Of a stretch of DNA of 64,000 nucleotides, positions 1 to 64,000 are shown in pieces. This DNA comes from Clostridia bacterium (GTDB lineage: Bacteria > Bacillota > Clostridia > Oscillospirales > CAG-272). The position numbers were made by a program, and so were the translations under genes. The stretch's first letter is position 1, and each line of letters opens with the position of its first letter. The notes under the pieces were generated by a model. That model made no database searches. It had not been told where the DNA came from and saw only the letters and a list, made by a program, of their open reading frames with translations. The stretch spans positions 3,729-67,728 of the forward strand of contig JAFTKJ010000011.1 in the NCBI GenBank assembly GCA_017453305.1, written 5' to 3'.

Positions 1-89
1 CCTCGGCTTTTACGTATTTTTGGCGAATTTTTTGAATTTCCTCGTTATCCTTTGCCGAATAGGTGTATTGAAACCCATTCGTATTTTTT

Positions 90-986
90 TCATCCTGCAT
101 TGATGTTTGTTCCCTTCTTGATTTCTTTGATTGCACGCGCCGCGCGTGTAACCATGTAAATTGCCATTCCCAATACAAACAGGCAAACTGCCGCTCCCGT
201 GGCGCAAAGCATCACGGTGCGGAATAGCTCGCTTTCCCCTTGCCCAAAAGAGTTGAGCATAGCCGTTTCCAGCGTCAGCATGGAGACTGACGCCGATGCC
301 AGGCTGATCGCCTTGACGGCAGAGAGCAACGGGCTTTGATATTTGCGGTATTTTATCACGTTGATGATCGCCATGGTCAAAGAGAAGAACGTAAAAGCGG
401 CAATGGCAATGGTCGTAATTTCGTGGTGCACGGAGCCTCGCTTCCAATATACCATAAAAAACACCATCAGCGCCAACGCCAGATCCATCGTCAACAACAC
501 CCAACCGCAAAAACGATACCGCTTCCATTCTCGCAAGGGTGAAAGCCCCACGTCAAAGGATTTGATATCCCGAAGCAAAAAGAAGCGCATAAATGCCAAA
601 GAGGCGTAATACACAGCTAAGGTATAGAACCAGAATGAGCCATGATAAACACCCAACCATGCCTGAAACAGCGCGAACAAAAGGTTGATTCCAAAGGAGG
701 AATACAGCGAAACCTTTGCACGCAACGCAGCGTCGCTCAGATACAAGCGTGCGTATCTGTTTTCACTCTTGAAGCGCTTGATCCATGCAACGATGGCCGG
801 TACGCGCACAGACAAGATGACCAAAGCATAAAACGATATGCCGTAAGATGCGTACACAGCGATCTCGTTTGCGTTGGGATCTGCAAAGGCGTAGATCAAA
901 AGCGCGGCGGCAATCGGCGTCAGCAGCCACAAAAAGATCGGATGCGGAAAAAGCACGCGAAGCATGATTTGCTTAAACCGTTCCAT
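90..986 (-). CDS. Polytopic membrane protein of unknown function (298 aa), last gene of the RR-HK-membrane protein operon
   Basis: The ORF has about 8 hydrophobic helices (e.g. IFLWLLTPIAAALLIYAF, ITTIAIAAFTFFSLTMAIINVI). Its start overlaps the HK stop by 14 nt (973..986). I recognise no family. Confidence 0.6.
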   Translation of the reverse strand: MERFKQIMLRVLFPHPIFLWLLTPIAAALLIYAFADPNANEIAVYASYGISFYALVILSVRVPAIVAWIKRFKSENRYARLYLSDAALRAKVSLYSSFGINLLFALFQAWLGVYHGSFWFYTLAVYYASLAFMRFFLLRDIKSFDVGLSPLREWKRYRFCGWVLLTMDLALALMVFFMVYWKRGSVHHEITTIAIAAFTFFSLTMAIINVIKYRKYQSPLLSAVKAISLASASVSMLTLETAMLNSFGQGESELFRTVMLCATGAAVCLFVLGMAIYMVTRAARAIKEIKKGTNINAG

Positions 987-2055
987 TTTGATCCCTCCTG
1001 ATGCGCACCGTAAAGGTAGTTCCCTTACCCACCTCGCTGTTGACCGAGATCTCGCTTCCCGTAATATCGATCACACGCTTGACAAGAGTCAAACCAAGTC
1101 CGTTGCCCTCGCAGGAATGCGAGGTGTCACCCTGGTAAAACTTTTCAAAGATATGCACGCCCACGTCGGCGGAAATGCCGCAACCGCTATCCGCAACGGA
1201 GACCACCGCATCCTCCCCGTCCGATGCAAGAGTAAGCGAAACGGTTCCCCCATTTTCGGTAAACTTGATCGCATTGGAAAAAAGGTTGTTCCATACCAGT
1301 GTCATCAGCTCCGCATCGGTGGAAACGGTGATCCCGTCCTCGATTGCGCTTTCAATGTTCAGATTCTTTTTCTCCCACGCATCCTCAAACTCCAACAGAC
1401 ACGCGCACAGCTGTTCGCCAAGATCGTAGCTTTCTGCCTTAGGATAAATGCTTTGACTTTCCAGCTTGTTCAAGCGCAGAATGTTTGTGATGAGCGAGGA
1501 AAGCCGTTGCGAAGCGCCGGAAATGGTGCGTACGTACTCGGCACGCTCCTGTGCAGTAATATTCGGGTCTGCCAGCATGGTAGCATAATTACGAATTACC
1601 GCCAAAGGGGTTTTGAGCTCGTGCGAAACGTTGGAAACAAAATCGGTGCGCAAGGTCTCAATCCCTGCAAGCTCCTGCGCCATGCGATTGAAGCAGGTGA
1701 TGATCTCGTTAAAATGCTCGTCGTCTCCAATTCCGCGAATGGGAGCAATGCGCACCGAAAAATCCCCTTGCATCAATCTGTCTGCCGCACGGATGATGCG
1801 ATCGACGTAGCGATCCACCGTCAAGCGGCGGCGGATCCAGTCAAAGAGCGTGATGAGCAGGCTGCAAAACATGACGTTCAAAAAGGTCAGCTTTGCCGCC
1901 TCGCCAAGGTCCTGTGCGGTAAAAGAAACGCCAAGCGTGTGCATCAGTGTTTGCACAAACAGCATCAGACAGCAGGTGATGACAAAAGCAATAATAATAA
2001 AAAATACGACGTAGCGGTTAAAAAACTGCAACACCTTGTTTCCCTTGCGCTTCAT
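973..2055 (-). CDS. Sensor histidine kinase, intramembrane-sensing type (2 TM, ~17-aa outer loop, HAMP, HisKA, HATPase)
   Basis: H-box SHELKTPLAVIRNY. N/G boxes WNNLFSNAIKFT, DSGCGI, GNGLGL. Two N-terminal TM helices are separated only by HTLGVSFTAQDLGEAAK. The ORF overlaps the RR stop by 4 nt. Confidence 0.9.
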   Translation of the reverse strand: MKRKGNKVLQFFNRYVVFFIIIAFVITCCLMLFVQTLMHTLGVSFTAQDLGEAAKLTFLNVMFCSLLITLFDWIRRRLTVDRYVDRIIRAADRLMQGDFSVRIAPIRGIGDDEHFNEIITCFNRMAQELAGIETLRTDFVSNVSHELKTPLAVIRNYATMLADPNITAQERAEYVRTISGASQRLSSLITNILRLNKLESQSIYPKAESYDLGEQLCACLLEFEDAWEKKNLNIESAIEDGITVSTDAELMTLVWNNLFSNAIKFTENGGTVSLTLASDGEDAVVSVADSGCGISADVGVHIFEKFYQGDTSHSCEGNGLGLTLVKRVIDITGSEISVNSEVGKGTTFTVRIRRDQNGTV

Positions 2056-2738
2056 TTCAACACCGCCTTATAGCCCAAGCCGTGCACGGTGACAATTTCA
2101 AACCCGTCAGCTCCACCAATTTTGGCGCGCAGCTTAGTCATATAAACGTCCACCGTACGAGGACCGGAAGCCGTATCCACGTCCCAGAATTCATCCATCA
2201 GCTGGGCGCGCGTAAAGGTCTTTTTGGGATAAGACAGAAGCTTATACAAAAGGCTGAACTCACGCAGAGTCAAGGCGACCTCCTCATCGTTGAGATACGC
2301 CGTATGCTCGTCAATGTCCATGGTAAAATTTCCTACCGTCAAACGGCGGCTGGAGGCGATCTTCGCGCGGCGCAAAAGAGCTCCAATGCGCAAAAACAAC
2401 TCGTCCAGATCCACGGGCTTGACCATATAGTCATCTACGCCCACGCGATAACCGCGTTGCTTAGCGGCAAAATCGTCTCGCGCAGTCATAAAAAGGATCG
2501 GGATCTCCTCGTTCAGCGCACGCACCGTTTTGACAAATTCGAAGCCGTCGACGTTCGGCATCATGATGTCAGAAATGATCAGATCGTACACCGTGTTGTA
2601 CATAGCGTCGTAGGCGTCCTCTGCACACAGGCAGCCGTCCGCCTCGTATCCGCGTTGATTGAGGAACACACAAACCGAGCGATTCAGCGCGGCGTCATCC
2701 TCAACGACCAATATTTTAAACACAGTCATCCCTCCCAT
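2052..2738 (-). CDS. OmpR/PhoB-family response regulator
   Basis: Receiver motifs ILVVEDD, DLIISDIMMP, VKP. C-terminal winged helix (LTLREFSLLYKLL, TVHGLGYK). The true start may be ATG 2738, ATG 2729, or GTG 2723, which lies 7 nt after GGGAGGG. Confidence 0.9.
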   Translation of the reverse strand: MGGMTVFKILVVEDDAALNRSVCVFLNQRGYEADGCLCAEDAYDAMYNTVYDLIISDIMMPNVDGFEFVKTVRALNEEIPILFMTARDDFAAKQRGYRVGVDDYMVKPVDLDELFLRIGALLRRAKIASSRRLTVGNFTMDIDEHTAYLNDEEVALTLREFSLLYKLLSYPKKTFTRAQLMDEFWDVDTASGPRTVDVYMTKLRAKIGGADGFEIVTVHGLGYKAVLK

Positions 2739-2799
2739 TTAGTCTTTTCTGTATTGTATCACACAATTGTTAAAGTTTTGTTTCTGTTGCGCAGTTTTT

Positions 2800-2839
2800 C
2801 AAAAAAGAGTGCGATCCTTTTTACAAAGGACCACACTCT
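2800..2839 (-). terminator. Rho-independent terminator after GH31-A
   Basis: On the minus strand a 15-bp stem (AGAGUGUGGUCCUUU / AAAGGAUCGCACUCU, two G-U pairs) with a 4-nt loop is followed by UUUUUU. Confidence 0.7.
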
Positions 2840-2988
2840 TAAATATCAATCCGCAACCTGCGCATTGTTTTTATTGTATGTCAACCAATAAAGCATCGGT
2901 AAACGAAGGTTCTGATTTGGGGCGGAGGGGATCAGCAGCTCTGCTTCTCCACTCCGCCTCTTTTCATGCTTTGCAAAATCGTGCTTGA

Positions 2989-5403
2989 TTACTTCCAATT
3001 TTTGATTGCGTTCCAGTTGATGCCGCCAAAGGCAGATGCAAGCTCTGCAGCGTCAGCAGAAGCATTGTTCATAAATACGGGAACCTGGCCAAGATTTGCC
3101 GCTACGGTCACGGTCTTACCGCCCTCAACGACCTCGCCCGTCAAAAGATTGGTCCAGGTGTTGCCCGCGGGCAGATAGACCTCTCTTTGGAAGGTCTGCT
3201 CTTCCAGGATGGGTGCAACCAACAACGCATCGCCCAGCATAAACTCATCGTTCAGGCTGTACACGCCGGGATCGTTCGTGTATTTCAGAACGGGATGACG
3301 CACGGGAGGAATGCCCGTTTCGCAGGCGATCTTGGAATACTTTTGAATATACGGGATCAGCTCGGTGTGCAGATTCATGTAGGTGCGGTAAATCTGCTGA
3401 ACCTCCTCGGTCATCTCGTATGCGTGACGGACATCACCGTGCGTTTGCATTTGCGAGAAGAAGGTAGTGAACTCGGTTGCACGAGCGAATATCTCGCTCT
3501 CCTTTTCGCGTCCTATGGTGTGATAATCCTCACCCCAATACTGGTACCCCGCCATGTCAAAGGACATGAACGGAATGCCGGAAAGTCCCGAGTTGACGGT
3601 TGCCATCAGCTGATCGTCCAGCTTGTCAAAGGTACGTCCTTGGTCGCCCGCCCACATGTAGGGGCTACGCTGAGAGCCAATGCCGCCTCCACGGGAGAAT
3701 ACCATAAAGCCGTCCTTTTTGCCGTTCTTTGCCTTGAGCTCGATCATTCTTTTATAGAATGCAGAAATATAGTAGGTAGGATATGCGTGGTGCTCGCCGC
3801 CGATTGCCATCTTGTCGGGATTTGCCCAACGGTAATGCGTCACGGCGCCGCCATAGGAAGCCCCCTCGTTGGGCATCTCCTCACAGAAGTCGATCTTGAC
3901 GCCGTCTGCGCCCATTTCGATCATCTGTCCCCAGATATAGTTAAAGTACCAATCCACCGCCTCGTCGTTGGTAATATCAAGGTAGGTGGTCGTGCGCAAA
4001 GAGCCGTCAGCGGAGCGTCCCACGTCGGGGTTTGCGCCCGTGCCGAGGATCCACGGAATGTGCGGTGTGTTCTCAATTGTTTCAACCGTGCCGTCGGGCT
4101 TTGTATAGGTGACGTCGGCGTGAATGAGATACTCGGGCTTAAAGCCAATGTTTTCAAACTTGACGTCGCCAACGCCGATATAGACCATGGCGTACATACC
4201 GTGGGCGTGCAACCAATCAAAGGATGCCTGCAGGTTTGCTTTATCCTTGCGGCTTGCGTCGCTGTCACAGAAGCAGTTCGCCCAGCCGCGTCCTTCCATG
4301 CTTGCCGCCGCGGGCTTCATATCCGCCTTGATGAAGTTCTCCATAATGGTCTTGGTGCTGTTACCGCCGGGGTTGCCCTTGGGGCCTCTCTTATAGTAGA
4401 TGCCGGCATCGTCGGTGACGTAGGCAAAAACATACTTGTCCCCATCCTTGGTAAAGAACTTGACAGCCTTTGCCAATTCGTCGGCGCTTGCTTCCTTGAC
4501 GGAAACGTACTCCCCGTTGACAGACGTATAGAGCGTTTCCCAATTTGGAATATCCTGCAATGTTTTGTAGGACAAATCCTGATCAAAATTCCAATGGTCG
4601 GGCCAATAGCGGCAGATGTGCATTCCCTGCATCCAAGGAGTGGGCATGTAGGCGTGACCGGAGAGCGCGCTGTAGCCGCCCAGAACGTCCACAACCTTGC
4701 CCGATGCGTAAAAGTAGCAATCCAGGGTGTGCGATTGAATGGAGTACGACCACGCGTTTGCTACGTCCTTACCAAAATCGGCAAAGGCAGGCTCGTAACG
4801 GTTGAAGAACATACCGCCGCCACGGGTGGTGAAAAAGAGCGGAATCGCCACGTAGGTGGTGGAGGAATTGTTCCAGCCATCGCAGGTGTACAGATCCATC
4901 TTGGTGCCGCGCTTGTTGACTACGTCCAAGCGTTCACCGCCGCCATAGATGCCCTCGTCCTCCTCCAAAGTACCGCCAATGATCAGTTCCTCGTTTACAA
5001 GTGCCAACGAGGTGATCTCTGTCGTAACAGCTCCATTCGGTGCTTTAAATTGGATATTCAGTTCTTTTCCGAGAGAGATGCAAGCAGACGAGCCGCAGGG
5101 GCAGGAGAGCGTGATTGCATCATCGGTGATCGCGATGGCGATCTCCTTAGAGCAATCCGTAACCTCCTCGTTCATAAAGGAAGCAAGAGACTGCGATGCA
5201 CCGATCAGATCAAATGCATCGTAGCCTTGATCGTTTGCCTGTAATCTCCAGCCCTTTTTCCCCTCACAGGAGAGGCGAACCGAAATACCGCTGCCCGTAG
5301 TAAAGTAGAGCGCACGGTCATATTTGACAACGTTTTGAACGGACGCGCATTTGCAAACCTCAATTGCGCTTGCGTTGACGTCCTGAAAATTCACTTTTTT
5401 CAT
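2989..5403 (-). CDS. Glycoside hydrolase family 31 paralogue A (cytoplasmic, ~804 aa)
   Basis: GH31-like nucleophile context ADGVKIDFCEE (compare the YicI KTDFGE motif) and acid/base context MWAGDQ. No signal peptide. Start chosen at MKKVNFQD (ATG 5403, GAAAGGAA upstream) by alignment with the paralogues; the ORF is open to 5505. Confidence 0.85.
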   Translation of the reverse strand: MKKVNFQDVNASAIEVCKCASVQNVVKYDRALYFTTGSGISVRLSCEGKKGWRLQANDQGYDAFDLIGASQSLASFMNEEVTDCSKEIAIAITDDAITLSCPCGSSACISLGKELNIQFKAPNGAVTTEITSLALVNEELIIGGTLEEDEGIYGGGERLDVVNKRGTKMDLYTCDGWNNSSTTYVAIPLFFTTRGGGMFFNRYEPAFADFGKDVANAWSYSIQSHTLDCYFYASGKVVDVLGGYSALSGHAYMPTPWMQGMHICRYWPDHWNFDQDLSYKTLQDIPNWETLYTSVNGEYVSVKEASADELAKAVKFFTKDGDKYVFAYVTDDAGIYYKRGPKGNPGGNSTKTIMENFIKADMKPAAASMEGRGWANCFCDSDASRKDKANLQASFDWLHAHGMYAMVYIGVGDVKFENIGFKPEYLIHADVTYTKPDGTVETIENTPHIPWILGTGANPDVGRSADGSLRTTTYLDITNDEAVDWYFNYIWGQMIEMGADGVKIDFCEEMPNEGASYGGAVTHYRWANPDKMAIGGEHHAYPTYYISAFYKRMIELKAKNGKKDGFMVFSRGGGIGSQRSPYMWAGDQGRTFDKLDDQLMATVNSGLSGIPFMSFDMAGYQYWGEDYHTIGREKESEIFARATEFTTFFSQMQTHGDVRHAYEMTEEVQQIYRTYMNLHTELIPYIQKYSKIACETGIPPVRHPVLKYTNDPGVYSLNDEFMLGDALLVAPILEEQTFQREVYLPAGNTWTNLLTGEVVEGGKTVTVAANLGQVPVFMNNASADAAELASAFGGINWNAIKNWK

Positions 5404-5476
5404 GGCTTGAAAGTTCCTTTCAAAAGCAATCAATTTCTCATATTGAGATACGGACAGCTTCCCATCCGTTGCACCC

Positions 5477-5505
5477 ATTTTACCATATTCAAATACGCTT
5501 GTCAA
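5477..5505 (-). promoter_or_regulatory. Sigma-A promoter of GH31-A (TTGACA-17-TAAAAT with TGn extended -10)
   Basis: Minus strand reads TTGACAagcgtatttgaatatggTAAAAT. It lies about 67 nt upstream of ATG 5403. Confidence 0.6.
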
Positions 5506-5543
5506 TACAAATTATAAATTTGCAAGCAAAAAATTCCTTACAC

Positions 5544-5587
5544 AAAAAGAGGGGGTGAAGGAATACGAATCCGCATTTCCTTCACCC
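5544..5587 (-). terminator. Rho-independent terminator after GH31-B
   Basis: On the minus strand an 11-bp stem (GGGUGAAGGAA / UUCCUUCACCC) with a 13-nt loop is followed by CCUCUUUUU. Confidence 0.7.
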
Positions 5588-5601
5588 AATTAAGCTTGTG
5601 T

Positions 5602-8052
5602 TTATTTGTGATTTTTGATTCGATCCCAATTCTCGCCGTCGAAGATGAGCTTCAATTCAGCCACGTCCTCCGACGCATTGTTGAGAAATACGGGAATCTG
5701 ACCAAGGTTCGCCTTTGCAAGCACGGTCTTGCCGCCCTCGATGACCTCGCCCGTGAGCAGATCGGTCCAAGAGCCGGCAGGCAGATATACGCTTCTCTCA
5801 AGCGCGTGATCCTTTAAGATCGGTGCCACCAACAAAGCGTCGCCAAGATAGAATTGATCCTCTACATCATACACAAGTGCATCATCTGCGTGCTGCAGAA
5901 CCATGTGTCTGACAACGGGAACACCCGTTTGACATGCCACGCGGGAGTATTTTTGAATGTACGGCACGAGCTGTTGATGCAGACGTGTGTAATTGCGGTA
6001 GATATCTTGTACCTCGTCGCTCATTTCAAACGCCTGGCGTACGTCACCGTGCGTTTGAATATTGGTGGTAAATGCAGTACATTCCACCGCTCTTGCAAAC
6101 ACTCTGCCCTCCTCTTCGCCCATGTGGAAGTATCCGTCATGCTCCTGATACTGATAGCCTCCCATGTCGTAGGTCATAAACGGTACACCGGAAAGACCGG
6201 AGTTAACGACCGCAAGGTATTGATCTTCGATCTTTTCAAAGGTTCTCGTCTGGTCGCCTGCCCACATATAAGGGTTGCGCTGTGAGCCGATGCCACCACC
6301 GCGTGAGAGCACCATAAAGCCATCGGGCAAGCCGAGCTCCTGCTTCTTTTCCAGCATCTTTTTGTAGAACATGGAAATGAAGTATCCGGGATAAGCGTGG
6401 TGAGGATCACGCTTTCCAAATACGGAGGGATCATGCCACAGATATTCCACCTTGGTACCGTCCTCGTACGTGATCTCCTCCGGAACGAATTCGCAAAAAT
6501 CGATCTTTACGCCGTCAATTCCTATGCGAATGACTTGATCCCAGATATGATTGAAATACCAATCCATAGCCTCGGGATTTGTAACGTCAATGTAGCCTCT
6601 GCGGCTGGAATTTCCAAGGTCGGGATTGCTTCCTCCTTGCACCTGCGGCAGGGCACGGGTGTTCATTTCTACGGTTCCGTCGGCAAAGGTGAGGTTTGCT
6701 CTGACCCAATACTCGTCCTTAATACCGTCCGAACACGGAGAAATTCCGCCGCCAAGTCCCATATATACCATCGCCTTGAGACCACGCTCATGCAAAAAGT
6801 CCACGCATTTTTTGAGCTCTGCAGCCTTTTGATGGCAAAAATCAAGATCGCGCGAAATGTTGCCCCAATCGTATGCCTCCATCAGCATGGCGGTCGGCTT
6901 CATCTCTGCATCAATGAATTTATTGGTCAGATTCTTGACGCCAAGACCACCGGGAGAATACTTGGAACCCGTACGGTAGTAATAGCCGTCTTTTGCAAGA
7001 TAGTAGGCAGCACGGTAGTATTTCCCTTCCCCGCGTGTCAAATAGACAAAATCGTATAAATATTCATACGTATCATCGTTCTCATATACCCCAACCTTGA
7101 CGTAATCGATTTCCCCCGTGGCACGCGTTTTGCGCGCGATCCACAAATGCTTGCAAACCGAATCCGCCTGCTTGGGGATCGGTGCCTCGATCACCTCTTC
7201 AATTGTATGGGGAGTCGTGAATTCGGGCATATCCTCAAACGTTCTCATATCGGGGGCATAGCGGCAAATAATGACGCCCTGTGCCCACTCCGGCGGCAAA
7301 TAGGCGTGTCCCGAAAGCGCAGTGTAGCCAACAAGAGGCGACTTCATGCTACCGTCAGCATAGAAATAGCAATCCAACACGTCATTGGTCAGTGACATAG
7401 ACCACGTATCCGAAACAGCCGCGCCAAAATCCACGTTGATGCGCTCAAAGCGGTTGACAAACACACCACCGCCGCGCGAGGTGAGAAAGAGCGGAATTGC
7501 CATATACGAGGTATCTGCGCGGTTCCAACCGTCACAAATATACAATGGGAACGCCGTGCCGCGCTTGTTGACAACGTCAAAGCGCTCACCACCGCCATAG
7601 ATCGCTTCTCCGTCCTGCAATCCGCCGCAAACGGTCCAGACCTCGTTTGCAAAGGAAAGAGCGGTCAATTCAACCACGCTTTTTTGCGTGGGAGTCAAAA
7701 ACGCCAAGTGGAACTCGGATCCCAAACTCAAACGTGCAACCTCTCCGTTGGCAGATGCCACGGTAATCGCATCTGCCGTTGCGGTAACCTCAATCGGCAA
7801 AGAGCAATCGTGGACCTCCTCCTGCATAAAAAGTGCCAAAGACTGCGATGCACCAAGCACGTCAAACGCTTTGTATCCCGTAGCATTTGCCTGCAATCTC
7901 CAACCGTTGATCCCCTCATAGGACAAGCGAACGCAAAGGCCGTCGGTTGTAAAATAAAGTGATCGCTCATTTTGGATCACATTTTGAACAGATGCATGCC
8001 CTTTGACGGTGATTTCGCCAACTCTTGCATCCTGAAATGACATTTGCTTCAT
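5602..8052 (-). CDS. Glycoside hydrolase family 31 paralogue B (cytoplasmic, ~816 aa, carries an extra ~100-aa insertion)
   Basis: IDGVKIDFCEF and MWAGDQ motifs. The C-terminus ANLGQIPVFLNNASEDVAELKLIFDGENWDRIKNHK is collinear with A and C. Start at MKQMSFQD (8052) or MSFQD (8043) behind GGAAAGGG; the ORF is open to 8136. Confidence 0.85.
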   Translation of the reverse strand: MKQMSFQDARVGEITVKGHASVQNVIQNERSLYFTTDGLCVRLSYEGINGWRLQANATGYKAFDVLGASQSLALFMQEEVHDCSLPIEVTATADAITVASANGEVARLSLGSEFHLAFLTPTQKSVVELTALSFANEVWTVCGGLQDGEAIYGGGERFDVVNKRGTAFPLYICDGWNRADTSYMAIPLFLTSRGGGVFVNRFERINVDFGAAVSDTWSMSLTNDVLDCYFYADGSMKSPLVGYTALSGHAYLPPEWAQGVIICRYAPDMRTFEDMPEFTTPHTIEEVIEAPIPKQADSVCKHLWIARKTRATGEIDYVKVGVYENDDTYEYLYDFVYLTRGEGKYYRAAYYLAKDGYYYRTGSKYSPGGLGVKNLTNKFIDAEMKPTAMLMEAYDWGNISRDLDFCHQKAAELKKCVDFLHERGLKAMVYMGLGGGISPCSDGIKDEYWVRANLTFADGTVEMNTRALPQVQGGSNPDLGNSSRRGYIDVTNPEAMDWYFNHIWDQVIRIGIDGVKIDFCEFVPEEITYEDGTKVEYLWHDPSVFGKRDPHHAYPGYFISMFYKKMLEKKQELGLPDGFMVLSRGGGIGSQRNPYMWAGDQTRTFEKIEDQYLAVVNSGLSGVPFMTYDMGGYQYQEHDGYFHMGEEEGRVFARAVECTAFTTNIQTHGDVRQAFEMSDEVQDIYRNYTRLHQQLVPYIQKYSRVACQTGVPVVRHMVLQHADDALVYDVEDQFYLGDALLVAPILKDHALERSVYLPAGSWTDLLTGEVIEGGKTVLAKANLGQIPVFLNNASEDVAELKLIFDGENWDRIKNHK

Positions 8053-8126
8053 ACCCTTTCCATCTTCTTTCGGAATTGAAATTTCTCGTAGTGAGATTGT
8101 GGTGGAACTATTCCACCTCCACGTAA

Positions 8127-8155
8127 ATTGTAGCATAAAGGAACAAAAAAGTCAA
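8127..8155 (-). promoter_or_regulatory. Sigma-A promoter of GH31-B (TTGACT-17-TACAAT, TGn)
   Basis: Minus strand reads TTGACTtttttgttcctttatgcTACAAT. The ~68-nt leader contains the hairpin GGTGGAAtagTTCCACC. Confidence 0.6.
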
Positions 8156-8163
8156 TACGTTAC

Positions 8164-8201
8164 AAAAAAACGGGTGCCCCAAATTTACATTTGAGACACC
8201 C
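8164..8201 (-). terminator. Probable weak terminator after GH31-C
   Basis: On the minus strand an imperfect stem (GGGUGUC ... GGCACCC) is followed by GUUUUUUU. Confidence 0.4.
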
Positions 8202-8229
8202 ATATTTCATATGGCGCTACAAGCTTTGA

Positions 8230-10710
8230 TTACTTGTAGTTTTTGATCTGATTCCAGTTCTGACCCTCAAAGATGGGCAGCAGTTCAGCCACATCCTTGG
8301 AATCGTTGTTGAGGTATACGGGGATCTGACCGAGATTTGCCTTTGCAACCACGGTCTTGCCGCCCTCGATAACCTCACCCGTAAGCAGATCGGTCCAAGA
8401 ACCTGCAGGCAGGTAGACCTCGCGCTCGAAGGTATCCTTGGTCAAAATAGGAGCTACCAGCAAGCCCTCGCCAAGCATGAACTCGTCGATGAGATCCTGT
8501 ACGTTGACGTCGTCCATGTACTGCAGGATCAGGTGACGTACGGGAGGCATACCCGTGTCGCACGCGATCTTGGAATATTTCTGCATATAGGGGATCAGCT
8601 CGGTGTGCAGACGAGTAAAGTTACGGTAGATCTGCTTAACGTCCTCGGTCATCTCATATGCGTGACGAACGTCGCCATGCGTTTGCATCTGCGTCAGGAA
8701 CGCAGTAAATTCGGTTGCGCGAGCAAAGATTGCAGACTCATTCTCCAAACCAATGGTAAAGTAGTTGTTGCCGCAGTATGCGTAGCCAGCCATGTCAAAG
8801 GACATGTAAGGAAGACCGGAAAGACCGGAGTTTACCGTAGCCAGGAGCTGGTCATCCAACTTTGCATAGTCGCGTGCCTGGTCACCGGACCACATGTAGG
8901 GATTACGCTGAGATCCGATACCGCCGCCGCGGGTGAATACCATAAAGCCGTCCTTGAGGCCCTTTGCAGCCTTCAATTCGACCATCTTCTTATAGAATTT
9001 CGAAATGAAGTAAGGTGCGTATGCATGATGCTCGGTGCCTGCAACGATGCGATCGGGATTCTTCCACTTGTAGTGGGTCTTGGTAGATCCGATCTGGCGG
9101 TCGCCGTCGGGCATGCACTCGCAGAAGTCGATCTTAACGCCATCAATACCAATGTCGATCATCTCGCCCCAGATCTTGTCAAAGTACCACTCGCAAGCCT
9201 CGTCGCTGGTGATATCCAAATAGTCACCTGTTCTCATCACGCCGCTTCTGCGTCCTACGTCGGGGTTGTCGCCCGTACCAAGGATCCACGGGATGGCGGT
9301 GGTATTTTCGTTCACGGTTACGGTTCCGTCCTCGTTGGTGATTTCAACGTCTGCATGAACCTTGTACTCGTCCTTAAAGCCGATATCCTGAGAATCAACG
9401 CCACCTACACGAATGTAGACCATTGCCTTCATGCCGTGTGCGTGGAGCCATGCGCAGCCCTTCTTGAGGTCTTCCTTGTTTGCGCGGCTCTCGTCGCTAT
9501 CACGGAAGCATCCTGCCCAACCTCTGCCCTCCATGCTGGCAGCCTCGGGCTTCATATCCTCATTGATAAAGTTGGTCATAATGGTCTTGGTAGAAAGTCC
9601 GCCGGGGTTGTTCTTAGGACCTCTCTTGAAATACTTGCCTGCGTCGTTCTTGACATACTGCAGCTCGTACTTGCCGTTCTCCTCGTTAAAGAGGAAGAAG
9701 CGGTTGACAACAGCCTTTGCCTTGTCGGAGATCGCAGGATACGGAACGTAGCTCTCACCGCCGCTGACCACTGCGGTCAGAGCATCGCCAACGTTCTTTT
9801 GTTCAATATCAATATACTTGCCGTCGGCAACCACGTAGAGCTTTTCCCAGTCGGGATAGTCCTCAACCTTATCGGTGCATCTGTCACCCTCAAAATGCCA
9901 GTGGTCGGGACCATAACGGCAGATGTGCATGCCCTGCATCCAAGGAGTGGGCATGTATGCGTGACCGGTCAACTCGGTGTAACCCTGCAGAACGTCTGCC
10001 ATGCTACCCGTAGGATAGAAGTAGCAGTCCATATCGCCATAGCGGAGAGTGTATGCCCAAGCGTCAGCCTCTTCCTTTCCAAAATCGACCCATGCGGACT
10101 CGTTGCGGTTGATATACATACCGCCGCCGCGCGTGGTGAGGAACACAGGAAGAACCACGTAAGTAGTTGCAGAGTTGTTCCAACCGTCGCAGGTGTAAAG
10201 GTCGAATGCCGTGCCTCTCTTGTTGGCTACGTCAAGACGCTCACCGCCGCCGTAGATTGCCTCTTTTTCAACGAGCGTACCCTTCATTACGAGTCTGCCC
10301 TTTTCGTTGTATGCAACGCTTGTCAGCTCACTGATTACCTTGCCGTTTGCTGCGCAGAACTTCAAGGAGAAATCCTTGCCCAAAGAAAGAACTGCACTGG
10401 TACCCTTCTTTTCGGTTACGGTGACAGTATCCTTATCAGCGTTGACTGTAATCTTTTGTGCGCAATCCTTAACTTCCTCGTTCATAAAGCGAGCAAGTGC
10501 CTGTGCTGCACCCAAATGATCGAATTTGCCATCTTTGCTTGTCTGCAATCTCCAACCGTTCACACCCTCAAAGGTCAAACGGAAGCAGATCCCTTCTGCA
10601 TTGCTGAACTGCAATGCCTTTGCGGATTGAAGAACGTCCTTCACCGCTGCGCATTTGCAAACCTTGATCTCTTCGGTTTTGCAAGCTCTTTTGCAGGTTG
10701 CTTTTTCCAT
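8230..10710 (-). CDS. Glycoside hydrolase family 31 paralogue C (cytoplasmic, ~826 aa)
   Basis: IDGVKIDFCEC and MWSGDQ motifs. Collinear with A and B. Start at MEKATCK (ATG 10710, AAAGGATGA 8 nt upstream); the ORF is open to 10737 but has no SD there. Confidence 0.85.
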   Translation of the reverse strand: MEKATCKRACKTEEIKVCKCAAVKDVLQSAKALQFSNAEGICFRLTFEGVNGWRLQTSKDGKFDHLGAAQALARFMNEEVKDCAQKITVNADKDTVTVTEKKGTSAVLSLGKDFSLKFCAANGKVISELTSVAYNEKGRLVMKGTLVEKEAIYGGGERLDVANKRGTAFDLYTCDGWNNSATTYVVLPVFLTTRGGGMYINRNESAWVDFGKEEADAWAYTLRYGDMDCYFYPTGSMADVLQGYTELTGHAYMPTPWMQGMHICRYGPDHWHFEGDRCTDKVEDYPDWEKLYVVADGKYIDIEQKNVGDALTAVVSGGESYVPYPAISDKAKAVVNRFFLFNEENGKYELQYVKNDAGKYFKRGPKNNPGGLSTKTIMTNFINEDMKPEAASMEGRGWAGCFRDSDESRANKEDLKKGCAWLHAHGMKAMVYIRVGGVDSQDIGFKDEYKVHADVEITNEDGTVTVNENTTAIPWILGTGDNPDVGRRSGVMRTGDYLDITSDEACEWYFDKIWGEMIDIGIDGVKIDFCECMPDGDRQIGSTKTHYKWKNPDRIVAGTEHHAYAPYFISKFYKKMVELKAAKGLKDGFMVFTRGGGIGSQRNPYMWSGDQARDYAKLDDQLLATVNSGLSGLPYMSFDMAGYAYCGNNYFTIGLENESAIFARATEFTAFLTQMQTHGDVRHAYEMTEDVKQIYRNFTRLHTELIPYMQKYSKIACDTGMPPVRHLILQYMDDVNVQDLIDEFMLGEGLLVAPILTKDTFEREVYLPAGSWTDLLTGEVIEGGKTVVAKANLGQIPVYLNNDSKDVAELLPIFEGQNWNQIKNYK

Positions 10711-10784
10711 AGCTAAGTCATCCTTTTTTAATAACATATTTCCCCATACGGAGGATCAATATAGGCGTTCTGCCTACTGACCAC

Positions 10785-10813
10785 ATTTTACCATATAAAA
10801 GAGCTTTTGTCAA
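10785..10813 (-). promoter_or_regulatory. Sigma-A promoter of GH31-C (TTGACA-17-TAAAAT, TGn)
   Basis: Minus strand reads TTGACAaaagctcttttatatggTAAAAT. It lies about 68 nt upstream of ATG 10710. Confidence 0.6.
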
Positions 10814-10879
10814 TCAAAATCACAAAAAAAGAATTGTTTTTTTCACTTCTTTTTTTGTAGTTTTGTGCACTTGCAACAA

Positions 10880-10915
10880 ACAAAGAAAAGTGCCGCAGGA
10901 CAACGCCTGCGGCAC
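10880..10915 (-). terminator. Rho-independent terminator ending the 14-kb ABC/giant-protein operon
   Basis: On the minus strand a 10-bp GC-rich stem (GUGCCGCAGG / CCUGCGGCAC) with a 6-nt loop is followed by UUUUCUUUGUU. Confidence 0.75.
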
Positions 10916-10934
10916 TCGAGAGTATAAACTTGAA

Positions 10935-12116
10935 TTAGTTTGCAAGACCGGATTGCTCGATACCCTGTACCAGGAAGTTCTGACAGAAGGCATACAAGAC
11001 TACCAGAGGAGCAATGATCATCAAACCGCAGGTGTTACGAATTGCGGTTTCATACAATTGCTGTCCTGCGCCCGCCACATTCTTCAAGGATTCCGGAATC
11101 TCACCTACAAGGTCAACCAAAAGCTTGTTTGCATCCATCGTACCGGTATTGATCAACGAGATGTAGAAGTCGTCGGTCCACTGCCAGCAGAATGCGAACA
11201 GGAATACGGTTACCAGCATCGGGATAGACAAAGGCAGAATGATCTGAATGAAGGTACGGAACGTGCCGCAACCGTCCATGTATGCAGATTCTTCAAGTTC
11301 GTCGGGAATTCCACGGAAGAACTGACGGAGCAAGAAAATGTACAGACCGTTCTTGAATGCCAAACCGGTGATAGAGAGGATGATCAAAGGCAGGTAAGAG
11401 TTTGCAAGGTTCATACCGGTCTCCTTAAACTGAAGGAGAATCGGCTGACCGAACTCATCCTCACCCAACGGGATACCGTCGGGGAGTACGTTGATGCTGC
11501 TGAAGAAGTTTGCAACACCCTCGTTAATATCCTTGATGTTCCAATCGAAGATCTGGATTCCGCCACCCTTGAGCAGACGAACGATGCCAAGAATATCGAA
11601 GTTACGGAACTCCAGGTACATTGCATGCTGCAGAGTTTGGTGAGGAATGATCATGGTCAGCATTACCAAAAGGAATATCAGATTTCTGCCGCGGAATTTG
11701 AACTTTGCAAATCCGTAGCCGATCAAACTACAAATCAACATCTGCAGTATAGCAGTGGAGAACGAGAGGATAAAGGAGTTCAGCAACGCCTGAAGATATC
11801 CAAGCTCGGTAACGATACCCTTATAGATATCAAACGAGAAGTGCTTCGGAATCAAACGAACGGTAACGTCGATGAAGTCCTGAGGCGCCATCACGGAGCT
11901 CGTAATCTTGGATACGAAGGGGAAAATAACGATGTAGGAGATACCTACCATCAGCACGAAACGGAAGATGGCAAGTGCAACCTTTTGAAGGAAGTAGAAA
12001 GACAGGAACTTTGCCTTCAATCTTTCCTTTAAGGGCGTACGGTCAAACTCAACGCGGATCTTATTCTTTGTTTCGCGCTTGATCGCAGGCTTCTTTTCAG
12101 TATTTTGTGCGTTCAT
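10935..12116 (-). CDS. Carbohydrate ABC transporter permease (MalG-like, 393 aa) with a ~50-60-aa extracytoplasmic insertion
   Basis: EAA loop EESAYMDGCGTFRTFIQIILPL and multiple TM helices. AGGAGGAG lies 5 nt upstream of ATG 12116. The unusually long loop spans aa ~160-240. Confidence 0.85.
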   Translation of the reverse strand: MNAQNTEKKPAIKRETKNKIRVEFDRTPLKERLKAKFLSFYFLQKVALAIFRFVLMVGISYIVIFPFVSKITSSVMAPQDFIDVTVRLIPKHFSFDIYKGIVTELGYLQALLNSFILSFSTAILQMLICSLIGYGFAKFKFRGRNLIFLLVMLTMIIPHQTLQHAMYLEFRNFDILGIVRLLKGGGIQIFDWNIKDINEGVANFFSSINVLPDGIPLGEDEFGQPILLQFKETGMNLANSYLPLIILSITGLAFKNGLYIFLLRQFFRGIPDELEESAYMDGCGTFRTFIQIILPLSIPMLVTVFLFAFCWQWTDDFYISLINTGTMDANKLLVDLVGEIPESLKNVAGAGQQLYETAIRNTCGLMIIAPLVVLYAFCQNFLVQGIEQSGLAN

Positions 12117-12132
12117 GTTTTCTCCTCCTTTC

Positions 12133-13113
12133 TTAGTCGTTCTTACGCTGATAGAAGACGAATCCGGACATGATCGCTGCGATTACGGCAACGATTGCAA
12201 TAACGATGGCGAAGTAGATCCATGCCATTGCGGTACTGACCTCCTGAGAGGACTCGGTATAAGCCTTTTGTACGTATACCATGACCGGGTTACTCTCGGT
12301 GGTAAACGAGTCGATGACCGTGTATACGGCGTTAACCAAAATCATCGGAGTGATCATCGGGAAGGTGATCTTCCAGAAGGTTTCCCATGCGGTAGCACCG
12401 TCGATCTTACAGGACTCGTAAATTGCGGGAGAAATGGACTGCAGAGCAGCCAGGAAGATCAGCATCTGTACACCGGAACGGTTAACGATATCAAAGATGT
12501 TGTTAACCATGTCGGCAACGTAGACAACAAGCTCGGAACCGACCTTCATATTTGCAAACAGAATCTGCAGGTCCATTGCCGATACAAGGTCTCCTGCGCT
12601 TGCGCCGCCTTCACCCAAATCGATTTCTTCCTCCATCTGATCCATCAACACGTCCATGGAGGCAATGCTCTCCATAATACCGGTGGAAAGAATAACGGGG
12701 ATGAAGAAAATGGAACGGAACACTGCTCTACCCATCATCTTCTGGTTCAGCATAACTGCCATGAAGAGTGAGAAGATCAGAATTGCGGGAATATCGATTG
12801 CCAAGGTACCAAGACCGGAAACCAGAATTTGCGCATAATCCGTATCTTCAAACAGCGCTGCGCTGTAGTTGGTCCAGCCGGTCCATACCAAATCGTATGA
12901 ACCGCTGGCACCACCAATCACGATCGTGCTGAAGCTGATTTGAATCGACTGCCAGATCATGGGAAGGTAGATCAGTACAAAACCAATCAAAAACGGAAGA
13001 ACAAAGAACCAACCGGCACGCGCCTTGCGGCGGTCAAGAGAGACAATCTTCTTTCTGCGCTTCGGCGCCGTTTTTTCAGCAGCCGATGCATTCATTTTTA
13101 CATCTTTTGTCAT
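12133..13113 (-). CDS. Carbohydrate ABC transporter permease (MalF-like, 326 aa)
   Basis: Six TM helices with the typical N-terminus RRKARAGWFFVLPFLIGFVLIY. EAA-like region ESCKIDGATAWETFWKITFPMI. GAGGAGGA lies upstream of the ATG. Confidence 0.85.
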   Translation of the reverse strand: MTKDVKMNASAAEKTAPKRRKKIVSLDRRKARAGWFFVLPFLIGFVLIYLPMIWQSIQISFSTIVIGGASGSYDLVWTGWTNYSAALFEDTDYAQILVSGLGTLAIDIPAILIFSLFMAVMLNQKMMGRAVFRSIFFIPVILSTGIMESIASMDVLMDQMEEEIDLGEGGASAGDLVSAMDLQILFANMKVGSELVVYVADMVNNIFDIVNRSGVQMLIFLAALQSISPAIYESCKIDGATAWETFWKITFPMITPMILVNAVYTVIDSFTTESNPVMVYVQKAYTESSQEVSTAMAWIYFAIVIAIVAVIAAIMSGFVFYQRKND

Positions 13114-13130
13114 AAAGCATTGTCCTCCTC

Positions 13131-16100
13131 TCAGTTATTCTCGTACATAATGATGATGTAACCGCCGCTGGGCACAGTGTACAATACACCGTTGTAGGTT
13201 ACGCGAACTGCATAGCTGTTGTAGTTCAGAATGATGCTCTTATAAGGCGTCTTTGCAAAGGTGTCGGGATCGCGGTCACCGTAGGTAACAACTGCGATCT
13301 GGTTGTTGTTGACTGCACCAAAGCCGGATTCATCCTCAGAATCATCCTCTTCGTCACTGCCGCCAACCTGAACCTGTGCCAGGATCTGCTCCTTGGAGAA
13401 CAGCGTGCAAGCTGCCATAAGATCGGTATAAACCTGCTCGGAATATGCCTGACCTGCGTGCTTTCCGCCTTCTGCGAAGCTCGTCTTAAAGGCTTGGGTA
13501 ATCGACTTCATCGCCTCGTCCAAGAAGTAAGAAGAGCTTTCGGGATTCAGGAAATCGTAACCCTGTTCAGGATCGAAGTAATAAGAACTCTCGCTTTGAA
13601 TACGGGCAACGTACTTCATAGCCTCCGTATGAGCTGCTTCCATCTGAGCCACCAGCTTTGCTCTGGTCTCTTCATCGTTGTTGTAGACTTCAGTGGTCTT
13701 CACCAGCTCGATTGCTGCTACCATAGCTGCAACGGTCTCATCTGCCTGCTGCTGCAGGTATCTGATATCCTCGGAGAGCTGAGCCAGCTTTGCAGACTTT
13801 GCGCGGAGAGAAGACAGCTGGAGAGATACCATGTCGATGGAGTCCTTATACATTGCATCGGAACCGAACACTTCGGGATCAATAAGCGCAAAGTCGGTAA
13901 CAACTTGGTCGATAGCAGATCCAAAGCTTACCTGCTCGGAAAATGCCATGTAGTTGGTATCCACAGCAGAGTTTGCTTCCTGAAGCTGGGTCAAGAAGTT
14001 CTTCATCGTTTCTTCTGCATGGTAGAGCAAGCTCCATGCGTTTGCAACGGAGATAACGTCCTCGGTTTCGGAATCCTGCTGGAGCTGATCCTCATCCTTG
14101 ATTGCGTTCTCCAAGCGATCGGCAATATCTGCCTCCAGCTCGTCAAGGTCGAGTACACGCTCGCCTACCAGGAATTCGTGATCGATGATCAGCTTATCCT
14201 GTACGTCGTGCAATACGTTGTTCAGCTCATTGTAGTACTTAGCAACGTCCTCAAGCCAAATATCATAACGGATGGAGTAGTACTGACTGAGGTAAAAATC
14301 CTCCTTCAACTCCGTGGTGTTCTGATAAGAGAGAATGAAGTAGATGCTGGAACCGTTTTCGATTGCTCTCAGGAGAGCGTAGTTTGCGTTACCCTCTTCG
14401 TTCAAAGGAGTGCCTGCAAACTGAACGTAGCCGTGCAGAACTGCGCCGATGAAAGGAACGGTTGCGCTTGCCTCCAGATAGCGGCTGGAGTCAAGGTCTA
14501 CGTTAAGAATGTGATCTACATACTTCCAGGTATAAGCGTTTCCACCCTCAACCATCAGGCTGTAGCCTGCATTCTTGATGTCCTCAAGTGCCTCGGTAGT
14601 GTACTCCTTGCTCTCCTCGCGGTTGTACATATCCTCTTCATCGAAGTCGGAGTTCAATGCATTACCGAGAGTTGCAACAGACATCGAGTTTACACCGTAT
14701 TCCTTGTAGTTTTCAAGGAGCTTAGTATAGAACTTACTGAAGCGAGAAGGCGAAATTGCCAACTGATAGAAGGATACGAAGGTCTGCTGGGTTGCGCTAT
14801 ACGAACGGAAGGAGGTATAGCGGTTGTCGATGGTCTTAACTGCGTCATCGCGCAATACAAAATCATCAAACAAATCGTTTACTTCGGAGTAAGCGAAGTT
14901 AAAGTCGGGATACAATCCCAGGTGAGAGCCGTCTGCCAGCCCGTTGATGCGATTTGCCTCAGCAGCAAGAGCATGGAAGCCCTCCTTGCCGCCTACCTTC
15001 TTTTCCCACTTCAGGGCAGAAGGCATGGTAGCGTACATACCGCCGTTTGCAAAACCGGTCATCTTAAAGTTGATGTTCTTAACGTCATAATCGCCCAACT
15101 CGTTGTACATCGTCAACAGATTTTCAAACGTCGTCAGGGGAGTCATGACCCATACGGGAATGGTTGCAATGCTTTCCTGCGTTTCAAGGGCACCGAATAC
15201 CTCGATGTAAAGCGGAATATCGTCCTTGATTCTTTCTTTCAGTGCAGTATTGGAAAGAACACCCGTGGTGCACAGATAATCGCGATACGCCTCTGCCATA
15301 CCCAGCCAGGAAGCGGAGTAATGCTTGTGCGTATGCTCGCCCTCTGCTGCGTTCTCAAGGTTTGCGTCATCGCAAAGCAGGACGTAGCGGAGCGTAAAGC
15401 TGCCCGTGTACTTTCTATCCGACTGGATATTTACGTTTTTGCTCGAGCTTGCAGAGATCGCGTCGGACAAATCGTAGCTATCGTGAGGCTTCGGATTGAA
15501 GTAGGGGTATACAGTGCTGTAGTTGTGCAATGCACCGCCGTGATACAGCTGGAATCTGGTAAAGGAATCTGCTTCCTCAACCATTGCCACGTATGCACGC
15601 TTAGAAACGGTCAGAGTATCTGCGATATTTCCGGAAAGGAGGGTTGCACCCATCGTTTCCAGCTCCTCCTCGATCTGCTCAAGGGTCTTGACCGAGTTGG
15701 ACATGCGAACCGTGATCGGTTCGGATTGCTCACCGGTCTCGGGATCGGGAGCAGTGTAGGTGTACTCATAGAAGATCTCGCTGCTCACTGCACCGTAAAC
15801 GGGATAGCGAACAACCTTTTGGAACTTGAGTCCCAGCAATTGGTGATAAGCGAAGTCCTCACCGTAAACATAGCCCAAAAGCTTTTCGGTGGAGGTGCCC
15901 AGCTGTGCGTGATCAAACAACGCACCGGAGCCATCCGGGAAGAAGGTGTAGCTTGTGGAAACATCCTCTACCAGGTTTCCGTTATCATCCAGATAGGAGT
16001 AGTTGAAGCCTGCGTTTTTGTAGTTACTTGCTCCCATGTAAGGAAGGATAGACAGGTTCTCCAGGGTGTAGGAGGACATATCGTAACGCAGACCGTTACA

Positions 16101-17051
16101 AGGCAGACGAACGGAAAGACCGTTTTCGTCCATGTAGTACTCCAATGCCATCTTGAACACGGGGTACTTTTCGTCCTCTGCTTCATAACCAACGGCTTCG
16201 TGGTCAAGGTCCAGCTGCTCAAAGGTGTACTCGGGGCAGTACATCTTGATCCACTCTTCACGCTTGATCATGTCACTCATACTGATCATGTTGCTCAGAT
16301 ACTGATAAATGACAGGATACACGGTTTTGCCGTTCTCATCGATGTAGAACTCACCCAAAATAGGGTACTTCTTGGTAAACTCGATTCTCTGGAGCATACT
16401 CATATTGTTGGGGTCGATCTTCTGCCATGCATTGATGAACCAATCGTAGTCGAATTGCTCCAATTCGCCGCGCTCAACAACTTCTCTGATTTTAGAAAGG
16501 ATGTTAGGCTCGAAGCTATCTTCCAAAATCAATCTCGGAATCAGCTTTCTGCCGTCCTCACGACCGATGGTGTACTCAACGCGCACACCGCCCTTGATCA
16601 ATTGAACCTTGAGCTGGTCGTTCAGTGCTGCATCCTTGTAGCTGTACAGATTCTTGGAGGTACCGGTGTTATCCTTGTACGCTACAATGATCTGAGACAG
16701 CAGCTCTTGCTTGGTGGATTCACTACCCTTGGACGCAGCAACGTCATAAGGGTTGGAGAACAGGATATTTTCAGTGGGATTGCCCTCTGCATCAGTCTCC
16801 ACGTAAGCAACTTCACCGCTCTTAACGTCTACCCACAGCTGGAAGTTACCAAAGGTACGCATCGGCTGCATGGTAGCAAGCTTTTCCTGCGGGTTGTTGT
16901 AAACTTGAGTAACGTATTTTTCAATCGGAACGCTCACGGTCTCCGTGGTGGTTTCATCTGCCGAGACCTGCACCGTTAACAGTGCCGTGAACATGCCAAG
17001 CACCATTGTGACAGCTAAGAGTGTCGAAAGTATGCGTTTTGTTAATTTCAT
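13131..17051 (-). CDS. Exported 1306-aa protein of unknown function (signal peptide, large mixed alpha/beta core, ~270-aa helical region, acidic linker, small beta-rich C-terminal domain)
   Basis: N-terminus MKLTKRILSTLLAVTMVLGMFTALLTVQVSA/DE. AGGAGG lies 7 nt upstream. No LPXTG motif, lipobox, SLH or dockerin is seen. It may correspond to what some annotations call a DUF5696-type protein; this is from memory and unverified. Confidence 0.8.
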   Translation of the reverse strand: MKLTKRILSTLLAVTMVLGMFTALLTVQVSADETTTETVSVPIEKYVTQVYNNPQEKLATMQPMRTFGNFQLWVDVKSGEVAYVETDAEGNPTENILFSNPYDVAASKGSESTKQELLSQIIVAYKDNTGTSKNLYSYKDAALNDQLKVQLIKGGVRVEYTIGREDGRKLIPRLILEDSFEPNILSKIREVVERGELEQFDYDWFINAWQKIDPNNMSMLQRIEFTKKYPILGEFYIDENGKTVYPVIYQYLSNMISMSDMIKREEWIKMYCPEYTFEQLDLDHEAVGYEAEDEKYPVFKMALEYYMDENGLSVRLPCNGLRYDMSSYTLENLSILPYMGASNYKNAGFNYSYLDDNGNLVEDVSTSYTFFPDGSGALFDHAQLGTSTEKLLGYVYGEDFAYHQLLGLKFQKVVRYPVYGAVSSEIFYEYTYTAPDPETGEQSEPITVRMSNSVKTLEQIEEELETMGATLLSGNIADTLTVSKRAYVAMVEEADSFTRFQLYHGGALHNYSTVYPYFNPKPHDSYDLSDAISASSSKNVNIQSDRKYTGSFTLRYVLLCDDANLENAAEGEHTHKHYSASWLGMAEAYRDYLCTTGVLSNTALKERIKDDIPLYIEVFGALETQESIATIPVWVMTPLTTFENLLTMYNELGDYDVKNINFKMTGFANGGMYATMPSALKWEKKVGGKEGFHALAAEANRINGLADGSHLGLYPDFNFAYSEVNDLFDDFVLRDDAVKTIDNRYTSFRSYSATQQTFVSFYQLAISPSRFSKFYTKLLENYKEYGVNSMSVATLGNALNSDFDEEDMYNREESKEYTTEALEDIKNAGYSLMVEGGNAYTWKYVDHILNVDLDSSRYLEASATVPFIGAVLHGYVQFAGTPLNEEGNANYALLRAIENGSSIYFILSYQNTTELKEDFYLSQYYSIRYDIWLEDVAKYYNELNNVLHDVQDKLIIDHEFLVGERVLDLDELEADIADRLENAIKDEDQLQQDSETEDVISVANAWSLLYHAEETMKNFLTQLQEANSAVDTNYMAFSEQVSFGSAIDQVVTDFALIDPEVFGSDAMYKDSIDMVSLQLSSLRAKSAKLAQLSEDIRYLQQQADETVAAMVAAIELVKTTEVYNNDEETRAKLVAQMEAAHTEAMKYVARIQSESSYYFDPEQGYDFLNPESSSYFLDEAMKSITQAFKTSFAEGGKHAGQAYSEQVYTDLMAACTLFSKEQILAQVQVGGSDEEDDSEDESGFGAVNNNQIAVVTYGDRDPDTFAKTPYKSIILNYNSYAVRVTYNGVLYTVPSGGYIIIMYENN

Positions 17052-17072
17052 TTCTAAACCTCCTATCTGCCT

Positions 17073-19217
17073 TTATACACGGTACTGGATTTCTGTAATA
17101 ATGTTGGAAACAAGGCCGACCAGCTTTGCAAGCAACATACTGAACAGAAGCACCAGGAACACGATAAACGCCATTGCAACGATGGTACCAATAATGGTGA
17201 TCAGGTTCTTGAACAGCGAGTAATCGTGCGTGATCATCGTACCGAAGAACAGCAACAATGCAACCCAGATGAACGCGATGGTTGTGACCATCTCAACGAT
17301 TGCAACCTCGGTGGTGCTGACCCAGTTGGATCCCAGCGTTGCGGGGATAACCAAAAGAATCAGAGGCATCAACGAATACGACGATGCAATAAAGATGTCC
17401 TTAAAGCTACCTTCACCCTCCATCAAGGTGGTCAAGCACCAGTTTGCAAGGACGAAGAGGAACAGGGGAACCAATACGGAAATTGCCTGTGCCCAAATGG
17501 TGGTGGTGTTACCGGTAGGATTCATAACGTAACCCTGACCGATGCCCTGGTAGAAGAATGCAACTACCGTCAATGCAATGAATACCAAGGATGCGCGAAC
17601 GGATCCGCGGTGCTCATGCTTTAAGTCGTAGAAGCCGTCAAACGGATGGAAGATCACGTAGAAGCCGTAAAGAAGCTCATGGCCAAACGCTTTTCTTTCC
17701 TTACCGTCGGTAGCAACACGCTTGTTGACCTTTGCAGCCCAACCCAGGAACTTGATGATAGCAACGATCAAAACGATGATGATCGCTACGATAGGCAGGA
17801 ACCATACCGACATCCACTCCTTACGTACCATCTTGTACGCCTCGGACCAGTTTTCGGTATCGTATGCACTTTCATAATACTCCAATGCTTCGCCATAGTC
17901 TGCGCTACGGTACATCGCGTTACCGATACCAACGTATGCGGCGTCGAAGTTAGAGTTTCTCTGCAGAACCTTCTTCCAGCACTCGATTGCGAAATCGTAG
18001 TCCAGGGAGTTCTCTGCTGCGATTGCCTGAACCAGCAGATCGCCGTACTCGGTACGGTCATAAATAATAATACTGTTGGAGCCTGCATCCAGGATGATCA
18101 TCTTGTTGCCCTGATATGCAATTGCACCTACGTTTGCGATACTACCCAACATGGTACCGGTATCACCAAACGCAAACAAAAGGTTACCGTTAAAGTCGTA
18201 GGTGTAGATCTTCTCACGCTTGGTATCCACAATGGACCAAGTCTTTTCGGGACCTGCTGCTACGTCAACGACGGTGGAAACACCGCTGATCTCGGAGCCG
18301 GTAAAGCCGAAGATATCGATTTCACCTGCCGGAGGCCAGAAGCCGTTACGTCTCATAATTTCGTCACCCGAGGGGTTAAGCAACTTAACGGGCATATACT
18401 TACCGTCCTTGGACTTACCTCTGATTGCACCGGATACCGAACCTTCCTCGATACCTGCGGTGGTTACGTAGATAAATCCGTCGTCGGTAATTGCGATGTT
18501 GTTGTAGACAACGGAGGTCTTACCATAGGTCAGCTTTCTCTGTGCCTCAGTCTGGAAGTTTCTCCAAAGAATCTCCCATGCGGAAATGGTAACTGCCTGT
18601 GCACCGATGAATCCTACAAATTCACCCTCAGAGTTCATAACGATGATACCCTGGTTGGTGGAGGAGGATACAACATAGATTCTGCCGTACTGGTCAATTG
18701 CCATTGCCACGGGCTTGTATGCCGCGTTTGCATCGAACAACTGGCTTTCGGGAGCGTCCAGAATCTGCTTGAATTCACGAGTCTTTTTATCAAACTCGAT
18801 CAAACGGCTGTTACCGGTGTCACACACCCAGATGGAGGTATCGGTAACGAATACTCCCTCGGGAAGGGAGAACTTATCGTTGTTACCTGCGCTGTTCTGG
18901 AAGGTGGTGATGCATGCTTGATACTCGAAGTAACGGTTGAGGATCAGGATCTGGTTGTTACCGCTGTCGGCAATATAGATGTTGCCTTCCTTATCGGTAA
19001 TCAGGTCCTTAGGATCCTTCATATCCTGCGGCAAACCCATTTCTACGTACGTCAGCGCTTCCTCGGGAGAATACGCATCGGGAGAATAGAGGGCGGAGCC
19101 GTCGATGGAGTAGGTATAGGTCTGATAAGCGGAAGATGCGGCAGTGCCGATCGTCATCATCGGAATGAGCATTGCGAGAGACAATATCAGCAATAAAACG
19201 GATGTAATTTTCTTCAT
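17073..19217 (-). CDS. Exported NHL-repeat beta-propeller + TPR-like segment fused to a C-terminal multi-pass Yip1-like membrane domain (714 aa)
   Basis: Signal peptide MKKITSVLLLILSLAMLIPMMTIGTAASSA. NHL-like blades (GNIYIADSGNNQILILN, IWVCDTGNSRLIEF, RIYVVSSSTNQGIIVMN, NKMIILDAGSNSIIIYD). TPR-like region AIECWKKVLQRNSNFDAAYVGIGNAMYRSADYGEALEYYESAY. About 6 TM helices from aa 471. AAGGAGGG lies upstream. Confidence 0.8.
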   Translation of the reverse strand: MKKITSVLLLILSLAMLIPMMTIGTAASSAYQTYTYSIDGSALYSPDAYSPEEALTYVEMGLPQDMKDPKDLITDKEGNIYIADSGNNQILILNRYFEYQACITTFQNSAGNNDKFSLPEGVFVTDTSIWVCDTGNSRLIEFDKKTREFKQILDAPESQLFDANAAYKPVAMAIDQYGRIYVVSSSTNQGIIVMNSEGEFVGFIGAQAVTISAWEILWRNFQTEAQRKLTYGKTSVVYNNIAITDDGFIYVTTAGIEEGSVSGAIRGKSKDGKYMPVKLLNPSGDEIMRRNGFWPPAGEIDIFGFTGSEISGVSTVVDVAAGPEKTWSIVDTKREKIYTYDFNGNLLFAFGDTGTMLGSIANVGAIAYQGNKMIILDAGSNSIIIYDRTEYGDLLVQAIAAENSLDYDFAIECWKKVLQRNSNFDAAYVGIGNAMYRSADYGEALEYYESAYDTENWSEAYKMVRKEWMSVWFLPIVAIIIVLIVAIIKFLGWAAKVNKRVATDGKERKAFGHELLYGFYVIFHPFDGFYDLKHEHRGSVRASLVFIALTVVAFFYQGIGQGYVMNPTGNTTTIWAQAISVLVPLFLFVLANWCLTTLMEGEGSFKDIFIASSYSLMPLILLVIPATLGSNWVSTTEVAIVEMVTTIAFIWVALLLFFGTMITHDYSLFKNLITIIGTIVAMAFIVFLVLLFSMLLAKLVGLVSNIITEIQYRV

Positions 19218-19227
19218 ATTGCCCTCC

Positions 19228-20100
19228 TTAATCCTTCATACCGCTGGAGCCCATCGTCTCAATGATATTCGACTGAGAAATAACGAATACCAAAATCGGA
19301 ACCATCATCATCAACACGGTTGCGGCTGCAGATGCACCTGCACGCTTAATACCGCCTGCGGTGATCTGACCGATTGCGTAGTTGAAGGACTTGAGCTGCT
19401 CGGAATAGATGTAAATCGACGAACCTGCGTTCCACAAAGACTGGAACGAATAAATGATCAACGTCAGCCATGCAGGCTTAACCATCGGCATTGCGATCGT
19501 CCAATAGGTACGAATTTCGCTTGCGCCGTCAAGTCTTGCACTCTCCAAAACGGTATCCGGAACTGCAGAGTCCATAAACTGCTTCATCAAGTAAAGACCC
19601 AAGGTGTAGCCCCATGCGGGAACGATGATTGCCCAGTAGGTGTCAACCATGCGGAATGCACTCATCAACATAAAGCCGGTGATTGCACTAACCGTCTGGT
19701 GGAACATCAGAGAGGTCTGAATGGTGGTAAACACGAGCTTACCGCCGGGGAACTTGATCTTTGCCAATGCGTATGCACACATAGAAGCAATGAACAAGTG
19801 TCCAAACGTACCCATCACAGAGGTGAATACGGTGTTAAAGATGTAACGCGAGAACGGAACCCACGAATCGTTCATCAAGGTGAACAAGTCGGTAAAGTTG
19901 GACAGCGTCGGGTTTTGCACGATGAATCTCGGAGGATACATCCACAACTCATCCAAAGGCTTGAGCGACTGAGAGATAACGTACACCATGGGGAGGAACA
20001 TGAAGATACCGAGAAGCGTCAGTACAACGGTAATACCGGCATCGCCTCCCGCAGAGCGGGATAATACGACTCTATGCTTTCTTGTTCTTAATCTTGCCAT
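19228..20100 (-). CDS. Carbohydrate ABC transporter permease (MalG-like, 290 aa)
   Basis: EAA loop ESARLDGASEIRTYWTIAMPMV and six TM helices. The start is 1 nt after the upstream stop. Confidence 0.9.
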   Translation of the reverse strand: MARLRTRKHRVVLSRSAGGDAGITVVLTLLGIFMFLPMVYVISQSLKPLDELWMYPPRFIVQNPTLSNFTDLFTLMNDSWVPFSRYIFNTVFTSVMGTFGHLFIASMCAYALAKIKFPGGKLVFTTIQTSLMFHQTVSAITGFMLMSAFRMVDTYWAIIVPAWGYTLGLYLMKQFMDSAVPDTVLESARLDGASEIRTYWTIAMPMVKPAWLTLIIYSFQSLWNAGSSIYIYSEQLKSFNYAIGQITAGGIKRAGASAAATVLMMMVPILVFVISQSNIIETMGSSGMKD

Positions 20101-20101
20101 A

Positions 20102-21049
20102 TTAAGTACCTACCTTTGAGAGAGCTTTCTTAACGATCGTGTTCGCAACGATCATGATCGTAAAGAGTATAACGGCAATGGTGGAAGAATAACCGATCTC
20201 GTAACGGGCTCCGCCGTAGTCGTCCAAATGGTGCGTAATGGTATGTGCTGCGTAGTCAACCGAAGGGAATCCGCAAAGTGCGGTAACGACACCACCAAAA
20301 CCAAAGGAATTGGTGATTGCCATGACTGCACCGAACATCAGCTGCGGCTTCATGCTCGGAAGAGTGATATACCAAAGCTCCTGCCAACGGTTCTTGACAC
20401 CGTCAACGGCACCTGCCTCGTACAGGGAGCGGTCTACGCCCTGCAAACCTGCGATAAAGGACAGGAAGGAGTGACCCAAGGAGGTCCAGAGTGCAACCAC
20501 AATACACAAAGGCATGATGTAATCGGCATCCTTAAACCACTGGATCGGCTCGGTGATCATACCCGTTTCGATCAGAGTTGCGTTAACCCAACCGTAGGAG
20601 TCACCGGAGAACAGCGTACCCCAGATCATATACACCTGACCGGAAATGGAAGGTGCATAGAAGATCAAGGTTACAACCGCACGGATGCGGGGAGGCAGCT
20701 CGTTGATGAACCAAGCTACCAGGAAGGACATCAAGTAGGAAGCAGGTCCTACGATGGCCGCAAAGATCAAGGTGTTCTTGCAGGCGATGAGGAAGATATC
20801 GTCTGCAAAGAACAGGTTGACGTAGTTCGTAAGCCAAACGAAGTTCGGCCATTGCAACATGTTAAAGTCGGTAAAGCTGATGATGAAGGACAGGATGACC
20901 GGGAAAATGGTAAAGAGTGCGAAAATCAGCACGTAAGGAAGGATCATCAGGTATGCAACCCAATTTCGTCTCATTTCTCTCCGCACGTATTGACCATAGG
21001 TCATGTCTTTTCTGGCAACCGCTTTATATTCTGTCTTTTCTTTTGACAT
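20102..21049 (-). CDS. Carbohydrate ABC transporter permease (MalF-like, ~315 aa)
   Basis: EAGAVDGVKNRWQELWYITLPSM EAA loop. Start chosen at MSKEKTEYK (ATG 21049) behind AAGGAGAAAG. The ORF is open to a TTG at 21091 that overlaps the SBP stop. Confidence 0.85.
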   Translation of the reverse strand: MSKEKTEYKAVARKDMTYGQYVRREMRRNWVAYLMILPYVLIFALFTIFPVILSFIISFTDFNMLQWPNFVWLTNYVNLFFADDIFLIACKNTLIFAAIVGPASYLMSFLVAWFINELPPRIRAVVTLIFYAPSISGQVYMIWGTLFSGDSYGWVNATLIETGMITEPIQWFKDADYIMPLCIVVALWTSLGHSFLSFIAGLQGVDRSLYEAGAVDGVKNRWQELWYITLPSMKPQLMFGAVMAITNSFGFGGVVTALCGFPSVDYAAHTITHHLDDYGGARYEIGYSSTIAVILFTIMIVANTIVKKALSKVGT

Positions 21050-21087
21050 TTGCTCTTTCTCCTTACATTTGTATTTTAGAAGAGGTC

Positions 21088-24000
21088 TCAATAAGAAGCG
21101 AGTGCCTCAGCAGTGTCGCGCAGCGCCTCTGCGATGAAGTAGATCAGCTCAAGCTCGGACAGATCTTTAATTGCGTATCCGCCGACGTCATAGCCGTCCT
21201 TCTTCTCGGGCTCAAGAGTCTGCTTGGTTACGTTATTATAATAGGAAGGAACCGTTTCGAGATCGCCGTTCACCTTCATGATCTCCTTTGTGCTCTTATC
21301 CCATTTTGCTGCCAAGAGCTCGTCAAAGAGGATTGCTGCTTCTTCCAAACGAACGATATTACCGTTGACAATACCGTACATTGCCTTATCGATTGCTGCC
21401 TGATACTGCGCAACGTCGGAAGTAGTTTCCTTCAATGCGTCAATCGCAGTTCTGATCTGGTCGGATCTCTTTTCGGAAAGCTTCTGACCAAGCTCCAGAG
21501 TTTCAAGTCCAAACTCCTTACGCTTACGGGTGATCTCGGTGTTGATGGTGTTGATGTAGCTCAACAGCTCGGTGGTCGGATCTGCGCCGTCATTGTATGC
21601 GGAGAGGAATGCGAAGTTGGTGTGACGTCCAATGAAGTAGAATCCGGGGTAGTTTTCAATTGCGGAAAGGTTCTCAAACTGCTTGGAAACCTCGATGTAC
21701 TCATCGTAGGTCCAAGGCATACTTGCAAGTGCCTCGCGGTTTGCGGTGGAGTGCTTTGCGGAGTCACCGATGATAGCAACCATTTCGTTCGCGTATGCGA
21801 TCTGTGCCTCTGCGCCGGTGTACCAGCACATGTAATCCCAAGCGTCCTTGGTGTTGGTGGTACCGGAGATCATAACGACTGCCGCAGTAGCTGCCATGGT
21901 CTGGTTATCGATCTTGCCGGTCTCCTCGTTCAGCGTTCCGGGAACGGGAACGAACGTCCAACAGCCGTCCAACTCGGTTGCAAATACCTTCAATTGGTTA
22001 TAAAGGCCGGTGTAACCAGCAAGGATGATGGGCATTTCACCGGTTCTGAAACGGTTTGCCGCATCGTACTGATAGGGGAAGGAATACTGCGTGAACATGT
22101 CACACATCTTGTTAAACGCTGCCAAGCCGTACTCGGAGTCGAGGTTGATTCTCATACCCTCGTCAGCCCAGATGCTACCGCCCATCTGATAGAGGAAGGG
22201 CATGTAGTCGGTGGTAACACCGATTTCCATGTTGTTGGACTGAAGCTTGGACTGTGCTACGTACAGGTCATCCCAGGTGCGAGGAATTTCAATGCCAAGA
22301 TCCTGCAGAACGTCCAGACGAACAAACATCATAGAGAAGCTCTGCGTTTCGGGCAGACCGTAGTAGTGCATGATATTATCTGCGTCCGCGATACGAAGAA
22401 CCGTCAGCGCAGCTTCATTAAAGTTGGAAATAACGTCCTCGAAGTTATCGGGGTCAATATCCTCAACCTGGAGCAATGCTCCACGAATTGCATAGTTGAT
22501 AACCGTGTCGTCGCCCAGACCGTGGTATACGTCAGGTCCCATGCCTGCCAGGATAGAAGGCAGGAGCGTACCGCCGGTAACCAGCTTCAGGTCTACGGAC
22601 TTGCCATACTGCTGAGTAAAGCTGTTGGTTGCAAGGTTACGAATAACGTTTGCCTGGTCACGACCGTAAGGAACCCATACGGTGATCGCTTCAACATTCT
22701 CACCAAGCTCCTCGGTAGCACCCATGCTGTTGTAGTCACGGAAGAAACTCCAGAAGAAGCCTCTGATCTCGTGCCAGAATGCCTGGAAGAAGTTTGCGGA
22801 AGCCTTGGGAGCCTCAACCTCTGCAGGCTGGATCACAAGGTAGTCAAGCTGCAACGGCTGGGTCTTTGCGTCGCTCAGGAAGGTACCCAAGGAACCAACG
22901 TAGCTCTTGAAGGTATCCAGGTTCTTTGCGATGGGGTCACCGCCCTTGATAACCATTCTGCCAAGCAAATCTACCAATTTATCACATACGCCCGTGTAGG
23001 TGGATGCAACGCCCGCACCCTCGCGCAGGAATTGAGAAATCGCAGTCAAGGAGTCGATCTCTGCAAACATGCTGTCCAGAGTCTCGGGAAGCATACTATA
23101 GAATTTGTAATCACGGTAGTCGTCGGGGGTAGTACCGGTCAACTGAATGATATCCAGATAGTCCTGGTTGAGCGCATTCAGAATACGCTCGATCTCGCGG
23201 ACGGTATCACTCATCGTACCAAAGGTAACCTTAAGATTGATGGTGTAAATAACACCCTTTTGGAAGTAAAGCTGATAGCTTTCATCCGAAAGATTACCGG
23301 TAGAGGACAGCTTGGTAACCTGCCAGTCGGTACCGTAGTCGTAGCGAAGACCTGCAGCCTCGGAGAAGGGCAAGCCGTTGTAGTAGCCCGCTGCGGTGTT
23401 CTGAGCCGCAACGTAAGCCTCTTCGCTCTCGTAGTTGGTAGTAATCGTCAGTGCGCGGCTGACGTACATACCGTCAAGGTAACTCTGCTTAAAGCGCGCA
23501 TAAATGTCATACCAACCGGAATCGTCAACGGAGAAGGAGTACTCAACCCACTGACCTGCAGTTGCCCACTTTTCGGTACCAATGGTGTTCAGGATCATTC
23601 TCTTGGGATCCACGGGAGAGGTCAGTGCAGATGCACGGTCCTCAATCGGGTAAATAACGTTGGTGGAGGTTTTGTTGGTGTTCTCTGCCTCGATCTTGAT
23701 CACGCTGGTGCCGTTCTTGGTGCCAACCAACTTCTCAAGAGCCTTACGGTAATCTGCATAGGAATAGGTGGACTCGTAAGGAAGAAGCGTCAGCGTGGAA
23801 AGAGCCATAGGCTCGTTGACGCTGTCAAGAGCGATCTTAACAAGACCGTTTTCATCGGGAGTCAGCACAAAGCCGAAGTGCTCACTGTCGTAAGTTCCAA
23901 CTTTTTCGCCCTCTGCGTTCACAGCCTCGTAATAGTGCGTATAACCGTCGCTATCACTGATGATGTAATTTCTCCACTCGGGAGTCTGCAGCTGAGTGGG

Positions 24001-24993
24001 ACGAATCTCGTTGTTGTTGATATCGGTTGCGAGGAAGCGCAGACCGTATTTTGCAACAAACGCGCTGTTTTTGGCAGTGGAATACTCAGGCTGAACAAAG
24101 GTGATGGACTTTTGGTCCTGCGCTACCGTGTAGGTAACGTTTGCCTTGAAGCCTGCATCCTCAGCCTCGGCAACGATCGCGTTCAGATCATCTCTGCCGC
24201 CAAGGGTGTAGGTTGCAACCAGAGCCTTCAGGTTTGCATCCGTATCACCGGTGGTGCTTCCCTGCTGATAAGAACCCCAGATTTTGGAGAACAGCAGTGC
24301 ATGCGCCTCGGAGAAAACGGGCTTACCATTAATGTAAAGCTCACGCTCGATCGCAGAAGATCTTGCCACAACGGGGAAATAATCCAAGCCGATGCGGTAA
24401 AGCGTAGCGGCAGTAATGCCCTCTGCCTTCAGATCAACCGTCCAGGTCACCTTGCCGCGGCCGGGAGTATAGATCGCTTTCACGCCCTGGTACTCATCGG
24501 TAACGTATGCAAGGTCGGACGCCTTGTACTTTGCCTTGCCATTATCGTCCTTCGCTGCAAGCGCGTCCTCCAGGGAAGCATAGGTCTCTGCAATTGCACA
24601 CAGACGACCATCCTCCACCGTGTACAGCTCACTTGCTGCGTAGCCCGCCGCGGTAGCCTCGGCAACAGTCTCAAAATAATCCTTGGAGAGAACGGTCATC
24701 TTCCATACACCGTCTGTCATGGTGATGATGACGTTGTCACACTCGTAAACCCAGTTATCGGTCAAGAGAGCCGTAATCTCCTTGGTTGCCTGTGCCGCGT
24801 TGGCAAAATACATTGCCTGATACTCGGCATAGGAAACCATGTTCAGGGTTTCCTTGTAGTGCTCAATGGATTTGTCCGTAAGGTTGTCGTTTACTACCGT
24901 AGCACCGACAGCCGTTACAGCGCTGCTCACAAGACACATGAGTGCCAAAGCCAAACAAAGGAGTCTTGTGAAAGTCTTGTTTCTCATTTGCAT
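21088..24993 (-). CDS. Giant (~1301 aa) extracellular solute-binding protein: N-terminal beta-sandwich/CBM-like modules + helical linker + family-1 SBP domain + helical C-terminal tail
   Basis: Start MQMRNKTFTRLLCLALALMCLVSSAVTAVGA (ATG 24993, with GGAGGA immediately upstream). CBM-like module VIKIEAENTN...WVEYSFSVDDSGWYDIYARF at nt 23218..23703. SBP-like module ITVWVPYGRDQ... at nt 21529..22692. Confidence 0.85.
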   Translation of the reverse strand: MQMRNKTFTRLLCLALALMCLVSSAVTAVGATVVNDNLTDKSIEHYKETLNMVSYAEYQAMYFANAAQATKEITALLTDNWVYECDNVIITMTDGVWKMTVLSKDYFETVAEATAAGYAASELYTVEDGRLCAIAETYASLEDALAAKDDNGKAKYKASDLAYVTDEYQGVKAIYTPGRGKVTWTVDLKAEGITAATLYRIGLDYFPVVARSSAIERELYINGKPVFSEAHALLFSKIWGSYQQGSTTGDTDANLKALVATYTLGGRDDLNAIVAEAEDAGFKANVTYTVAQDQKSITFVQPEYSTAKNSAFVAKYGLRFLATDINNNEIRPTQLQTPEWRNYIISDSDGYTHYYEAVNAEGEKVGTYDSEHFGFVLTPDENGLVKIALDSVNEPMALSTLTLLPYESTYSYADYRKALEKLVGTKNGTSVIKIEAENTNKTSTNVIYPIEDRASALTSPVDPKRMILNTIGTEKWATAGQWVEYSFSVDDSGWYDIYARFKQSYLDGMYVSRALTITTNYESEEAYVAAQNTAAGYYNGLPFSEAAGLRYDYGTDWQVTKLSSTGNLSDESYQLYFQKGVIYTINLKVTFGTMSDTVREIERILNALNQDYLDIIQLTGTTPDDYRDYKFYSMLPETLDSMFAEIDSLTAISQFLREGAGVASTYTGVCDKLVDLLGRMVIKGGDPIAKNLDTFKSYVGSLGTFLSDAKTQPLQLDYLVIQPAEVEAPKASANFFQAFWHEIRGFFWSFFRDYNSMGATEELGENVEAITVWVPYGRDQANVIRNLATNSFTQQYGKSVDLKLVTGGTLLPSILAGMGPDVYHGLGDDTVINYAIRGALLQVEDIDPDNFEDVISNFNEAALTVLRIADADNIMHYYGLPETQSFSMMFVRLDVLQDLGIEIPRTWDDLYVAQSKLQSNNMEIGVTTDYMPFLYQMGGSIWADEGMRINLDSEYGLAAFNKMCDMFTQYSFPYQYDAANRFRTGEMPIILAGYTGLYNQLKVFATELDGCWTFVPVPGTLNEETGKIDNQTMAATAAVVMISGTTNTKDAWDYMCWYTGAEAQIAYANEMVAIIGDSAKHSTANREALASMPWTYDEYIEVSKQFENLSAIENYPGFYFIGRHTNFAFLSAYNDGADPTTELLSYINTINTEITRKRKEFGLETLELGQKLSEKRSDQIRTAIDALKETTSDVAQYQAAIDKAMYGIVNGNIVRLEEAAILFDELLAAKWDKSTKEIMKVNGDLETVPSYYNNVTKQTLEPEKKDGYDVGGYAIKDLSELELIYFIAEALRDTAEALASY

Positions 24994-25063
24994 TTCCTCC
25001 TGCAAGTAATTAACACTCCGCCCGTTTGTTTTCGTTTGCGCCGCAAGGGGAGAACGTAGGCTT

Positions 25064-25095
25064 CCCATTGCAGTCGGGTACACCGCCCATTGCAG
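25064..25095 (-). repeat. Direct 10-nt repeat (plus-strand CCCATTGCAG x2, 22-nt period) inside the operon leader
   Basis: Exact copies at 25064..25073 and 25086..25095. They lie between the predicted TSS (~25188) and ATG 24993. Confidence 0.8.
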
Positions 25096-25194
25096 CTTTG
25101 GACGATGGTTTTCGCCAATTCTGCACGGTGCGATATCAAACAAACTCTACCAAACGGTCGGATTTTGGGCAGAGTTTCCCCAAATATATATTAT

Positions 25195-25223
25195 ATTGTA
25201 CCATAAAACCGCCTTTCTGTCAA
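25195..25223 (-). promoter_or_regulatory. Sigma-A promoter of the 14-kb operon (TTGACA-17-TACAAT, TGn)
   Basis: Minus strand reads TTGACAgaaaggcggttttatggTACAAT. This implies a leader of about 195 nt. Confidence 0.6.
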
Positions 25224-25532
25224 GTGCAACCATTTCAAAAAAATACTTCCGACCGACTTTTTTCACTCTCAAAATTCACTTATCGGTCAAAACAATATCG
25301 AAAAAAATTTACAAATCCATTTATTCTCATTTTGTTCACAAAGTCTCAAAAACGCACATGTAAATGCCATTTACTGATTTTCGCATCAAAAATCACTTTG
25401 TTTCCAATGTTTTGCGCTATTTTTGTGCAATTTTATAGTGCTGTTTTTCCACAGTTTCCACAAGGTAAATCTCTTTTACCTATTTTTGAGCAATTCTAAA
25501 AAGAAAAGCGCACAAAAACCAACTTTCTTTTT

Positions 25533-25560
25533 TGTGCAATCTGCACAATTTTTGAGCCAA
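25533..25560. promoter_or_regulatory. Three phased 8-mers (TGTGCAAT / TGCACAAT / TGAGCCAA, 9-11 bp period); the first two form the palindrome TGTGCAATCTGCACA
   Basis: Read directly from the sequence. Related copies are TGTGCAAT near 25427 and TGAGCAAT near 25487, within a ~440-nt AT-rich non-coding tract. Confidence 0.4.
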
Positions 25561-25665
25561 ATTTTCTACACTTTGACAAAAAGCAAAATTTAATTTTCGC
25601 GCTTTCAACAGCTTTTTGACACAAAAACAACCTCAAAAAGCAACCTTCCAAAGCCGATTTTGCGC

Positions 25666-25719
25666 AAAAAAGTCGACCGTTTGGCAGATCCTTCTACAAA
25701 AATCCACCAAACGATCGAC
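25666..25719 (-). terminator. Rho-independent terminator after sufB
   Basis: On the minus strand a 13-bp stem (GUCGAUCGUUUGG / CCAAACGGUCGAC, one mismatch) is followed by UUUUUU. Confidence 0.7.
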
Positions 25720-25756
25720 TCAACCGCACGCCCAATTACGCGCCGATTTGATTGTA

Positions 25757-26674
25757 TTACTTCAAAAATCCGTTGACAATATGCTCCTCGGCTTCTTTTT
25801 CGGAAAGCCCCAACGTCATCAGCTTGATCAGCTGTTCCCCTGCAATCTTTCCGATTGCCGCCTCGTGGATCAAGGAAGCGTCCACGTGATTTGCCTCGAT
25901 CTGCGGCAGAGCCGTGACCTGAGCATCATCCATAATGATTGCATCACACTCGGTATGTCCCGAGCACTTGTTATTTCCGTTGACGTGAGACAAAAAGCTC
26001 TGACGGCTTTGGTCCTTTGCAACGGAGCGTGAGATCACGTGTGTACCGCAATCCTCGCCATTGAGATCAACGGTAAAGTTGGTCTCGGCAAATTGCGTGC
26101 CGTGCGTCATAATCTTCTCGCGAACAATGAGCGTCGCGCCATCGTCCAAGGTCGCCTTGGTGTCACGCCTGGTGGAATCCACCCCCTTGATTTGCGCGGT
26201 CTCCATTTCCATATAGCTGTTTTTGCCAAGGACAGCTATCGTCGTGGGGTTCATCACGTTCTTTCCCGTGCCCTCACCGTCACCGTAGTGCTTTTCAATA
26301 TACTTGACCTTGGCACCCTCGCCCAAATAAAAGGCGTGAATACCGCTATGCTCGCTTTCAAGGCTGCCGCTGTTATGAATTCCACAGCCCGCCACGATGG
26401 TGATATCGCAGTCGGCGCCGATGTGAAAATCGTTGTAGACCAGCTCCTTCAACCCCGTTTGCGAAAGCAGAACGGGAATATGCAAGCTCTCTTTTTTGGT
26501 ACCGGGCTTAACGTAAATATCAATTCCGGACTTGTCCTCTTTTTTGACAATGGTAATATTTTCGGAGTCGTTTTTACCGTACAGATTGCCGTTGATGCGC
26601 AAGGAGTACGCCCCCTGCGGAACGTCATGCAGATCAGCGATCTGCTCTAACAGATTCTTTTGAATTGCATCCAT
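25757..26674 (-). CDS. sufB: SufB/SufD-family Fe-S cluster assembly protein (short clostridial form, 305 aa)
   Basis: Beta-helix-type sequence (IVAGCGIHNSGSLESEHSGIHAFYLGEGAKVKYIEKHYG). It is translationally coupled (TAATG) to the upstream SufC-like ATPase. The family assignment comes from the pairing and sequence character. Confidence 0.7.
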   Translation of the reverse strand: MDAIQKNLLEQIADLHDVPQGAYSLRINGNLYGKNDSENITIVKKEDKSGIDIYVKPGTKKESLHIPVLLSQTGLKELVYNDFHIGADCDITIVAGCGIHNSGSLESEHSGIHAFYLGEGAKVKYIEKHYGDGEGTGKNVMNPTTIAVLGKNSYMEMETAQIKGVDSTRRDTKATLDDGATLIVREKIMTHGTQFAETNFTVDLNGEDCGTHVISRSVAKDQSRQSFLSHVNGNNKCSGHTECDAIIMDDAQVTALPQIEANHVDASLIHEAAIGKIAGEQLIKLMTLGLSEKEAEEHIVNGFLK

Positions 26675-27390
26675 TATTTGCGCACCTCCTCAAAGAAACG
26701 GCACCCAGCCTGCACGCCCAAAAGCTCGGGCAGGATCTCGTTCTTGGTCCCGTAAGCCGCGACCTTGCCGTCCGCAATCACGATGATCTTATCGGCAATG
26801 TCCAAAATGCGCTCTTGGTGTGAAATAATCAGGATCATCCCTTTGGTTCTTTCGTACATGTTGCGAAAAACCTGGATCAGATTGTTAAAGCTCCAAAGAT
26901 CGATTCCCGCCTCCGGCTCGTCAAAAACCGAAAGCTTTGTGCCGCGCGCGTTGATCATCGCGATCTCGATGCGCTTCAATTCACCGCCCGAGAGTGAGCC
27001 ATCCACCTCGCGGTTGATATAATCCTTTGCGCAAAGACCGACCTCGGACAAATACGAGCAAGCCTCGGCAACCGAAATGTTTTTGCCCGACGCAATGGAG
27101 ATCAGCTCCTTGACGGTAATGCCCTTAAAGCGCACGGGCTGCTGAAATGCGAAGCTGATGCCGCACTTTGCGCGCTCGGTGATCGACAAACCTGTAATAT
27201 CCTCCCCATCCAAAAGAATTTGACCGGAGGTAGGAACGTAGATTCCCGCAACAAGCTTTGCCATTGTGGATTTTCCGCTTCCGTTGGGACCGGTGATCGC
27301 GACGAAACGATCATCGATCTGCAGGCTGACGTCACGGATGATCTCCTTGTGGTCGGGAGTTTCATAAGATACGTGTTTGAATTCTAACAT
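26674..27390 (-). CDS. sufC: SufC-type ABC ATPase
   Basis: Walker A GPNGSGKST, signature LSGGELKR, Walker B LSVFDEPEAGID, H-loop IISHQ. There are no adjacent permease genes. Confidence 0.8.
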   Translation of the reverse strand: MLEFKHVSYETPDHKEIIRDVSLQIDDRFVAITGPNGSGKSTMAKLVAGIYVPTSGQILLDGEDITGLSITERAKCGISFAFQQPVRFKGITVKELISIASGKNISVAEACSYLSEVGLCAKDYINREVDGSLSGGELKRIEIAMINARGTKLSVFDEPEAGIDLWSFNNLIQVFRNMYERTKGMILIISHQERILDIADKIIVIADGKVAAYGTKNEILPELLGVQAGCRFFEEVRK

Positions 27391-27444
27391 GAATAAGTCC
27401 TTTGTGTTGTAATAGTCTTGTTTTTTGCAAAATATGCCTTTTTT

Positions 27445-27458
27445 GCAATACGTATTGC
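27445..27458. promoter_or_regulatory. Perfect 14-nt palindrome GCAATACGTATTGC upstream of sufC
   Basis: Read directly from the sequence. It lies 55-68 nt upstream of the sufC ATG and 10 nt after the GH30 stop. Its function is unknown. Confidence 0.3.
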
Positions 27459-27467
27459 GTTATTTGC

Positions 27468-28766
27468 TCAAGCAATGACGTTTGCAGACAAGGAATTCGC
27501 GGGAAGCGTAAAGGCGGTAACACGTCCGTTCATACGCACGTTCACCTCTTGCTCCTCGCCTGAGGTATTGAGCACAAACAGAATGACTCTGCCGTCCTGC
27601 TTTTTCACAGCAGCCTCGCAAAGCGCCGAGGAGGCGGACGTGGTGGTTACCACAACGTCGCCGCGCTCAATCTCGCTTGAGATTGTCTTAATTACGCCGT
27701 AGATGCCGTCGGTAATCACGCCGTGTGTCTTTTCGTCATAGTAAAGCGCCGCCGCGCAACCGCCCGTGGTACGGCAATGGTAGGGACCGCCCTCCACTGC
27801 ATCCAAAATCAGGTTCCAATCGCAAACGCCTATCGCGCCGTGGCGCAGGCAGGAGATGTACTCCTTCGCATAATCGGTATTGCGTCTGTCATCGTCAAAG
27901 CTCTCGGAGCTTTCGTGGCACAGCTCGGTCTCAAAAATCGCCTTTTCGGGGTACATGGCGCGAAATACGTCCACAGCATCGAAATGGTCGCCCGAATACC
28001 AATGGAAGCCCATGCCCCATATTGCTTCTTGCGAACCGTCTACGGAAAAGCTTTCGCACGCACGGTCGATGATGCGCTCACGGTTGTGATCCCAAATGAT
28101 GATCTTCACATCGGACAAACCGCCCTGATCCAGCGCCGGACGCAAATAATTGACTGCAAAATCCACTTCCTGCTCCGCCGTATAAAGACAGCTTTCCCAG
28201 GTTTGTACTGCATGTGCCTCATTTTGCACCGTGACAGCACCAATCTTAATACCTTCTGCGGCATACGCCTGAATGAATTTGACAAAATATGCAGCGTAGG
28301 TGGGATAGAACTCCTTCTTAAGGCTGCCTCCACCGATCAAGGAATTGTTATCCTTCATAAACGCGGGAGGACTCCAGGGAGAGGCAAACAAAAACAGCTT
28401 ATCACCAACTACCTTTTGCGCATCCTTGATCATGGGAATGACGTACTTTTTGTCTCGCTCGATGTTGAAATCGGAAAGATCCTCACAGTATGCTTCACTG
28501 TAAAGATCCAAAGCAAAGTCGCAAGAGCCGATGTGTACGCGCCCCATTGTATAACCCGCGCCCTCGGCGGGATCGAAATACTTTTTCAGCACCTCTTGCT
28601 TTGCCTTGGGAGACATTTGCGCATAATTATACGCCGCCGCCTCGGTAAACGCACCGCCAAAGCCAAGAATCGTCTTTTTTTCCAGCTCGGGATATATGTT
28701 GATCATATGCATTTCTTCCTCGGGACGGTGATTCCCAAGTTGACGCATTTCTTTTAACAGCTTCAT
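27468..28766 (-). CDS. Glycoside hydrolase family 30 (glucosylceramidase-like), cytoplasmic
   Basis: GFGGAFTEAAAYN, ASPWSPPAFMK and TVQNEA (acid/base Glu context) motifs. Alternative starts are ATG 28712 and ATG 28706 behind GAGGAAGAA. Confidence 0.8.
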   Translation of the reverse strand: MKLLKEMRQLGNHRPEEEMHMINIYPELEKKTILGFGGAFTEAAAYNYAQMSPKAKQEVLKKYFDPAEGAGYTMGRVHIGSCDFALDLYSEAYCEDLSDFNIERDKKYVIPMIKDAQKVVGDKLFLFASPWSPPAFMKDNNSLIGGGSLKKEFYPTYAAYFVKFIQAYAAEGIKIGAVTVQNEAHAVQTWESCLYTAEQEVDFAVNYLRPALDQGGLSDVKIIIWDHNRERIIDRACESFSVDGSQEAIWGMGFHWYSGDHFDAVDVFRAMYPEKAIFETELCHESSESFDDDRRNTDYAKEYISCLRHGAIGVCDWNLILDAVEGGPYHCRTTGGCAAALYYDEKTHGVITDGIYGVIKTISSEIERGDVVVTTTSASSALCEAAVKKQDGRVILFVLNTSGEEQEVNVRMNGRVTAFTLPANSLSANVIA

Positions 28767-28802
28767 AATACTTCCCCTTTTTATATTGCAAGATTCTATA
28801 AT

Positions 28803-28831
28803 ATTTTATCTTTTTTTTGACGAAAAAGCAA
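28803..28831 (-). promoter_or_regulatory. Candidate sigma-A promoter for GH30 (TTGCTT-17-TAAAAT)
   Basis: Minus strand reads TTGCTTtttcgtcaaaaaaaagaTAAAAT. It lies about 35 nt upstream of ATG 28766. Confidence 0.4.
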
Positions 28832-28954
28832 GAACCACCGTGTATTTTGATGTTAACTTTCTGTGAACGTTTCAAAAGTTCTGCTTTTTCGTGTTATAAT
28901 ATGGAAAAAAGCGCTTTTAAACAGCAAAATTCGATAATTAGAATTATTCTTTTT

Positions 28955-29761
28955 CTATATTTCTGCCGCCCGAAGCGTAATTTCGCCGCTGTAAAGACGA
29001 ATTCGTTCACCGCCATCCGTTTCCACCTGCAAAGCACCGTCTGCATCTATCTCTGCGGCAGTTCCCTCGCGCCAGGCTCCGTTCTGCATCCAGCGCACGC
29101 GTTTCCCAATCACGCAAGAGTACGTGCGGTAATCCGCAAGCCAGGAGCGATTGGAAGGATCGTCCAGATACGGTGCCAGCTCCCGATAGATCTCCGCAAT
29201 CAACGTTTGCGCATCCAGTGCGCGTGCGCCCACCGACCCGGCAATCTCACGTAGCTCCGACGGAAAATCCTCGGTGCTGATATTTACGCCGATGCCGATG
29301 ATCATAAACCGACTGCTTTCCAGTCCCGTTCCTTCCACCAAAATACCGCAGATCTTTTTGCCGTTCAGATACAGGTCGTTGACCCATTTGATCTCTGCCT
29401 GCAATCCTGTCAGTGTGCGAATGGCACGCATCACGGCAACAGACGCGGCAGAGGTCACCGTAACTGCGTCGGTCAACTCCCCACTTACGCGGCACAGCAC
29501 GCTGAAATATGCTCCCGTATCCGCAGGAGAATAAAAGCTCCGCCCCATTCTGCCCCGCCCCATGCTTTGCGTACGCGCGGTGATCAAAGCACGCGCGCCC
29601 TCAAAGCCACCGCAAACCATTCTCTTTGCCTCGGCATTGGTGGAATCGATCTCGTCAAAGCATTGGATCTGCAAGCCCTCAAACGCCTGTGCAAGAGCAT
29701 CCAGTGCCGCATGACGATCATTCTTGTTTTTGCTGTTCTTCTGCATCATTTTTCTCCGCAA
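28955..29761 (-). CDS. birA: Biotin--[acetyl-CoA-carboxylase] ligase (class I, no HTH)
   Basis: GRGRMGRSFYSP biotin-binding loop. Downstream KWVNDLYLNGKKICGILVE. Confidence 0.85.
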   Translation of the reverse strand: MRRKMMQKNSKNKNDRHAALDALAQAFEGLQIQCFDEIDSTNAEAKRMVCGGFEGARALITARTQSMGRGRMGRSFYSPADTGAYFSVLCRVSGELTDAVTVTSAASVAVMRAIRTLTGLQAEIKWVNDLYLNGKKICGILVEGTGLESSRFMIIGIGVNISTEDFPSELREIAGSVGARALDAQTLIAEIYRELAPYLDDPSNRSWLADYRTYSCVIGKRVRWMQNGAWREGTAAEIDADGALQVETDGGERIRLYSGEITLRAAEI

Positions 29762-29789
29762 TTTACTTTATTTAAAAGAGGATCACGTT

Positions 29790-30431
29790 ATGGATATCAA
29801 CGTTCTTTATGAGGACTCTCACGTCATCGTTGCCGTCAAGCCGAGCAACCTCATCTCCGAATCAACGCCGGATCAAAAAGGGTTCGCCGACCTGCTCGCG
29901 GCGCACACAAACGGCTATATCGGCACCGTGCATCGCCTTGATCACGGCGTCGGCGGAGTCATGGTCTATGCCAAAACTCCGTCCGCAGCATCAAAACTTT
30001 CCGCACAGCTGCAGCAGCATCTATTGCGCAAGGAATATCTTGCCGTCGTTCACGGTGTCCCAAGCCCTTCGTCCGATTCTATGAGCGATCTGCTGTTTCA
30101 CGATCGCAACAAAAATAAGACCTTTGTCGTTGATCGTGAACGCGCAGGAGTCAAGCGTGCTCTTTTGGACTACGTGACGCAAAAAACAGTGGAATCCGAC
30201 ACTTACGGCACACTCTCCCTGGTGCGTGTGATCCTTCACACAGGACGCACCCATCAGATCCGCGTTCAGTTTGCCTCCCGTGGGCTTCCGTTGCTGGGAG
30301 ACGGTAAATACGGCGCACGAGGCGACCGTTGTCCCATCGCACTCTTTTCGACCAAGCTCTGCTTCCGTCACCCTGCCACGGGCAAGGAGATGGAATTTTC
30401 ATCCCCCTGGGAGCCTGACGTGCTCATGTAA
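29790..30431 (+). CDS. RluA-family pseudouridine synthase
   Basis: HRLDHGVGGVMVYAK (catalytic Asp) and GRTHQIRVQ motifs. Start at MDINVLYED behind AAAAGAGGA. Confidence 0.85.
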   Translation: MDINVLYEDSHVIVAVKPSNLISESTPDQKGFADLLAAHTNGYIGTVHRLDHGVGGVMVYAKTPSAASKLSAQLQQHLLRKEYLAVVHGVPSPSSDSMSDLLFHDRNKNKTFVVDRERAGVKRALLDYVTQKTVESDTYGTLSLVRVILHTGRTHQIRVQFASRGLPLLGDGKYGARGDRCPIALFSTKLCFRHPATGKEMEFSSPWEPDVLM

Positions 30432-30459
30432 TAAAAGTGTTGTGCCAATAGAAGCCTAA

Positions 30460-30501
30460 CCCGAAACCGACGCGCATGTCTGCGCGTCGGTTTCGGGTTT
30501 T
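30460..30501. terminator. Bidirectional terminator between convergent rluA-family gene and nahK
   Basis: A 17-bp perfect stem (CCCGAAACCGACGCGCA / TGCGCGTCGGTTTCGGG) with a 4-nt loop is followed by TTTT on the plus strand. Confidence 0.85.
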
Positions 30502-30504
30502 CAA

Positions 30505-31581
30505 TTAGTAGCGTGCAACAATCTCCGCCATCTTGGGCAGGTACTGCTCGATCTCGGATACGAGCTTAAACTGCGTGCGGCAACGATCCAGGTTGTGGTT
30601 TTCGCGGTGGATCGAGAAATAAACGTCTCCGTTGAGGTGGTCGGCAAGAAAGCGAATGCCGATCTCCAACGTGATGATCAACGCGGACAGAGGCATCAGT
30701 TCTCTCTCCTTCGGAGTCACACTGTCGCCCAACTCCTCTAAGAACGCGGCGGTAAATGCCTCGAATTTTTCCAGATCGAAATGGATCTTACCTAGGTCAG
30801 TCTCATCCTCGGCTCCCGTGGATGCGCCAAAACGAAGCGCATCACCGTAGTCGTACAGCATCGAGCCGGGCATTACGGTATCCAGGTCGATCACACAAAT
30901 GCCTTTACGCGTCTTTGCATCCAAAAGGACGTTGTTGAGCTTGGTATCGTTGTGTGTCACGCGAAGCGGAACCGTTCCCTCTGCAATGGCGTCGGTAATG
31001 GCGGTTGCGTACTTGGCATAAGCGCGCGCAAAGGCGATCTCCTCGGCAACGCTTGCGGCTCTCCCTGCGGCATCCTTTGCAATGGCATCCTCCAATTGGG
31101 CAAAACGGTTTGCTGTATCATGGAATTTTTCAATCGTTTCATACAAACGGTCAGCAGGGAAATTTGCCAACATGCGCTGAAATCTGCCAAACCCGTGTGC
31201 CGCCTCGGCAAAATCGGCAGGTGTTTGCGCTTGCTCAAGGGAGATGGTATCTTCTACGAAATAATACGCTCTGTAGTAGTCGCCGTCCGCATCCTTGTAG
31301 TACGGCAACCCCTCCTTGGTGCGCAAAAAGGTCAGCGTCTCCTTTTTGGGGTCACCGCCGCTCTTTTCAATCTCTTCGCGCAGATAGGAGGTCACAGCCA
31401 TGATGTTCTCCATCACCTCTTCGGGGCGACGGAAAACATTGGTGTTGATTCGTTGCAGGATCACACGGGGCGTGCAATCCACCAAAAACGTGCTATTGAT
31501 GTGCCCGTTTCCGTGCGGCAATGCATCTGCCTTGATGTTAAACTGCTCCAAAATATGTACTAATTTTTCCATGATTGACAT
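30505..31581 (-). CDS. nahK: N-acetylhexosamine 1-kinase-like APH-family kinase
   Basis: GNGHINSTFLV, RVTHNDTKLNNVLLD, IDLDTVMPGSMLYDYGDALRFGAS and FLADHLNGDVYF closely match my recollection of Bifidobacterium longum NahK. Confidence 0.75.
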   Translation of the reverse strand: MSIMEKLVHILEQFNIKADALPHGNGHINSTFLVDCTPRVILQRINTNVFRRPEEVMENIMAVTSYLREEIEKSGGDPKKETLTFLRTKEGLPYYKDADGDYYRAYYFVEDTISLEQAQTPADFAEAAHGFGRFQRMLANFPADRLYETIEKFHDTANRFAQLEDAIAKDAAGRAASVAEEIAFARAYAKYATAITDAIAEGTVPLRVTHNDTKLNNVLLDAKTRKGICVIDLDTVMPGSMLYDYGDALRFGASTGAEDETDLGKIHFDLEKFEAFTAAFLEELGDSVTPKERELMPLSALIITLEIGIRFLADHLNGDVYFSIHRENHNLDRCRTQFKLVSEIEQYLPKMAEIVARY

Positions 31582-31637
31582 TTTTCCCTTTCAATCTTAA
31601 AATTTTTCAAATTTATCTTTAAAAAAGGAGAAACCTA

Positions 31638-31666
31638 TTGACTTTCCTTTTTGGGTGTGCTATGAT
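31638..31666 (+). promoter_or_regulatory. Sigma-A promoter for araC-nagB (TTGACT-17-TATGAT, TGn)
   Basis: TTGACTttcctttttgggtgtgcTATGAT. It lies about 40 nt upstream of ATG 31706. Confidence 0.5.
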
Positions 31667-31705
31667 TATATTATAGCATATCCAAACACAAATAGATATG
31701 CAGAA

Positions 31706-33307
31706 ATGGACGTAAAACCTTTGAAAACAGCCAAAGAATTTCGTGATAACCAAGTCAGTCCGCTGACAGACTGCGGTATTGCCCGCTGTCCGGACGTTTT
31801 GGCGTTCCACCGTTCTCTGGACCGCCGCTTTGACAAAAACCATAATTACCTTGGGGAGCGACACCCGTTTTACGAGCTTGTTTACGTTGCGGAGGGCACC
31901 GTCGGCATCACCGCCGAGGAGGAAGTCTACACGCTGAGCGCCGGGCAGATGCTTTTGCATCAGCCAAATGAATTTCACCGCATCTGGTCGGAGTTCGGAA
32001 GCTGTCCGCACGTGCTCAATCTCTCCTTCTTTGCCGCCGCCGTTCCGTCGTTTTCCTCACGCATTTTGCAATTGTCCGAGCTTGACCAAGCCGAGCTGTT
32101 TGACATCAGCGCGTGCGCAACCCGCGGATTGAATAACAACGACCGCGCGCTGTTGAACGAAACGCGCATTCGCTTGGAGCTATGGCTGTTGCGTATGACA
32201 AAGAGCGAGAGCAACGTCACAACAGAGCACCTCATCCTGCCATCCGCAATCCGCTACGCCGAGATCGTCACCGTTTTGCACGATCATCTGCACGAGCAAC
32301 TCAGTGCTCAGCAGATCGCAGAGCTTTGCAACATCAGCCTCTCTGCCTTAAAAAAGATATTTACCCGATACGCGGGCATGGGTGTATCGCGCTATTTTAC
32401 CGAAATGAAGATGCGCTACGCCTCCGAGCAACTACAGTCAGGCATGCGCGTAGGCGAGGTTGCCGCGTCCCTGGGATATTTTGACCAGAACTACTTTAGC
32501 ACCGTGTTCCGCCGCGTGATGGGAGCGCCTCCCGGCACTTATCGCACAGCGGACAAGAAAAATGAAACTCGTATTGAAAGAAAGGAAAAAAGCACAATGA
32601 AATTTATCACAGTTCCCTCTTACGATAAAATGAGCCGACACGCGGCAAACATCATCTCGGCGCAGATCATTATGAAGCCGCAAAGCGTCATTGGCCTTGC
32701 AACCGGTTCCTCTCCCATCGGCGTTTACAAGCAGCTGATTGATTGGTACAACAAGGGTGACCTCGACTTTTCGGGCGTGACCTCCGTCAATCTGGACGAG
32801 TACGTTGGTCTGACCGAAACAGACTCCCAAAGCTACCGTTACTTTATGCAAACGAATTTCTTCGACCATATCAACATCCACCGCGAGAACACCTTCGTCC
32901 CCAACGGGTGTGCCGAGGATATGGACCGCGAGTGTGCCGAATACGACAGCCGCATTGAGCGTCTGGGCGGTATTGATCTGCAGCTGTTGGGCATTGGACT
33001 TGACGGGCACATTGGATTTAACGAGCCCGCAAGCATTTTTGTAAAGAACACCCACGTGGTCGATCTGCACGAATCCACCATCCGCGCAAACGCACGCTTC
33101 TTTGAAAACGAGAGCGACGTTCCGCGCCAGGCAATCACCATGGGCATGGTCTCCATCATGCAGGCAAAAAAGATCCTGCTCATCGCCAACGGAAAGGCGA
33201 AAAAGGACATCGTTCAGCGCGCATTCTACGGGCCGATCACACCCGAGATCCCTGCATCGATCCTGCAGCTCCACCCCGATCTGACCGTTGTGTTCAGCGA
33301 AGAATAA
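31706..33307 (+). CDS. AraC/XylS-family regulator (cupin + HTH) whose reading frame continues without a stop into NagB (533-aa fusion ORF)
   Basis: Cupin part HPFYELVYVAEGTVGI. AraC HTH ends at RRVMGAPPGTYR. A 17-aa linker TADKKNETRIERKEKST follows, then MKFITVPSYD... in the same frame. No SD is visible at 31706. Confidence 0.6.
   Translation: MDVKPLKTAKEFRDNQVSPLTDCGIARCPDVLAFHRSLDRRFDKNHNYLGERHPFYELVYVAEGTVGITAEEEVYTLSAGQMLLHQPNEFHRIWSEFGSCPHVLNLSFFAAAVPSFSSRILQLSELDQAELFDISACATRGLNNNDRALLNETRIRLELWLLRMTKSESNVTTEHLILPSAIRYAEIVTVLHDHLHEQLSAQQIAELCNISLSALKKIFTRYAGMGVSRYFTEMKMRYASEQLQSGMRVGEVAASLGYFDQNYFSTVFRRVMGAPPGTYRTADKKNETRIERKEKSTMKFITVPSYDKMSRHAANIISAQIIMKPQSVIGLATGSSPIGVYKQLIDWYNKGDLDFSGVTSVNLDEYVGLTETDSQSYRYFMQTNFFDHINIHRENTFVPNGCAEDMDRECAEYDSRIERLGGIDLQLLGIGLDGHIGFNEPASIFVKNTHVVDLHESTIRANARFFENESDVPRQAITMGMVSIMQAKKILLIANGKAKKDIVQRAFYGPITPEIPASILQLHPDLTVVFSEE
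32597..33307 (+). CDS. nagB: Glucosamine-6-phosphate deaminase module (possible independent internal start)
   Basis: GLATGSSPIGVYKQL, NLDEYVGL and GIGLDGHIGFNEP motifs. AAAGGAAAAAA lies 6 nt upstream of ATG 32597. Confidence 0.85.
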   Translation: MKFITVPSYDKMSRHAANIISAQIIMKPQSVIGLATGSSPIGVYKQLIDWYNKGDLDFSGVTSVNLDEYVGLTETDSQSYRYFMQTNFFDHINIHRENTFVPNGCAEDMDRECAEYDSRIERLGGIDLQLLGIGLDGHIGFNEPASIFVKNTHVVDLHESTIRANARFFENESDVPRQAITMGMVSIMQAKKILLIANGKAKKDIVQRAFYGPITPEIPASILQLHPDLTVVFSEE

Positions 33308-33316
33308 TACATCCCG

Positions 33317-33346
33317 AAAGGAAGCCGAAGTCGGCTTCCTTTTTTG
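33317..33346. terminator. Terminator between convergent nagB and trxA
   Basis: An 11-bp stem (AAAGGAAGCCG / CGGCTTCCTTT) with loop AAGT is followed by TTTT on the plus strand. Confidence 0.75.
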
Positions 33347-33352
33347 CTTCTG

Positions 33353-33661
33353 TCAATCCAAAAGACCCAAAATCGCCGCCTTGGGCTGAACCCCCATCGT
33401 CTGATTTACGGGCTTGCCGTCCTTGAATACGATCAGCGTGGGAATGCTCATAATGCCAAAGCGCATTGCAAGCTCCTCTTCCTCGTCTACGTTGACCTTG
33501 CCTACCTTGATATCCGTTCTCTCCTCGGCGATCTCATCCACTACGGGAGAGAGCATGCGGCACGGTCCACACCATGCTGCCCAAAAATCCAAGAGCACGG
33601 GCTTTTCGGAGTTGAGGACCTCCGATTCAAAATTCTTTGACGTAATGGTAATTACTGGCAT
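33353..33661 (-). CDS. trxA: Thioredoxin
   Basis: [10 protein letters not shown] active site. Start at [11 protein letters not shown] behind AAGGAGA. Confidence 0.9.
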
Positions 33662-34982
33662 CGTTTTGATCTCCTTTTCTCTTTTTTCTCTTTTTTTCTT
33701 TTTTATATTTGCTTTGATATTCTGCCGGTGCACCTTCCTCGAAAGCGGCGCCACCACAATAAAGCATCACCAATTCCACGGGGTTATCGATGCGCGGGAT
33801 CCACGTGTGATTTCCAATTCCACGACTGATCACACATCTGCCGTCTATAACCCCTGCCGTATATTTGGGGAAAATCCCCTGCCCCGGCGCATACACACCT
33901 CTGCCAAACACACACCAATGACCGCCGTGCGCATGTCCGCATACGATCAGGTCAATATCGGTACTCCGCAGATGCGGTGCGTAGTATTCGGGATGATGGC
34001 ATAGTAGGATTTTAAAGCCCTCGGTGGCAGAAAAACGCGTAACCGCTTCGGCATTCGGCGCATTGCGCTTACCGTTGATGCCACTGGTCAAGCCGCATAC
34101 AACCGCTCCGTCCACACGGACGCATTCATCATCCAGGAGCACGGCTCCCGTTTGCGCGATCCGTGCACGGATCTCCTCGCTCGGGAACACGGGGACGGGA
34201 TGCCGCCAAGGGTTCCCCTTGTGGTAGCACGCAATTTCGTGGTTGCCAAGCGAATAATACGTAGGTGCAATAGCGACGCAGGCACGCAAAAATGCATAAC
34301 CCGACGCATGCTCGTCCGCAAGATCGGTATCCTCCATCAGGTCTCCCGGAATCAAAATCATTTGCGGAGCCTCACGCTTCAACGCTTCCAGGTGCGCTTC
34401 ATGCGCCTGCCCGTGCAGATCCGCCACCACGGCAATGCGCATGGGAGCCACCTTTGCGTTCGGCTGCAGGACGTAACGCGTGATTTGCGTTTTTCCGTTT
34501 TTGTCACGGATGAGGATAAACAATATCAGCAGCACGGTGCAAAGGATCAGTGCACCGGACATATCGATCCACACGTCGCTTGCGCGCGGACCGCGCCCCT
34601 CCGAAAAATTCTGATGGATCTCGTCAGTAATTGCGTATATCAACGTAAACGAAAGCGCGCTGAGATAGCGCAACACGATCTGCCCCTTCCAGGTCAAAAG
34701 AAATAAAAAGGTCAGTGCACCAAGCGTGCCGAACTCCAGCATATGCGCCACCTTACGCAGGGGGGCGTGCATTTGTGTGACGATGGCGTCCTTTTCCGTC
34801 TGCGGCTTATTTTCAAAATCCTTGACAACGGTCTGCGCCACCGAGGTGGTCACCTTGTGACTTGTTCGATCCGATTCTCGTCCGTCCTGCGCCGAAAACA
34901 AGAAGATCACAACCATGTTACAAAGGATCAAAACCCCAAGTATGACGCGCAAAAGGATCAATTTCCTACTTTTTTTCTTCAT
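33627..34982 (-). CDS. VanZ-like membrane domain fused to a calcineurin-like metallophosphoesterase (451 aa)
   Basis: VanZ part: [42 protein letters not shown]. Phosphoesterase part: [31 protein letters not shown]. Start at MKKKSRK (34982). The 3' end overlaps the trxA start by 35 nt. Confidence 0.75.
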
Positions 34983-35082
34983 ACAATACTCATCTTTCCA
35001 AAAGCTTTCATTTCCTATGAGTATCATACCATAGTTTTGACAAAAAAGCAAGAGTTTTTGCAAGAAAAGCGCAAAAAAGCGC

Positions 35083-35586
35083 TCATCCACACAAAAGCAA
35101 AAGGATCAACCAAAGCACCATATCACTCTCGTGCTCTCCTTGCGACAGCAAAAGAATCAAGCCGAGAAGCAATACGCGGTCACCATCCTTACCGCCACCC
35201 AATTTGCCAAGCATTTGACCAAGCGAAGGAAGCCAGGAAAACGCGCCCGTTGGCACAGCCTCCTTTGCAACGCTTGGCACAGCCTCCTTTGCAACGCTTG
35301 CCACAGCATCCGCCTGCGCCTCACACTCCTCCTTTTTTTCATCAAACGGTGGCTTTTTTGCATCAGCGTCCTCGCTCAAACGCACGGTACGTGCAGGTGG
35401 CATATCTGCAGGCATGCTTTGCTTTTCATCTCGTTCCCTTGGCGGCATCTGCCGCGGACTCGGCTTTGCAATCTCCAAAAAACGGGACGGCGGCTCCTCT
35501 GTGCGCACCTCCGAAAAAGCACAGCCGCTGTAATGTGCGGGAATCCGAATGCCCGTATCTGCCCGATCGTGATAACGGGAATACAT
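35083..35586 (-). CDS. Hypothetical low-complexity protein with a C-terminal hydrophobic tail (167 aa)
   Basis: ORF in an operon-like arrangement. It contains the tandem octapeptide SVAKEAVP x2 and a Leu-rich tail LLLGLILLL...LWLILLLLCG. No family recognised. Confidence 0.5.
   Translation of the reverse strand: MYSRYHDRADTGIRIPAHYSGCAFSEVRTEEPPSRFLEIAKPSPRQMPPRERDEKQSMPADMPPARTVRLSEDADAKKPPFDEKKEECEAQADAVASVAKEAVPSVAKEAVPTGAFSWLPSLGQMLGKLGGGKDGDRVLLLGLILLLSQGEHESDMVLWLILLLLCG
35251..35307. repeat. 24-nt tandem repeat, 2.4 copies (TGGCACAGCCTCCTTTGCAACGCT)
   Basis: Exact copies at 35251..35274 and 35275..35298, plus a partial third copy. The repeat is in frame within the 167-aa ORF. Confidence 0.9.
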
Positions 35587-35598
35587 AGCAGTTCCTCC

Positions 35599-36072
35599 TT
35601 ATTTCAAATTTTGCAAAGCATTCCCCAAACGGGAAATGCGGATCAGCGTATCGATCGCCTCACACCGCGCAGGTGACAAAAAGGGCTTGAGCGCCAACAA
35701 AAGGTCATCGCGCTGCGTGCGCCTTCTATGTCCCTCTTTCATGTTTGCCATTGCAGGCACGTCACTCTTTTTAGGCGTATTTTCCTCCTCGCGACCTGCC
35801 AACAGCGGAGCTATCGTTGCCATCACCTCGGGGAGCTTTTGCATCAAGGCAGGATCGGACAGCACGTGCGCGATCCCGTCCTCCGAGATTCCCTCCTGCA
35901 GGGGTGTAGCTACAGTTTCTGCACAAGCGTCCTCTGTCGAAGCCGAGCCTCCCGTACCACGGATTGCCGCTGCAATCGATTGCAAAAGTGCGGGATTGCT
36001 TAACACCTCGTTCAATACTGCCCCCGGCTCGCGCGATGCCGGATCTCTTGCGCGGTCATTGATATCATCCAT
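35599..36072 (-). CDS. Hypothetical protein (157 aa)
   Basis: ORF 12 nt upstream of the 167-aa gene. Internal duplicated motif NPALLQSIAAAI / DPALMQKLPEVMATIAP. No family recognised. Confidence 0.5.
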   Translation of the reverse strand: MDDINDRARDPASREPGAVLNEVLSNPALLQSIAAAIRGTGGSASTEDACAETVATPLQEGISEDGIAHVLSDPALMQKLPEVMATIAPLLAGREEENTPKKSDVPAMANMKEGHRRRTQRDDLLLALKPFLSPARCEAIDTLIRISRLGNALQNLK

Positions 36073-36099
36073 AGCTCTATCCTCCGTTTCGCCTTGCGC

Positions 36100-36333
36100 T
36101 CATTTGTTCTTTTTATTTTGCCGGTAGCTTTCGTAGATCACATTCAACTGTGCCAGATCTGCTTCGGTGGCAGAGCCGAGCGCTTGACGAATGCTTGCAA
36201 TGTTGTTCGGATTTAATCCCAGCTGTGCGCTGTCGATTCCCGACTCGTTGGCTATGTTTTGAATGATCGTTCCAAGCTGTTCGTCGTTCATAGAAAGTAA
36301 GCGGTTGAGCATTTTTTGATCAATTTGCATCAC
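36100..36333 (-). CDS. Hypothetical small helical protein (77 aa)
   Basis: ORF with GAGAAAAGGAGATA upstream. It is the first gene of a same-strand run ending at trxA. Confidence 0.5.
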   Translation of the reverse strand: MMQIDQKMLNRLLSMNDEQLGTIIQNIANESGIDSAQLGLNPNNIASIRQALGSATEADLAQLNVIYESYRQNKKNK

Positions 36334-36408
36334 GTATCTCCTTTTCTCGGTTTAGATTTTGCTTTACTGTTATCATATGCACCTTCTTCCTCTTCCGTGA
36401 TTTTTAAA

Positions 36409-36429
36409 ATGTCTACGATTTGTAGACAT
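36409..36429. promoter_or_regulatory. Perfect inverted repeat ATGTCTAC-N5-GTAGACAT in the divergent intergenic region (candidate operator)
   Basis: Read directly from the sequence. It lies 41 nt upstream of the -35 of the HTH-PfkB promoter and about 76 nt upstream of the divergent 77-aa gene. Confidence 0.4.
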
Positions 36430-36469
36430 ATTTTTTGATTTTCTCCGCGCCGTGTCAACAAAAAGTAGG

Positions 36470-36498
36470 TTGATTTTTTGAAATGAAAAGTGTATAAT
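36470..36498 (+). promoter_or_regulatory. Sigma-A promoter of the mannoside operon (TTGATT-17-TATAAT)
   Basis: TTGATTttttgaaatgaaaagtgTATAAT. It lies about 30 nt upstream of AAAGGAGG and ATG 36531. Confidence 0.6.
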
Positions 36499-36530
36499 CA
36501 TATCAGAACCCCAAAAAGGAGGCACACGGA

Positions 36531-37775
36531 ATGAATGAAACGAAAAGCAAGCCCAGCATAGGAAGCAACATCGCATTGCTCCGCCGACAAAAGGGCTTCA
36601 CACAAACCCAATTGGCAGAGCTTTTGTTCGTCAGTAACAAAACCGTCAGCAAATGGGAACGAGGTGGCGGATACCCGGAAATTACACAGCTTGCAACGTT
36701 GGCGCGCGTTCTGGGAACCACTGTGGATCGTTTGATTATGGGAGAACGCTACGGTATTGCCATTGCAGGCAACGTTTTGACGGACATCGTCAAGGTGATT
36801 GAAGCCTATCCGCAAAAGGGAATGCTTTCAAACATCCTTTCTCTTTCCACTGCCGTGGGCGGTTGCGTTCCCAACACGGGAATCGACCTGACAAAGATCG
36901 ACCGTGGGCTATCCATCAGCGCCCTTGGGCGCATTGGAAACGATGACGGCGGAAAGTACATTCTTGCGCAAATGCAGCAAAGCGGTATAGACGTCAGTCA
37001 CATTGTCACCTCGAAAAACGCCCCGACCGGCTTTAGCGACGTCATGAGCGTCGCCTCCACGGGTGAGCGTACATTTTTCCACCACCGCGGCGCCAATGCA
37101 GAGTTTTCGCCCACGGATATCAACCTATCCCTCCTCAATTGCAAAATGCTGCACATCGGTTACATTTTGCTTCTTGACTGCTTCGACCAAGCGGACAGCG
37201 AATACGGAACGGTGATGGCACGCTTTTTGAAAAACGTACAGGACGTGGGCATTCTGACATCTATTGACATGGTCAGCGACAGCGACGGACATTTTGCCGA
37301 AAAGGTCATTCCCGCACTCAAATATACCGACAACGCTTTTATGAACGAAATTGAGGGCGGTGAAGTCACGGGTATTTGCGCACGCGATGCCGATGGCAGG
37401 CTTGTGATTGAGCAAGTCCACAGAATCATGCAATCGATTCTTTCAATGGGTGTACGCCAACGCGTGATCCTGCATGCTCCCGAGGCAGGCTTTTGCCTGG
37501 AGGCAGACGGAACCTTTACCGTAATCCCCTCCATCAAGCTGGAAAAGGGCTTTATCAAGGGCTCGGTCGGTGCCGGCGACGCCTTTTGCGCCGGGTGCCT
37601 GTATGGTATTTACAACGATTTTGACGCAAAACGAATGCTGGAGTTTGCCTCCGGTGCAGCGTGCTGCAATCTTTCTGCCGAGGATTCGGTCAGCGGCATG
37701 CGCGATAAGGAATACATCAAAAAATTCATCTCCGAGCATGAAAGGCTGGAGATTGGAAAGGACGGACGGATATGA
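36531..37775 (+). CDS. XRE-family HTH domain fused to a PfkB/ribokinase-family sugar kinase (414 aa)
   Basis: HTH: LRRQKGFTQTQLAELLFVSNKTVSKWERGGGYPEITQLATLARVLGTTVDRL. PfkB signature: GSVGAGDAFCAG. Confidence 0.8.
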   Translation: MNETKSKPSIGSNIALLRRQKGFTQTQLAELLFVSNKTVSKWERGGGYPEITQLATLARVLGTTVDRLIMGERYGIAIAGNVLTDIVKVIEAYPQKGMLSNILSLSTAVGGCVPNTGIDLTKIDRGLSISALGRIGNDDGGKYILAQMQQSGIDVSHIVTSKNAPTGFSDVMSVASTGERTFFHHRGANAEFSPTDINLSLLNCKMLHIGYILLLDCFDQADSEYGTVMARFLKNVQDVGILTSIDMVSDSDGHFAEKVIPALKYTDNAFMNEIEGGEVTGICARDADGRLVIEQVHRIMQSILSMGVRQRVILHAPEAGFCLEADGTFTVIPSIKLEKGFIKGSVGAGDAFCAGCLYGIYNDFDAKRMLEFASGAACCNLSAEDSVSGMRDKEYIKKFISEHERLEIGKDGRI

Positions 37776-38320
37776 AACGCTCCAAATACAACAAAATGAA
37801 AGCCGCCGCATTGGAATACTACCAAAAGGCAGGTATCATTCTTACGGATGAGGAAAAAGGAAACATTGAGGTTGCGGATCTTGGGCTTGGAATGGTAGAA
37901 GAAGTCGGGCTACAGCTCATCACCTACGTCAACACCGAGCGTGTTTGTGCCAAGGAAATGGTGCTCCTCCCCTACCAGACCTGCCCCGAGCACAAGCACG
38001 TTCCAACAAACGGACAAGCAGGCAAGGAAGAAACCTTCCGCTGTCGCTACGGCAAGGTCTATCTCTACACGGCAAGCGGAAAGGGTGGCAGGCGCGAGGA
38101 TATCCAAGCCCCCATTCCCAAAACCGACGTCACGGTCTTCGACGAAACCGTGCTCCTGCCGGGTGAGCAGTTCACCATTCTGCCCGAGACCTGGCATTGG
38201 TTCTGCGCAGGTGAGGAGGGAGCTGTCATTTCGGAGTTCTCCACCCACAGCACCGACGAAACCGACGTGTTTACCGACACACGCATCGTCAGAGCCCCCA
38301 CAATTGAAGAGGATGAATAA
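37772..38320 (+). CDS. Cupin-type D-lyxose/D-mannose ketol-isomerase
   Basis: The 182-aa cupin sequence YQTCPEHKHVP...GKEETFRCRYGKVYLY...HWFCAGEEGAVISEFST resembles YdaE-type lyxose isomerases. An ATGA overlap joins it to the kinase gene. Confidence 0.7.
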   Translation: MKRSKYNKMKAAALEYYQKAGIILTDEEKGNIEVADLGLGMVEEVGLQLITYVNTERVCAKEMVLLPYQTCPEHKHVPTNGQAGKEETFRCRYGKVYLYTASGKGGRREDIQAPIPKTDVTVFDETVLLPGEQFTILPETWHWFCAGEEGAVISEFSTHSTDETDVFTDTRIVRAPTIEEDE

Positions 38321-38335
38321 AAGGAGAGATAGATA

Positions 38336-39172
38336 ATGCTGGTCAATTTGAATACCGTCCTTTCGGACGCACAGAAAAACGGATACGGCGTCGGTCTGTT
38401 TAATACCACCGATACCGATATGCTGGAGGCTGTCATTTCGGTTGCAGAGGAGCTCCGTGCTCCCGTGATCATTGGAACCGCCGAGGTTTTGCTTCCTGCA
38501 GGAGAGTTGAAGCTGATTGCCCCCTCGATCATCGCCGCCGCCAAACGGGCAAGCGTTCCCGTGGTGGTACACTACGACCACGGATTGACGTTTGAGCGCT
38601 GTATGGAAGCGTTGCAATTGGGCTTTTCCAGCGTGATGTTCGACGGCTCGGCAGGCGACTATGAAAAGAACGTTGCAGATACACGTGAGATCGTAAAGAT
38701 CGCACACGCCTTTGGCGCAACCGTAGAGGGTGAGATCGGTCACGTGGGAGAAGCCAACGCCAACGACAACGCTGCCACCGACCTTTACACCAAGGTGGAG
38801 GAAGCCTTGGATTACGCCACCGCCACGGGTGTAGATGCACTTGCCGTTTCCATCGGTACGGCGCACGGCGCTTACAAAAGCAAGCCGAAGCTGGATCTTG
38901 CACGTCTGAACGACATTCGCAACGCGTTGCAGATTCCCCTGGTGTTGCACGGAGGATCGGGACTGACCGACGACGATTTCCGAGGCGCCATTGCCAACGG
39001 AATTGCAAAAGTCAACATCTTTACCGACCTCTGTCTTGCGGGAAACCGTGCCATGCAGGAAGGACTGAACCGCAACCTTTCCTACCTGGATATCCGCAAC
39101 CTCAAGGTAGAGCTCATTAAGGAAGAGGTTCGCAAAAAGATGCTGGTCTTTGGTTGCGATCAAAGAGTTTAA
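38336..39172 (+). CDS. Class II ketose-bisphosphate aldolase (FBA/tagatose-bisphosphate aldolase family)
   Basis: GYGVGLFN, VVVHYDHG and PLVLHGGSG motifs. The 278-aa length is typical of the GatY/KbaY type. Confidence 0.8.
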   Translation: MLVNLNTVLSDAQKNGYGVGLFNTTDTDMLEAVISVAEELRAPVIIGTAEVLLPAGELKLIAPSIIAAAKRASVPVVVHYDHGLTFERCMEALQLGFSSVMFDGSAGDYEKNVADTREIVKIAHAFGATVEGEIGHVGEANANDNAATDLYTKVEEALDYATATGVDALAVSIGTAHGAYKSKPKLDLARLNDIRNALQIPLVLHGGSGLTDDDFRGAIANGIAKVNIFTDLCLAGNRAMQEGLNRNLSYLDIRNLKVELIKEEVRKKMLVFGCDQRV

Positions 39173-39204
39173 AACAGATACGATAAATATAGCAGGAGGT
39201 TATT

Positions 39205-42018
39205 ATGATCCCCTATACAACACTTCGCGAATTAAAAGCACTGTCGGGCACCTCGCCCTACGCAAACAGAATCCTGAGCGAATTGCATTTTGCTGAAGCG
39301 CTTTCAAAGGCGCATGATGGCAAATACGATGATTACGTCACAGCCGCCGCAGAAGCCCTTGCAAGCGCTGTCCGCGAGGATGGAGGCGTAATCACCAAAT
39401 CCTCCGCTTTGCACGCCGAATCGCTTCTTTTGCCCCTGCAGGACGCCGCCCGAGCGTATCGCATCCATTGCGTTGCGCATGCGCACATCGACATGAACTG
39501 GATGTGGGGATTTCAGGAAACAGCATCGGTCACCGTGGATACCTTTCGTACCGTGCTGGATCTGATGCGTGAATATCCCGAATTGACCTTTGCACAATCG
39601 CAGGCATCGACATACGAAATCATCGAGCAATATGCCCCCGAAATGCTGGAGGAGATCAAGGCACGCATCCGCGAGGGGCGCTGGGAGGTCTCTGCCTCCA
39701 CGTGGGTTGAAGCAGACAAAAATATGTCAAGCGGTGAATCGCTGGCACGTCACATTCTTTACACCAAGCGCTACCTCTCTAAGCTTTTAGAAATCCCTGC
39801 CAACTCCCTGCAGTTGGATTTTGAGCCCGACACCTTTGGGCACAACGTCTCCGTCCCTGAGATCTGCGCGGCAGGCGGCGTCAAATACTACTACCATTGC
39901 CGCGGAAACGCAAAGCTTGCGCCAAGTGTGTACCGCTGGCGAGGACGCGCGGGCAGCGAGCTCTTGGTTTACCGTGAGCCGCATTGGTACAATGCAGATA
40001 TTGAGAGCGATATGCTTTGGGATACGCCCATTCAGGCAAAAGAGAACGGCGTTCCCTGCTTTTTAAAGGTCTACGGCGTGGGAGACCACGGCGGCGGTCC
40101 GACTCGACGCGATCTGGAGCGTCTGCGCGAAATCGCCTCCTGGCCCATCATGCCCACCCTGCTTTTCAGCACCTACGGGGCATACTTTGCAGAGCTTGAA
40201 CAATACCGCGACACGCTCCCCGTCGTTGAAGGAGAGATCAATTTCGTGTTTGACGGTTGCTACACCTCGCAGGCTAAAATCAAGCGAGCCAATCGCCTGG
40301 CAGAGGCTCGCATTTACGAAAGTGAAGCAATTTGCACCGAGGCTGCCATGCTGGGCGCAAAGGACTTTTCAAGCACTTTTTGCGAGGCGTGGAAGCGCAT
40401 TCTCTTCAATCAGTTCCACGACATCCTCCCCGGCTCCGGAGTCGTTGACACTCGGGAGCACGCAATGGGAAAATTCCAGGACGCGATGGCTTACGTGGGG
40501 ACCAATGCAAACATTGCCATGCGAAGCATTGCGGATCAAATTGACACCTCGGCATCAAGACTTGCAAGTGACCCTGCCTCGATCTCCGAGGGCGGTGGCG
40601 TCGGTTACGGTGTGAGTAACCGCGAGCATTATCAAATGCCGCAAGCCGAGCGCGGCTCGGGCGTGTGCCGTCTGCTCCACTTCTTCAACCCCACACAATA
40701 TGATTTTGACGGTGTAAGCGAATGTACCGTTTACGACTGGAACGAGCCTGCAGACAAGGCATACTTCACAGATGAAGACAATCATCCCGTAGCATGCAAG
40801 CTGCTGGAGGACGGCACCATGTATTGGGGACACCATTACAAAAAGTTTGCACTCCACGTTCGCGTCCCTGCGTTTGGATACGCGACTTACACGTTGGATC
40901 GTTCCCCCGATCAAGCTCCTACGCTCCCCTGGATGCCTCTGCAACATGAGCGACAAGATTTTGCGCATGAGTGTATCGTGTTGGAAAACAATCACCTGCG
41001 TGCCGTCTTTGACGGACGCACTGCTGAACTTTGCTCCCTGATCGATCTTACAACAGACACCGAGCTGATCAAGCGTCCGTCCGCCTTTTTCCGTCTGATC
41101 ACCGAAAACACGCTTCAGGGCATGACAGCATGGCGCGTTGGCGATTATATGAAAATTGAAAACCTGCAACAAACTGCCAACGTATCGATTGAAAAGATCG
41201 ATACCAACGGTGTGCGCAAAACGTTATGCTTCCGCTTTGATTTTGCAACACGTTCCTCGCTTTCAGCAAAGATCACGCTGGACGAAAACAGTAGATTTTT
41301 ACAATATGACGTCACAGTAGACTTCCACGAGGTTGGCAACAAGAGCGGTATTCCGCAGCTCAATTTTGCCCTGCCCTTTGCCTATTCTGCAAGCGCTTGC
41401 CGCTATGACGTTCCCTTTGGAACGGTAGATCGTGCACCTCTCAATTACGACGTCCCCGCAAGCTCCTTTGCCGTACCGCTTTCTACGGGAACAGATCAAG
41501 CATCCTTGATGCTGATCTCCGACTCCAAGTACGGCTTCCGCTTTACCGACGGAATGCTTGCGCTGTCGCTCATCCGCGCTTCGTACGATCCCGATCCTTA
41601 CCCCGAGTACGGCGTGCACCACTTCCGCCTGGGCATTGGCGTATGCCCGGCACACGCAAGTGAGAGCGAGCTGTACCACATGGCAGACAGCTTTGTACAT
41701 CCCATCTCCTATTGCGCAGCAACCGCACAACCGCATGAAGGAACGCTTCCCTTCACGCATCAACTGCTTCGCGTCAGCGAAAATCTGCGCGTTACCGCCC
41801 TCAAGACCGCCGAGGACGGACAAGGCTACGTCGTCCGCTTCTATGCTCCAAAGGACAGCGGCGGCGAGTGGAGCATCGCACTTTCGAAGAATGTGCAAAG
41901 TGCCTTCTTCACCGATTTAAATGAAACCGTCATTGCCCCTGCCACCTTCTCGGGCAACACCGTATTCGGCACGTGCACACCAAACAAGGTCTGCACGCTG
42001 TTGATTCAAATCAAATAA
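39205..42018 (+). CDS. GH38 alpha-mannosidase, cytoplasmic (937 aa)
   Basis: HAHIDMNWMWG and FGHN motifs. The size and lack of a signal peptide fit MngB-like enzymes. Confidence 0.85.
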   Translation: MIPYTTLRELKALSGTSPYANRILSELHFAEALSKAHDGKYDDYVTAAAEALASAVREDGGVITKSSALHAESLLLPLQDAARAYRIHCVAHAHIDMNWMWGFQETASVTVDTFRTVLDLMREYPELTFAQSQASTYEIIEQYAPEMLEEIKARIREGRWEVSASTWVEADKNMSSGESLARHILYTKRYLSKLLEIPANSLQLDFEPDTFGHNVSVPEICAAGGVKYYYHCRGNAKLAPSVYRWRGRAGSELLVYREPHWYNADIESDMLWDTPIQAKENGVPCFLKVYGVGDHGGGPTRRDLERLREIASWPIMPTLLFSTYGAYFAELEQYRDTLPVVEGEINFVFDGCYTSQAKIKRANRLAEARIYESEAICTEAAMLGAKDFSSTFCEAWKRILFNQFHDILPGSGVVDTREHAMGKFQDAMAYVGTNANIAMRSIADQIDTSASRLASDPASISEGGGVGYGVSNREHYQMPQAERGSGVCRLLHFFNPTQYDFDGVSECTVYDWNEPADKAYFTDEDNHPVACKLLEDGTMYWGHHYKKFALHVRVPAFGYATYTLDRSPDQAPTLPWMPLQHERQDFAHECIVLENNHLRAVFDGRTAELCSLIDLTTDTELIKRPSAFFRLITENTLQGMTAWRVGDYMKIENLQQTANVSIEKIDTNGVRKTLCFRFDFATRSSLSAKITLDENSRFLQYDVTVDFHEVGNKSGIPQLNFALPFAYSASACRYDVPFGTVDRAPLNYDVPASSFAVPLSTGTDQASLMLISDSKYGFRFTDGMLALSLIRASYDPDPYPEYGVHHFRLGIGVCPAHASESELYHMADSFVHPISYCAATAQPHEGTLPFTHQLLRVSENLRVTALKTAEDGQGYVVRFYAPKDSGGEWSIALSKNVQSAFFTDLNETVIAPATFSGNTVFGTCTPNKVCTLLIQIK

Positions 42019-42020
42019 CA

Positions 42021-42070
42021 AAAAAGGTCGTACAGTCGACGCAATGCGTCAACCTGTACGACCTTTTTTA
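42021..42070. terminator. Bidirectional terminator between GH38 and the HAD gene
   Basis: Stem AGGTCGTACAG / CTGTACGACCT with an inner GACGC/GCGTC pairing, flanked by an A-run and a T-run. Confidence 0.8.
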
Positions 42071-42079
42071 CCACACGCA

Positions 42080-42724
42080 TCAAAGTAATTGCAAAATTTC
42101 AGCAGCACTTTCGGCAACAAAGAGGCACTTGCATTGCTCCAGCCGCTCTTTGGATTGATGTCCTTTGGCGACCAGCACACAATCCACACCCATTGCCGCG
42201 GCAACCTGCGCATCGTGGTCGGTATCCCCCACCATCAAGGCACACGCATCGGGATGCTCGCGTCTCCATGCCAAACCGATCTCCTCCTTGCTGTGCGCAT
42301 GGATGTTATCCATTCCCAGCACACCGTGAAAGCGATGCAAAATCCCCAAAGATTTCAGCTGCCCCTTGAGCATGTTTGCCTCGGTTGCCGACAGGATCCA
42401 TTGCTCTTGCCCTCGTTCTCGCACGGCATCCAGCACCGACGGAATCTCCTCATACACCTTTGAATTTGCAGAAAACTCCATATAATAATCCACCCACTCC
42501 ACAGCAAGCTTGGCGTACGGGTAACGGTCAAAATCAAAGCCGAGGCGCGTGTAGTATTCAATGATCGGAAATCCGAATTTTGCGCGATACTCCTCCTTGG
42601 AGGGAAGCGGCGCAAGACCATATGCTCCCAGCAAGCGGTTGGCACTTTGAATGCAGGCGTCTACGTCATCATAGACCGTTCCGTTAAAATCCCATATTAC
42701 GTGCGTATAAGCTTTCTTTTCCAT
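42080..42724 (-). CDS. HAD-superfamily hydrolase (phosphoglycolate phosphatase-like)
   Basis: Motif I reads WDFNGTV (D-x-N instead of D-x-D). Motif IV is MVGDTDHD. Start at MEKKAYTHV (42724). Confidence 0.7.
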   Translation of the reverse strand: MEKKAYTHVIWDFNGTVYDDVDACIQSANRLLGAYGLAPLPSKEEYRAKFGFPIIEYYTRLGFDFDRYPYAKLAVEWVDYYMEFSANSKVYEEIPSVLDAVRERGQEQWILSATEANMLKGQLKSLGILHRFHGVLGMDNIHAHSKEEIGLAWRREHPDACALMVGDTDHDAQVAAAMGVDCVLVAKGHQSKERLEQCKCLFVAESAAEILQLL

Positions 42725-42936
42725 TTTTACATCCTTTATCCATTTTTTTGCGTTTGTTACAAACTTTTTCTCGGTGGTTTTTCCTGTTTTTCTAATCTTA
42801 TCCACAGCTTCAAAATACTGCCTTTGATGCCAAAATCCGTGGGTTGATTTTTCTCGTTTTTTCCTGTATAATAACAGCATGTGCGGTGGTTTTTGCATCT
42901 GACCCCCGCACAAATTCAAGCAAAGGAGTGATTGAT

Positions 42937-43824
42937 TTGGTCACAAAAACAAGAAGAAGTGCTTCCCGTGCCCACGTGCGACGATGGCTGTGCATGCTTT
43001 GTGCTACGCTGATGCTGTTTGGCGCAATGACGGTTGGTGCCGGTGCCGCCTCCTACGGTCTTCCTGCCGCAAGTACCCCCACCGAAGTGTACCTGGACGG
43101 CTATGAGGTATTGGACGGTGATTGCGTGATCTGGAGGAACACTACCTACGTTCCTCTGCGAAAATTCTGCAATCTATTTGATGAATGCAGCTTTTCGTGG
43201 AACAACAGCACGTCCACCGCTACCGTATATACCAAAAGCGGCATGACGCTGATCATCCGCTCGGGTGCGCTTTACATCTATGCCAACGGGCACTACTATT
43301 ACACGGTAGAGGAAATTCAGAATTGGGGCGGCAGCTTATACGTTCCCATTCGTCCCCTGGCTCGTGCATTCCGCTCGGAGCTGACGTGGAACGCGACACA
43401 CCGCGCCGTGGAATTGAAAACTCCCGTGGGGACACCTGCCGTCGCATGGGCAAAATACAACAGCGATGAGGTCTATTGGCTCTCGCGCATCATCTCGGCA
43501 GAATCGCGTGGGGAACCGTTCCGCGGTCAGATTGCGGTTGGAAACGTGGTGCTGAACCGCGTGCGCCACAAGTCTTACCCCAACACGATCTATGGGGTCA
43601 TTTTTGACCGCAAGCACGGGACGCAATTCTCGCCCGTGTCCTTTGGCACCATTTACAATACGCCTTCCGAATCCTCGGTGATCGCAGCTAAGATCTGCCT
43701 TGAGGGGTATTCCATTTCCAATTCTGCGCTCTTCTTTATGAATCCGCGCATTTCAACCACCAATTGGATCTCCAAAAACAGACCCTACGCCTTCACCATT
43801 GGAAAGCACGACTTTTACAATTGA
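42937..43824 (+). CDS. Cell-wall hydrolase, SleB/CwlJ (Hydrolase_2) domain with a copper-amine-oxidase-N-like stalk domain
   Basis: C-terminal RIISAESRGEPFRGQIAVGNVVLNRV...GTQFSPV. N-terminal TM/signal LCMLCATLMLFGAMTVGAGA. A TTG start at 42937 behind AAAGGAG is preferred over the upstream ORF start at 42844. Confidence 0.7.
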   Translation: MVTKTRRSASRAHVRRWLCMLCATLMLFGAMTVGAGAASYGLPAASTPTEVYLDGYEVLDGDCVIWRNTTYVPLRKFCNLFDECSFSWNNSTSTATVYTKSGMTLIIRSGALYIYANGHYYYTVEEIQNWGGSLYVPIRPLARAFRSELTWNATHRAVELKTPVGTPAVAWAKYNSDEVYWLSRIISAESRGEPFRGQIAVGNVVLNRVRHKSYPNTIYGVIFDRKHGTQFSPVSFGTIYNTPSESSVIAAKICLEGYSISNSALFFMNPRISTTNWISKNRPYAFTIGKHDFYN

Positions 43825-43839
43825 ATATCGGTACAGTAC

Positions 43840-43877
43840 GGGGATGGTTCACATACATGAGCCATCCCCGGTTTTTG
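43840..43877 (+). terminator. Terminator after the SleB-like gene
   Basis: An 8-bp stem (GGGGATGG / CCATCCCC) with a 14-nt loop is followed by GGTTTTTG. Confidence 0.55.
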
Positions 43878-43890
43878 TTCACTATGAATA

Positions 43891-44826
43891 TTAAGCGCCA
43901 AGCTGCTGGTCGCCTTCGCCTTCACCCTCGCCGCCCTCGGGTACTTCGGGTACTTCGGGAACTACGGGCTCCTCAGGCTTTTCGGTCAGCATCAGGCTTG
44001 CAATGTAATCGTTGACCTCGGTAGACTCACCTGCGTAGGTCAAGCCGCCAATGTAGAGTGCATCACTACCATGGAATGCATAGGTTCCAATGCTTGCAAC
44101 GGATGCAGGCAGTTCAATGGTTGCCAATGCGGTGCAGTTCTGGAATGCCTGCTTGAGGATCATGGAGGTACCCTCGTTTACCTTTACGGTCTCCAGTGCG
44201 GAGCAACCGTAGAAAGCAGCCTCGCCGATGGTGGCAACGGATGCGGGAATTTCAACGGCAGTCAGGGATACGCAATCCATAAATGTCGCGGTCTTGATCT
44301 CGTCGATCTTGATACCTGCCTCAAAGGCAAGAGTCTCAAGAGAGGTGCATCCAAAGAATGCGCCAACACCGATTTTATTTACATATGCGGGCAGAGTCAG
44401 GGACTTGAGAGATACGCAATCTCTGAATGCATAGTCTGCAATTGCAAAGGTGTAAGCAGACATATCAAAATCCGCATCGCCCTCAGCCAGCTCCTGCTGG
44501 GTGGGGAAGGTCAGGGAAAGAACACTGGATTTGTAGCAAAATGCTTCCTGCGCGATTCCGACTACGCGCTTACCATCCAGATATGCAGGGATCTTTACAG
44601 CGTGCGCTGCATCGATCTTACTGGAAAAGTTGGTAATTACAACGGTTTCACTATCGACGGTGTCAAAGTGGAACGTATCGTCGCCAATGGTTACAGAGGT
44701 AACGATTACGGTGTTATCCACGTACTGATCATCACCCTCATTTTCACCCTCATTGCCGTCGTTTGAGCAAGATACAACAGAGATTGCCAACAGAGCAATC
44801 AACAGAAGTGCGAGAAGTTTTTTCAT
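43891..44826 (-). CDS. Lipoprotein with BspA-type leucine-rich repeats
   Basis: Lipobox AISVVSC. Repeats of the type AFxxCxSLxxVxIPxSVxxIGxxAF. P/E-rich C-terminal tail. GGGAGGA lies upstream of ATG 44826. Confidence 0.75.
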   Translation of the reverse strand: MKKLLALLLIALLAISVVSCSNDGNEGENEGDDQYVDNTVIVTSVTIGDDTFHFDTVDSETVVITNFSSKIDAAHAVKIPAYLDGKRVVGIAQEAFCYKSSVLSLTFPTQQELAEGDADFDMSAYTFAIADYAFRDCVSLKSLTLPAYVNKIGVGAFFGCTSLETLAFEAGIKIDEIKTATFMDCVSLTAVEIPASVATIGEAAFYGCSALETVKVNEGTSMILKQAFQNCTALATIELPASVASIGTYAFHGSDALYIGGLTYAGESTEVNDYIASLMLTEKPEEPVVPEVPEVPEGGEGEGEGDQQLGA

Positions 44827-44978
44827 AATAATCCTCCCATAGAAATACATATATAAAGATTATACAAGAAAATCGGCAAAAAGTCAATAGATTTTTGCCG
44901 AATCTTTGTAAATATTTTTCATTTTCTTATTTTTCACGCCTTCCTCGGTGAAAAAAGCAAAAAAAAGAGCACTTTTGA

Positions 44979-45007
44979 TTGACAACAGGGAGCAATTGTT
45001 GTATAAT
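44979..45007 (+). promoter_or_regulatory. Consensus sigma-A promoter (TTGACA-17-TATAAT) upstream of comM
   Basis: TTGACAacagggagcaattgttgTATAAT. Confidence 0.6.
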
Positions 45008-45062
45008 TATAATGTTATTATGGTTTACAAGTAAGAGAAATCAGGAAAGGCGGTGTATCCCC

Positions 45063-46604
45063 ATGCTTTCATCCGCATACAGTGCCGGACTTTGCGGCAT
45101 AGACGGATTCCCCGTAACGGTGGAATGCAATCAAAAAAGCAATCTGGAAGGCTTTGAGCTGGTGGGACTGCCGGATCTTGCCGTAAAAGAAGCTAAGGAG
45201 CGCGTGCGCACCGCCTGCTACAACAGCGGCTACAGCTTCCCCTATGCGCGCATTACAGTCAACCTTGCTCCCGCAGACCGAAAAAAAGAGGGCTCCGCCT
45301 TTGATGCGGCAATCCTGACCTCCATCTTTCACAGCTGCGGAATCATACACAGAAGCGTTGAGCTGAACGGAAAATGCATTGTCGGTGAGCTTTCCCTATC
45401 GGGTGAAATACGCGGTGTACGCGGCATTCTTTGCATGTGCGTTGCCGCCAAAGAAAACGGCTTTTCGGAATTTTACGCTCCCGTAGCCAACGCAGAAGAA
45501 GCCGCCGCTGTAGAAGGGATCACCGTTTACGCAGTTCCCAATATGCGTGCACTTGTCATGCATCTCAACGGTGAAGCACCGCTCACCCCAATCAAGTGCA
45601 ACCGCCAAGCGTTTTCGGAGGCGTCGCGTCACCACAGCATCGACTTTGCCGACGTGCGCGGACAGGCAACCGCAAAGCGCGCAATGGAAATTGCCGCAGC
45701 AGGTGGGCACAACATTTTGCTCATCGGACCTCCCGGAACGGGAAAGTCCATGCTGGCAAAGCGTCTCCCCACCATTCTCCCTCCCCTGACCTTTGCAGAG
45801 GCAATTGAGACTACGAAGATCCATTCCGTTGCAGGTGTTCTCCCCGACGGAGTTTCTCTGCTTTCGGTGCGCCCCTTCCGCTCGCCGCATCACACCATGA
45901 GCCCCGTCAGCCTTGTGGGCGGCGGCATCAATCCGCTCCCCGGCGAGATCTCTCTTGCCGACAATGGCGTGCTCTTTTTGGATGAGCTCCCCGAATTTCC
46001 CAAGCAGGTCACCGATGCCCTGCGTCAGCCCCTGGAGGACAGAAAGGTCACTATCACCCGTGCAAACGGACGTGTGACCTTCCCCTGCTCCTTTATGCTG
46101 GTGGGCGCTATGAACCCCTGCCGTTGCGGATATTTCGGTCATCCTTCCCATAAATGCACCTGCAAGCCCATAGACGTCAAGCGCTACATCTCGCGCATCA
46201 GCGGACCGATGCTTGACCGTATGGACATCCAAATCGAGCTCCCCTCCCTTTCTTACGACGAAATTTCAACTCCCAATACGCAAGCCGAGTCCTCGGCGGT
46301 CATTCGCGAACGCGTTACCGCCGCACGCAAATATGCCGCCGAGCGCATGGACGGAGACAGTTCCGTTTTTTGCAACGCTCAGTTGGATCCTGCAGGCGTA
46401 CAGCGTTATTGCAAGCTGGACGCAGATGCTTCCGCTCTTTTGAAGGCAGCTTACGACCGCATGGGACTGAGTGCCCGTGGCTATGACCGCATTCTGCGCG
46501 TGGCACGCACCATCGCAGACCTGGATGCCTCGGAGCTGATTCGCGCAACGCACATTGCCGAAGCCATTCAACTGCGCAGTCTGGACCGCAAATATTGGGG
46601 CTAA
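45063..46604 (+). CDS. comM: YifB/ComM-family Mg-chelatase-like AAA+ protein
   Basis: Walker [20 protein letters not shown], and a Lon-like N-terminal domain. Start at [12 protein letters not shown]. Confidence 0.85.
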
Positions 46605-46624
46605 TGCGAAAAGGACTTTTTTCC

Positions 46625-48016
46625 ATGAATCTCAAACGCTTTATTGGAGACCGCGCATTTTACCGCTCGCTCCTCTCCGTCTCCGTCCCAATCATCATTC
46701 AAAACAGCATCACGAATTTTATCAGCCTATTGGATAACGTTATGGTCGGGCAGATCGGCACCGAGCAAATGTCGGGTGTATCGATTGTCAACCAATTGCT
46801 GTTCGTGTTCAATCTTTGCATTTTCGGCGCGCTTTCGGGTGCGGGATTGTTCGGTGCTCAATTTTTCGGCAAGGGCGACCGTGAAGGATTGCGATACGCG
46901 TATCGCTACAAATTCATCATCTCCCTTCTCCTCTGCGCATTGGCTTTGGGGCTGTTCCTTTTGTTGGGTGAGCCCTTGATCGCGCTCTATTTGCACGAGG
47001 GAAGCGAAACGGGCGACCTTGTAAAAACCATGCAGCACGCAAAAGAATATCTTGCCATCTCGTTGATTGGTCTCTTCCCGTATACGGTCACACAGATCTA
47101 TGCAAGCTCCTTGCGCGAGGTCAAGCACACCCTGCCTCCCATGGTGGCAGGTGTCATCGGTGTGAGCGTCAACCTCTCCTTGAATTACGTCCTCATTTTC
47201 GGAAAGCTTGGTTTTCCTGCCCTTGGAGTAGAGGGTGCCGCCATTGCTACGGTTATTTCACGATTTGTGGAGTGTACGCTCATCATTTTATGGACGCATC
47301 TGCACGCCGATCAGTGCCCTTTTATCGTTGGTGCATATCGCTCCTTGCGCGTTCCCAAGGACCTTGTACGCGCGATTACCGTAACGGGCATGCCGCTGTT
47401 AATCAATGAAACGCTGTGGGCGGCGGGGCAGGCAATGATCCTGCAATGCTACTCCTTGTGTGGCATTGCAACGGTATCGGCAATGAACATCTCGGGCACC
47501 GTGCTTAACACCTTTTCCGTCCTTTACATCGCCACGGGAAGCGCGATCTCCATTCTGCTGGGACATCGCCTTGGCTCCGGAGATAAAGAAAAAGCCATGG
47601 ACGATGCGCGCAAGATGATCGCCTTTAGCGCGGCTCTTGGCGTGGTTGCAGGGCTCTTGATTGCCGCGTGTGCCTTCTTCTTCCCCAATTTTTACAATAC
47701 CACCGACGAGGTACGCACTCTTGCTACCTGGTTTACCCTGACGGTTGCCATCGGTGCCCCCATCCACGCCATTCTCAACGGCTCTTACTTTACCCTGCGT
47801 TCGGGCGGCAAAACGATCATTACCTTTTTGTTTGACTCGGTCTACGTATGGGCAATTACCATTCCGCTCTCCCTTTGCATGATCCTGTACTCTCCTCTCC
47901 CCGTAGAGTGGATCTATATGATCTGCTACAACACCGAGATCTTCAAATGCATTTTAGGTCTTGTTTTGGTGGGGCGCGGCGTATGGCTCAACAGCTTTAC
48001 CAAACAAACCTCATAG
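46625..48016 (+). CDS. MATE-family efflux transporter
   Basis: Twelve TM helices. The N-terminus FYRSLLSVSVPIIIQNSITNFISLLDNVMVGQ is typical of MATE proteins. Confidence 0.85.
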   Translation: MNLKRFIGDRAFYRSLLSVSVPIIIQNSITNFISLLDNVMVGQIGTEQMSGVSIVNQLLFVFNLCIFGALSGAGLFGAQFFGKGDREGLRYAYRYKFIISLLLCALALGLFLLLGEPLIALYLHEGSETGDLVKTMQHAKEYLAISLIGLFPYTVTQIYASSLREVKHTLPPMVAGVIGVSVNLSLNYVLIFGKLGFPALGVEGAAIATVISRFVECTLIILWTHLHADQCPFIVGAYRSLRVPKDLVRAITVTGMPLLINETLWAAGQAMILQCYSLCGIATVSAMNISGTVLNTFSVLYIATGSAISILLGHRLGSGDKEKAMDDARKMIAFSAALGVVAGLLIAACAFFFPNFYNTTDEVRTLATWFTLTVAIGAPIHAILNGSYFTLRSGGKTIITFLFDSVYVWAITIPLSLCMILYSPLPVEWIYMICYNTEIFKCILGLVLVGRGVWLNSFTKQTS

Positions 48017-48029
48017 AAAGGATCTTTCC

Positions 48030-49199
48030 ATGACAGAGCTTTTATCAAGACTCTTTGTTAAAAACCATAAAAACGTGACCGAACCACGCGTGCGCACTGC
48101 GTACGGCGTAATGGTCAGCATCACCGGCATCGTCGTCAATCTTTTGCTCTTTCTTGCAAAATTTACGGTGGGTACGCTTTTTGGCGCCATCTCCATCGTT
48201 GCAGATGCGGTCAATAACCTCTCGGATGCAGGTACACAGATCATTTCCTTGATCTCCTTCCGCATCTCCTCCAAGCCTGCCGACCGAGAGCATCCGTTCG
48301 GACACGCGCGCATCGAATACGTTGCCTCCATGATCGTTTCCTTTCTGGTCTTGCTTGTCGGCGTTGAGCTGCTCAAAAGCTCGATCCAACAGATCTTTTC
48401 CCCCGAGCGTCCCGAAAGCTCTCCCATTGCCATTGCCGTGCTGATCGGCTCGATCCTCTTCAAGCTTTGGTTAGCGCTCTTCAATCGTACCATTGGAAAG
48501 CGAATCAACTCCTCGGTCATGCGTGCTACCGCCGCCGATAGTCTCTCCGACGTGCTTTCCACCTCGGCTGTCCTTGTTGCCTCGGTCATCCCACTGTTCT
48601 TCCAAGACATTTCCTGGAATCCCGACGCATATATGGGTGTAATCGTGGCTGTTCTGATTTTGGTAGCGGGCATCCGCATTCTCAACGATGCCAAAAATTC
48701 GATTCTCGGAGAAGCCCCCTCGGACGAGATCGTTCAAACCATTGCTGACACCATTGCAAAATACCCCGCCGCCTTGGGCATTCACGATATGATCGTCCAC
48801 AACTACGGCCCCGGGCATATCATTGCCAGCCTGCACGTTGAGGTGGACGGAAAAGTAGACGTTTTTGAGACCCACGATATCATTGACACCATTGAAAAGG
48901 AGCTGCGAACCGATTGCGGCATTGAGGCAACCATTCACATGGACCCCATCGTCACCGACGACGCACAGATCAATCACCTGCGACAAAAAGCACTGCAAGC
49001 CGTAAAAAACGTAGACGAAGCCCTGCAGATCCATGATTTCCGCTTTGTCTGCGGCAAGTCGCACTCCAATCTGATTTTTGACGTGGTCGTTCCCTTTGAG
49101 GTCAAGCTGACCGACGAGGAGATCAAGCGCGCGGTTGCAACCGAGATTAGCCGCATTGACCCCAACTATTTTACGGTTCTTACCATCGACCGCTGCTAA
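48030..49199 (+). CDS. Cation diffusion facilitator (CDF) family metal exporter
   Basis: IVADAVNNLSDAGT, DREHPFGHARIEY, and a C-terminal cytoplasmic domain. AGAAAGGA lies upstream. Confidence 0.85.
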   Translation: MTELLSRLFVKNHKNVTEPRVRTAYGVMVSITGIVVNLLLFLAKFTVGTLFGAISIVADAVNNLSDAGTQIISLISFRISSKPADREHPFGHARIEYVASMIVSFLVLLVGVELLKSSIQQIFSPERPESSPIAIAVLIGSILFKLWLALFNRTIGKRINSSVMRATAADSLSDVLSTSAVLVASVIPLFFQDISWNPDAYMGVIVAVLILVAGIRILNDAKNSILGEAPSDEIVQTIADTIAKYPAALGIHDMIVHNYGPGHIIASLHVEVDGKVDVFETHDIIDTIEKELRTDCGIEATIHMDPIVTDDAQINHLRQKALQAVKNVDEALQIHDFRFVCGKSHSNLIFDVVVPFEVKLTDEEIKRAVATEISRIDPNYFTVLTIDRC

Positions 49200-49233
49200 A
49201 AATAAAAATATTGGATTATTTTTCACAAACATA

Positions 49234-49262
49234 TTGCAATTCACCATTTTGTGTGGTATAAT
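49234..49262 (+). promoter_or_regulatory. Sigma-A promoter (TTGCAA-17-TATAAT, TGn) upstream of the acyl-CoA ligase
   Basis: TTGCAAttcaccattttgtgtggTATAAT. Confidence 0.6.
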
Positions 49263-49324
49263 ATTCCCGAAGATGTGGTTTTAAAAACCGCAAACAAAAA
49301 ACATTACGGAAAGGTGGTTTGAAT

Positions 49325-51037
49325 ATGAAAGTATACAAGAACTATCCCGTTGAAAAAATCACCGATTTCAGACAGATGTACCGCGCCTCTGTCGATCGTT
49401 TTGGCGACAAGACGCTCTTTCGCCAAAAGGAAAACGGCTCCTACAAGGACTATTCCTACCGGCAGTACGGCGCTGACGTAGAGGCTCTTGGAACAGAGCT
49501 TTGCGCGCGCGGACTGATGGGACGTCGCATTATTTTAATGGGCGAAAACTGCTATGCATGGGTCACCGCCTATATGGCGATTACGTGCGGCATCGGTACG
49601 GTGATCCCCGTGGATAAGGATCTGTCCGCAGAGGAGCTTGCAAACGTTGCAACCGTTACGGAGGCTTCGGCAATCGTTTACTCGGCTAACTGCACCGAGA
49701 AGGTCAACAGCCTTGAAAAGGACGTTGCACGCATCTGCTTTGACGAATTTCCCGCCATGATCACCGCAGGAAACCAACGCATCATCGATGGTGACCGCAC
49801 CTTCCTGGACGCACCGATCGACCCGGATGTGATGAGCGTGCTCATCTTCACCTCGGGCACCACGGGCGTTTCCAAGGGCGTTATGCTCTCTCAGCGCAAC
49901 ATCTGCTTCAACCTCTCGGAGATGTGCCAGATGATCTACATTGACGAAAACGACGTTTTCCTCTCCGTTCTTCCCCTGCACCACGTTTACGAGTGCACCT
50001 GCGGCTTCCTCTGCCCGATCTATCGCGGCAGCACCGTTGCCTTCTCCGAAGGATTGCGCTACGTTGCGCGCAATTTGCAGGAGGTCAGCCCCACGGTCGT
50101 GCTTTGCGTTCCGTTGCTGATGGAAACACTCTATCACCGCGTGTGGGCAGGCATCCGCAAGCAGGGATTGGAGAAAAAGGTCAATACGATGATCAAAATG
50201 ACCAACGCAATCCCTTCTGTCAAAAGCAGAACCGCGGCAAAGCGTCGCGTATTTGCAAAGATCCACAAGAATTTCGGTGGTAAGCTCCGCATTATGATCT
50301 CGGGTGGTGCATCCGCTGACCCCGAGGTGCTCCGCGGCTTGCGCGACCTTGGCATTCACGCATACCAGGGCTACGGCTTGACCGAGTGCGCCCCCTTGGC
50401 GGCACTTAACCGTGAGTTCTTCTTCAACGATGCTTCCGCAGGTATGGCAACGCCAAATGCCCTATTGGACATTTACGACGTGCAGGATGACGGAACGGGT
50501 GAGATCCGCTTTAAGGGGGACAACGTCATGCTCGGTTATTTCAACATGCCGGAATTGACGCGTGAGGTCATCCGCGACGGATGGTTCTACACGGGCGACC
50601 TGGGATACATGGATGAGGACGGGTGCCTTTATATCACGGGGCGCAAAAAGAACGTCATCGTAACCTCCAGCGGAAAAAATATCTTTCCCGAGGAGCTGGA
50701 GACCTACCTCAACCGCAATTCCTTCATCAAGGAATGCGTGGTGGTTGGATACCTCAATGATAAAAAGCATGACTATGATGTGGTAGCACTGATCCATCCC
50801 GACTATGATAAGCTGACCGAGGTCTATGGCAAGCAATACACCAAGGGACAGCTGGATCTGGAAATGAAACGTGCAATCTCCACCGTCAACGGCATTGTGC
50901 AATCCTATAAGCGCATTGAATCCTACTTGATCCGCACCGAGGAATTCCCCAAGAACTCCTCCCGAAAGATCAAGCGCGCAGGCATTGCAGAGAGCGCATA
51001 TGATGATTATCTAAAGATAAAAGCACAAAAATCATAA
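49325..51037 (+). CDS. AMP-dependent synthetase/ligase (long-chain acyl-CoA synthetase-like)
   Basis: IFTSGTTGVSKGVMLS, YGLTE and YTGDLGYMDEDGCLYITGRKK motifs. Confidence 0.85.
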   Translation: MKVYKNYPVEKITDFRQMYRASVDRFGDKTLFRQKENGSYKDYSYRQYGADVEALGTELCARGLMGRRIILMGENCYAWVTAYMAITCGIGTVIPVDKDLSAEELANVATVTEASAIVYSANCTEKVNSLEKDVARICFDEFPAMITAGNQRIIDGDRTFLDAPIDPDVMSVLIFTSGTTGVSKGVMLSQRNICFNLSEMCQMIYIDENDVFLSVLPLHHVYECTCGFLCPIYRGSTVAFSEGLRYVARNLQEVSPTVVLCVPLLMETLYHRVWAGIRKQGLEKKVNTMIKMTNAIPSVKSRTAAKRRVFAKIHKNFGGKLRIMISGGASADPEVLRGLRDLGIHAYQGYGLTECAPLAALNREFFFNDASAGMATPNALLDIYDVQDDGTGEIRFKGDNVMLGYFNMPELTREVIRDGWFYTGDLGYMDEDGCLYITGRKKNVIVTSSGKNIFPEELETYLNRNSFIKECVVVGYLNDKKHDYDVVALIHPDYDKLTEVYGKQYTKGQLDLEMKRAISTVNGIVQSYKRIESYLIRTEEFPKNSSRKIKRAGIAESAYDDYLKIKAQKS

Positions 51038-51061
51038 AATCGAGACACGGTAATAAAACAA

Positions 51062-51100
51062 CCGGCGGCAAGACTTTTCGGTCTTGCCGCCGATTATTTT
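51062..51100. terminator. Bidirectional terminator between the ligase and the convergent lipoprotein gene
   Basis: A 12-bp stem (CGGCGGCAAGAC / GTCTTGCCGCCG) with T-rich flanks on both strands. Confidence 0.75.
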
Positions 51101-51131
51101 GTACTGATTCTCAATCGAATGTATTCAAGGC

Positions 51132-51476
51132 TCAGCCAAACAAAGGCTCTCCTTTGGAAGGATCCGATTGGCGAACGCTGATTGCCTCCACCACGTATGC
51201 ATATAAACCCACGCCGCCTGCAATGCTTGGATACGTTCCGCTGCTCTCCTTCAGATCTTCTTCTTTGTATTCGATCACGATCGTGTCAAACACCGATATT
51301 TGATCCGCGTTCTCGCATTTTACGTAGATGTCCTCTTCAAAGCCGTTCACACTGACAAACACACCATCCTCTGTCACCTGCGAAACGTAACCGTACATAG
51401 TTTGTTTACTATTAGCACAACCAAACAAGAGCAACACACTTACCATCAATAATAACGTCGCAACTGCTTTTTTCAT
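51132..51476 (-). CDS. Small lipoprotein of unknown function (114 aa)
   Basis: Lipobox LLLFGC. GGAGGTAGA lies upstream of the ATG. Confidence 0.7.
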   Translation of the reverse strand: MKKAVATLLLMVSVLLLFGCANSKQTMYGYVSQVTEDGVFVSVNGFEEDIYVKCENADQISVFDTIVIEYKEEDLKESSGTYPSIAGGVGLYAYVVEAISVRQSDPSKGEPLFG

Positions 51477-51502
51477 AACATCTACCTCCGTTTTCTATAT
51501 TT

Positions 51503-51551
51503 TTGACCTTGTGGTCAATTCCATTATAGCACGACTTCATTTTTTTGTCAA
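51503..51551 (-). promoter_or_regulatory. Consensus sigma-A promoter (TTGACA-17-TATAAT), with the palindrome TTGACC-TTGT-GGTCAA just downstream of the -10
   Basis: Minus strand reads TTGACAaaaaaatgaagtcgtgcTATAAT (51523..51551). The palindrome lies at 51503..51518, at about +5 to +20. Confidence 0.55.
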
Positions 51552-51623
51552 TACTTTATTCGAAGATGCGTCTCTTGCCCCCGAGACTTGACCCATGCCA
51601 TATCTTTTGTGGCTTGTAACGAC

Positions 51624-51675
51624 GAAAAGAGCAAGCAGAAAAGGAGAAAAAATCCCGTTCTGCTTGCTCTTTTCT
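51624..51675. terminator. Terminator after rsgA
   Basis: A 13-bp stem (AGAGCAAGCAGAA / TTCTGCTTGCTCT) is followed by a T-run on both strands. Confidence 0.8.
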
Positions 51676-51731
51676 TATTGACAGGTCAATGAAATTGCAC
51701 CGTGGATATACCGCAAGGCAATTCCTGTACC

Positions 51732-52709
51732 TTACCACTTCGTTTTCTTTTTCAGCACCTCGTAAAGGGAGAGAAAGCTTTGGTGGCGTGTGGGGGCGAT
51801 TTCACCGCGTTTGACAGCCCCGAGGATGGCACAGCCCTCCTCTTTAGTATGGGAGCATTTGGTGTAACGGCACTCGCCGATGTATGGCACAAACTCCCGA
51901 AAGGTTTGCGGGAGCGCCTCCTTGTCAAAAAAGTCAAAGCGTTCAAAATCCAGCATGGTAAAGCCGGGCGTATCCGCGAGGTAGCCACAGGTCTCCTCGT
52001 TGGAAAGCGGATAGAGCGAAACCTGCCGCGTGGTGTTTTTACCGCGCTCGATACGGCGGCTGATCTCACCCGTTTCCAAATGCAATTCGGGGAAAAGACG
52101 ATTGAGCAACGTGGATTTCCCGACACCAGAGGCACCGGAAAACGCCGCGATCTTTCCATTTGTAATTGCACAAACACGCGCACGCAGGGCATCGTGATCC
52201 ATTCCCTCTCCCACGCAAAAGACCTCAAAGCCCGAAAGGCGGTAAATACCTGCCAGCTCCTCTGCATAGGCGCTTGAAAGCTCGCTCTTGGTCACTACGA
52301 TCACGGGCTCGATGCCGTTGTGCTCCGCGATGCAAAGCAGCTTATCCACCGTTTCAAGGATCGGCTCCGGCGAGGCTGCTGCAAGCGTAACAAACAAAAT
52401 ATCCAGGTTTGCCATAGGCGGACGAATGAGCGCATTCTTGCGCGTGCGGATGCGGTCGATCGCAAGCCCCGTGCCGTCCTCGGCGCACACGGTCTTGCCG
52501 TCCTCGGTAAGCGAGAACGCGGTGTGATCGTAGCTGACGTCCACAAGATCCCCTACCAAAAGGGCTCCCTTGCGATGCAAGCTACCGCGTCCACGCCCCG
52601 TGACCGTCATTCCGTCCAAGGGCATCGGCTCACGCGAGGCGTCCGAAAACAGACGCACCGTAAACAGTCCGCCATTGCTGTTGATCACTCTTCCAAAGCC
52701 TTGATACAT
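51732..52709 (-). CDS. rsgA: Ribosome small-subunit-dependent GTPase A
   Basis: GASGVGKSTLLNRL, DTPGF, and zinc knuckle CRYTKCSHTKEEGCA. Confidence 0.9.
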   Translation of the reverse strand: MYQGFGRVINSNGGLFTVRLFSDASREPMPLDGMTVTGRGRGSLHRKGALLVGDLVDVSYDHTAFSLTEDGKTVCAEDGTGLAIDRIRTRKNALIRPPMANLDILFVTLAAASPEPILETVDKLLCIAEHNGIEPVIVVTKSELSSAYAEELAGIYRLSGFEVFCVGEGMDHDALRARVCAITNGKIAAFSGASGVGKSTLLNRLFPELHLETGEISRRIERGKNTTRQVSLYPLSNEETCGYLADTPGFTMLDFERFDFFDKEALPQTFREFVPYIGECRYTKCSHTKEEGCAILGAVKRGEIAPTRHQSFLSLYEVLKKKTKW

Positions 52710-52712
52710 CCT

Positions 52713-53468
52713 TTACTCCTCCGAGTTCCTTTCTGCTGATACATACAATGTGATCTTCGTTCCCGCCATCACCACAGTTCCCGGGCGATGACTTTGGCGC
52801 ACCACGCTTCCTACGGGCGCGTCCGATACGATCTCTATGACTTCCCCCACGTTCAATTGGGAGAGCCAAAGCCGAATGAGGGCGTCACTGCGCGAAAGTC
52901 CGCAAAGATCGGGAACGGAAACGGTTTGCACCGGCTCTCCCGCACTGACCGTCAGAGTGACCTCGCTCCCCTTTTTGACTGCCGTTCCTTCGCTTGGCGT
53001 ACAGGACAGCACCCGTCCCACAGTGTGCGGAGATGGTTGCATGACCGTGTGAACGCTCAAGCCCTGCGCACGCAAGCTTGATAGTACCGTTCGCACGTCG
53101 GCGCCGATCACAGGCGGCAGAATGATCCGCTCCGCACCCAGGCTGACAACAAGACGGATCTCGCAGATCTCTTCTTCGCCTACCAGCTTGCGCCTGCTCC
53201 CCGCCGACGGGGTCTGCGAAAGAACCGTCCCCTCGGGGGCATGCTCGTCATAGCGGTATTCCACGCGCAGATCCATCCAAATCTCTTTTGCCAGCGCGTC
53301 CTCGCGCATGCCGCAAAAATCGGGAATTTCGACCGTGGAGGGTGTAGGTGCAAAGGGCATAAGCCATCGGTCAAGCAAGATCCACAGCGTTGCCAAAAGC
53401 AACACAGCCGCCACAATCGCACTCCGTCTCCACGCTTTTGTTTTTTGTTCTATTTGCTGTTTTTGCAT
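52713..53468 (-). CDS. Membrane-anchored triple-PASTA protein lacking a kinase domain (251 aa)
   Basis: A short cytoplasmic N-terminus, one TM helix (AIVAAVLLLATLWILL), then three PASTA-like units (VEIPDFCGM..., IILPPVIGAD..., VSVPDLCGLS...). AAAGGAGAAA lies upstream. Confidence 0.8.
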   Translation of the reverse strand: MQKQQIEQKTKAWRRSAIVAAVLLLATLWILLDRWLMPFAPTPSTVEIPDFCGMREDALAKEIWMDLRVEYRYDEHAPEGTVLSQTPSAGSRRKLVGEEEICEIRLVVSLGAERIILPPVIGADVRTVLSSLRAQGLSVHTVMQPSPHTVGRVLSCTPSEGTAVKKGSEVTLTVSAGEPVQTVSVPDLCGLSRSDALIRLWLSQLNVGEVIEIVSDAPVGSVVRQSHRPGTVVMAGTKITLYVSAERNSEE

Positions 53469-53513
53469 CCCGTTTCTCCTTTTTTGATATGTAGAAACGG
53501 CAACGCGGGGAAA

Positions 53514-54581
53514 TTACTTCTGCTTCATTGCGGCACGGCGTAACTGTCCGCAGGAGGCATTGATATCGGAGCCGAGCTTGCGGCGCACCGTTGCGCGAAT
53601 GCCCTTGGACTCCAAGGTCTTTGCAAAGGCGGCAACCGCCTCACGCCCCGAATGGCGAAAACCCGTTTCGGAGACCTCGTTGACGGGGATCAGATTGACG
53701 TGAATGGGCATGGTCTCGGTACGGGAGCGCAGATGCGCGTTGAGCACACGTGCAAGCTTTTGTGCATTTTCCACCGAGTCGTTTTTGCCCGCGATCAGCG
53801 TGTACTCAAAAGAGATCTTGCGACCCGTGCGCGCAAAATATGCACGGCAGGTATCCAACAGCTCGGCAACGCCGTAGCGGTTGTTGATGGGCATGATCGC
53901 CGAACGCGTCTCGTCGTCGGGCGCGTGGAGCGAAATGGAAAGCGTAATGGGAAGATCCTCCTCCATCAGCATTTTGATGCGATCGACCAATCCGCAGGTG
54001 GAAAGCGAGATGTGTCGGTAGCCGATATTCAGCCCCGCCTCGCAGTTGACCAGGTGCAAAAACTTGAGCACGTTGTCGTAATTGTCAAGCGGCTCACCGA
54101 TCCCCATCATCACGATGTTTGAAATGCGCTCACCGATCTCCTTTTGTGCGGAGATCACCTGCCCCAAAAGCTCGTCGGGTGTCAGGTCGCGCACGCGTCC
54201 CCCGATGGTGGAGGCACAGAACTTGCATCCCATGCGGCATCCAACCTGCGAGGAGATGCAGATCGTATTGCCGTGCTCGTATTTCATGACCACGCTCTCC
54301 ACACAGTTTCCGTCGGCAAGTCCAAACAGAAACTTAACCGTACCGTCGATTGCGGAGACCAGCTTTTGCTCCACCACGGGCAAATGCCACGAAAAGGATG
54401 CACGCAGCTTTTCCTGCAGTTTTTTGCCAAGGTTGGTCATCTCGTCCGGCGAAATGCCGCGATGCAATTGCGGAAAGATCTGCTTGGCGCGGTATTTTGC
54501 CTCACCCTCGGCAAGCATCCACGCCTCCAGCTCCTCTACCGTGAGGGAAAGCAGGGATGGCTTTTGAATTGTTTGCTCCAC
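53514..54581 (-). CDS. rlmN: 23S rRNA/tRNA A2503 methyltransferase (radical SAM)
   Basis: CRMGCKFCAST, GIGEP, and a C-terminal CGQL motif. Confidence 0.9.
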   Translation of the reverse strand: MEQTIQKPSLLSLTVEELEAWMLAEGEAKYRAKQIFPQLHRGISPDEMTNLGKKLQEKLRASFSWHLPVVEQKLVSAIDGTVKFLFGLADGNCVESVVMKYEHGNTICISSQVGCRMGCKFCASTIGGRVRDLTPDELLGQVISAQKEIGERISNIVMMGIGEPLDNYDNVLKFLHLVNCEAGLNIGYRHISLSTCGLVDRIKMLMEEDLPITLSISLHAPDDETRSAIMPINNRYGVAELLDTCRAYFARTGRKISFEYTLIAGKNDSVENAQKLARVLNAHLRSRTETMPIHVNLIPVNEVSETGFRHSGREAVAAFAKTLESKGIRATVRRKLGSDINASCGQLRRAAMKQK

Positions 54582-54640
54582 GTCGGTCTCCTTTCTTCAG
54601 TATGCCTCAAACGAGCAAAAAATATCATTCAAAATTAAAA

Positions 54641-55921
54641 TCATTGCACGCGCTCCAAAACGGCAAAGAAAAATCCATCCGTGCCGTCAAGATCCGGATA
54701 CAGCGTGCGCTGACGCAACAATTGGAATTCGGGATGCGCCTCCAAAAAGCGCGATACGTTCTCCTCGTTCTCCGACGGCAAAAGCGTGCAGGTGGAATAG
54801 ACCAGTCTGCCGCCCACGCGTACGTAGGACGAAGCGTTTTGTAAAATATCCGCCTGGATCTGCGGCAACGCGTCGCTCATACGGGGATCCTTGTAGCGAA
54901 GCTCCGGCTTTTTGGCAAAAACGCCAAAGCCCGAGCAAGGCACGTCGCACAGCACACGGTCAAAGGCGCATTTCCATTCCTCGCGTGCGTCGCGCGCGTC
55001 GCACTCTTCGATCCGCAAAATGGAGATCCCCAGCCGCTCCGCACCGCTTTGCACCAAGGAAAGCTTGTTGCGATGCAGATCGCAGGAGAAAACCGTGCCG
55101 TCGTTTTCCATCTCGATGGCAATACCAAAGGATTTTGAACCTGGACACGCACAGGTATCCATCACCGTCATGCCCTTTTGTGCCTCCAGCGCCTCCACGC
55201 AAAGCTGAGACGCCTCGTCCTGCACAAAGAATAGTCCCTCGTCAAAGCCGTAAAGAGCAGGCACGGGAAGCTTATCCCATACGTGCACGCCCGAGTGACT
55301 TTCGGCGCATGCCTCGGCGCGTATCCCTGCCTGCTTCAGCGCCTCCAAGAACGCCTCGCGCGAGATGCGCAGAGTGTTGACGCGCAGGGTCAAGGGAGGT
55401 TGGCGGTCAAACGCCGCAAGCAGCTCCTCGGTACGTGTCATGCCAAATGCGGCAACAAAGCGTTCGCACAAGGGCGCGCCAAAGGAATACCGTACGGAAA
55501 GATAACCGATAGGATCCGACTCCCGATCCGGAACGGGAATGCGTTTCCCTGCCCGTACAAAGGCGCGCAGAAGTGCGTTGACAAAGCCCTTTGCGCGCTT
55601 GGGGGCGGCGTTGACCGCCTCGTTGACCGCGGCGTGGTCGGGAATACGGTCCAGATACAGCAACTGATAAATGCCCATACGCAAAAGATTGCGTACCTCC
55701 GGCAAAATATCCCCCGGCTTTCCGCGTGTCATGGAATCAATGCAAGCGTCCAGGGTGATCTGTTTTTCGATCACGCCGTAGACCAGCGTGGTCAACAGAC
55801 CTCTGTCTGCCTCGGTCAGCTCCGCACGCTTGATCGCGGTATCCAACGCGAGATTGGAATATTGATCGGCAGAGGCGCACTTGTTCAGCACATCCCACGC
55901 AATTTTTCTCGGGTCACTCAT
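54641..55921 (-). CDS. rsmB: 16S rRNA m5C967 methyltransferase
   Basis: NusB-like N-terminus. DTCACPGSKS, DRVLCDVPCSGFGV and YSTCTL motifs. Confidence 0.9.
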   Translation of the reverse strand: MSDPRKIAWDVLNKCASADQYSNLALDTAIKRAELTEADRGLLTTLVYGVIEKQITLDACIDSMTRGKPGDILPEVRNLLRMGIYQLLYLDRIPDHAAVNEAVNAAPKRAKGFVNALLRAFVRAGKRIPVPDRESDPIGYLSVRYSFGAPLCERFVAAFGMTRTEELLAAFDRQPPLTLRVNTLRISREAFLEALKQAGIRAEACAESHSGVHVWDKLPVPALYGFDEGLFFVQDEASQLCVEALEAQKGMTVMDTCACPGSKSFGIAIEMENDGTVFSCDLHRNKLSLVQSGAERLGISILRIEECDARDAREEWKCAFDRVLCDVPCSGFGVFAKKPELRYKDPRMSDALPQIQADILQNASSYVRVGGRLVYSTCTLLPSENEENVSRFLEAHPEFQLLRQRTLYPDLDGTDGFFFAVLERVQ

Positions 55922-55949
55922 GCGCGAGCTCCTTTCTTATGGTTTAATA

Positions 55950-56789
55950 TCAGTATTTGCAAAAGAATGCACGCTCCAGATTAGAGGTGTTGGGGCTGTG
56001 CAGGGAGATCATTCTCTCTCCCTCCAAGGTTTCAAACAGCATGGCGTGTCCGCCGTCAAAACCAAATCGGCTTCCGTAATGCTCCCACCGATCGGCAATA
56101 CCGCCCGAGCTGACTGCTTCCAGAACAAGGTAACGCCCCTCGGAAAAGCTGGACCAGATCATTTTCAACTGTCCGTCCTCACAAAACAAGAACGGCCCGT
56201 CGGTCACGTAAAGACCGCTCCCCTCGTGTCGGATCTCGCCGACGGCGGGATTATCCGATGCGCGAAAGAGCAAAAACGGCTCACCCACCGCGTGCGTCAA
56301 GTCGTCCGAGAGTCTGCAAGCACAGATCTCGCCGTTTCCCACCTGCGTCCATTCGTGTGAAAAGACGATGTAAGGCACGCCGTTCTCCACGTAAAACGTA
56401 CCGTCCAGACACTCCCAATCGGCAGGCGTTGCCGCGCGATCCGATACGGGAACATAAGTGCCGTCTGGGATATCGCAAACGAAGATCTGCGTGCCGCGGT
56501 GAACGGTATCGGATTTACAGCTTCCGAACAAATAATATTTTCCCTTCCACTCGTGTACCTCGGGTGCCCAATAGTCATACGCACCCCAAAAATCGGAGGA
56601 TCTTCCGTCAAACACGACCTTCGGTTCTTCAAAGCTCTCCAGGTCTGTGCTTTTGTAAACCGAGTAGGAGTTGCGCGCGGCAATACTACCGGTCTCCAAA
56701 GCGGTCGTTCCAAACATATAATAACATCCGTTTTTGCGATCGGTCAGAACAAACGGATCGCGGATACGGATATCCTGGCGCTTGATCAT
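55950..56789 (-). CDS. Glycoside hydrolase family 43 (five-bladed propeller), cytoplasmic
   Basis: IRDPFVL, WAPEVHEWKGKYYLFGS, LDGTFYVENG and VTDGPFLF motifs. Start at MIKRQDIRIRDP (56789), with an ATGA overlap onto the upstream gene. Confidence 0.8.
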   Translation of the reverse strand: MIKRQDIRIRDPFVLTDRKNGCYYMFGTTALETGSIAARNSYSVYKSTDLESFEEPKVVFDGRSSDFWGAYDYWAPEVHEWKGKYYLFGSCKSDTVHRGTQIFVCDIPDGTYVPVSDRAATPADWECLDGTFYVENGVPYIVFSHEWTQVGNGEICACRLSDDLTHAVGEPFLLFRASDNPAVGEIRHEGSGLYVTDGPFLFCEDGQLKMIWSSFSEGRYLVLEAVSSGGIADRWEHYGSRFGFDGGHAMLFETLEGERMISLHSPNTSNLERAFFCKY

Positions 56790-57778
56790 TTTACAATCTC
56801 CTTCAAACGAGAAACCAAATGCTCCGCTACCGTGCGGTGTCCGTCGCGCAAAGGATGCAACGGCTCTACGGGGATCCATCCGTTGGAATCGATATAGTGC
56901 ACGTGCGAACCATTCTCTTCGTTGTAGCGTGCGATCATTTCACCAAGCTGCTCGTGAAATGCACCGCAAAAGGCGGAAAGCGAAATGATAGTGGAATTCG
57001 GGTTGTGCGCGCGGATAACATCCAACAGCTCTGCGTACTTTTCCAGATAGCGCTCCACGCCGTTTGCACGGTCGTTTGCGCCGTGGTTGATCAGAATATA
57101 ATCGGCGTTTTTATGGGTAATGGGAGAATTGTCATAGTTGTAAAGATAGGACTTGGGAGCCTCGGGCACGTTGCCGCATCCCGCGCGCGTCACGCCCACG
57201 GCGCCGTATCCCATAAAGATGGGACGCAGATCCAGTGCCTCGGCGGTGAGCCATGCGTAGGTTGCGCATACGTCGTCCTGATAACAGCGCATTACGGCAT
57301 CGATGTAGGTGCTTTGCGCTTCGTTCCCCGAATGGAAGTCCGCATCGATCAAAACACCCTCCGTAATGGAATCCCCCACAAACTCGATCGTCTTGCGAGT
57401 ATCGTCGGGGATCTTGATCGGCTGCTCTGTCTGCACACCGATAAAAGATACCTTTGCCGTCAGGGGCTGATACCAGCGTCTGTCAAGCTCGGTGCCGCCC
57501 TTGTAAATAATGCGGCAGATATGCTCGCCCTCCTCCTTTGCGATTACACGGATATAGGAATCCACGGGAGTCTCGATCATGGCACCGCCGTCCAATTGTA
57601 CCCAAAGATGCAGGCGCGGCTCCGCGTTGGAAATGACGTCAAACTTTGCAAGTGCCATTTTCCCGGCAAAAGCAAACTCCACGTATGCACCCGTGGTGGT
57701 TGCCGTCGCGCAGTACGGCGTGCTTGTATCCCAGCGCCCCGTCAGACGGACGCTCTCGTGCGTGTAAGGAACGTTCAT
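56786..57778 (-). CDS. SGNH/GDSL hydrolase with an N-terminal beta-sandwich domain (carbohydrate-esterase-like)
   Basis: Block I FVGDSITEG and block III LINHGANDR. The N-terminal ~140 aa are beta-rich. Start at MNVPYTHES behind GGAGGATGA. Confidence 0.75.
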   Translation of the reverse strand: MNVPYTHESVRLTGRWDTSTPYCATATTTGAYVEFAFAGKMALAKFDVISNAEPRLHLWVQLDGGAMIETPVDSYIRVIAKEEGEHICRIIYKGGTELDRRWYQPLTAKVSFIGVQTEQPIKIPDDTRKTIEFVGDSITEGVLIDADFHSGNEAQSTYIDAVMRCYQDDVCATYAWLTAEALDLRPIFMGYGAVGVTRAGCGNVPEAPKSYLYNYDNSPITHKNADYILINHGANDRANGVERYLEKYAELLDVIRAHNPNSTIISLSAFCGAFHEQLGEMIARYNEENGSHVHYIDSNGWIPVEPLHPLRDGHRTVAEHLVSRLKEIVK

Positions 57779-57798
57779 TATTTCATCCTCCAAAAAAG

Positions 57799-58509
57799 TC
57801 AATCTTCTTTTTGTTTTGTCAGTGCGACAACGTCCGCGTTTGTCATCTTGTAAGGAACCCATTCAGACTCATCGTCGTAAAGACAAAGCGTACCGTATGC
57901 GTGCTCCTCGTAGTTGATGTCCTGCGTGTAATATACGTCGGCAAAGACGTACAGCATATCCTCGGTGATCTCAACGTTATCAAATACGTAGCGGTAGTAG
58001 GTGTAAAGCGCGGTGGTATCACGATGGTAGTCGGAGGCGACGTAGCGATCCATTTTCAGCTGCGACACCTCTGCGTTATCTTCGCGGTTTTCGGGAGTGA
58101 GATCCGTGGTGGTCACAAGGCTGACCTCAAACAAATGCTCGTCCTTGGACGGGACGTCGGAAAGCCCGTAATCCTCGGCAAGATGCTGAATGGTGCTGTT
58201 GTTATAACGAAAAACCAATTGCACCTGCTTTGCTTGCGGGATAAAGACGTACTGCGTGACCGAAAAATAGCCGCGATTGTGCTCTGCCAGAGTGATGGAA
58301 TCCTGATACTGATATTGCAGGATCAACTCGTCACCATACTCCTCGTACGCCTCCAGAAGTGCCGCGTTGGACTTGAGGGATTTGACAGAATCCGGATCCC
58401 CCGAGGAGAAAAGTCTCCAAACAAGAATACCGCAAACGCCAAAAAGCAGAGCGGTAAAAATCGATTTTACCACCCGTCCTACAATGCGGACGGTACGGGT
58501 ATTTGCCAT
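57799..58509 (-). CDS. N-terminally membrane-anchored protein of unknown function (236 aa)
   Basis: TM helix IFTALLFGVCGILVWRLF. The remainder is Tyr/Asp-rich. It is tightly packed between pdxK and the esterase gene. Confidence 0.55.
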   Translation of the reverse strand: MANTRTVRIVGRVVKSIFTALLFGVCGILVWRLFSSGDPDSVKSLKSNAALLEAYEEYGDELILQYQYQDSITLAEHNRGYFSVTQYVFIPQAKQVQLVFRYNNSTIQHLAEDYGLSDVPSKDEHLFEVSLVTTTDLTPENREDNAEVSQLKMDRYVASDYHRDTTALYTYYRYVFDNVEITEDMLYVFADVYYTQDINYEEHAYGTLCLYDDESEWVPYKMTNADVVALTKQKED

Positions 58510-58510
58510 A

Positions 58511-59416
58511 TTATTTCTCCTTTCGATCCTTCAAAAGCTGATACAAGTAAGGCTCCAACGCAACACCCATGCGCGTTGGGGTATCGATCTTTGCGGACTC
58601 GCAAATCAAAAGCGCTACAAAATCCGCGGCTTTTGCGCAAGCGTCTGCAAAGCGCTCTCCGTCGAGAAGTGCGCCAAGCAGGACCGAGGCAAAGATATCT
58701 CCCGTTCCCGGGTAGGATGTATTCTGACACGGGCGACGCACCCAAAACACTTCTCCGTCGGTGTCTCTTCCTGCGTTGGCAACGTCACCGTTGCAAAGCG
58801 AAATTCCCGTAATGACGATCCTTCCTTGACACAGCGTACAAAGCGCATCCAGAAGAGAAAGCACGTATGCCTCGGTCTCTTGCTCGGGAAGCGTTGCGGT
58901 ATTCCGATACGGAATGCCCGTCAAAAAGCATGCCTCCGTCAGGTTTGGCGTCAGCACCTGAGCGTGAGTGCTTAGTTCGCGAATGCCGTCCGCAAGCTCT
59001 GTCGTATAGGTGGAATACAATACACCGTCGTCCCCCATAACGGGGTCGATCAAAATCAGCGGTGGCTTTCCCGTTTCGTCGGGACGATCGCCGAAATGCC
59101 CGATCAATCGCTTGACCGAAGAGATCTGCTCCGCACTTCCCAAAAAGCCCGTGTAGATGGCACCAAAGGTCAATCCCAACCGTTCAAAATGATCGGCAAT
59201 GAGATCCATGTCCTCGGTCAGATCGCGAAAATGCAGACCCGTAAAGCCCCCCGTATGGCTGGAAAGCAGGGCGGTAGGAACGGGTACCGTTTGATACCCC
59301 ATGACCGAAAGCGTGGGAATGACCACCGTCAGGGCACATCTGCCCACACAGGAAAAATCATGGATGGCGGCAATGCGCCGCGGAGGTAAATATTGCTTCA
59401 TGCGTTTTTGTTTCAC
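58511..59416 (-). CDS. pdxK: Pyridoxal/pyridoxine/pyridoxamine kinase
   Basis: N-terminus IAAIHDFSCVGRCALTVVIPTLSVMG and C-terminal GTGDIFASVLLG (ribokinase-fold anion hole). Confidence 0.8.
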   Translation of the reverse strand: MKQKRMKQYLPPRRIAAIHDFSCVGRCALTVVIPTLSVMGYQTVPVPTALLSSHTGGFTGLHFRDLTEDMDLIADHFERLGLTFGAIYTGFLGSAEQISSVKRLIGHFGDRPDETGKPPLILIDPVMGDDGVLYSTYTTELADGIRELSTHAQVLTPNLTEACFLTGIPYRNTATLPEQETEAYVLSLLDALCTLCQGRIVITGISLCNGDVANAGRDTDGEVFWVRRPCQNTSYPGTGDIFASVLLGALLDGERFADACAKAADFVALLICESAKIDTPTRMGVALEPYLYQLLKDRKEK

Positions 59417-59444
59417 CTCAAAGAAAAAACTTATCGTAAACGGC

Positions 59445-61043
59445 TTACGCCTTTTTCAATGCGTATGCAATGCGCTGGTAATCGTTGGTGAGCACGGTGT
59501 CCACACCCATATCCAGCATTTTTTGCGCCTGCGCGGCATCGTCGCAATAAAAATAGTTGCAACGAATACCGTTTTCGTGCGCCTTGTCGATCATCTCTTG
59601 GCTGTAGCCGTCCATAAAGAGCTGGACTTTTTTGCAGCCGTAGCGAATGGCTCTATCCACAATGCCAAAGCGATCGTCTCCCGCACCGCAGCAGCGAATG
59701 ATATCGGGATAGCGCTCCTGCGCCAGGCGCAGGAAATGATCGTTGCCGCACATAAAGTAAACGTGCTTGCGGCAATCGTATTTGTCGATCAGCGCCACGA
59801 TCTTGTCAAGCAATACAGGATCATATTCGCACGCATTGCCACGTGTTTTGATGTGGATATTCATAATGCAATGGCATGCGAATTTTTGCAGGATCTGCTC
59901 AAATTTCAAAATTTTCAGTCCCTTGAATTCCTCCCCGAATTTGACACCAAAGTCAAATTGGAGCAATTCCTCGTAGGTATAGTCAAATACGTGCCCCGTT
60001 CCGTTGGAAACGCGATCCAGGCGATCGTCGTGAATGGAAACGATCTCACCGTCCTTGGTGTACCAAAGGTCAAACTCGATCTCCTCGGCACCGAGCGCAA
60101 TTGCCGCACCGAACGCCGCCATGCTGTTTTCGGGCGCAACCGTGTTAAAGCCTCGGTGCGCGCAGATGCGGGGATAAGGCATATGATCGTCGGGCTCGAC
60201 GATGGCACTGCCTGCGGGGCGGTATTTCCAAGGGCGTCTGCCCTTTTCGATGTATTCGTAGTGCGCGGAAAGCGGATTTCCAAAGCCTGCGGGCTTGTAG
60301 TATTTTTCGTGCGGATCAAACTCCACACATTCCATTCCTACGCGACTGCCCATGTTGATCAGCACGTCGCCGCGAGGGCTGACGATCATGGAAGCGCCGC
60401 CGATATCCGAGTGCTCGTCCATGCTGACCGACGCACGCACCACGTAGGCATTGGTATTGTAGGCGCAGAATTTGCTCATAGTCTCCAGCGCCGAATGCAG
60501 GTCGCTGCGCTGATGCGAGCAACCGATGATCACGTCCACGTTCTTGCGCGCGATACGTGCAAAGTTTTCGTAAAAATAAAAATCGTAGCAGGTCAAAAAG
60601 CCATAGCGTACACCGTCGATCTCAATGACCGTAGGCTCCCCCGATTGGTAGGTGTAGCTTGCATCCTTTGCCATTTTGAATTCCTCACCCGCGGTCAGAT
60701 GCTCCTTGTCGTAGTACCCAACGACCTCGCCCATGCGATTGATGGCATAGGTGGCGTTGCGAAGCCCCGTGGACGTTTCTCTTGCCATGTTGATAAAGAG
60801 CACTGCGTCACAGCGTTTTGCCGTTTCGCACGCCTTTTTCAAAAGCGGAGGACAGTATTTGAAATGGGATGCCTCAAACTGCTCGCGCGTGTGCGCCAAG
60901 GCAGGCGTATCGCAGGACTCGGGCAGGACGATGAGATCCATGCTCGCATCGCAGGCGTCCATCGCGTCCATTTCCCATTGGAAGAGCGCATCCGACTCAG
61001 AAAAGTCGGTGGAATAATGCGGTTGAATGATACAAGCCTTCAT
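59445..61043 (-). CDS. Carbon-nitrogen hydrolase (nitrilase superfamily) fused to a glycerophosphodiester phosphodiesterase domain (532 aa)
   Basis: CN-hydrolase E-K-C contexts (LIVLPES, YYDKEHL, GFLTCYDFYF). GDPD part ICAHRGFNTVAPENSMAAF...EIEFDLWYTKDGEIVSIHD at about nt 59445..60176. Confidence 0.8.
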   Translation of the reverse strand: MKACIIQPHYSTDFSESDALFQWEMDAMDACDASMDLIVLPESCDTPALAHTREQFEASHFKYCPPLLKKACETAKRCDAVLFINMARETSTGLRNATYAINRMGEVVGYYDKEHLTAGEEFKMAKDASYTYQSGEPTVIEIDGVRYGFLTCYDFYFYENFARIARKNVDVIIGCSHQRSDLHSALETMSKFCAYNTNAYVVRASVSMDEHSDIGGASMIVSPRGDVLINMGSRVGMECVEFDPHEKYYKPAGFGNPLSAHYEYIEKGRRPWKYRPAGSAIVEPDDHMPYPRICAHRGFNTVAPENSMAAFGAAIALGAEEIEFDLWYTKDGEIVSIHDDRLDRVSNGTGHVFDYTYEELLQFDFGVKFGEEFKGLKILKFEQILQKFACHCIMNIHIKTRGNACEYDPVLLDKIVALIDKYDCRKHVYFMCGNDHFLRLAQERYPDIIRCCGAGDDRFGIVDRAIRYGCKKVQLFMDGYSQEMIDKAHENGIRCNYFYCDDAAQAQKMLDMGVDTVLTNDYQRIAYALKKA

Positions 61044-61055
61044 GTTTTTCTCCTT

Positions 61056-61514
61056 TTAGTTTTTCAGCCTGTCAAGTGCGTTTTGCAGAATGATCTGCGC
61101 CGAAAGAGTATCGATCACGCCCTTGCGCTTTTGTCCCCTCGTGTTGGTTTCGTTGAGATAGCGCGAGGCACTCATAGTGGTCATGCGCTCGTCCATCATA
61201 GCAACGGGAATACCGGAAAGGCGCACGCGCAAAAGCTCGGCGAACTCGCGACAACGGTCGGCGCGAAAGCCCTCGGAGCCGTCCATATTTTTGGGGAGTC
61301 CCACCACAATAGCGCTCACTCCTTGCTCGCGTGCGACCTCGGCGACCTTGTCGGCAGTCTTTTCAATGCCACCCGGGCTGACGTAGCCGATGCCGGACGC
61401 CAGAAAGCGGCTCTTGTCCGATACGGCAAGTCCGGTTCTCGTATCCCCAAAGTCAACGCCGAGCACGCGCCCCGTGGTCTGCTTTAAGTCAAGAATGGTC
61501 GTTTGTTCCGACAT
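61056..61514 (-). CDS. ruvX: YqgF/RuvX putative pre-16S rRNA nuclease
   Basis: LGVDFGDTRTGLAVSD and SAIVVGLPKNMDGSEG motifs. Confidence 0.9.
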   Translation of the reverse strand: MSEQTTILDLKQTTGRVLGVDFGDTRTGLAVSDKSRFLASGIGYVSPGGIEKTADKVAEVAREQGVSAIVVGLPKNMDGSEGFRADRCREFAELLRVRLSGIPVAMMDERMTTMSASRYLNETNTRGQKRKGVIDTLSAQIILQNALDRLKN

Positions 61515-61529
61515 AAACGCTCGCTCCTC

Positions 61530-62477
61530 TCACCCAACGGTCGTGCCAAGCACGTCTCCGAGTGAAACCTTGCGACCGTTGATGAAATCTGCCGCCGCCA
61601 TTCGCTTTTTCCCCTCGGGAAGGACAGACAGAAACGCCACCGAGCCGGTTCCGCACGCAACCTCGATCTTGCCGCCCGACAAGGAAAGCACCGTTCCGGC
61701 AGGAGCAAGTGTACCCGTTCTTTGTGCGATCTCACTTGCCGTCACCTTAAGCATTTTGCCGTCCGGCGTATAGGTGAACGCCAGCGGAATGGGAGACAAT
61801 CCGCGGATCTGATCGTGCACACACTTGGCGTCGCGCGAAAAATCAATGACACAATCGTCTTTTTCAATCTTCGCGGCGTGGGTAGCAAGGTTGTCGTCCT
61901 GCTTTGTGCGCGTCAAGGTGCCTGCGCGAAGCTCACGCAAGGTTTTGAGAAGCACCTCTGCGCCGCACGCACCGAGCTTATCGTGTATCGTTTCAAAGTT
62001 ATCGTTTTCTTCAATCGTCACAGCCTGCTTCAAAAGCATATCACCCGTATCGATGCCGTCTGCCATATACATGGTGGTAATACCCGTTTCGGTACATCCG
62101 TCAATGATGGCGCGCTGCATGGGTGCCGCGCCGCGATAAGCGGGCAAAAGCGAGCCATGCACGTTGATACAACCGTATTTGGGATATTCCAGCACGTTTA
62201 CAGGAAGGATCTTACCGTATGCCACAACAATGATCAGGTCGGGGGAGAGCTCCTCCAACAGATTGGCAAACGCCTCACCACGCAAGGTGTTGGGCTGATA
62301 AACGGGAAGCTCTTTTTCGGTCGCATAGACCTTAACGGGGGGCGGTGCGAGCGCGTATCCCCTTCCCTTCGGCTTATCGGGCTGTGTCACCACGCCGATT
62401 ACGTTCTCCCCCGCATCTATGAGAGCGCGCAGAGAAAACAACGCGAAATCGGGGGTTCCCATAAACAGAATCTTCAT
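61530..62477 (-). CDS. fmt: Methionyl-tRNA formyltransferase
   Basis: MKILFMGTPDFA, INVHGSLLPAYRGAAPMQ, and a C-terminal domain. Confidence 0.9.
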   Translation of the reverse strand: MKILFMGTPDFALFSLRALIDAGENVIGVVTQPDKPKGRGYALAPPPVKVYATEKELPVYQPNTLRGEAFANLLEELSPDLIIVVAYGKILPVNVLEYPKYGCINVHGSLLPAYRGAAPMQRAIIDGCTETGITTMYMADGIDTGDMLLKQAVTIEENDNFETIHDKLGACGAEVLLKTLRELRAGTLTRTKQDDNLATHAAKIEKDDCVIDFSRDAKCVHDQIRGLSPIPLAFTYTPDGKMLKVTASEIAQRTGTLAPAGTVLSLSGGKIEVACGTGSVAFLSVLPEGKKRMAAADFINGRKVSLGDVLGTTVG

Positions 62478-62479
62478 GC

Positions 62480-62935
62480 TTACTCCTTCAGTTCCTTTAC
62501 CATTTCGTCAATGAACAGCTTGCCGTCCAGATGGTCCAGCTCGTGGCAGAACGCGCGAGCCAAAAGGTCACTTCCGCTGATCTCAAACCACTCACCCTTG
62601 CGATTCATGGCGCGCACCGTAACGTGCTTAGGGCGCTTGGTAATCCCCCAACGCCCCGGCAGGGAAAGACAGCCCTCCTGCTCCTGTTGCTCGCCTGCAT
62701 AGGCAATGATCTTAGGGTTGATCAACTCGATCGGTTTGCCCTCCTCAACCTCAATGACCGCAATGCGGCGCAAAACACCCACCTGCGGAGCCGCCAAGCC
62801 ACAGCCGTCGGCATCACGCATGGTCTCCAGCATATCGTCCAAAAGCGTCAGAGTACGGGGGGTGATCTTATCTACGGGACGGCAGACCTTGCGGAGCGTC
62901 TCGTCACCGTATTTTACAATGTTCAACTTTGCCAT
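62480..62935 (-). CDS. def: Peptide deformylase
   Basis: GLAAPQVG, EGCLSLPG and HELDHLDG motifs. Start at MAKLNIVKYGD. Confidence 0.9.
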   Translation of the reverse strand: MAKLNIVKYGDETLRKVCRPVDKITPRTLTLLDDMLETMRDADGCGLAAPQVGVLRRIAVIEVEEGKPIELINPKIIAYAGEQQEQEGCLSLPGRWGITKRPKHVTVRAMNRKGEWFEISGSDLLARAFCHELDHLDGKLFIDEMVKELKE

Positions 62936-62952
62936 AGTTTTAAACCTCACTT

Positions 62953-64000
62953 TTACAAATTCGACGGATTGAGATCCACGCCAAGGGATACTCGTTTGCC
63001 TACCTTTTGCCCAAAGGAGGCAAGCAGCTCTGCCAGCATGGCAAGCGTACGGCGCGTCAGCTTACACTTGAGCACCATGCGCATCCGATATTTATTGTCC
63101 ACCCGATACACGGGTGCTTCAAAGGGACCAAAGGTCACCAGCTGTACGTCCTGATACTCCCCTGCGATCATGCCCTTGAGCATCTGATCCATGAGGGTGG
63201 TGGCGCGGAGTGTTTCGTTTTCATGCTCCCCCGTCACCGTTAAAAGGGCGATGTCACAAAACGGTGGGAAGGTCAACAGCTTGCGCAAGCGGATCTCACG
63301 CTGATAAAAGCCCTCGTAGTCCTGCTCACGCGCCAAACGGATGACCTCGCTGTCGGGATTGTTGGTCTGAATGACCGCCAAGCCCTCCTTTTGTCCGCGC
63401 CCTGCGCGACCGATCACCTGCGTCAGCATTGAGAAGGTGCGCTCCGAGGCACGGTAATCATCCAGATACAAGGACGCATCTGCAAGCAGAACACCCACCA
63501 GCGTCACATCCGGGAAATCGTGTCCCTTTGTCACCATTTGCGTTCCAAGAAGCACGTCCGCACCGTGAGAACGGAAGCGCCCCAGCATTTCGTCATATGC
63601 AAACTTGGTTGCCGTGGTGTCGGTGTCCATGCGCAAGATCCTCGCATTTGGCAAAAGGACCTGCAGCTCCTCCTCCACGCGTTGCGTACCAAAGCCCATG
63701 CGCGCCAGGTGCTCCGAGGAGCATGAGGGACAAGACTTTGGAAGCGGCATGCGTCTGCCGCACCAATGACAAACAAGGTCTCCCTCGCTCCAGGTTCCCT
63801 TGCGCGTGTGATAAGTCATTGCCACCGAGCAGGACGGGCAGGTCACCGCCTCGCCACAGCTGCGACAGCTGACAAAGTGGTTATATCCGCGGCGGTTCAA
63901 AAAGAGCACCGCTTGCTCGTCTGCCTGCGTCACGCGACAAAGCTCGCCCATCAACTTCTCCCCTAAAGGAGAGAGCGAGCCTGCATGCACCTCTCGCCGC
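62953..64000 (-). CDS. priA: Primosomal protein N' (PriA), C-terminal part; the gene continues beyond the window
   Basis: Zinc-finger region CRSCGEAVTCPSCSVAMTYH...CHWCG...CPSCSS and helicase C-terminal motifs (QVIGRAGRG). The frame is open to the window edge. Confidence 0.9.
   Translation of the reverse strand, partial: RREVHAGSLSPLGEKLMGELCRVTQADEQAVLFLNRRGYNHFVSCRSCGEAVTCPSCSVAMTYHTRKGTWSEGDLVCHWCGRRMPLPKSCPSCSSEHLARMGFGTQRVEEELQVLLPNARILRMDTDTTATKFAYDEMLGRFRSHGADVLLGTQMVTKGHDFPDVTLVGVLLADASLYLDDYRASERTFSMLTQVIGRAGRGQKEGLAVIQTNNPDSEVIRLAREQDYEGFYQREIRLRKLLTFPPFCDIALLTVTGEHENETLRATTLMDQMLKGMIAGEYQDVQLVTFGPFEAPVYRVDNKYRMRMVLKCKLTRRTLAMLAELLASFGQKVGKRVSLGVDLNPSNL

Follow-up and report, generated by a model that had tools for sequence, protein, structure and literature searches.

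A deeply conserved seven-gene cassette of Gram-positive bacteria with two MalF/MalG-like permease pairs and a DUF5696 protein of predicted GH129-like fold: a candidate glycan-uptake unit

The usual picture of an ABC sugar importer in Gram-positive bacteria has a single binding protein and a single permease pair that draw on a shared ATPase, and in Firmicutes it is usual for orphan MsmX-type ATPases to be shared among importers. A membrane protein of the Yip1 family is known as an accessory of an ABC system in Bacillus, where it belongs to YknWXYZ; the exporter YknYZ is of MacB/FtsX type and is accompanied by a membrane-fusion protein, and the system guards against a peptide toxin (PMC4887032). 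YknWXYZ was the only system turned up by a literature search on Yip1 or NHL proteins with an ABC transporter. Here, an operon was analysed within a 64-kb stretch of clostridial DNA, referred to as the window. Its gene cassette represents a deeply conserved alternative to the usual importer, in which two translocators are fixed with three large accessory proteins, and there is no publication behind it.

An earlier note on this DNA had described a minus-strand operon of seven genes running from promoter to terminator, and this was borne out: the seven ORFs were recovered, tightly packed and with the same coordinates, between a near-consensus promoter and a strong terminator (Table 1). The genes are ordered g1, permease pair 1 (g2 and g3), g4, the DUF5696 gene g5, and permease pair 2 (g6 and g7), with intergenic distances from g1 to g7 of -4, 1, 10, 21, 17 and 16 nt. 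The start of g1 is most likely the ATG that begins MRNK..., judged by its spacing from AGGAGG and its fit to the homologue consensus. When 16.5 kb were scanned, the operon's promoter and terminator each ranked in the top two of their kind. Because the total count of promoter-like sites was at or below chance expectation, weight was placed only on individual sites. The operon promoter lies within an AT-rich intergenic region of ~600 nt; the second promoter-like site also matched 11/12 consensus positions and heads the GH31 genes, and a second strong terminator (25719..25672) closes the gene upstream of the operon. No Rfam family matched anywhere in the window, and thus no riboswitch was found in the leader. 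A search for cre sites gave matches at chance level, none of them close to the operon promoter.

Table 1 Coordinates of the operon features within the window, from promoter to terminator
Feature	Position	Strand	Details
Promoter-like site, sigma-70-type	25195..25223	-	TTGACA-17-TACAAT, TG extension; 11/12 consensus matches
5' leader, ~200 nt	24988..25194	-	AGGAGG ribosome-binding site, 8 nt 5' of ATG 24987
g1, giant solute-binding protein, exported, 1299 aa	21088..24987	-	ATG 24987 start; mechanical ORF 21088..25143
g2, MalF/UgpA-like permease, pair 1	20102..21091	-	BPD_transp_1; TTG start uncertain
g3, MalG/UgpE-like permease, pair 1	19228..20100	-	BPD_transp_1
g4, NHL-TPR-Yip1 membrane protein	17073..19217	-	Pfam NHL, TPR, Yip1
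g5, DUF5696 protein, exported, 1306 aa	13131..17051	-	PF18952, E = 2.7e-118
g6, MalF/UgpA-like permease, pair 2	12133..13113	-	BPD_transp_1
g7, MalG/UgpE-like permease, pair 2	10935..12116	-	BPD_transp_1 match, split
Intrinsic terminator, operon end	10888..10917	-	12-bp stem, 8 G-C pairs, T-rich tail; 18 nt past g7 stop

The proposal that the seven genes form a unit was upheld by their distribution. All seven parts, with order and strand, were kept in all 79 species-level gut Clostridia loci that lay on a long enough contig, among which g5 identity fell to 38%. The g1-g7 order was also found in eight further loci at 23-59% identity, which come from Butyrivibrio fibrisolvens pNP243, Paenibacillus cellulosilyticus, Neobacillus kokaensis, Cohnella luojiensis, a second Paenibacillus and three other assemblies and include, besides Butyrivibrio of the Clostridia, three genera of Bacilli. 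First pairs were 36-59% identical to first pairs and second pairs 34-41% identical to second pairs, against ~24% between pair 1 and pair 2. Position by position, each of the seven parts is orthologous between Clostridia and Bacilli, and the cassette is widespread in Gram-positive bacteria, in Bacillota of the gut, rumen and soil. Partial correlations between distance matrices were 0.62 for g2-g3, 0.40 for g4-g5, 0.33 for g1-g3 and 0.31 for g5-g7; as a sign of co-evolution these mirror-tree values are suggestive only, because similar evolutionary rates correlate trivially. The lengths of g1 and g5 showed no positive correlation across 66 loci (r = -0.46). One stoichiometric surface machine, as put forward in the earlier note, appears a reasonable inference from the synteny.

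The domain labels given earlier were mostly right, with Pfam and NCBIfam returning BPD_transp_1 four times as well as NHL, TPR and Yip1. NCBIfam best matches for the permeases were UgpA/MalF-like and UgpE/MalG-like, and either pair makes up a full MalF/MalG-like heterodimer. Every one of the four subunits has an EAA-type motif, near-invariant across 35 taxa plus Butyrivibrio and Paenibacillus; examples are the near-invariant EAGAVDG of g2 and the conserved ESAYMDG of g7. The most conserved component is g3, with 74-99% identity over the 79 loci and the lowest mean distance (0.18). Identity of g2 to the first-pair subunit was 56% in Butyrivibrio and 43% in Paenibacillus, and g6 was 41% and 34% identical to the respective second-pair subunits and only 24% identical to g2. 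An extracytoplasmic loop of g6 is enlarged (~154-215), and g7 has an extracytoplasmic insertion of ~75 aa (~165-240).

The earlier note had treated the lack of an ATPase as a special feature of the operon, a view that did not hold. Both pairs keep the cytoplasmic EAA coupling loop, and therefore both should dock a MalK/MsmX-type ATPase dimer. A MalK/UgpC-type ATPase gene, whose product passed the UgpC subfamily cut-off, lies directly upstream of the cassette in P. cellulosilyticus, the second Paenibacillus and Neobacillus. No MalK-type ATPase was found within the window. The sole ABC ATPase there (26674..27390) is translationally coupled to a SufB/D-like gene; it was considered as the energiser and rejected because of this coupling, because it has no MalK-type C-terminal domain, and because a strong terminator after it separates it from the operon. 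Since all four permeases keep the ATPase-coupling EAA loop, a cassette without its own ATPase is, on sequence grounds, ordinary. The core cassette has two permease pairs and one recognisable binding fold in the window and in every relative examined.

The description of g1 as a giant SBP was correct for part of the protein. A solute-binding fold is present but confined to residues ~715-1165, in the C-terminal third; the remainder is not SBP and consists of an N-terminal signal/anchor helix, ~560 aa of beta-rich domains, a helical bundle ahead of the binding fold, and a helical C-terminal tail specific to the window's clade. No Pfam family matched g1 itself, and a low-threshold Pfam scan added none; homologues carry PF01547/PF13416, are annotated as 'extracellular solute-binding protein' and share many invariant columns with g1. 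A g1 profile searched against the PDB matched the binding protein 5ysb (E = 1.7e-11), and the AF2 monomer model (pLDDT 83, pTM 0.82) matched 5yse, 9xf5 and MalE in Foldseek, with TM 0.7-0.8 on the target. As modelled, g1 carries a CUT1 (family-1) oligosaccharide-binding fold. A profile of its N-terminal 600 aa matched nothing in the PDB, and when the model was compared with viral structures in Foldseek, the matches were uninterpretable, all of them weak and of beta-sandwich or lectin-like type. A lipobox Cys was looked for in g1 and was absent. The N-termini of g1 and g5 in the window's clade look like cleavable signal peptides, and retention at the cell surface is assumed. That their N-terminal helices are conserved uncleaved anchors was rejected for this clade, given average conservation and AxA-type cleavage sites; the helices of several Bacilli orthologues resemble such anchors.

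The g4 protein is composed of a signal peptide, an extracytoplasmic NHL beta-propeller, TPR, one TM helix and a five-TM Yip1 domain. Residues 520-689 matched Yip1 (PF04893) at 53.9 bits, against a gathering cut-off of 28.6, and contain five hydrophobic segments. The NHL-TPR-TM and Yip1 modules are fused in some taxa and encoded by neighbouring genes in others: in Butyrivibrio, Cohnella and loci L087 and L089, two adjacent genes, NHL-TM and Yip1, take the place of g4. The cassette provides a concrete context for studying the role of a bacterial Yip1 protein.

The g5 protein matched PF18952 at 396.6 bits (Pfam gathering cut-off 25.6), and a low-threshold Pfam scan (E <= 10) found no family besides DUF5696, which comprises 3605 clusters at 50% identity in 1.84 billion representatives. 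An N-terminal signal/anchor helix is followed by a beta-sandwich N-domain, a putative (beta/alpha)8 barrel, a helical insertion of ~270 aa (~975-1245) and a conserved C-terminal beta element. The AF2 monomer model (pLDDT 71) was confident for residues 35-595 and poor in the barrel (pLDDT mostly <60). Its best Foldseek matches, and the only significant ones, were the GH129 structures 5opq and 8rzk (E ~1e-12, best 9e-13) and 5wzn (8e-6), at probability 1.0; the next, unrelated match had an E of ~0.07. TM-scores to GH129 were only 0.29-0.39, low because the barrel is poorly modelled. GH129 structures consist of an N-terminal beta-sandwich and then a barrel, a layout that the g5 model, judged by its secondary structure, appears to share. 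Against the PDB, phmmer and profiles of the full-length protein and of the barrel alone yielded no match beyond coiled-coil noise; hhalign of DUF5696 against the GH31 paralogues, which belong to a related clan, gave a probability of 0.6% and no relationship, and no sequence-profile link of g5 to GH129 or GH31 was detected.

The Butyrivibrio and Paenibacillus proteins share D373, D399, D729, D802, R811, N838, H873, N884 and E898 with g5; two further acidic residues, D716 and D854, are conserved within the clade and not kept in distant members. D802, E898, D373 and D399 are invariant across DUF5696 proteins just 23% identical, a pattern that looks like an active site. The predicted DUF5696 fold matches GH129 glycosidases, and catalysis by DUF5696 is putative. 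Some database sources call the Paenibacillus orthologues 'glycoside hydrolase', and some Paenibacillus genomes have two DUF5696 copies, as expected of substrate-specialised uptake systems. A literature search on 'DUF5696' and 'PF18952' found no paper, and a paper on a Paenibacillus xanthan locus does not mention the cassette proteins; the earlier note was correct that similar neighbourhoods are annotated and lack a functional study. Both large exported proteins gave glycan-related folds, CUT1 oligosaccharide-binding for g1 and, as predicted from the model, GH129-like for g5. For DUF5696, with its several thousand sequence clusters, the predicted GH129-like glycosidase fold is a first structural lead.

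The analogy with a polysaccharide-utilisation machine was only loosely supported. In distant taxa the cassette has a variety of glycoside hydrolases next to it, along with LacI, AraC or two-component regulators. Glycan-type neighbours by taxon are GH43, a histidine kinase and a response regulator in Butyrivibrio; GH26, GH113, GH9 and LacI in Cohnella; GH30, GH35 and LacI in L087; GH2 and GH38 in Neobacillus; and GH78 in L003. The window's own lineage, however, mostly has the cassette amid housekeeping genes, not CAZymes, at a conserved chromosomal site, with a SufBD-like gene upstream in 16/42 loci and GH31 downstream in only ~8/~57. In the window itself, the region downstream of the operon contains three GH31 genes and a two-component system, and luciferase-like oxidoreductase genes come after two Paenibacillus cassettes. 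No single substrate can be named because the neighbouring hydrolase families differ so much.

With modest confidence, we read the operon as encoding one CUT1-type glycan-uptake unit with two complete MalF/MalG-like translocators, and we infer that its parts form a complex and that it takes up a glycan. The best reading of this unit is ATP-driven, with three obligatory accessories, g1, g4 and g5, that are extracytoplasmic or in the membrane. The ATPase for both pairs would be encoded elsewhere in the genome. Retained at the membrane through its N-terminal helix or its partners, g1 would use its beta-rich domains and binding fold to capture an oligosaccharide or glycan chain, which it would hand on to pair 1. 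The gene for g5 stands where a binding-protein gene would precede pair 2; at the cell surface, g5 may act on the glycan once captured and feed pair 2, whose enlarged outward loops on both subunits would suit docking of a large partner. With its Yip1 domain in the bilayer and its propeller and TPR facing outward, g4 would tie the extracytoplasmic parts to the translocators, and cytoplasmic GH31 enzymes from the downstream genes would complete glycan degradation in the window's organism. We regard as doubtful a single supercomplex in which DUF5696 replaces the binding protein on translocator 2, glycan cleavage or handling is mechanically coupled to import (an enzyme-gated ABC importer) and a Yip1 scaffold joins the translocators.

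In the same uptake unit, DUF5696 could derive from a glycosidase and yet be no enzyme: it would bind or dock, standing in for a binding protein at pair 2, with g1 serving pair 1. The gene order would then be two tandem units of extracytoplasmic partner, MalF-like and MalG-like protein, which agrees with the enlarged loops of pair 2, the g5-g7 partial correlation and the finding that neither the window nor the Paenibacillus cassette has another canonical binding protein. The adjoining hydrolases are also too diverse for a single glycosidase specificity, and the invariant N838 occupies a position that, by a mapping we assume, could match the GH101/GH129-type acid/base. We nevertheless consider this reading unlikely: the active-site-like invariance of the four acidic residues speaks for an enzyme, and extra ordinary binding-protein genes that adjoin the cassette in Butyrivibrio, Cohnella, Neobacillus and L089 could serve pair 2.

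Sugar operons with several transporters exist, and two independent CUT1 importers might share this operon with unrelated surface proteins, each pair being complete with EAA loops. Such an arrangement is quite improbable, as the seven-part order is invariant from 99% to ~23% identity in two bacterial classes regardless of flanking genes, a second binding protein never occurs in the core cassette, and DUF5696 was never found without the other six genes among ~88 loci, where the contig allowed the check. Nutrient import would play no part if one or both ABC modules were mechanotransmitters driven by ATP, in analogy to FtsEX with its coiled-coil hydrolase activators, and controlled an extracytoplasmic DUF5696 enzyme in cell-surface glycan remodelling. 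This would suit the g5 helical insertion, which is long and length-variable in the window's clade (protein 1208 to 1998 aa), the housekeeping setting in that lineage, and YknW as a Yip1 accessory of a non-importer ABC system (PMC4887032). We judge it very unlikely: the permeases are type I importer TMDs (BPD_transp_1) and not of FtsX/MacB type, g1 has a bona fide oligosaccharide-binding fold with its many invariant columns, the insertion is missing from the Butyrivibrio and Bacilli versions, and many cassettes adjoin catabolic hydrolases and sugar regulators.

Cassette carriers include cultured Butyrivibrio, Paenibacillus, Neobacillus and Cohnella, and some genera are likely to be genetically tractable (Paenibacillus, Butyrivibrio fibrisolvens D1). 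How monoderm bacteria, which have no outer membrane, capture and import large glycans becomes a directly testable question because such hosts carry the cassette.

The glycan-uptake unit that we favour shares most with CUT1 (TC 3.A.1.1; MalEFGK2 and the MsmX-energised Firmicutes importers): MalF-like and MalG-like permeases, EAA loops, a cluster-D oligosaccharide-binding fold and a MalK/UgpC-type ATPase, adjacent in Bacilli cassettes or encoded elsewhere. It differs in fixing two permease pairs with one recognisable binding protein, in embedding the binding fold in a 1000-1300-aa protein without a lipobox, and in its obligatory NHL-TPR-Yip1 and DUF5696 proteins, which are unmatched in any described importer. 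The GH129 enzymes, namely the alpha-N-acetylgalactosaminidase NagBb of B. bifidum and the 3,6-anhydro-D-galactosidase ZgGH129 of Zobellia, are the structural matches of the g5 model, but their sequence similarity to g5 is undetectable, and g5 has a signal/anchor helix, a long helical insertion and a gene that always lies between the Yip1 gene and a permease pair.

YknWXYZ likewise has a bacterial Yip1 protein encoded with an ABC transporter, with joint action presumed, whereas the cassette has type I importer permeases, and its Yip1 domain sits in one protein with an extracytoplasmic NHL propeller and TPR; none of the cassette's proteins was of FtsX or HlyD type. With the SusC/SusD systems of Bacteroidota the cassette shares, by analogy only, the idea of encoding surface capture, surface processing and import together, but it has no SusC/SusD-like protein, outer membrane or TonB dependence, and no SusC/SusD domains were found in the seven proteins or their neighbours. 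The gpPUL concept (PMC5320581) is shared in that transporter, hydrolases and regulator are co-located in several cassette taxa; gpPULs are loose, variable sets, whereas the cassette keeps its seven genes rigidly together and is also found with no CAZyme next to it.

The seven genes of the operon, g1 to g7, follow one another closely on the minus strand, with intergenic distances from g1 to g7 of -4, 1, 10, 21, 17 and 16 nt. In a scan of 16.5 kb, the promoter-like site that precedes them and the terminator hairpin that follows were each within the top two listed of their own kind; the other strong terminator closes the gene upstream of the operon, and the other 11-of-12 promoter heads three downstream GH31 genes. 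The total frequency of promoter-like sites in the scan was not above that in shuffled sequence, and therefore weight was placed only on these individual sites. The seven packed genes, single promoter and single terminator described in the earlier note were all located. No Rfam family was matched across the entire window. The mechanical ORF of g1 opens with TTG. An AGGAGG lies 8 nt 5' of the ATG at 24987 and homologues of g1 start MRNK..., so the true g1 product is most likely a protein of 1299 aa behind a leader of ~200 nt.

All four permeases (g2, g3, g6 and g7) matched BPD_transp_1. In NCBIfam, g2 and g6 came closest to UgpA/MalF-like entries, and g3 and g7 to UgpE/MalG-like ones. By these matches g2/g3 (pair 1) and g6/g7 (pair 2) each make up a complete heterodimer of type I importer membrane domains, of the kind that characterizes CUT1 importers. 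EAA-type coupling loops were present in g2, g3, g6 and g7 (EAGAVDG, ESARLDG, ESCKIDG and ESAYMDG, respectively), were near-invariant among 35 taxa and were also retained by the Butyrivibrio and Paenibacillus permeases. Since these loops are kept, both pairs should dock an ATPase. The predicted outward loops of pair 2 were enlarged, at residues ~154-215 in g6 and by an insertion of ~75 aa (~165-240) in g7.

The g1 protein itself had no Pfam match. Its homologues bear PF01547/PF13416 and are annotated as extracellular solute-binding proteins, and the g1 family profile matched the sophoro-oligosaccharide-binding protein 5ysb (E = 1.7e-11). The predicted structure was confident (pLDDT 83, pTM 0.82): beta-rich domains spanning the N-terminal ~560 aa lead into a helical bundle, and beyond this lies a binding-protein fold, which superposed on oligosaccharide-binding proteins with TM-scores of 0.7-0.8. 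These results indicated that g1 is the binding protein expected of a CUT1 importer. Neither profile nor structure searches gave an assignment for its N-terminal domains, and a lipobox or sortase motif was absent from both g1 and g5. In the g4 protein, a signal peptide is combined with NHL repeats and TPR, a single TM helix, and a Yip1 domain in which five more hydrophobic segments were seen.

The g5 product is a DUF5696 protein (E = 2.7e-118) for which sequence searches detected no relative among solved structures. Residues 35-595 of its model were confident and the alpha/beta part was poor. The sole significant structural matches were two GH129 glycosidases (5opq/8rzk, E ~1e-12; 5wzn, 8e-6; probability 1.0 for both), with TM-scores that were low (0.29-0.39), and the first unrelated match had an E of ~0.07. 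In a three-way alignment of the window protein with its Butyrivibrio and Paenibacillus orthologues (23-24% identity), D373, D399, D729, D802, R811, N838, H873, N884 and E898 were identical, and none of these varied in the wider set; D716 and D854 were not conserved in the three-way alignment. The model and alignment suggest that the fold of g5 is probably of glycosidase type and includes a conserved functional site, for which catalysis is putative. That the DUF5696 protein is instead non-catalytic and serves as a surrogate binding protein is considered unlikely. Comparison of g5 with the neighbouring GH31 proteins by hhalign revealed no kinship. Relatives of g5 number >1400 in a large protein collection, and DUF5696 cluster representatives comprise 3605 clusters at 50% identity, 700 to 2500 aa long; neither DUF5696 nor PF18952 was mentioned in any paper found. 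Among 66 loci, g5 ranged from 1208 to 1998 aa. A helical insertion in g5 (residues ~975-1245) and a helical C-terminal tail on g1 are confined to the gut Clostridia clade (loci L004-L082), and the versions in Butyrivibrio, Paenibacillus, Neobacillus and Cohnella lack both.

When one genome was scanned per species, a relative turned up in 232 species. The 79 loci kept from these, all of uncultured gut or rumen Clostridia, were searched by tblastn with the seven window proteins. Every sufficiently long locus carried g1-g2-g3-g4-g5-g6-g7 on one strand, with g5 identity down to 38%. Through a plasmid-database search, two cultured organisms were seen to carry this gene set (the cassette), with identities of 23-59%. 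In Butyrivibrio fibrisolvens D1 (pNP243) a binding protein of 977 aa comes first, then two permeases, an NHL protein, a YIP1 protein, DUF5696 and two more permeases. In Paenibacillus cellulosilyticus a UgpC ATPase precedes the binding protein (986 aa), after which come two permeases, a YIP1 protein of 719 aa, DUF5696 and two more permeases. The order was repeated in six further loci (Neobacillus kokaensis, Cohnella luojiensis, a second Paenibacillus and three metagenome assemblies), and the NHL-TM and Yip1 parts were fused at some loci and separate adjoining genes at others. Across taxa, pair 1 subunits were 36-59% identical to pair 1 subunits and pair 2 subunits 34-41% identical to pair 2 subunits; inside one genome the two pairs shared only ~24%. 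Judged by these identities, each cassette position is orthologous across these taxa, and the cassette is therefore old, all seven positions having stayed linked while Clostridia and Bacilli diverged. Two distinct DUF5696 proteins were listed for each of Paenibacillus hamazuiensis and Paenibacillus sp. 32352, the former two both with a longest contig of 8.77 Mb and the latter two on different contigs, and paralogous sets of cassettes may exist within one genome.

In Neobacillus and both Paenibacillus the cassette is immediately preceded by a gene for a MalK-type ATPase (ABC_tran, OB_MalK, TOBE_2). With this gene adjoining three Bacilli cassettes and the EAA loops kept, the lack of an ATPase in the operon, which the earlier note had treated as a special feature, is ordinary. 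The broader proposal in the earlier note of one surface machine for capture, processing and import was borne out in part, namely in the fixed seven-part unit.

Together these data show strict co-inheritance of two importer membrane modules competent for an ATPase, an oligosaccharide-binding fold, a probable GH129-like protein with invariant acidic residues, and an NHL-TPR-TM/Yip1 protein, fused or split between adjoining genes. We propose that they would form two units in tandem, each with an extracytoplasmic partner, a MalF-like and a MalG-like subunit (g1-g2-g3 and g5-g6-g7), and with the Yip1 protein between the units. Oligosaccharide would be captured by g1 and passed to pair 1, g5 would dock on the enlarged pair 2 loops, where glycan would be processed or handed over, g4 would tie the outer parts to the translocators, and a MalK/MsmX-type ATPase encoded elsewhere would power both pairs. 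Weak partial correlations between distance matrices (g2-g3 0.62, g4-g5 0.40, g1-g3 0.33, g5-g7 0.31) are compatible with the pairing of g1 with pair 1 and of g5 with pair 2. Reading the two pairs as two independent importers is hard to square with the invariant order and with a core that lacks a second binding protein, and we regard it as improbable. Both the g1 binding fold and the permeases, which are of importer type, contradict a role in mechanotransmission during surface remodelling, the least probable of the alternatives.

In the window, the genes downstream of the cassette encode three GH31 paralogues, all cytoplasmic, and a two-component system; those upstream encode a GH30 and an ABC ATPase paired with a SufBD-like protein. 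Neighbours in the window's lineage are mostly housekeeping genes: of 42 related loci, 16 had a SufBD-like/SUFBD_core gene upstream, and downstream, in ~57 related loci, GH31 was found in ~8 and alanyl-tRNA synthetase in 7. In distant taxa the neighbours are sugar-utilisation genes of widely differing families (GH43, kinase and regulator; LacI with GH26, GH113 and GH9; LacI with GH30 and GH35; GH2 and GH38; GH78). A single substrate could not be deduced from the cassette neighbours. Glycoside hydrolases hold the post-cassette position in most other distant taxa examined; after two Paenibacillus cassettes, three or four genes for luciferase-like (LLM) flavin oxidoreductases follow, with ordinary binding-protein genes between. 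The GH31 paralogues (51-61% identical) have no signal peptides, their closest NCBIfam match was alpha-xylosidase with scores far under the cut-off, and related loci carry one or two GH31 genes at the same place. The upstream ATPase is translationally coupled to the SUFBD_core protein, and both scored under the NCBIfam SufC, SufB and SufD cut-offs. A histidine kinase and response regulator lie just past the GH31 genes, and such a pair likewise flanks the Butyrivibrio cassette; either pair could regulate the system.

On the strand opposite the large genes are very long antisense shadow ORFs, the longest of 1380 aa. TTA, CTA and TCA codons account for 28 of 7184 over ten genes and for 0 in g1, and this near-total avoidance leaves the in-register antisense frame stop-free, which explains the shadow ORFs. 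Elsewhere in the window are an unusual regulator-enzyme fusion and three further domain fusions.

Coordinates of the operon, its signals and neighbouring features (window positions unless a locus is named)
Feature	Location	Strand	Remark
Seven ORFs	25143 -> 10935	-	g1 ORF from 25143
g1, solute-binding giant	21088..24987	-	
g1 C-terminal tail	21088..21590	-	residues ~1165-1299, ending ..ALASY
g2, pair 1	20102..21091	-	
g3, pair 1	19228..20100	-	
g4, NHL-TPR-Yip1	17073..19217	-	
g5, DUF5696	13131..17051	-	
g6, pair 2	12133..13113	-	
g7, pair 2	10935..12116	-	
Operon promoter-like site	25223..25195	-	TTGACA-17-TACAAT + TG extension; sequence scan
Operon terminator hairpin	10917..10888	-	12-bp G+C-rich stem + T tail; sequence scan
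Other strong terminator	25719..25672		
Other 11-of-12 promoter	10813..10785		
GH31 paralogues	2989..10813	-	835, 844, 838 aa
ABC ATPase, SUFBD_core protein	25757..27390	-	238 aa, 305 aa
Histidine kinase, response regulator	973..2738	-	
Butyrivibrio kinase, regulator	L083 1..2605		
Paenibacillus LLM genes	L084 15316..24539		
Paenibacillus LLM genes	L090 17958..22355		
Shadow ORFs	20917..25059, 13458..16979, 8533..10716, 17646..19196	+	
Regulator-enzyme fusion	31655..33307	+	AraC-type (AraC_binding + HTH_18), glucosamine-6-phosphate isomerase/6-phosphogluconolactonase-like
Domain fusion	36531..37775	+	HTH_3, PfkB sugar kinase
Domain fusion	33627..35090	-	VanZ, metallophosphoesterase
Domain fusion	59445..61043	-	CN_hydrolase, glycerophosphodiester phosphodiesterase

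The cassette elaborates on the CUT1 importer and is both widespread and uncharacterised. What is striking is its fixed seven-part architecture, its second translocator without a binding protein, and its Yip1 and GH129-like partners. It is neither a Sus-like PUL nor a YknWXYZ-type system, YknW being the only described bacterial Yip1 protein that acts with an ABC transporter (PMC4887032). The gpPUL concept (PMC5320581) fits loose neighbourhoods but not a rigid seven-gene module. With CUT1 importers the cassette shares the membrane domains and the binding protein, and it differs from them in stoichiometry and in three extra obligatory components.

Follow-up and report, generated by a model that had tools for sequence, protein, structure and literature searches.

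The propeller-TPR-Yip1 protein encoded at 17073..19217 (-), for which we coin the label NTY, is probably (at an estimated probability of roughly 0.55) an integral accessory subunit dedicated to a conserved glycan-uptake machine of Gram-positive bacteria. Two modules would make up this machine, together with an ATPase normally encoded elsewhere: module A would contain a giant solute-binding protein (SBP) and permeases P1 and P2, while module B would contain NTY, a large secreted and putatively GH129-like DUF5696 protein, and permeases P3 and P4. Positions refer to the window, the whole 64,000-nt stretch of Clostridia DNA that was analysed. The data show the architecture of NTY, its strict linkage to DUF5696-P3-P4, and the interchange of fused and split forms, and they support the predicted outside/inside topology. 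Gene linkage speaks for a shared function and not for a kind of contact, and a glycan-binding or signalling ectodomain also fits it.

Architecture and predicted topology of NTY

ORF calling and translation gave NTY as a 714-aa ORF with an ATG start and a GGAGG ribosome-binding site 8 nt 5' of it. The domain order is a signal peptide, a six-bladed NHL propeller, two TPR repeats, one transmembrane (TM) helix, a K/R-rich cytosolic loop, and a five-TM Yip1 domain. The signal peptide (19137..19217 (-), residues 1-27), recognized by hydropathy and sequence reading, consists of MKK, a hydrophobic core, and TAA/SS, and the sequence reading found no lipobox Cys in it.

The NHL beta-propeller (18054..19073 (-), residues 49-388), predicted to be extracellular, was recovered by AF2, Foldseek, Pfam, and PDB matches. 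NHL (PF01436) scored 36.5 bits against a cut-off of 20, which identifies NHL repeats, and a Reg_prop match in Pfam was weak. PDB sequence searches matched the propeller to those of PknD and the “Pizza” NHL proteins at E 1e-8 to 1e-12, and Foldseek matched it to solved six-bladed NHL domains (TRIM71, Thin, Brat, and Pizza6) at E ~1e-14 with target-normalised TM-scores of 0.73-0.80. The two TPR repeats that follow (17862..18050 (-), residues 390-452) form four helices, with the propeller on one side and the membrane on the other. TPR_2 scored 24.7 bits in Pfam, slightly below the cut-off of 27; residues 405-455 matched consensus TPR proteins at E 1.6e-20 in the PDB sequence search, and we counted the region as TPR.

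Hydropathy gave six TM segments in total. TM1 (17745..17801 (-), residues 473-491), placed by hydropathy and split variants, runs out-to-in. The cytosolic loop after it (17595..17744 (-), residues 492-541) has 9 K/R and carries HPFDGF(W/Y)DLKHExRG, the motif of the family. The remaining five segments, at 542-697 and in agreement with the AF2 helices, belong to the Yip1 bundle (17076..17594 (-), residues 542-714; Pfam, hydropathy, and conservation), inside which lies cytosolic loop 2 (NWCLTTLMEGEGSFKD, residues 592-607). Yip1 (PF04893) matched residues 520-689 at E 2.6e-14 over model positions 2-172 of 173, with 53.9 bits against a cut-off of 28.6, so that the family cut-off was passed over the whole model. 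Yip1 domains have five TM helices and a cytosolic domain N-terminus, and hydropathy and AF2 predict the same for NTY. The AF2 model, of moderate confidence (pLDDT 69, pTM 0.54), contained a beta-propeller (49-388) and the TPR helices (390-452), as well as one long TM helix and a bundle of helices, and the mutual placement of its domains is not to be read from it.

The signal peptide, the positive-inside rule, the known cytosolic N-terminus of Yip1, and natural split variants together predict that the propeller and TPR repeats lie outside the cell and that the Yip1 part lies in the membrane; the TM segments themselves were assigned by hydropathy. The propeller had been placed outside in the original prediction as well, and the topology check bore this out. 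The nucleotide ranges given there for propeller and Yip1 (residues ~30-395 and ~505-714) were correct, and the ORF, Pfam, AF2, Foldseek, and the ribosome-binding site all confirmed the gene and its architecture as real.

Gene order and distribution of the NTY cassette

Window cassette. NTY sits inside a tightly packed seven-gene unit with the order SBP-P1-P2-NTY-DUF5696-P3-P4, 10 nt past the P2 gene and 21 nt ahead of the DUF5696 gene. Translation, Pfam, and PDB searches defined the giant SBP (21088..24993 (-), ~1300 aa from the ATG at 24993) as a ~750-aa N-terminal extension without any Pfam match, an SBP_bac_1 domain in the C-terminal half (1.7e-16 in Pfam, PDB match 5ci5), and a ~130-aa helical tail; its signal peptide had no canonical lipobox. 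P1 (20102..21091 (-), with the true start probably at the ATG at 21049) is UgpA-like, P2 (19228..20100 (-)) is UgpE/MalG-like, P3 (12133..13113 (-)) is UgpA/MalF-like, and P4 (10935..12116 (-)) is UgpE/MalG-like with an ~85-aa extracytoplasmic insert. Pfam found BPD_transp_1 in all four permease genes, their top NCBIfam matches were UgpA/UgpE/MalG, and all four keep the EAA coupling motif. With MalFG/UgpAE-type permeases that have EAA motifs and an extracellular family-1 SBP, the unit has the makeup of a type I ABC carbohydrate (CUT1-like) importer operon. The DUF5696 protein (13131..17051 (-)) is a secreted protein of 1306 aa (Pfam DUF5696 E 2.7e-118).

A promoter-like site (TTGACA-17-TACAAT with a TG extension, 25195..25223 (-)) precedes the SBP gene, and a terminator-like hairpin with a T-run (10888..10917 (-), 12 bp, 8 GC pairs) stands directly 3' of P4. 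Both are consensus matches only, and the hairpin likely marks the end of the seven-gene unit. Beyond it are three tandem GH31 genes (2989..10737 (-); Pfam and NCBIfam) with their own promoter-like site at 10813-10785. This trio is a variable flank outside the conserved cassette and is present in only some related loci.

ATPase. We found no MalK/MsmX-type ATPase gene within the window. Bacillota importers usually share an ATPase encoded elsewhere. The sole ABC ATPase of the window (26674-27390, upstream of the cassette) adjoins a SufBD-core gene and is SufC-like by inference. We rejected it as the importer ATPase because it has this partner, is conserved far more strongly than the cassette, adjoins it in about one quarter of close loci, and is missing from distant ones. 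Among all fetched loci, a UgpC/MalK-type ATPase was found only in Paenibacillus, at the head of the cassette.

Family size and gene order. NTY homologues numbered more than 3000 at E<1e-5, with the best 120 all 694-725 aa long, and the NTY-type cassette occurred in at least 598 species genomes. Among the best 150 Yip1-domain representatives, every protein of 650-800 aa (98/98) had a homologous propeller and TPR. The original prediction had described NTY as chimeric, a misleading term for an architecture that is normal across a large family, and we rejected the reading of NTY as a unique chimera since that architecture is constant. The order SBP-P1-P2-NTY-DUF5696-P3-P4 was identical in 84 species-representative loci of gut Clostridia wherever the contig allowed, and the order (NHL-TPR + Yip1)-DUF5696-permease-permease was found in all 160 loci with enough DNA from two collection scans. 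With these 160 loci and two cultured species, co-occurrence with ABC and large-protein genes, on which the original prediction was to be checked, is essentially absolute.

Split and fused forms. In other lineages NTY is split within the cytosolic loop into two adjacent genes. The upstream propeller-TPR protein has a TM helix (equivalent to TM1) and a K/R tail at its end; the Yip1 gene, which adjoins or overlaps the upstream gene, encodes a protein that begins in the loop. That the split falls exactly in the cytosolic loop supports the predicted topology and a joint function of both halves. In a distant set of 80 metagenome loci (Yip1 identity 33-43%), a propeller-TPR gene was always directly 5' of Yip1 (34 fused, 39 split, 0 without), and DUF5696-P3-P4 always lay 3' of Yip1. 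We considered whether stand-alone Yip1 genes signal a dispensable propeller and rejected this, as a separate propeller-TPR-TM gene lies directly upstream wherever the DNA suffices. Both forms occur in cultured species. The cassette of Butyrivibrio fibrisolvens D1, at WAA20_RS20510-20545, is of the split form and is accompanied by two extra SBPs; that of Paenibacillus cellulosilyticus KACC 14175, at HUB94_RS00490-00525, is of the fused form and is headed by a UgpC-type ATPase gene.

The SBP-P1-P2 genes were less constant, lying downstream in five loci and absent within the flanks in four; one locus (L119) had an ordinary 461-aa SBP instead of the giant SBP. The giant SBP and P1-P2 are thus a second module that is movable or missing, and NTY is tied to DUF5696-P3-P4. 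The CAZymes flanking the cassettes varied (GH31, GH78, GH43). Metatranscriptome contigs from the bovine gut, at 90-99% identity, covered the cassette and crossed its gene junctions, and these RNA-derived contigs point to expression of the cassette. Literature searches combining Yip1 domain, NHL, and bacteria, or NHL repeat, YIP1, and solute-binding, returned unrelated papers only.

The DUF5696 partner and candidate roles of NTY

DUF5696. The DUF5696 gene is always directly 3' of NTY. Its product has beta-sandwiches at the N-terminus, a beta/alpha region resembling a barrel, a helical insert that is specific to the lineage, and a beta motif at the C-terminus that is conserved. In the AF2 model the N-terminal beta-sandwich is confident, and eight beta/alpha units with low confidence come after it. 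Foldseek matched it to the GH129 structures 5opq/8rzk at E 1e-11 and to 5wzn at 9e-6, each with probability 1.0, at TM-scores that were low (0.2-0.3) and with low pLDDT in the barrel region. The predicted fold therefore appears GH129-like, with a low-confidence TIM-like barrel. Pfam and PDB sequence searches found no sequence-level similarity to GH129, and a search of the PDB with the core, as a single sequence and as a profile, found no match; the tail gave only coiled-coil noise. Conservation of D802 and E898 (numbering of the window protein) reaches at least 88% across 74 DUF5696 sequences. Going by the model, DUF5696 may be a candidate new glycoside hydrolase family; a literature search for DUF5696 / PF18952 found no paper. 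Compared with the GH129 enzymes ZgGH129 (5opq/8rzk) and NagBb (5wzn), DUF5696 shares the fold match of a beta-sandwich followed by beta/alpha units, but it lacks sequence similarity, is extracellular, and reaches ~2000 aa.

Tethering by helical tails. The original prediction proposed that NTY tethers two anchor-less giant proteins, the giant SBP and the 1306-aa DUF5696 protein, to the permeases through their helical tails. The proposal was partly supported, in that its topology and co-occurrence held up. Consistent with it, most of these proteins in this lineage have signal peptides that lack a lipobox (60/74 SBPs and 76/78 DUF5696 proteins), the sampled C-termini had no TM segment, and NHL and TPR are classical protein-binding modules. 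Docking through the tails did not fare as well. The SBP helical tail and the DUF5696 helical insert are lineage-specific and highly variable in length, with DUF5696 measuring between 955 and 2063 aa in close relatives; relatives of 757-950 aa lack the insert. Tail and insert are both absent in Butyrivibrio, Paenibacillus, and digester relatives that retain the propeller-Yip1 protein, which weakens the tethering proposal and leaves the tails unsupported as docking sites. Tethering of both giants is weakened further because NTY is tied to DUF5696-P3-P4 and is kept where the giant SBP is absent (L119), as the SBP and P1-P2 move or disappear. NTY is also kept in about seven loci where DUF5696 is a clear lipoprotein and in Paenibacillus, where an N-terminal segment, read by eye, resembles an uncleaved TM anchor. 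Docking is superfluous for surface retention in relatives whose DUF5696 has a lipid or probable N-terminal TM anchor, so a tether is not needed there. We consider it very unlikely that tethering by the tails is the purpose of NTY.

With the P1+P2 background removed, mirror-tree correlations of the propeller were 0.53 with the DUF5696 N-domain, 0.52 with P3, and 0.51 with P4, versus 0.24 with the SBP domain and 0.05 with the SBP tail, the last also speaking against the tether; these correlations are weak, come from non-independent data points without a significance test, and are supporting colour rather than proof.

Conservation. Across the 98 representatives, the most conserved segment of NTY was cytosolic loop 2 (mean 0.74), and the conserved cytosolic segments comprised loop 2 (NWCLTTLMDGEGSFKD), the HPFDGFWDLKHE motif, and THDYS. 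Because the best-conserved segment is a cytosolic Yip1 loop, the Yip1 part appears to be more than an anchor, which again weakens simple tethering. The same pattern would suit a transmembrane sensor or regulator, in which the ectodomain senses substrate or a loaded GH/SBP and the Yip1 loops signal to the ATPase or to a regulator, such as one of the two-component systems that are often encoded nearby, to gate transport or expression. An NHL ectodomain on a single TM also resembles the layout of the PknD sensor kinase, and HK/RR or LacI genes adjoin some cassettes, but nearby regulators vary in type and are often absent, NTY has no recognisable output domain, and its tight operon position amid structural genes of the transporter points to a structural subunit, produced in amounts that match the others. 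A sensory role is unlikely.

Nearly all conserved residues of the propeller in the same 98 representatives were G, P, or the single Asp of each blade, which is the structural signature of NHL repeats, and no conserved His/Glu/Asn metal-site or catalytic cluster was present. This bears on whether the propeller, like other six-bladed NHL/SGL propellers, is itself an enzyme (for example a lyase, lactonase, or esterase) that acts on surface glycan. Faint SGL (PF08450) matches in some homologues and a Foldseek match to virginiamycin B lyase (E ~1e-9) point that way, but the best structural matches were non-enzymatic NHL domains and, lacking the cluster, we rejected a catalytic propeller as highly improbable.

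Substrate binding. The window and Paenibacillus cassettes have two permease pairs but one SBP, which raises the question of whether NTY is a membrane-tethered substrate receptor. Its NHL propeller, with or without the TPR, would bind glycan or sugars released by DUF5696 and present them to P3-P4, so that NTY would act as a surface glycan-binding protein or stand in for the missing second SBP. The propeller is the part of NTY farthest from the membrane in the AF2 model, beta-propellers are ligand-binding sensors elsewhere, and the weak Reg_prop match and the similarity to the PknD sensor propeller fit such a role. Against it, loci in which module B stands alone have ordinary SBP genes after P4 (L119, and the two extra SBPs of Butyrivibrio), which suggests that P3-P4 work with normal SBPs. 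Judged by tblastn identity, the divergence of NTY is close to that of P3 and P4 and slower than that of the SBP and DUF5696, despite the varying CAZymes, and no carbohydrate-binding module signature was found. A receptor role is rather unlikely. A bolder version makes the cassette a new class of ABC importer with an obligatory Yip1 subunit, in which the propeller-TPR replaces a soluble SBP for P3-P4 and takes sugars directly from the docked GH129-like enzyme, giving a hydrolase-coupled importer without its own SBP; we regard this as speculative and rather improbable.

Accessory subunit. The reading that we prefer, NTY as an accessory subunit of module B, would work as follows. The five-helix Yip1 bundle would pack sideways on the TM domains of P3-P4, by analogy with YknW and YknYZ, and its conserved cytosolic loops may be turned toward the coupling region of the permeases or toward the ATPase. 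The TPR near the membrane and the NHL propeller beyond it would form a protein-docking platform, on which the conserved DUF5696 core, and perhaps the SBP too, would be kept above the translocator. In this way, sugars set free at the cell surface would be captured for import instead of being lost.

Comparison with known systems

Almost no function has been assigned to bacterial Yip1 proteins; the one studied so far, YknW, serves an ABC exporter as an accessory protein. Papers citing Yamada et al. 2012 describe YknW of the Bacillus subtilis YknWXYZ system as a Yip1-family protein, neither permease nor ATPase, that associates with the YknXYZ ABC transporter and modulates its assembly (PMC4887032, PMC4338810), and Yip1 proteins recur with ABC genes in bacteriocin clusters (PMC10707071). 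NTY is likewise a polytopic PF04893 protein inside an ABC operon. The two differ in that YknW is a bare ~230-aa Yip1 protein with a MacB-type exporter and a membrane-fusion protein as partners, whereas the Yip1 part of NTY bears or pairs with a 450-aa extracellular NHL-TPR part and its partners are MalFG/UgpAE-type importer permeases without MFP/FtsX. No MacB/FtsX-type permease, dedicated ATPase, or HlyD-type membrane-fusion protein was found in the cassette or related loci examined. NTY is not a member of the YknWXYZ-type exporters, and it may act in a YknW-like way.

Eukaryotic Yip1/YIPF proteins of ER-Golgi traffic, which act by binding other membrane proteins (PMC6682643, PMC5898192), share with NTY the Pfam family, the five TM helices, and the cytosolic domain N-terminus. 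Bacteria lack Rab/Ypt GTPases, Yif1-type partners, and vesicle traffic, however, and the N-terminal region in NTY is a short loop with the HPFDGFWDLKHE motif. PknD of Mycobacterium tuberculosis (PDB 1rwi, match E 2e-8) has in common with NTY an outside six-bladed NHL propeller on a single TM, but where PknD has a Ser/Thr kinase domain for signalling, NTY has a Yip1 bundle and lacks any catalytic output domain.

At least ~600 species genomes of Bacillota from gut and digester, cultured Butyrivibrio and Paenibacillus included, carry a sugar-import cassette of which Yip1 together with a propeller-TPR is a constant component; the cassette is always accompanied by the glycosidase-like DUF5696. A bacterial function for the Yip1 fold can be put to the test with NTY, and the cultured hosts and natural split and fused forms make the model directly testable. 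We know of no type I importer with a Yip1-type extra subunit. If the subunit model is true, type I importers can carry an extra integral subunit linking a surface enzyme to the translocator.

In the SusE/F and SGBP systems of Bacteroidota and in Gram-positive ABC-based PULs, a non-catalytic surface protein is encoded between surface glycosidase and transporter genes, and the flanking CAZymes vary, an arrangement that the NTY locus resembles. NTY has no sequence or fold relation to SusE/F or SGBPs; it is integral to the membrane, its cytosolic face is conserved, and its partner is an ABC importer rather than a TonB-dependent SusC. Under the subunit model, the cassette would give Gram-positive bacteria an equivalent of the coupling of enzyme, binder, and transporter known from the Sus systems of Bacteroidota.

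Architecture, topology, and family of NTY

NTY, the protein under study, was encoded by a minus-strand ORF at 17073–19217 (714 aa) with a GGAGG ribosome-binding site 8 nt upstream of its ATG, and the original prediction had placed both of its ends accurately. By the tests available it is a genuine member of the Yip1, NHL, and TPR families. Pfam matched Yip1 (PF04893) at residues 520–689 over almost the whole model (53.9 bits vs a cut-off of 28.6) and NHL repeats (36.5 bits vs 20), with TPR_2 slightly below its cut-off (24.7 bits). Sequence searches of the PDB matched the TPR region to consensus TPR proteins (E = 1e-20) and the propeller to NHL propellers (1e-8 to 1e-12), among them the sensor domain of PknD and the ‘Pizza’ designs derived from it. 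A role as a sensor or regulator, as in this PknD domain, is nevertheless unlikely for NTY. The AF2 model, built with 22 homologues as input, had moderate confidence (pLDDT 69, pTM 0.54) and contained a propeller (49–388), four TPR helices (390–452), and then a long transmembrane (TM) helix and a helical bundle. Solved six-bladed NHL domains were its Foldseek matches (E ~1e-14, target TM-score 0.73–0.80).

Hydropathy and charge identified a signal peptide without a lipobox (1–27), the first TM segment (TM1, 473–491), a loop carrying nine K/R residues (492–541), and five more TM segments after it. This arrangement puts the propeller and TPR outside the cell and the Yip1 bundle in the membrane, bearing out the topology originally proposed. 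Among 98 fused representatives, conservation in NTY peaked in cytosolic loop 2 of Yip1 (consensus NWCLTTLMDGEGSFKD, mean 0.74), and the motifs HPFDGFWDLKHE and THDYS are cytosolic too. Conserved propeller residues in the same representatives were mostly G, P, and one Asp per blade, the structural NHL signature, with no catalytic cluster among them; that the propeller is an enzyme is scarcely credible.

A homology search returned >3000 NTY homologues at E < 1e-5, the best 120 of which were all 694–725 aa with an identical Pfam set; those of the 120 that were named carried the label ‘YIP1 family protein [Clostridia bacterium]’. The Yip1 part alone gave 1611 matches (210 below 1e-30) among 1.84 billion cluster representatives. 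Within the best 150, a homologous propeller and TPR were present in 98/98 proteins of 650–800 aa, and ~12 true stand-alone Yip1 proteins (200–226 aa) started at HPFDGFWDLKHE. A large family with such constant architecture rules out a one-off chimera, so the earlier description of NTY as chimeric is misleading.

Cassette organization and distribution

NTY was one of seven minus-strand genes packed with gaps of ≤21 nt. These encoded a giant solute-binding protein (SBP) of ~1300 aa with an SBP_bac_1 domain in its C-terminal half (21088–24993), permeases P1 and P2 between SBP and NTY, the 1306-aa DUF5696 protein next after NTY (13131–17051), and permeases P3 and P4 after DUF5696. A promoter-like site (25223–25195) and a terminator-like hairpin directly 3' of P4 (10917–10888) were consensus matches only and no proof of function. 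The EAA coupling motif was kept in 4/4 permeases, suggesting two importer transmembrane pairs, both complete. Bovine gut metatranscriptome contigs of 90–99% identity covered the cassette and crossed its gene junctions; these RNA-derived contigs from in vivo samples are assemblies from related strains, with DNA carry-over possible.

No MalK/MsmX-type ATPase was encoded in the window. Its sole ABC ATPase adjoins a SufBD-core gene and was therefore read as SufC-like. This pair (25757–27390, minus strand) was directly upstream of the cassette in the window, occupied that position in ~21/84 of the closest loci, was absent from distant loci, and had conservation far above that of the cassette; the arrangement appears to reflect synteny within the lineage and not a functional association. 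Three GH31 genes 3' of the cassette (2989–10737, minus strand) had a separate promoter-like site, again a consensus match only. These tandem paralogues (835, 844, and 838 aa) had alpha-xylosidase and alpha-glucosidase as best NCBIfam matches, below equivalog cut-offs. A response regulator and histidine kinase were at 973–2738. Long stop-free antisense ORFs mirrored the cassette genes on both strands across 2989–25143, such as a 1380-aa ORF opposite the SBP gene (20917–25059, plus strand). Codons TTA, CTA, and TCA, which read on the opposite strand as the three stop codons, were almost entirely avoided (27/7172; 0 in the 1302-codon SBP gene), and we therefore rejected these ORFs as shadows of codon avoidance.

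Elsewhere in the window, a 550-aa ORF (31655–33307, plus strand) joined an AraC ligand-binding domain and HTH with a glucosamine-6-phosphate isomerase/6-phosphogluconolactonase-type domain, an unusual regulator-enzyme fusion. Other fusions combined a VanZ-like membrane domain with a calcineurin-like phosphoesterase (33627–35090, minus strand) and HTH_3 with a PfkB sugar kinase (36531–37775, plus strand). ORFs of 417 aa (37910–39163, minus strand) and 728 aa (59301–61487, plus strand) had no Pfam match at E ≤ 1e-5; the latter overlaps an opposite-strand 532-aa ORF, and either strand may code.

When one genome per species was scanned, at least 598 genomes had a relative. The best 80 all belonged to uncultured gut bacteria classed as Clostridia, Oscillospiraceae, or Eubacteriales, with ruminants, horse, rabbit, and humans as hosts. 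The order SBP-P1-P2-NTY-DUF5696-P3-P4 was identical, as far as contigs reached, in these 80 and in four loci fetched through homologues, and three more loci fetched in this way had the same annotated order. Flanks varied, with GH31 in some loci and rhamnosidase or unrelated genes in others. Conservation by tblastn identity ranked P2 > P1 > NTY ~ P3 ~ P4 > SBP ~ DUF5696, indicating that NTY diverges at the pace of machinery and more slowly than the proteins likely to contact substrate. That NTY is itself a tethered glycan receptor is conceivable but doubtful.

Scanning metagenome contigs with an alignment of stand-alone Yip1 proteins yielded 80 distant loci (33–43% identity to the window’s Yip1 domain), whose sources were digesters, bioreactors, and guts. 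This allowed the survey of fused versus separate Yip1 and NHL that had been suggested: in loci with enough upstream DNA, the propeller-TPR coding region immediately 5' of Yip1 was fused in 34, split in 39, and missing in 0. The upstream protein of the split form had a signal peptide, propeller, TPR, one C-terminal TM helix, and a short K/R-rich tail, and its stop codon was abutted or overlapped by the Yip1 gene, which started shortly before HPFDGFWDLKHE. The break thus falls exactly in the loop assigned to the cytosol, which independently supports the topology, and the interchangeable fused and split forms indicate that both halves act jointly (the Rosetta-stone argument). DUF5696-P3-P4 always followed Yip1 in the distant loci. 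This linkage is obligatory in the loci examined, in keeping with the co-occurrence with ABC and large-protein genes expected of NTY from the outset. SBP-P1-P2 was downstream of P4 in five distant loci and absent within the flanks in four, and one locus (L119) had an ordinary 461-aa SBP after P4 in place of the giant SBP block. The cassette therefore consists of two modules, with NTY in the DUF5696-P3-P4 module. A crude mirror-tree of 83 loci (P1+P2 background removed) weakly agrees: the correlation of propeller distances was highest for the DUF5696 N-domain (0.53), P3 (0.52), and P4 (0.51) and lowest for the SBP domain (0.24) and tail (0.05), values that carry no significance test. In another locus (L159), two adjoining ~435-aa proteins without a Pfam match (5683–8361), which may be divergent SBPs, lay between a LacI regulator and NTY-DUF5696-P3-P4, the place of binding proteins in other loci.

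Two cultured organisms carried the cassette. Butyrivibrio fibrisolvens D1 had the split form on megaplasmid pNP243, annotated as ‘NHL repeat-containing protein’, ‘YIP1 family protein’, and ‘DUF5696 domain-containing protein’; genes close by encoded a histidine kinase/response regulator pair, a GH43, and two additional SBPs. In Paenibacillus cellulosilyticus KACC 14175 the two halves were fused, and a UgpC-type ATPase gene immediately preceded that of the giant SBP.

The large secreted partners

Sequence searches of the PDB gave no match to the DUF5696 core, and we found no paper on DUF5696 or PF18952. In an AF2 model of residues 36–1010 (pLDDT 65.5), the N-terminal beta-sandwiches were well predicted and were followed by eight low-confidence beta/alpha units and a long helix. 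Foldseek matched the model to GH129 (ZgGH129, E = 1e-11; NagBb, 9e-6; both probability 1.0) and weakly to GH31 enzymes, with low TM-scores (0.2–0.3), so the GH129 likeness is a family-level fold assignment rather than a detailed model. At least 88% of 74 diverse sequences, distant homologues included, shared the acidic residues D802 and E898 of the barrel region. Judging from the model, DUF5696 may represent a new family of extracellular glycoside hydrolases.

A helical/coiled-coil insert (~13300–14200, minus strand, in the window; also in loci L005–L084) separated the DUF5696 barrel from a conserved C-terminal beta motif. It was hypervariable (protein length 955–2063 aa in close relatives) and missing from the 757–950-aa proteins of distant lineages, Butyrivibrio, and Paenibacillus, where the motif comes straight after the barrel; it could be a stalk or spacer. 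The SBP had an N-terminal extension of ~750 aa without a Pfam match. Residues ~270–750 were conserved even in Butyrivibrio and Paenibacillus, and the first ~270 and last ~130 were lineage-specific. Unusually for SBPs of Gram-positive bacteria, most relatives had no lipobox.

In the window’s lineage, signal peptides without a lipobox were found in 60/74 SBP and 76/78 DUF5696 proteins, and sampled C-termini of both had no TM segment, which fits their initial description as anchor-less. NTY had been proposed to tether them through their helical tails. The SBP tail, like the DUF5696 insert, was missing in Butyrivibrio and Paenibacillus, while NTY was kept, which makes such a tether very unlikely; any docking has to rely on their conserved cores instead. 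About seven distant DUF5696 proteins were clear lipoproteins, and Paenibacillus DUF5696 and SBP had N-terminal segments that resembled TM anchors, as judged by eye only. NTY was kept in all of these lineages, so holding loose proteins is not its only or universal job.

Proposed role of NTY and known systems

The best-supported reading, to which we assign a probability of roughly 0.55, is that NTY serves the DUF5696-P3-P4 importer as an integral accessory subunit. Annotation of single cassette genes is routine, yet neither the system nor what NTY does in it has been characterised: we found no description in the literature of the cassette itself or of a Yip1-type or propeller-bearing accessory subunit of a type I ABC importer. 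The cassette matters because it is widespread in gut Bacillota and testable in cultured hosts.

The closest model is YknW, a Yip1 protein that, according to two reports, modulates assembly of the YknXYZ ABC transporter (PMC4887032, PMC4338810). By this analogy, the Yip1 bundle of NTY would pack against the transmembrane domains of the permeases, with the conserved cytosolic face of the bundle touching the coupling region or the ATPase. The TPR and propeller might dock the conserved glycosidase-like core, and perhaps SBP too, above the translocator. YknWXYZ-type systems have a MacB-type permease and a membrane-fusion protein, whereas the NTY cassette has neither, which places NTY outside that type of system, even if it may work like YknW.
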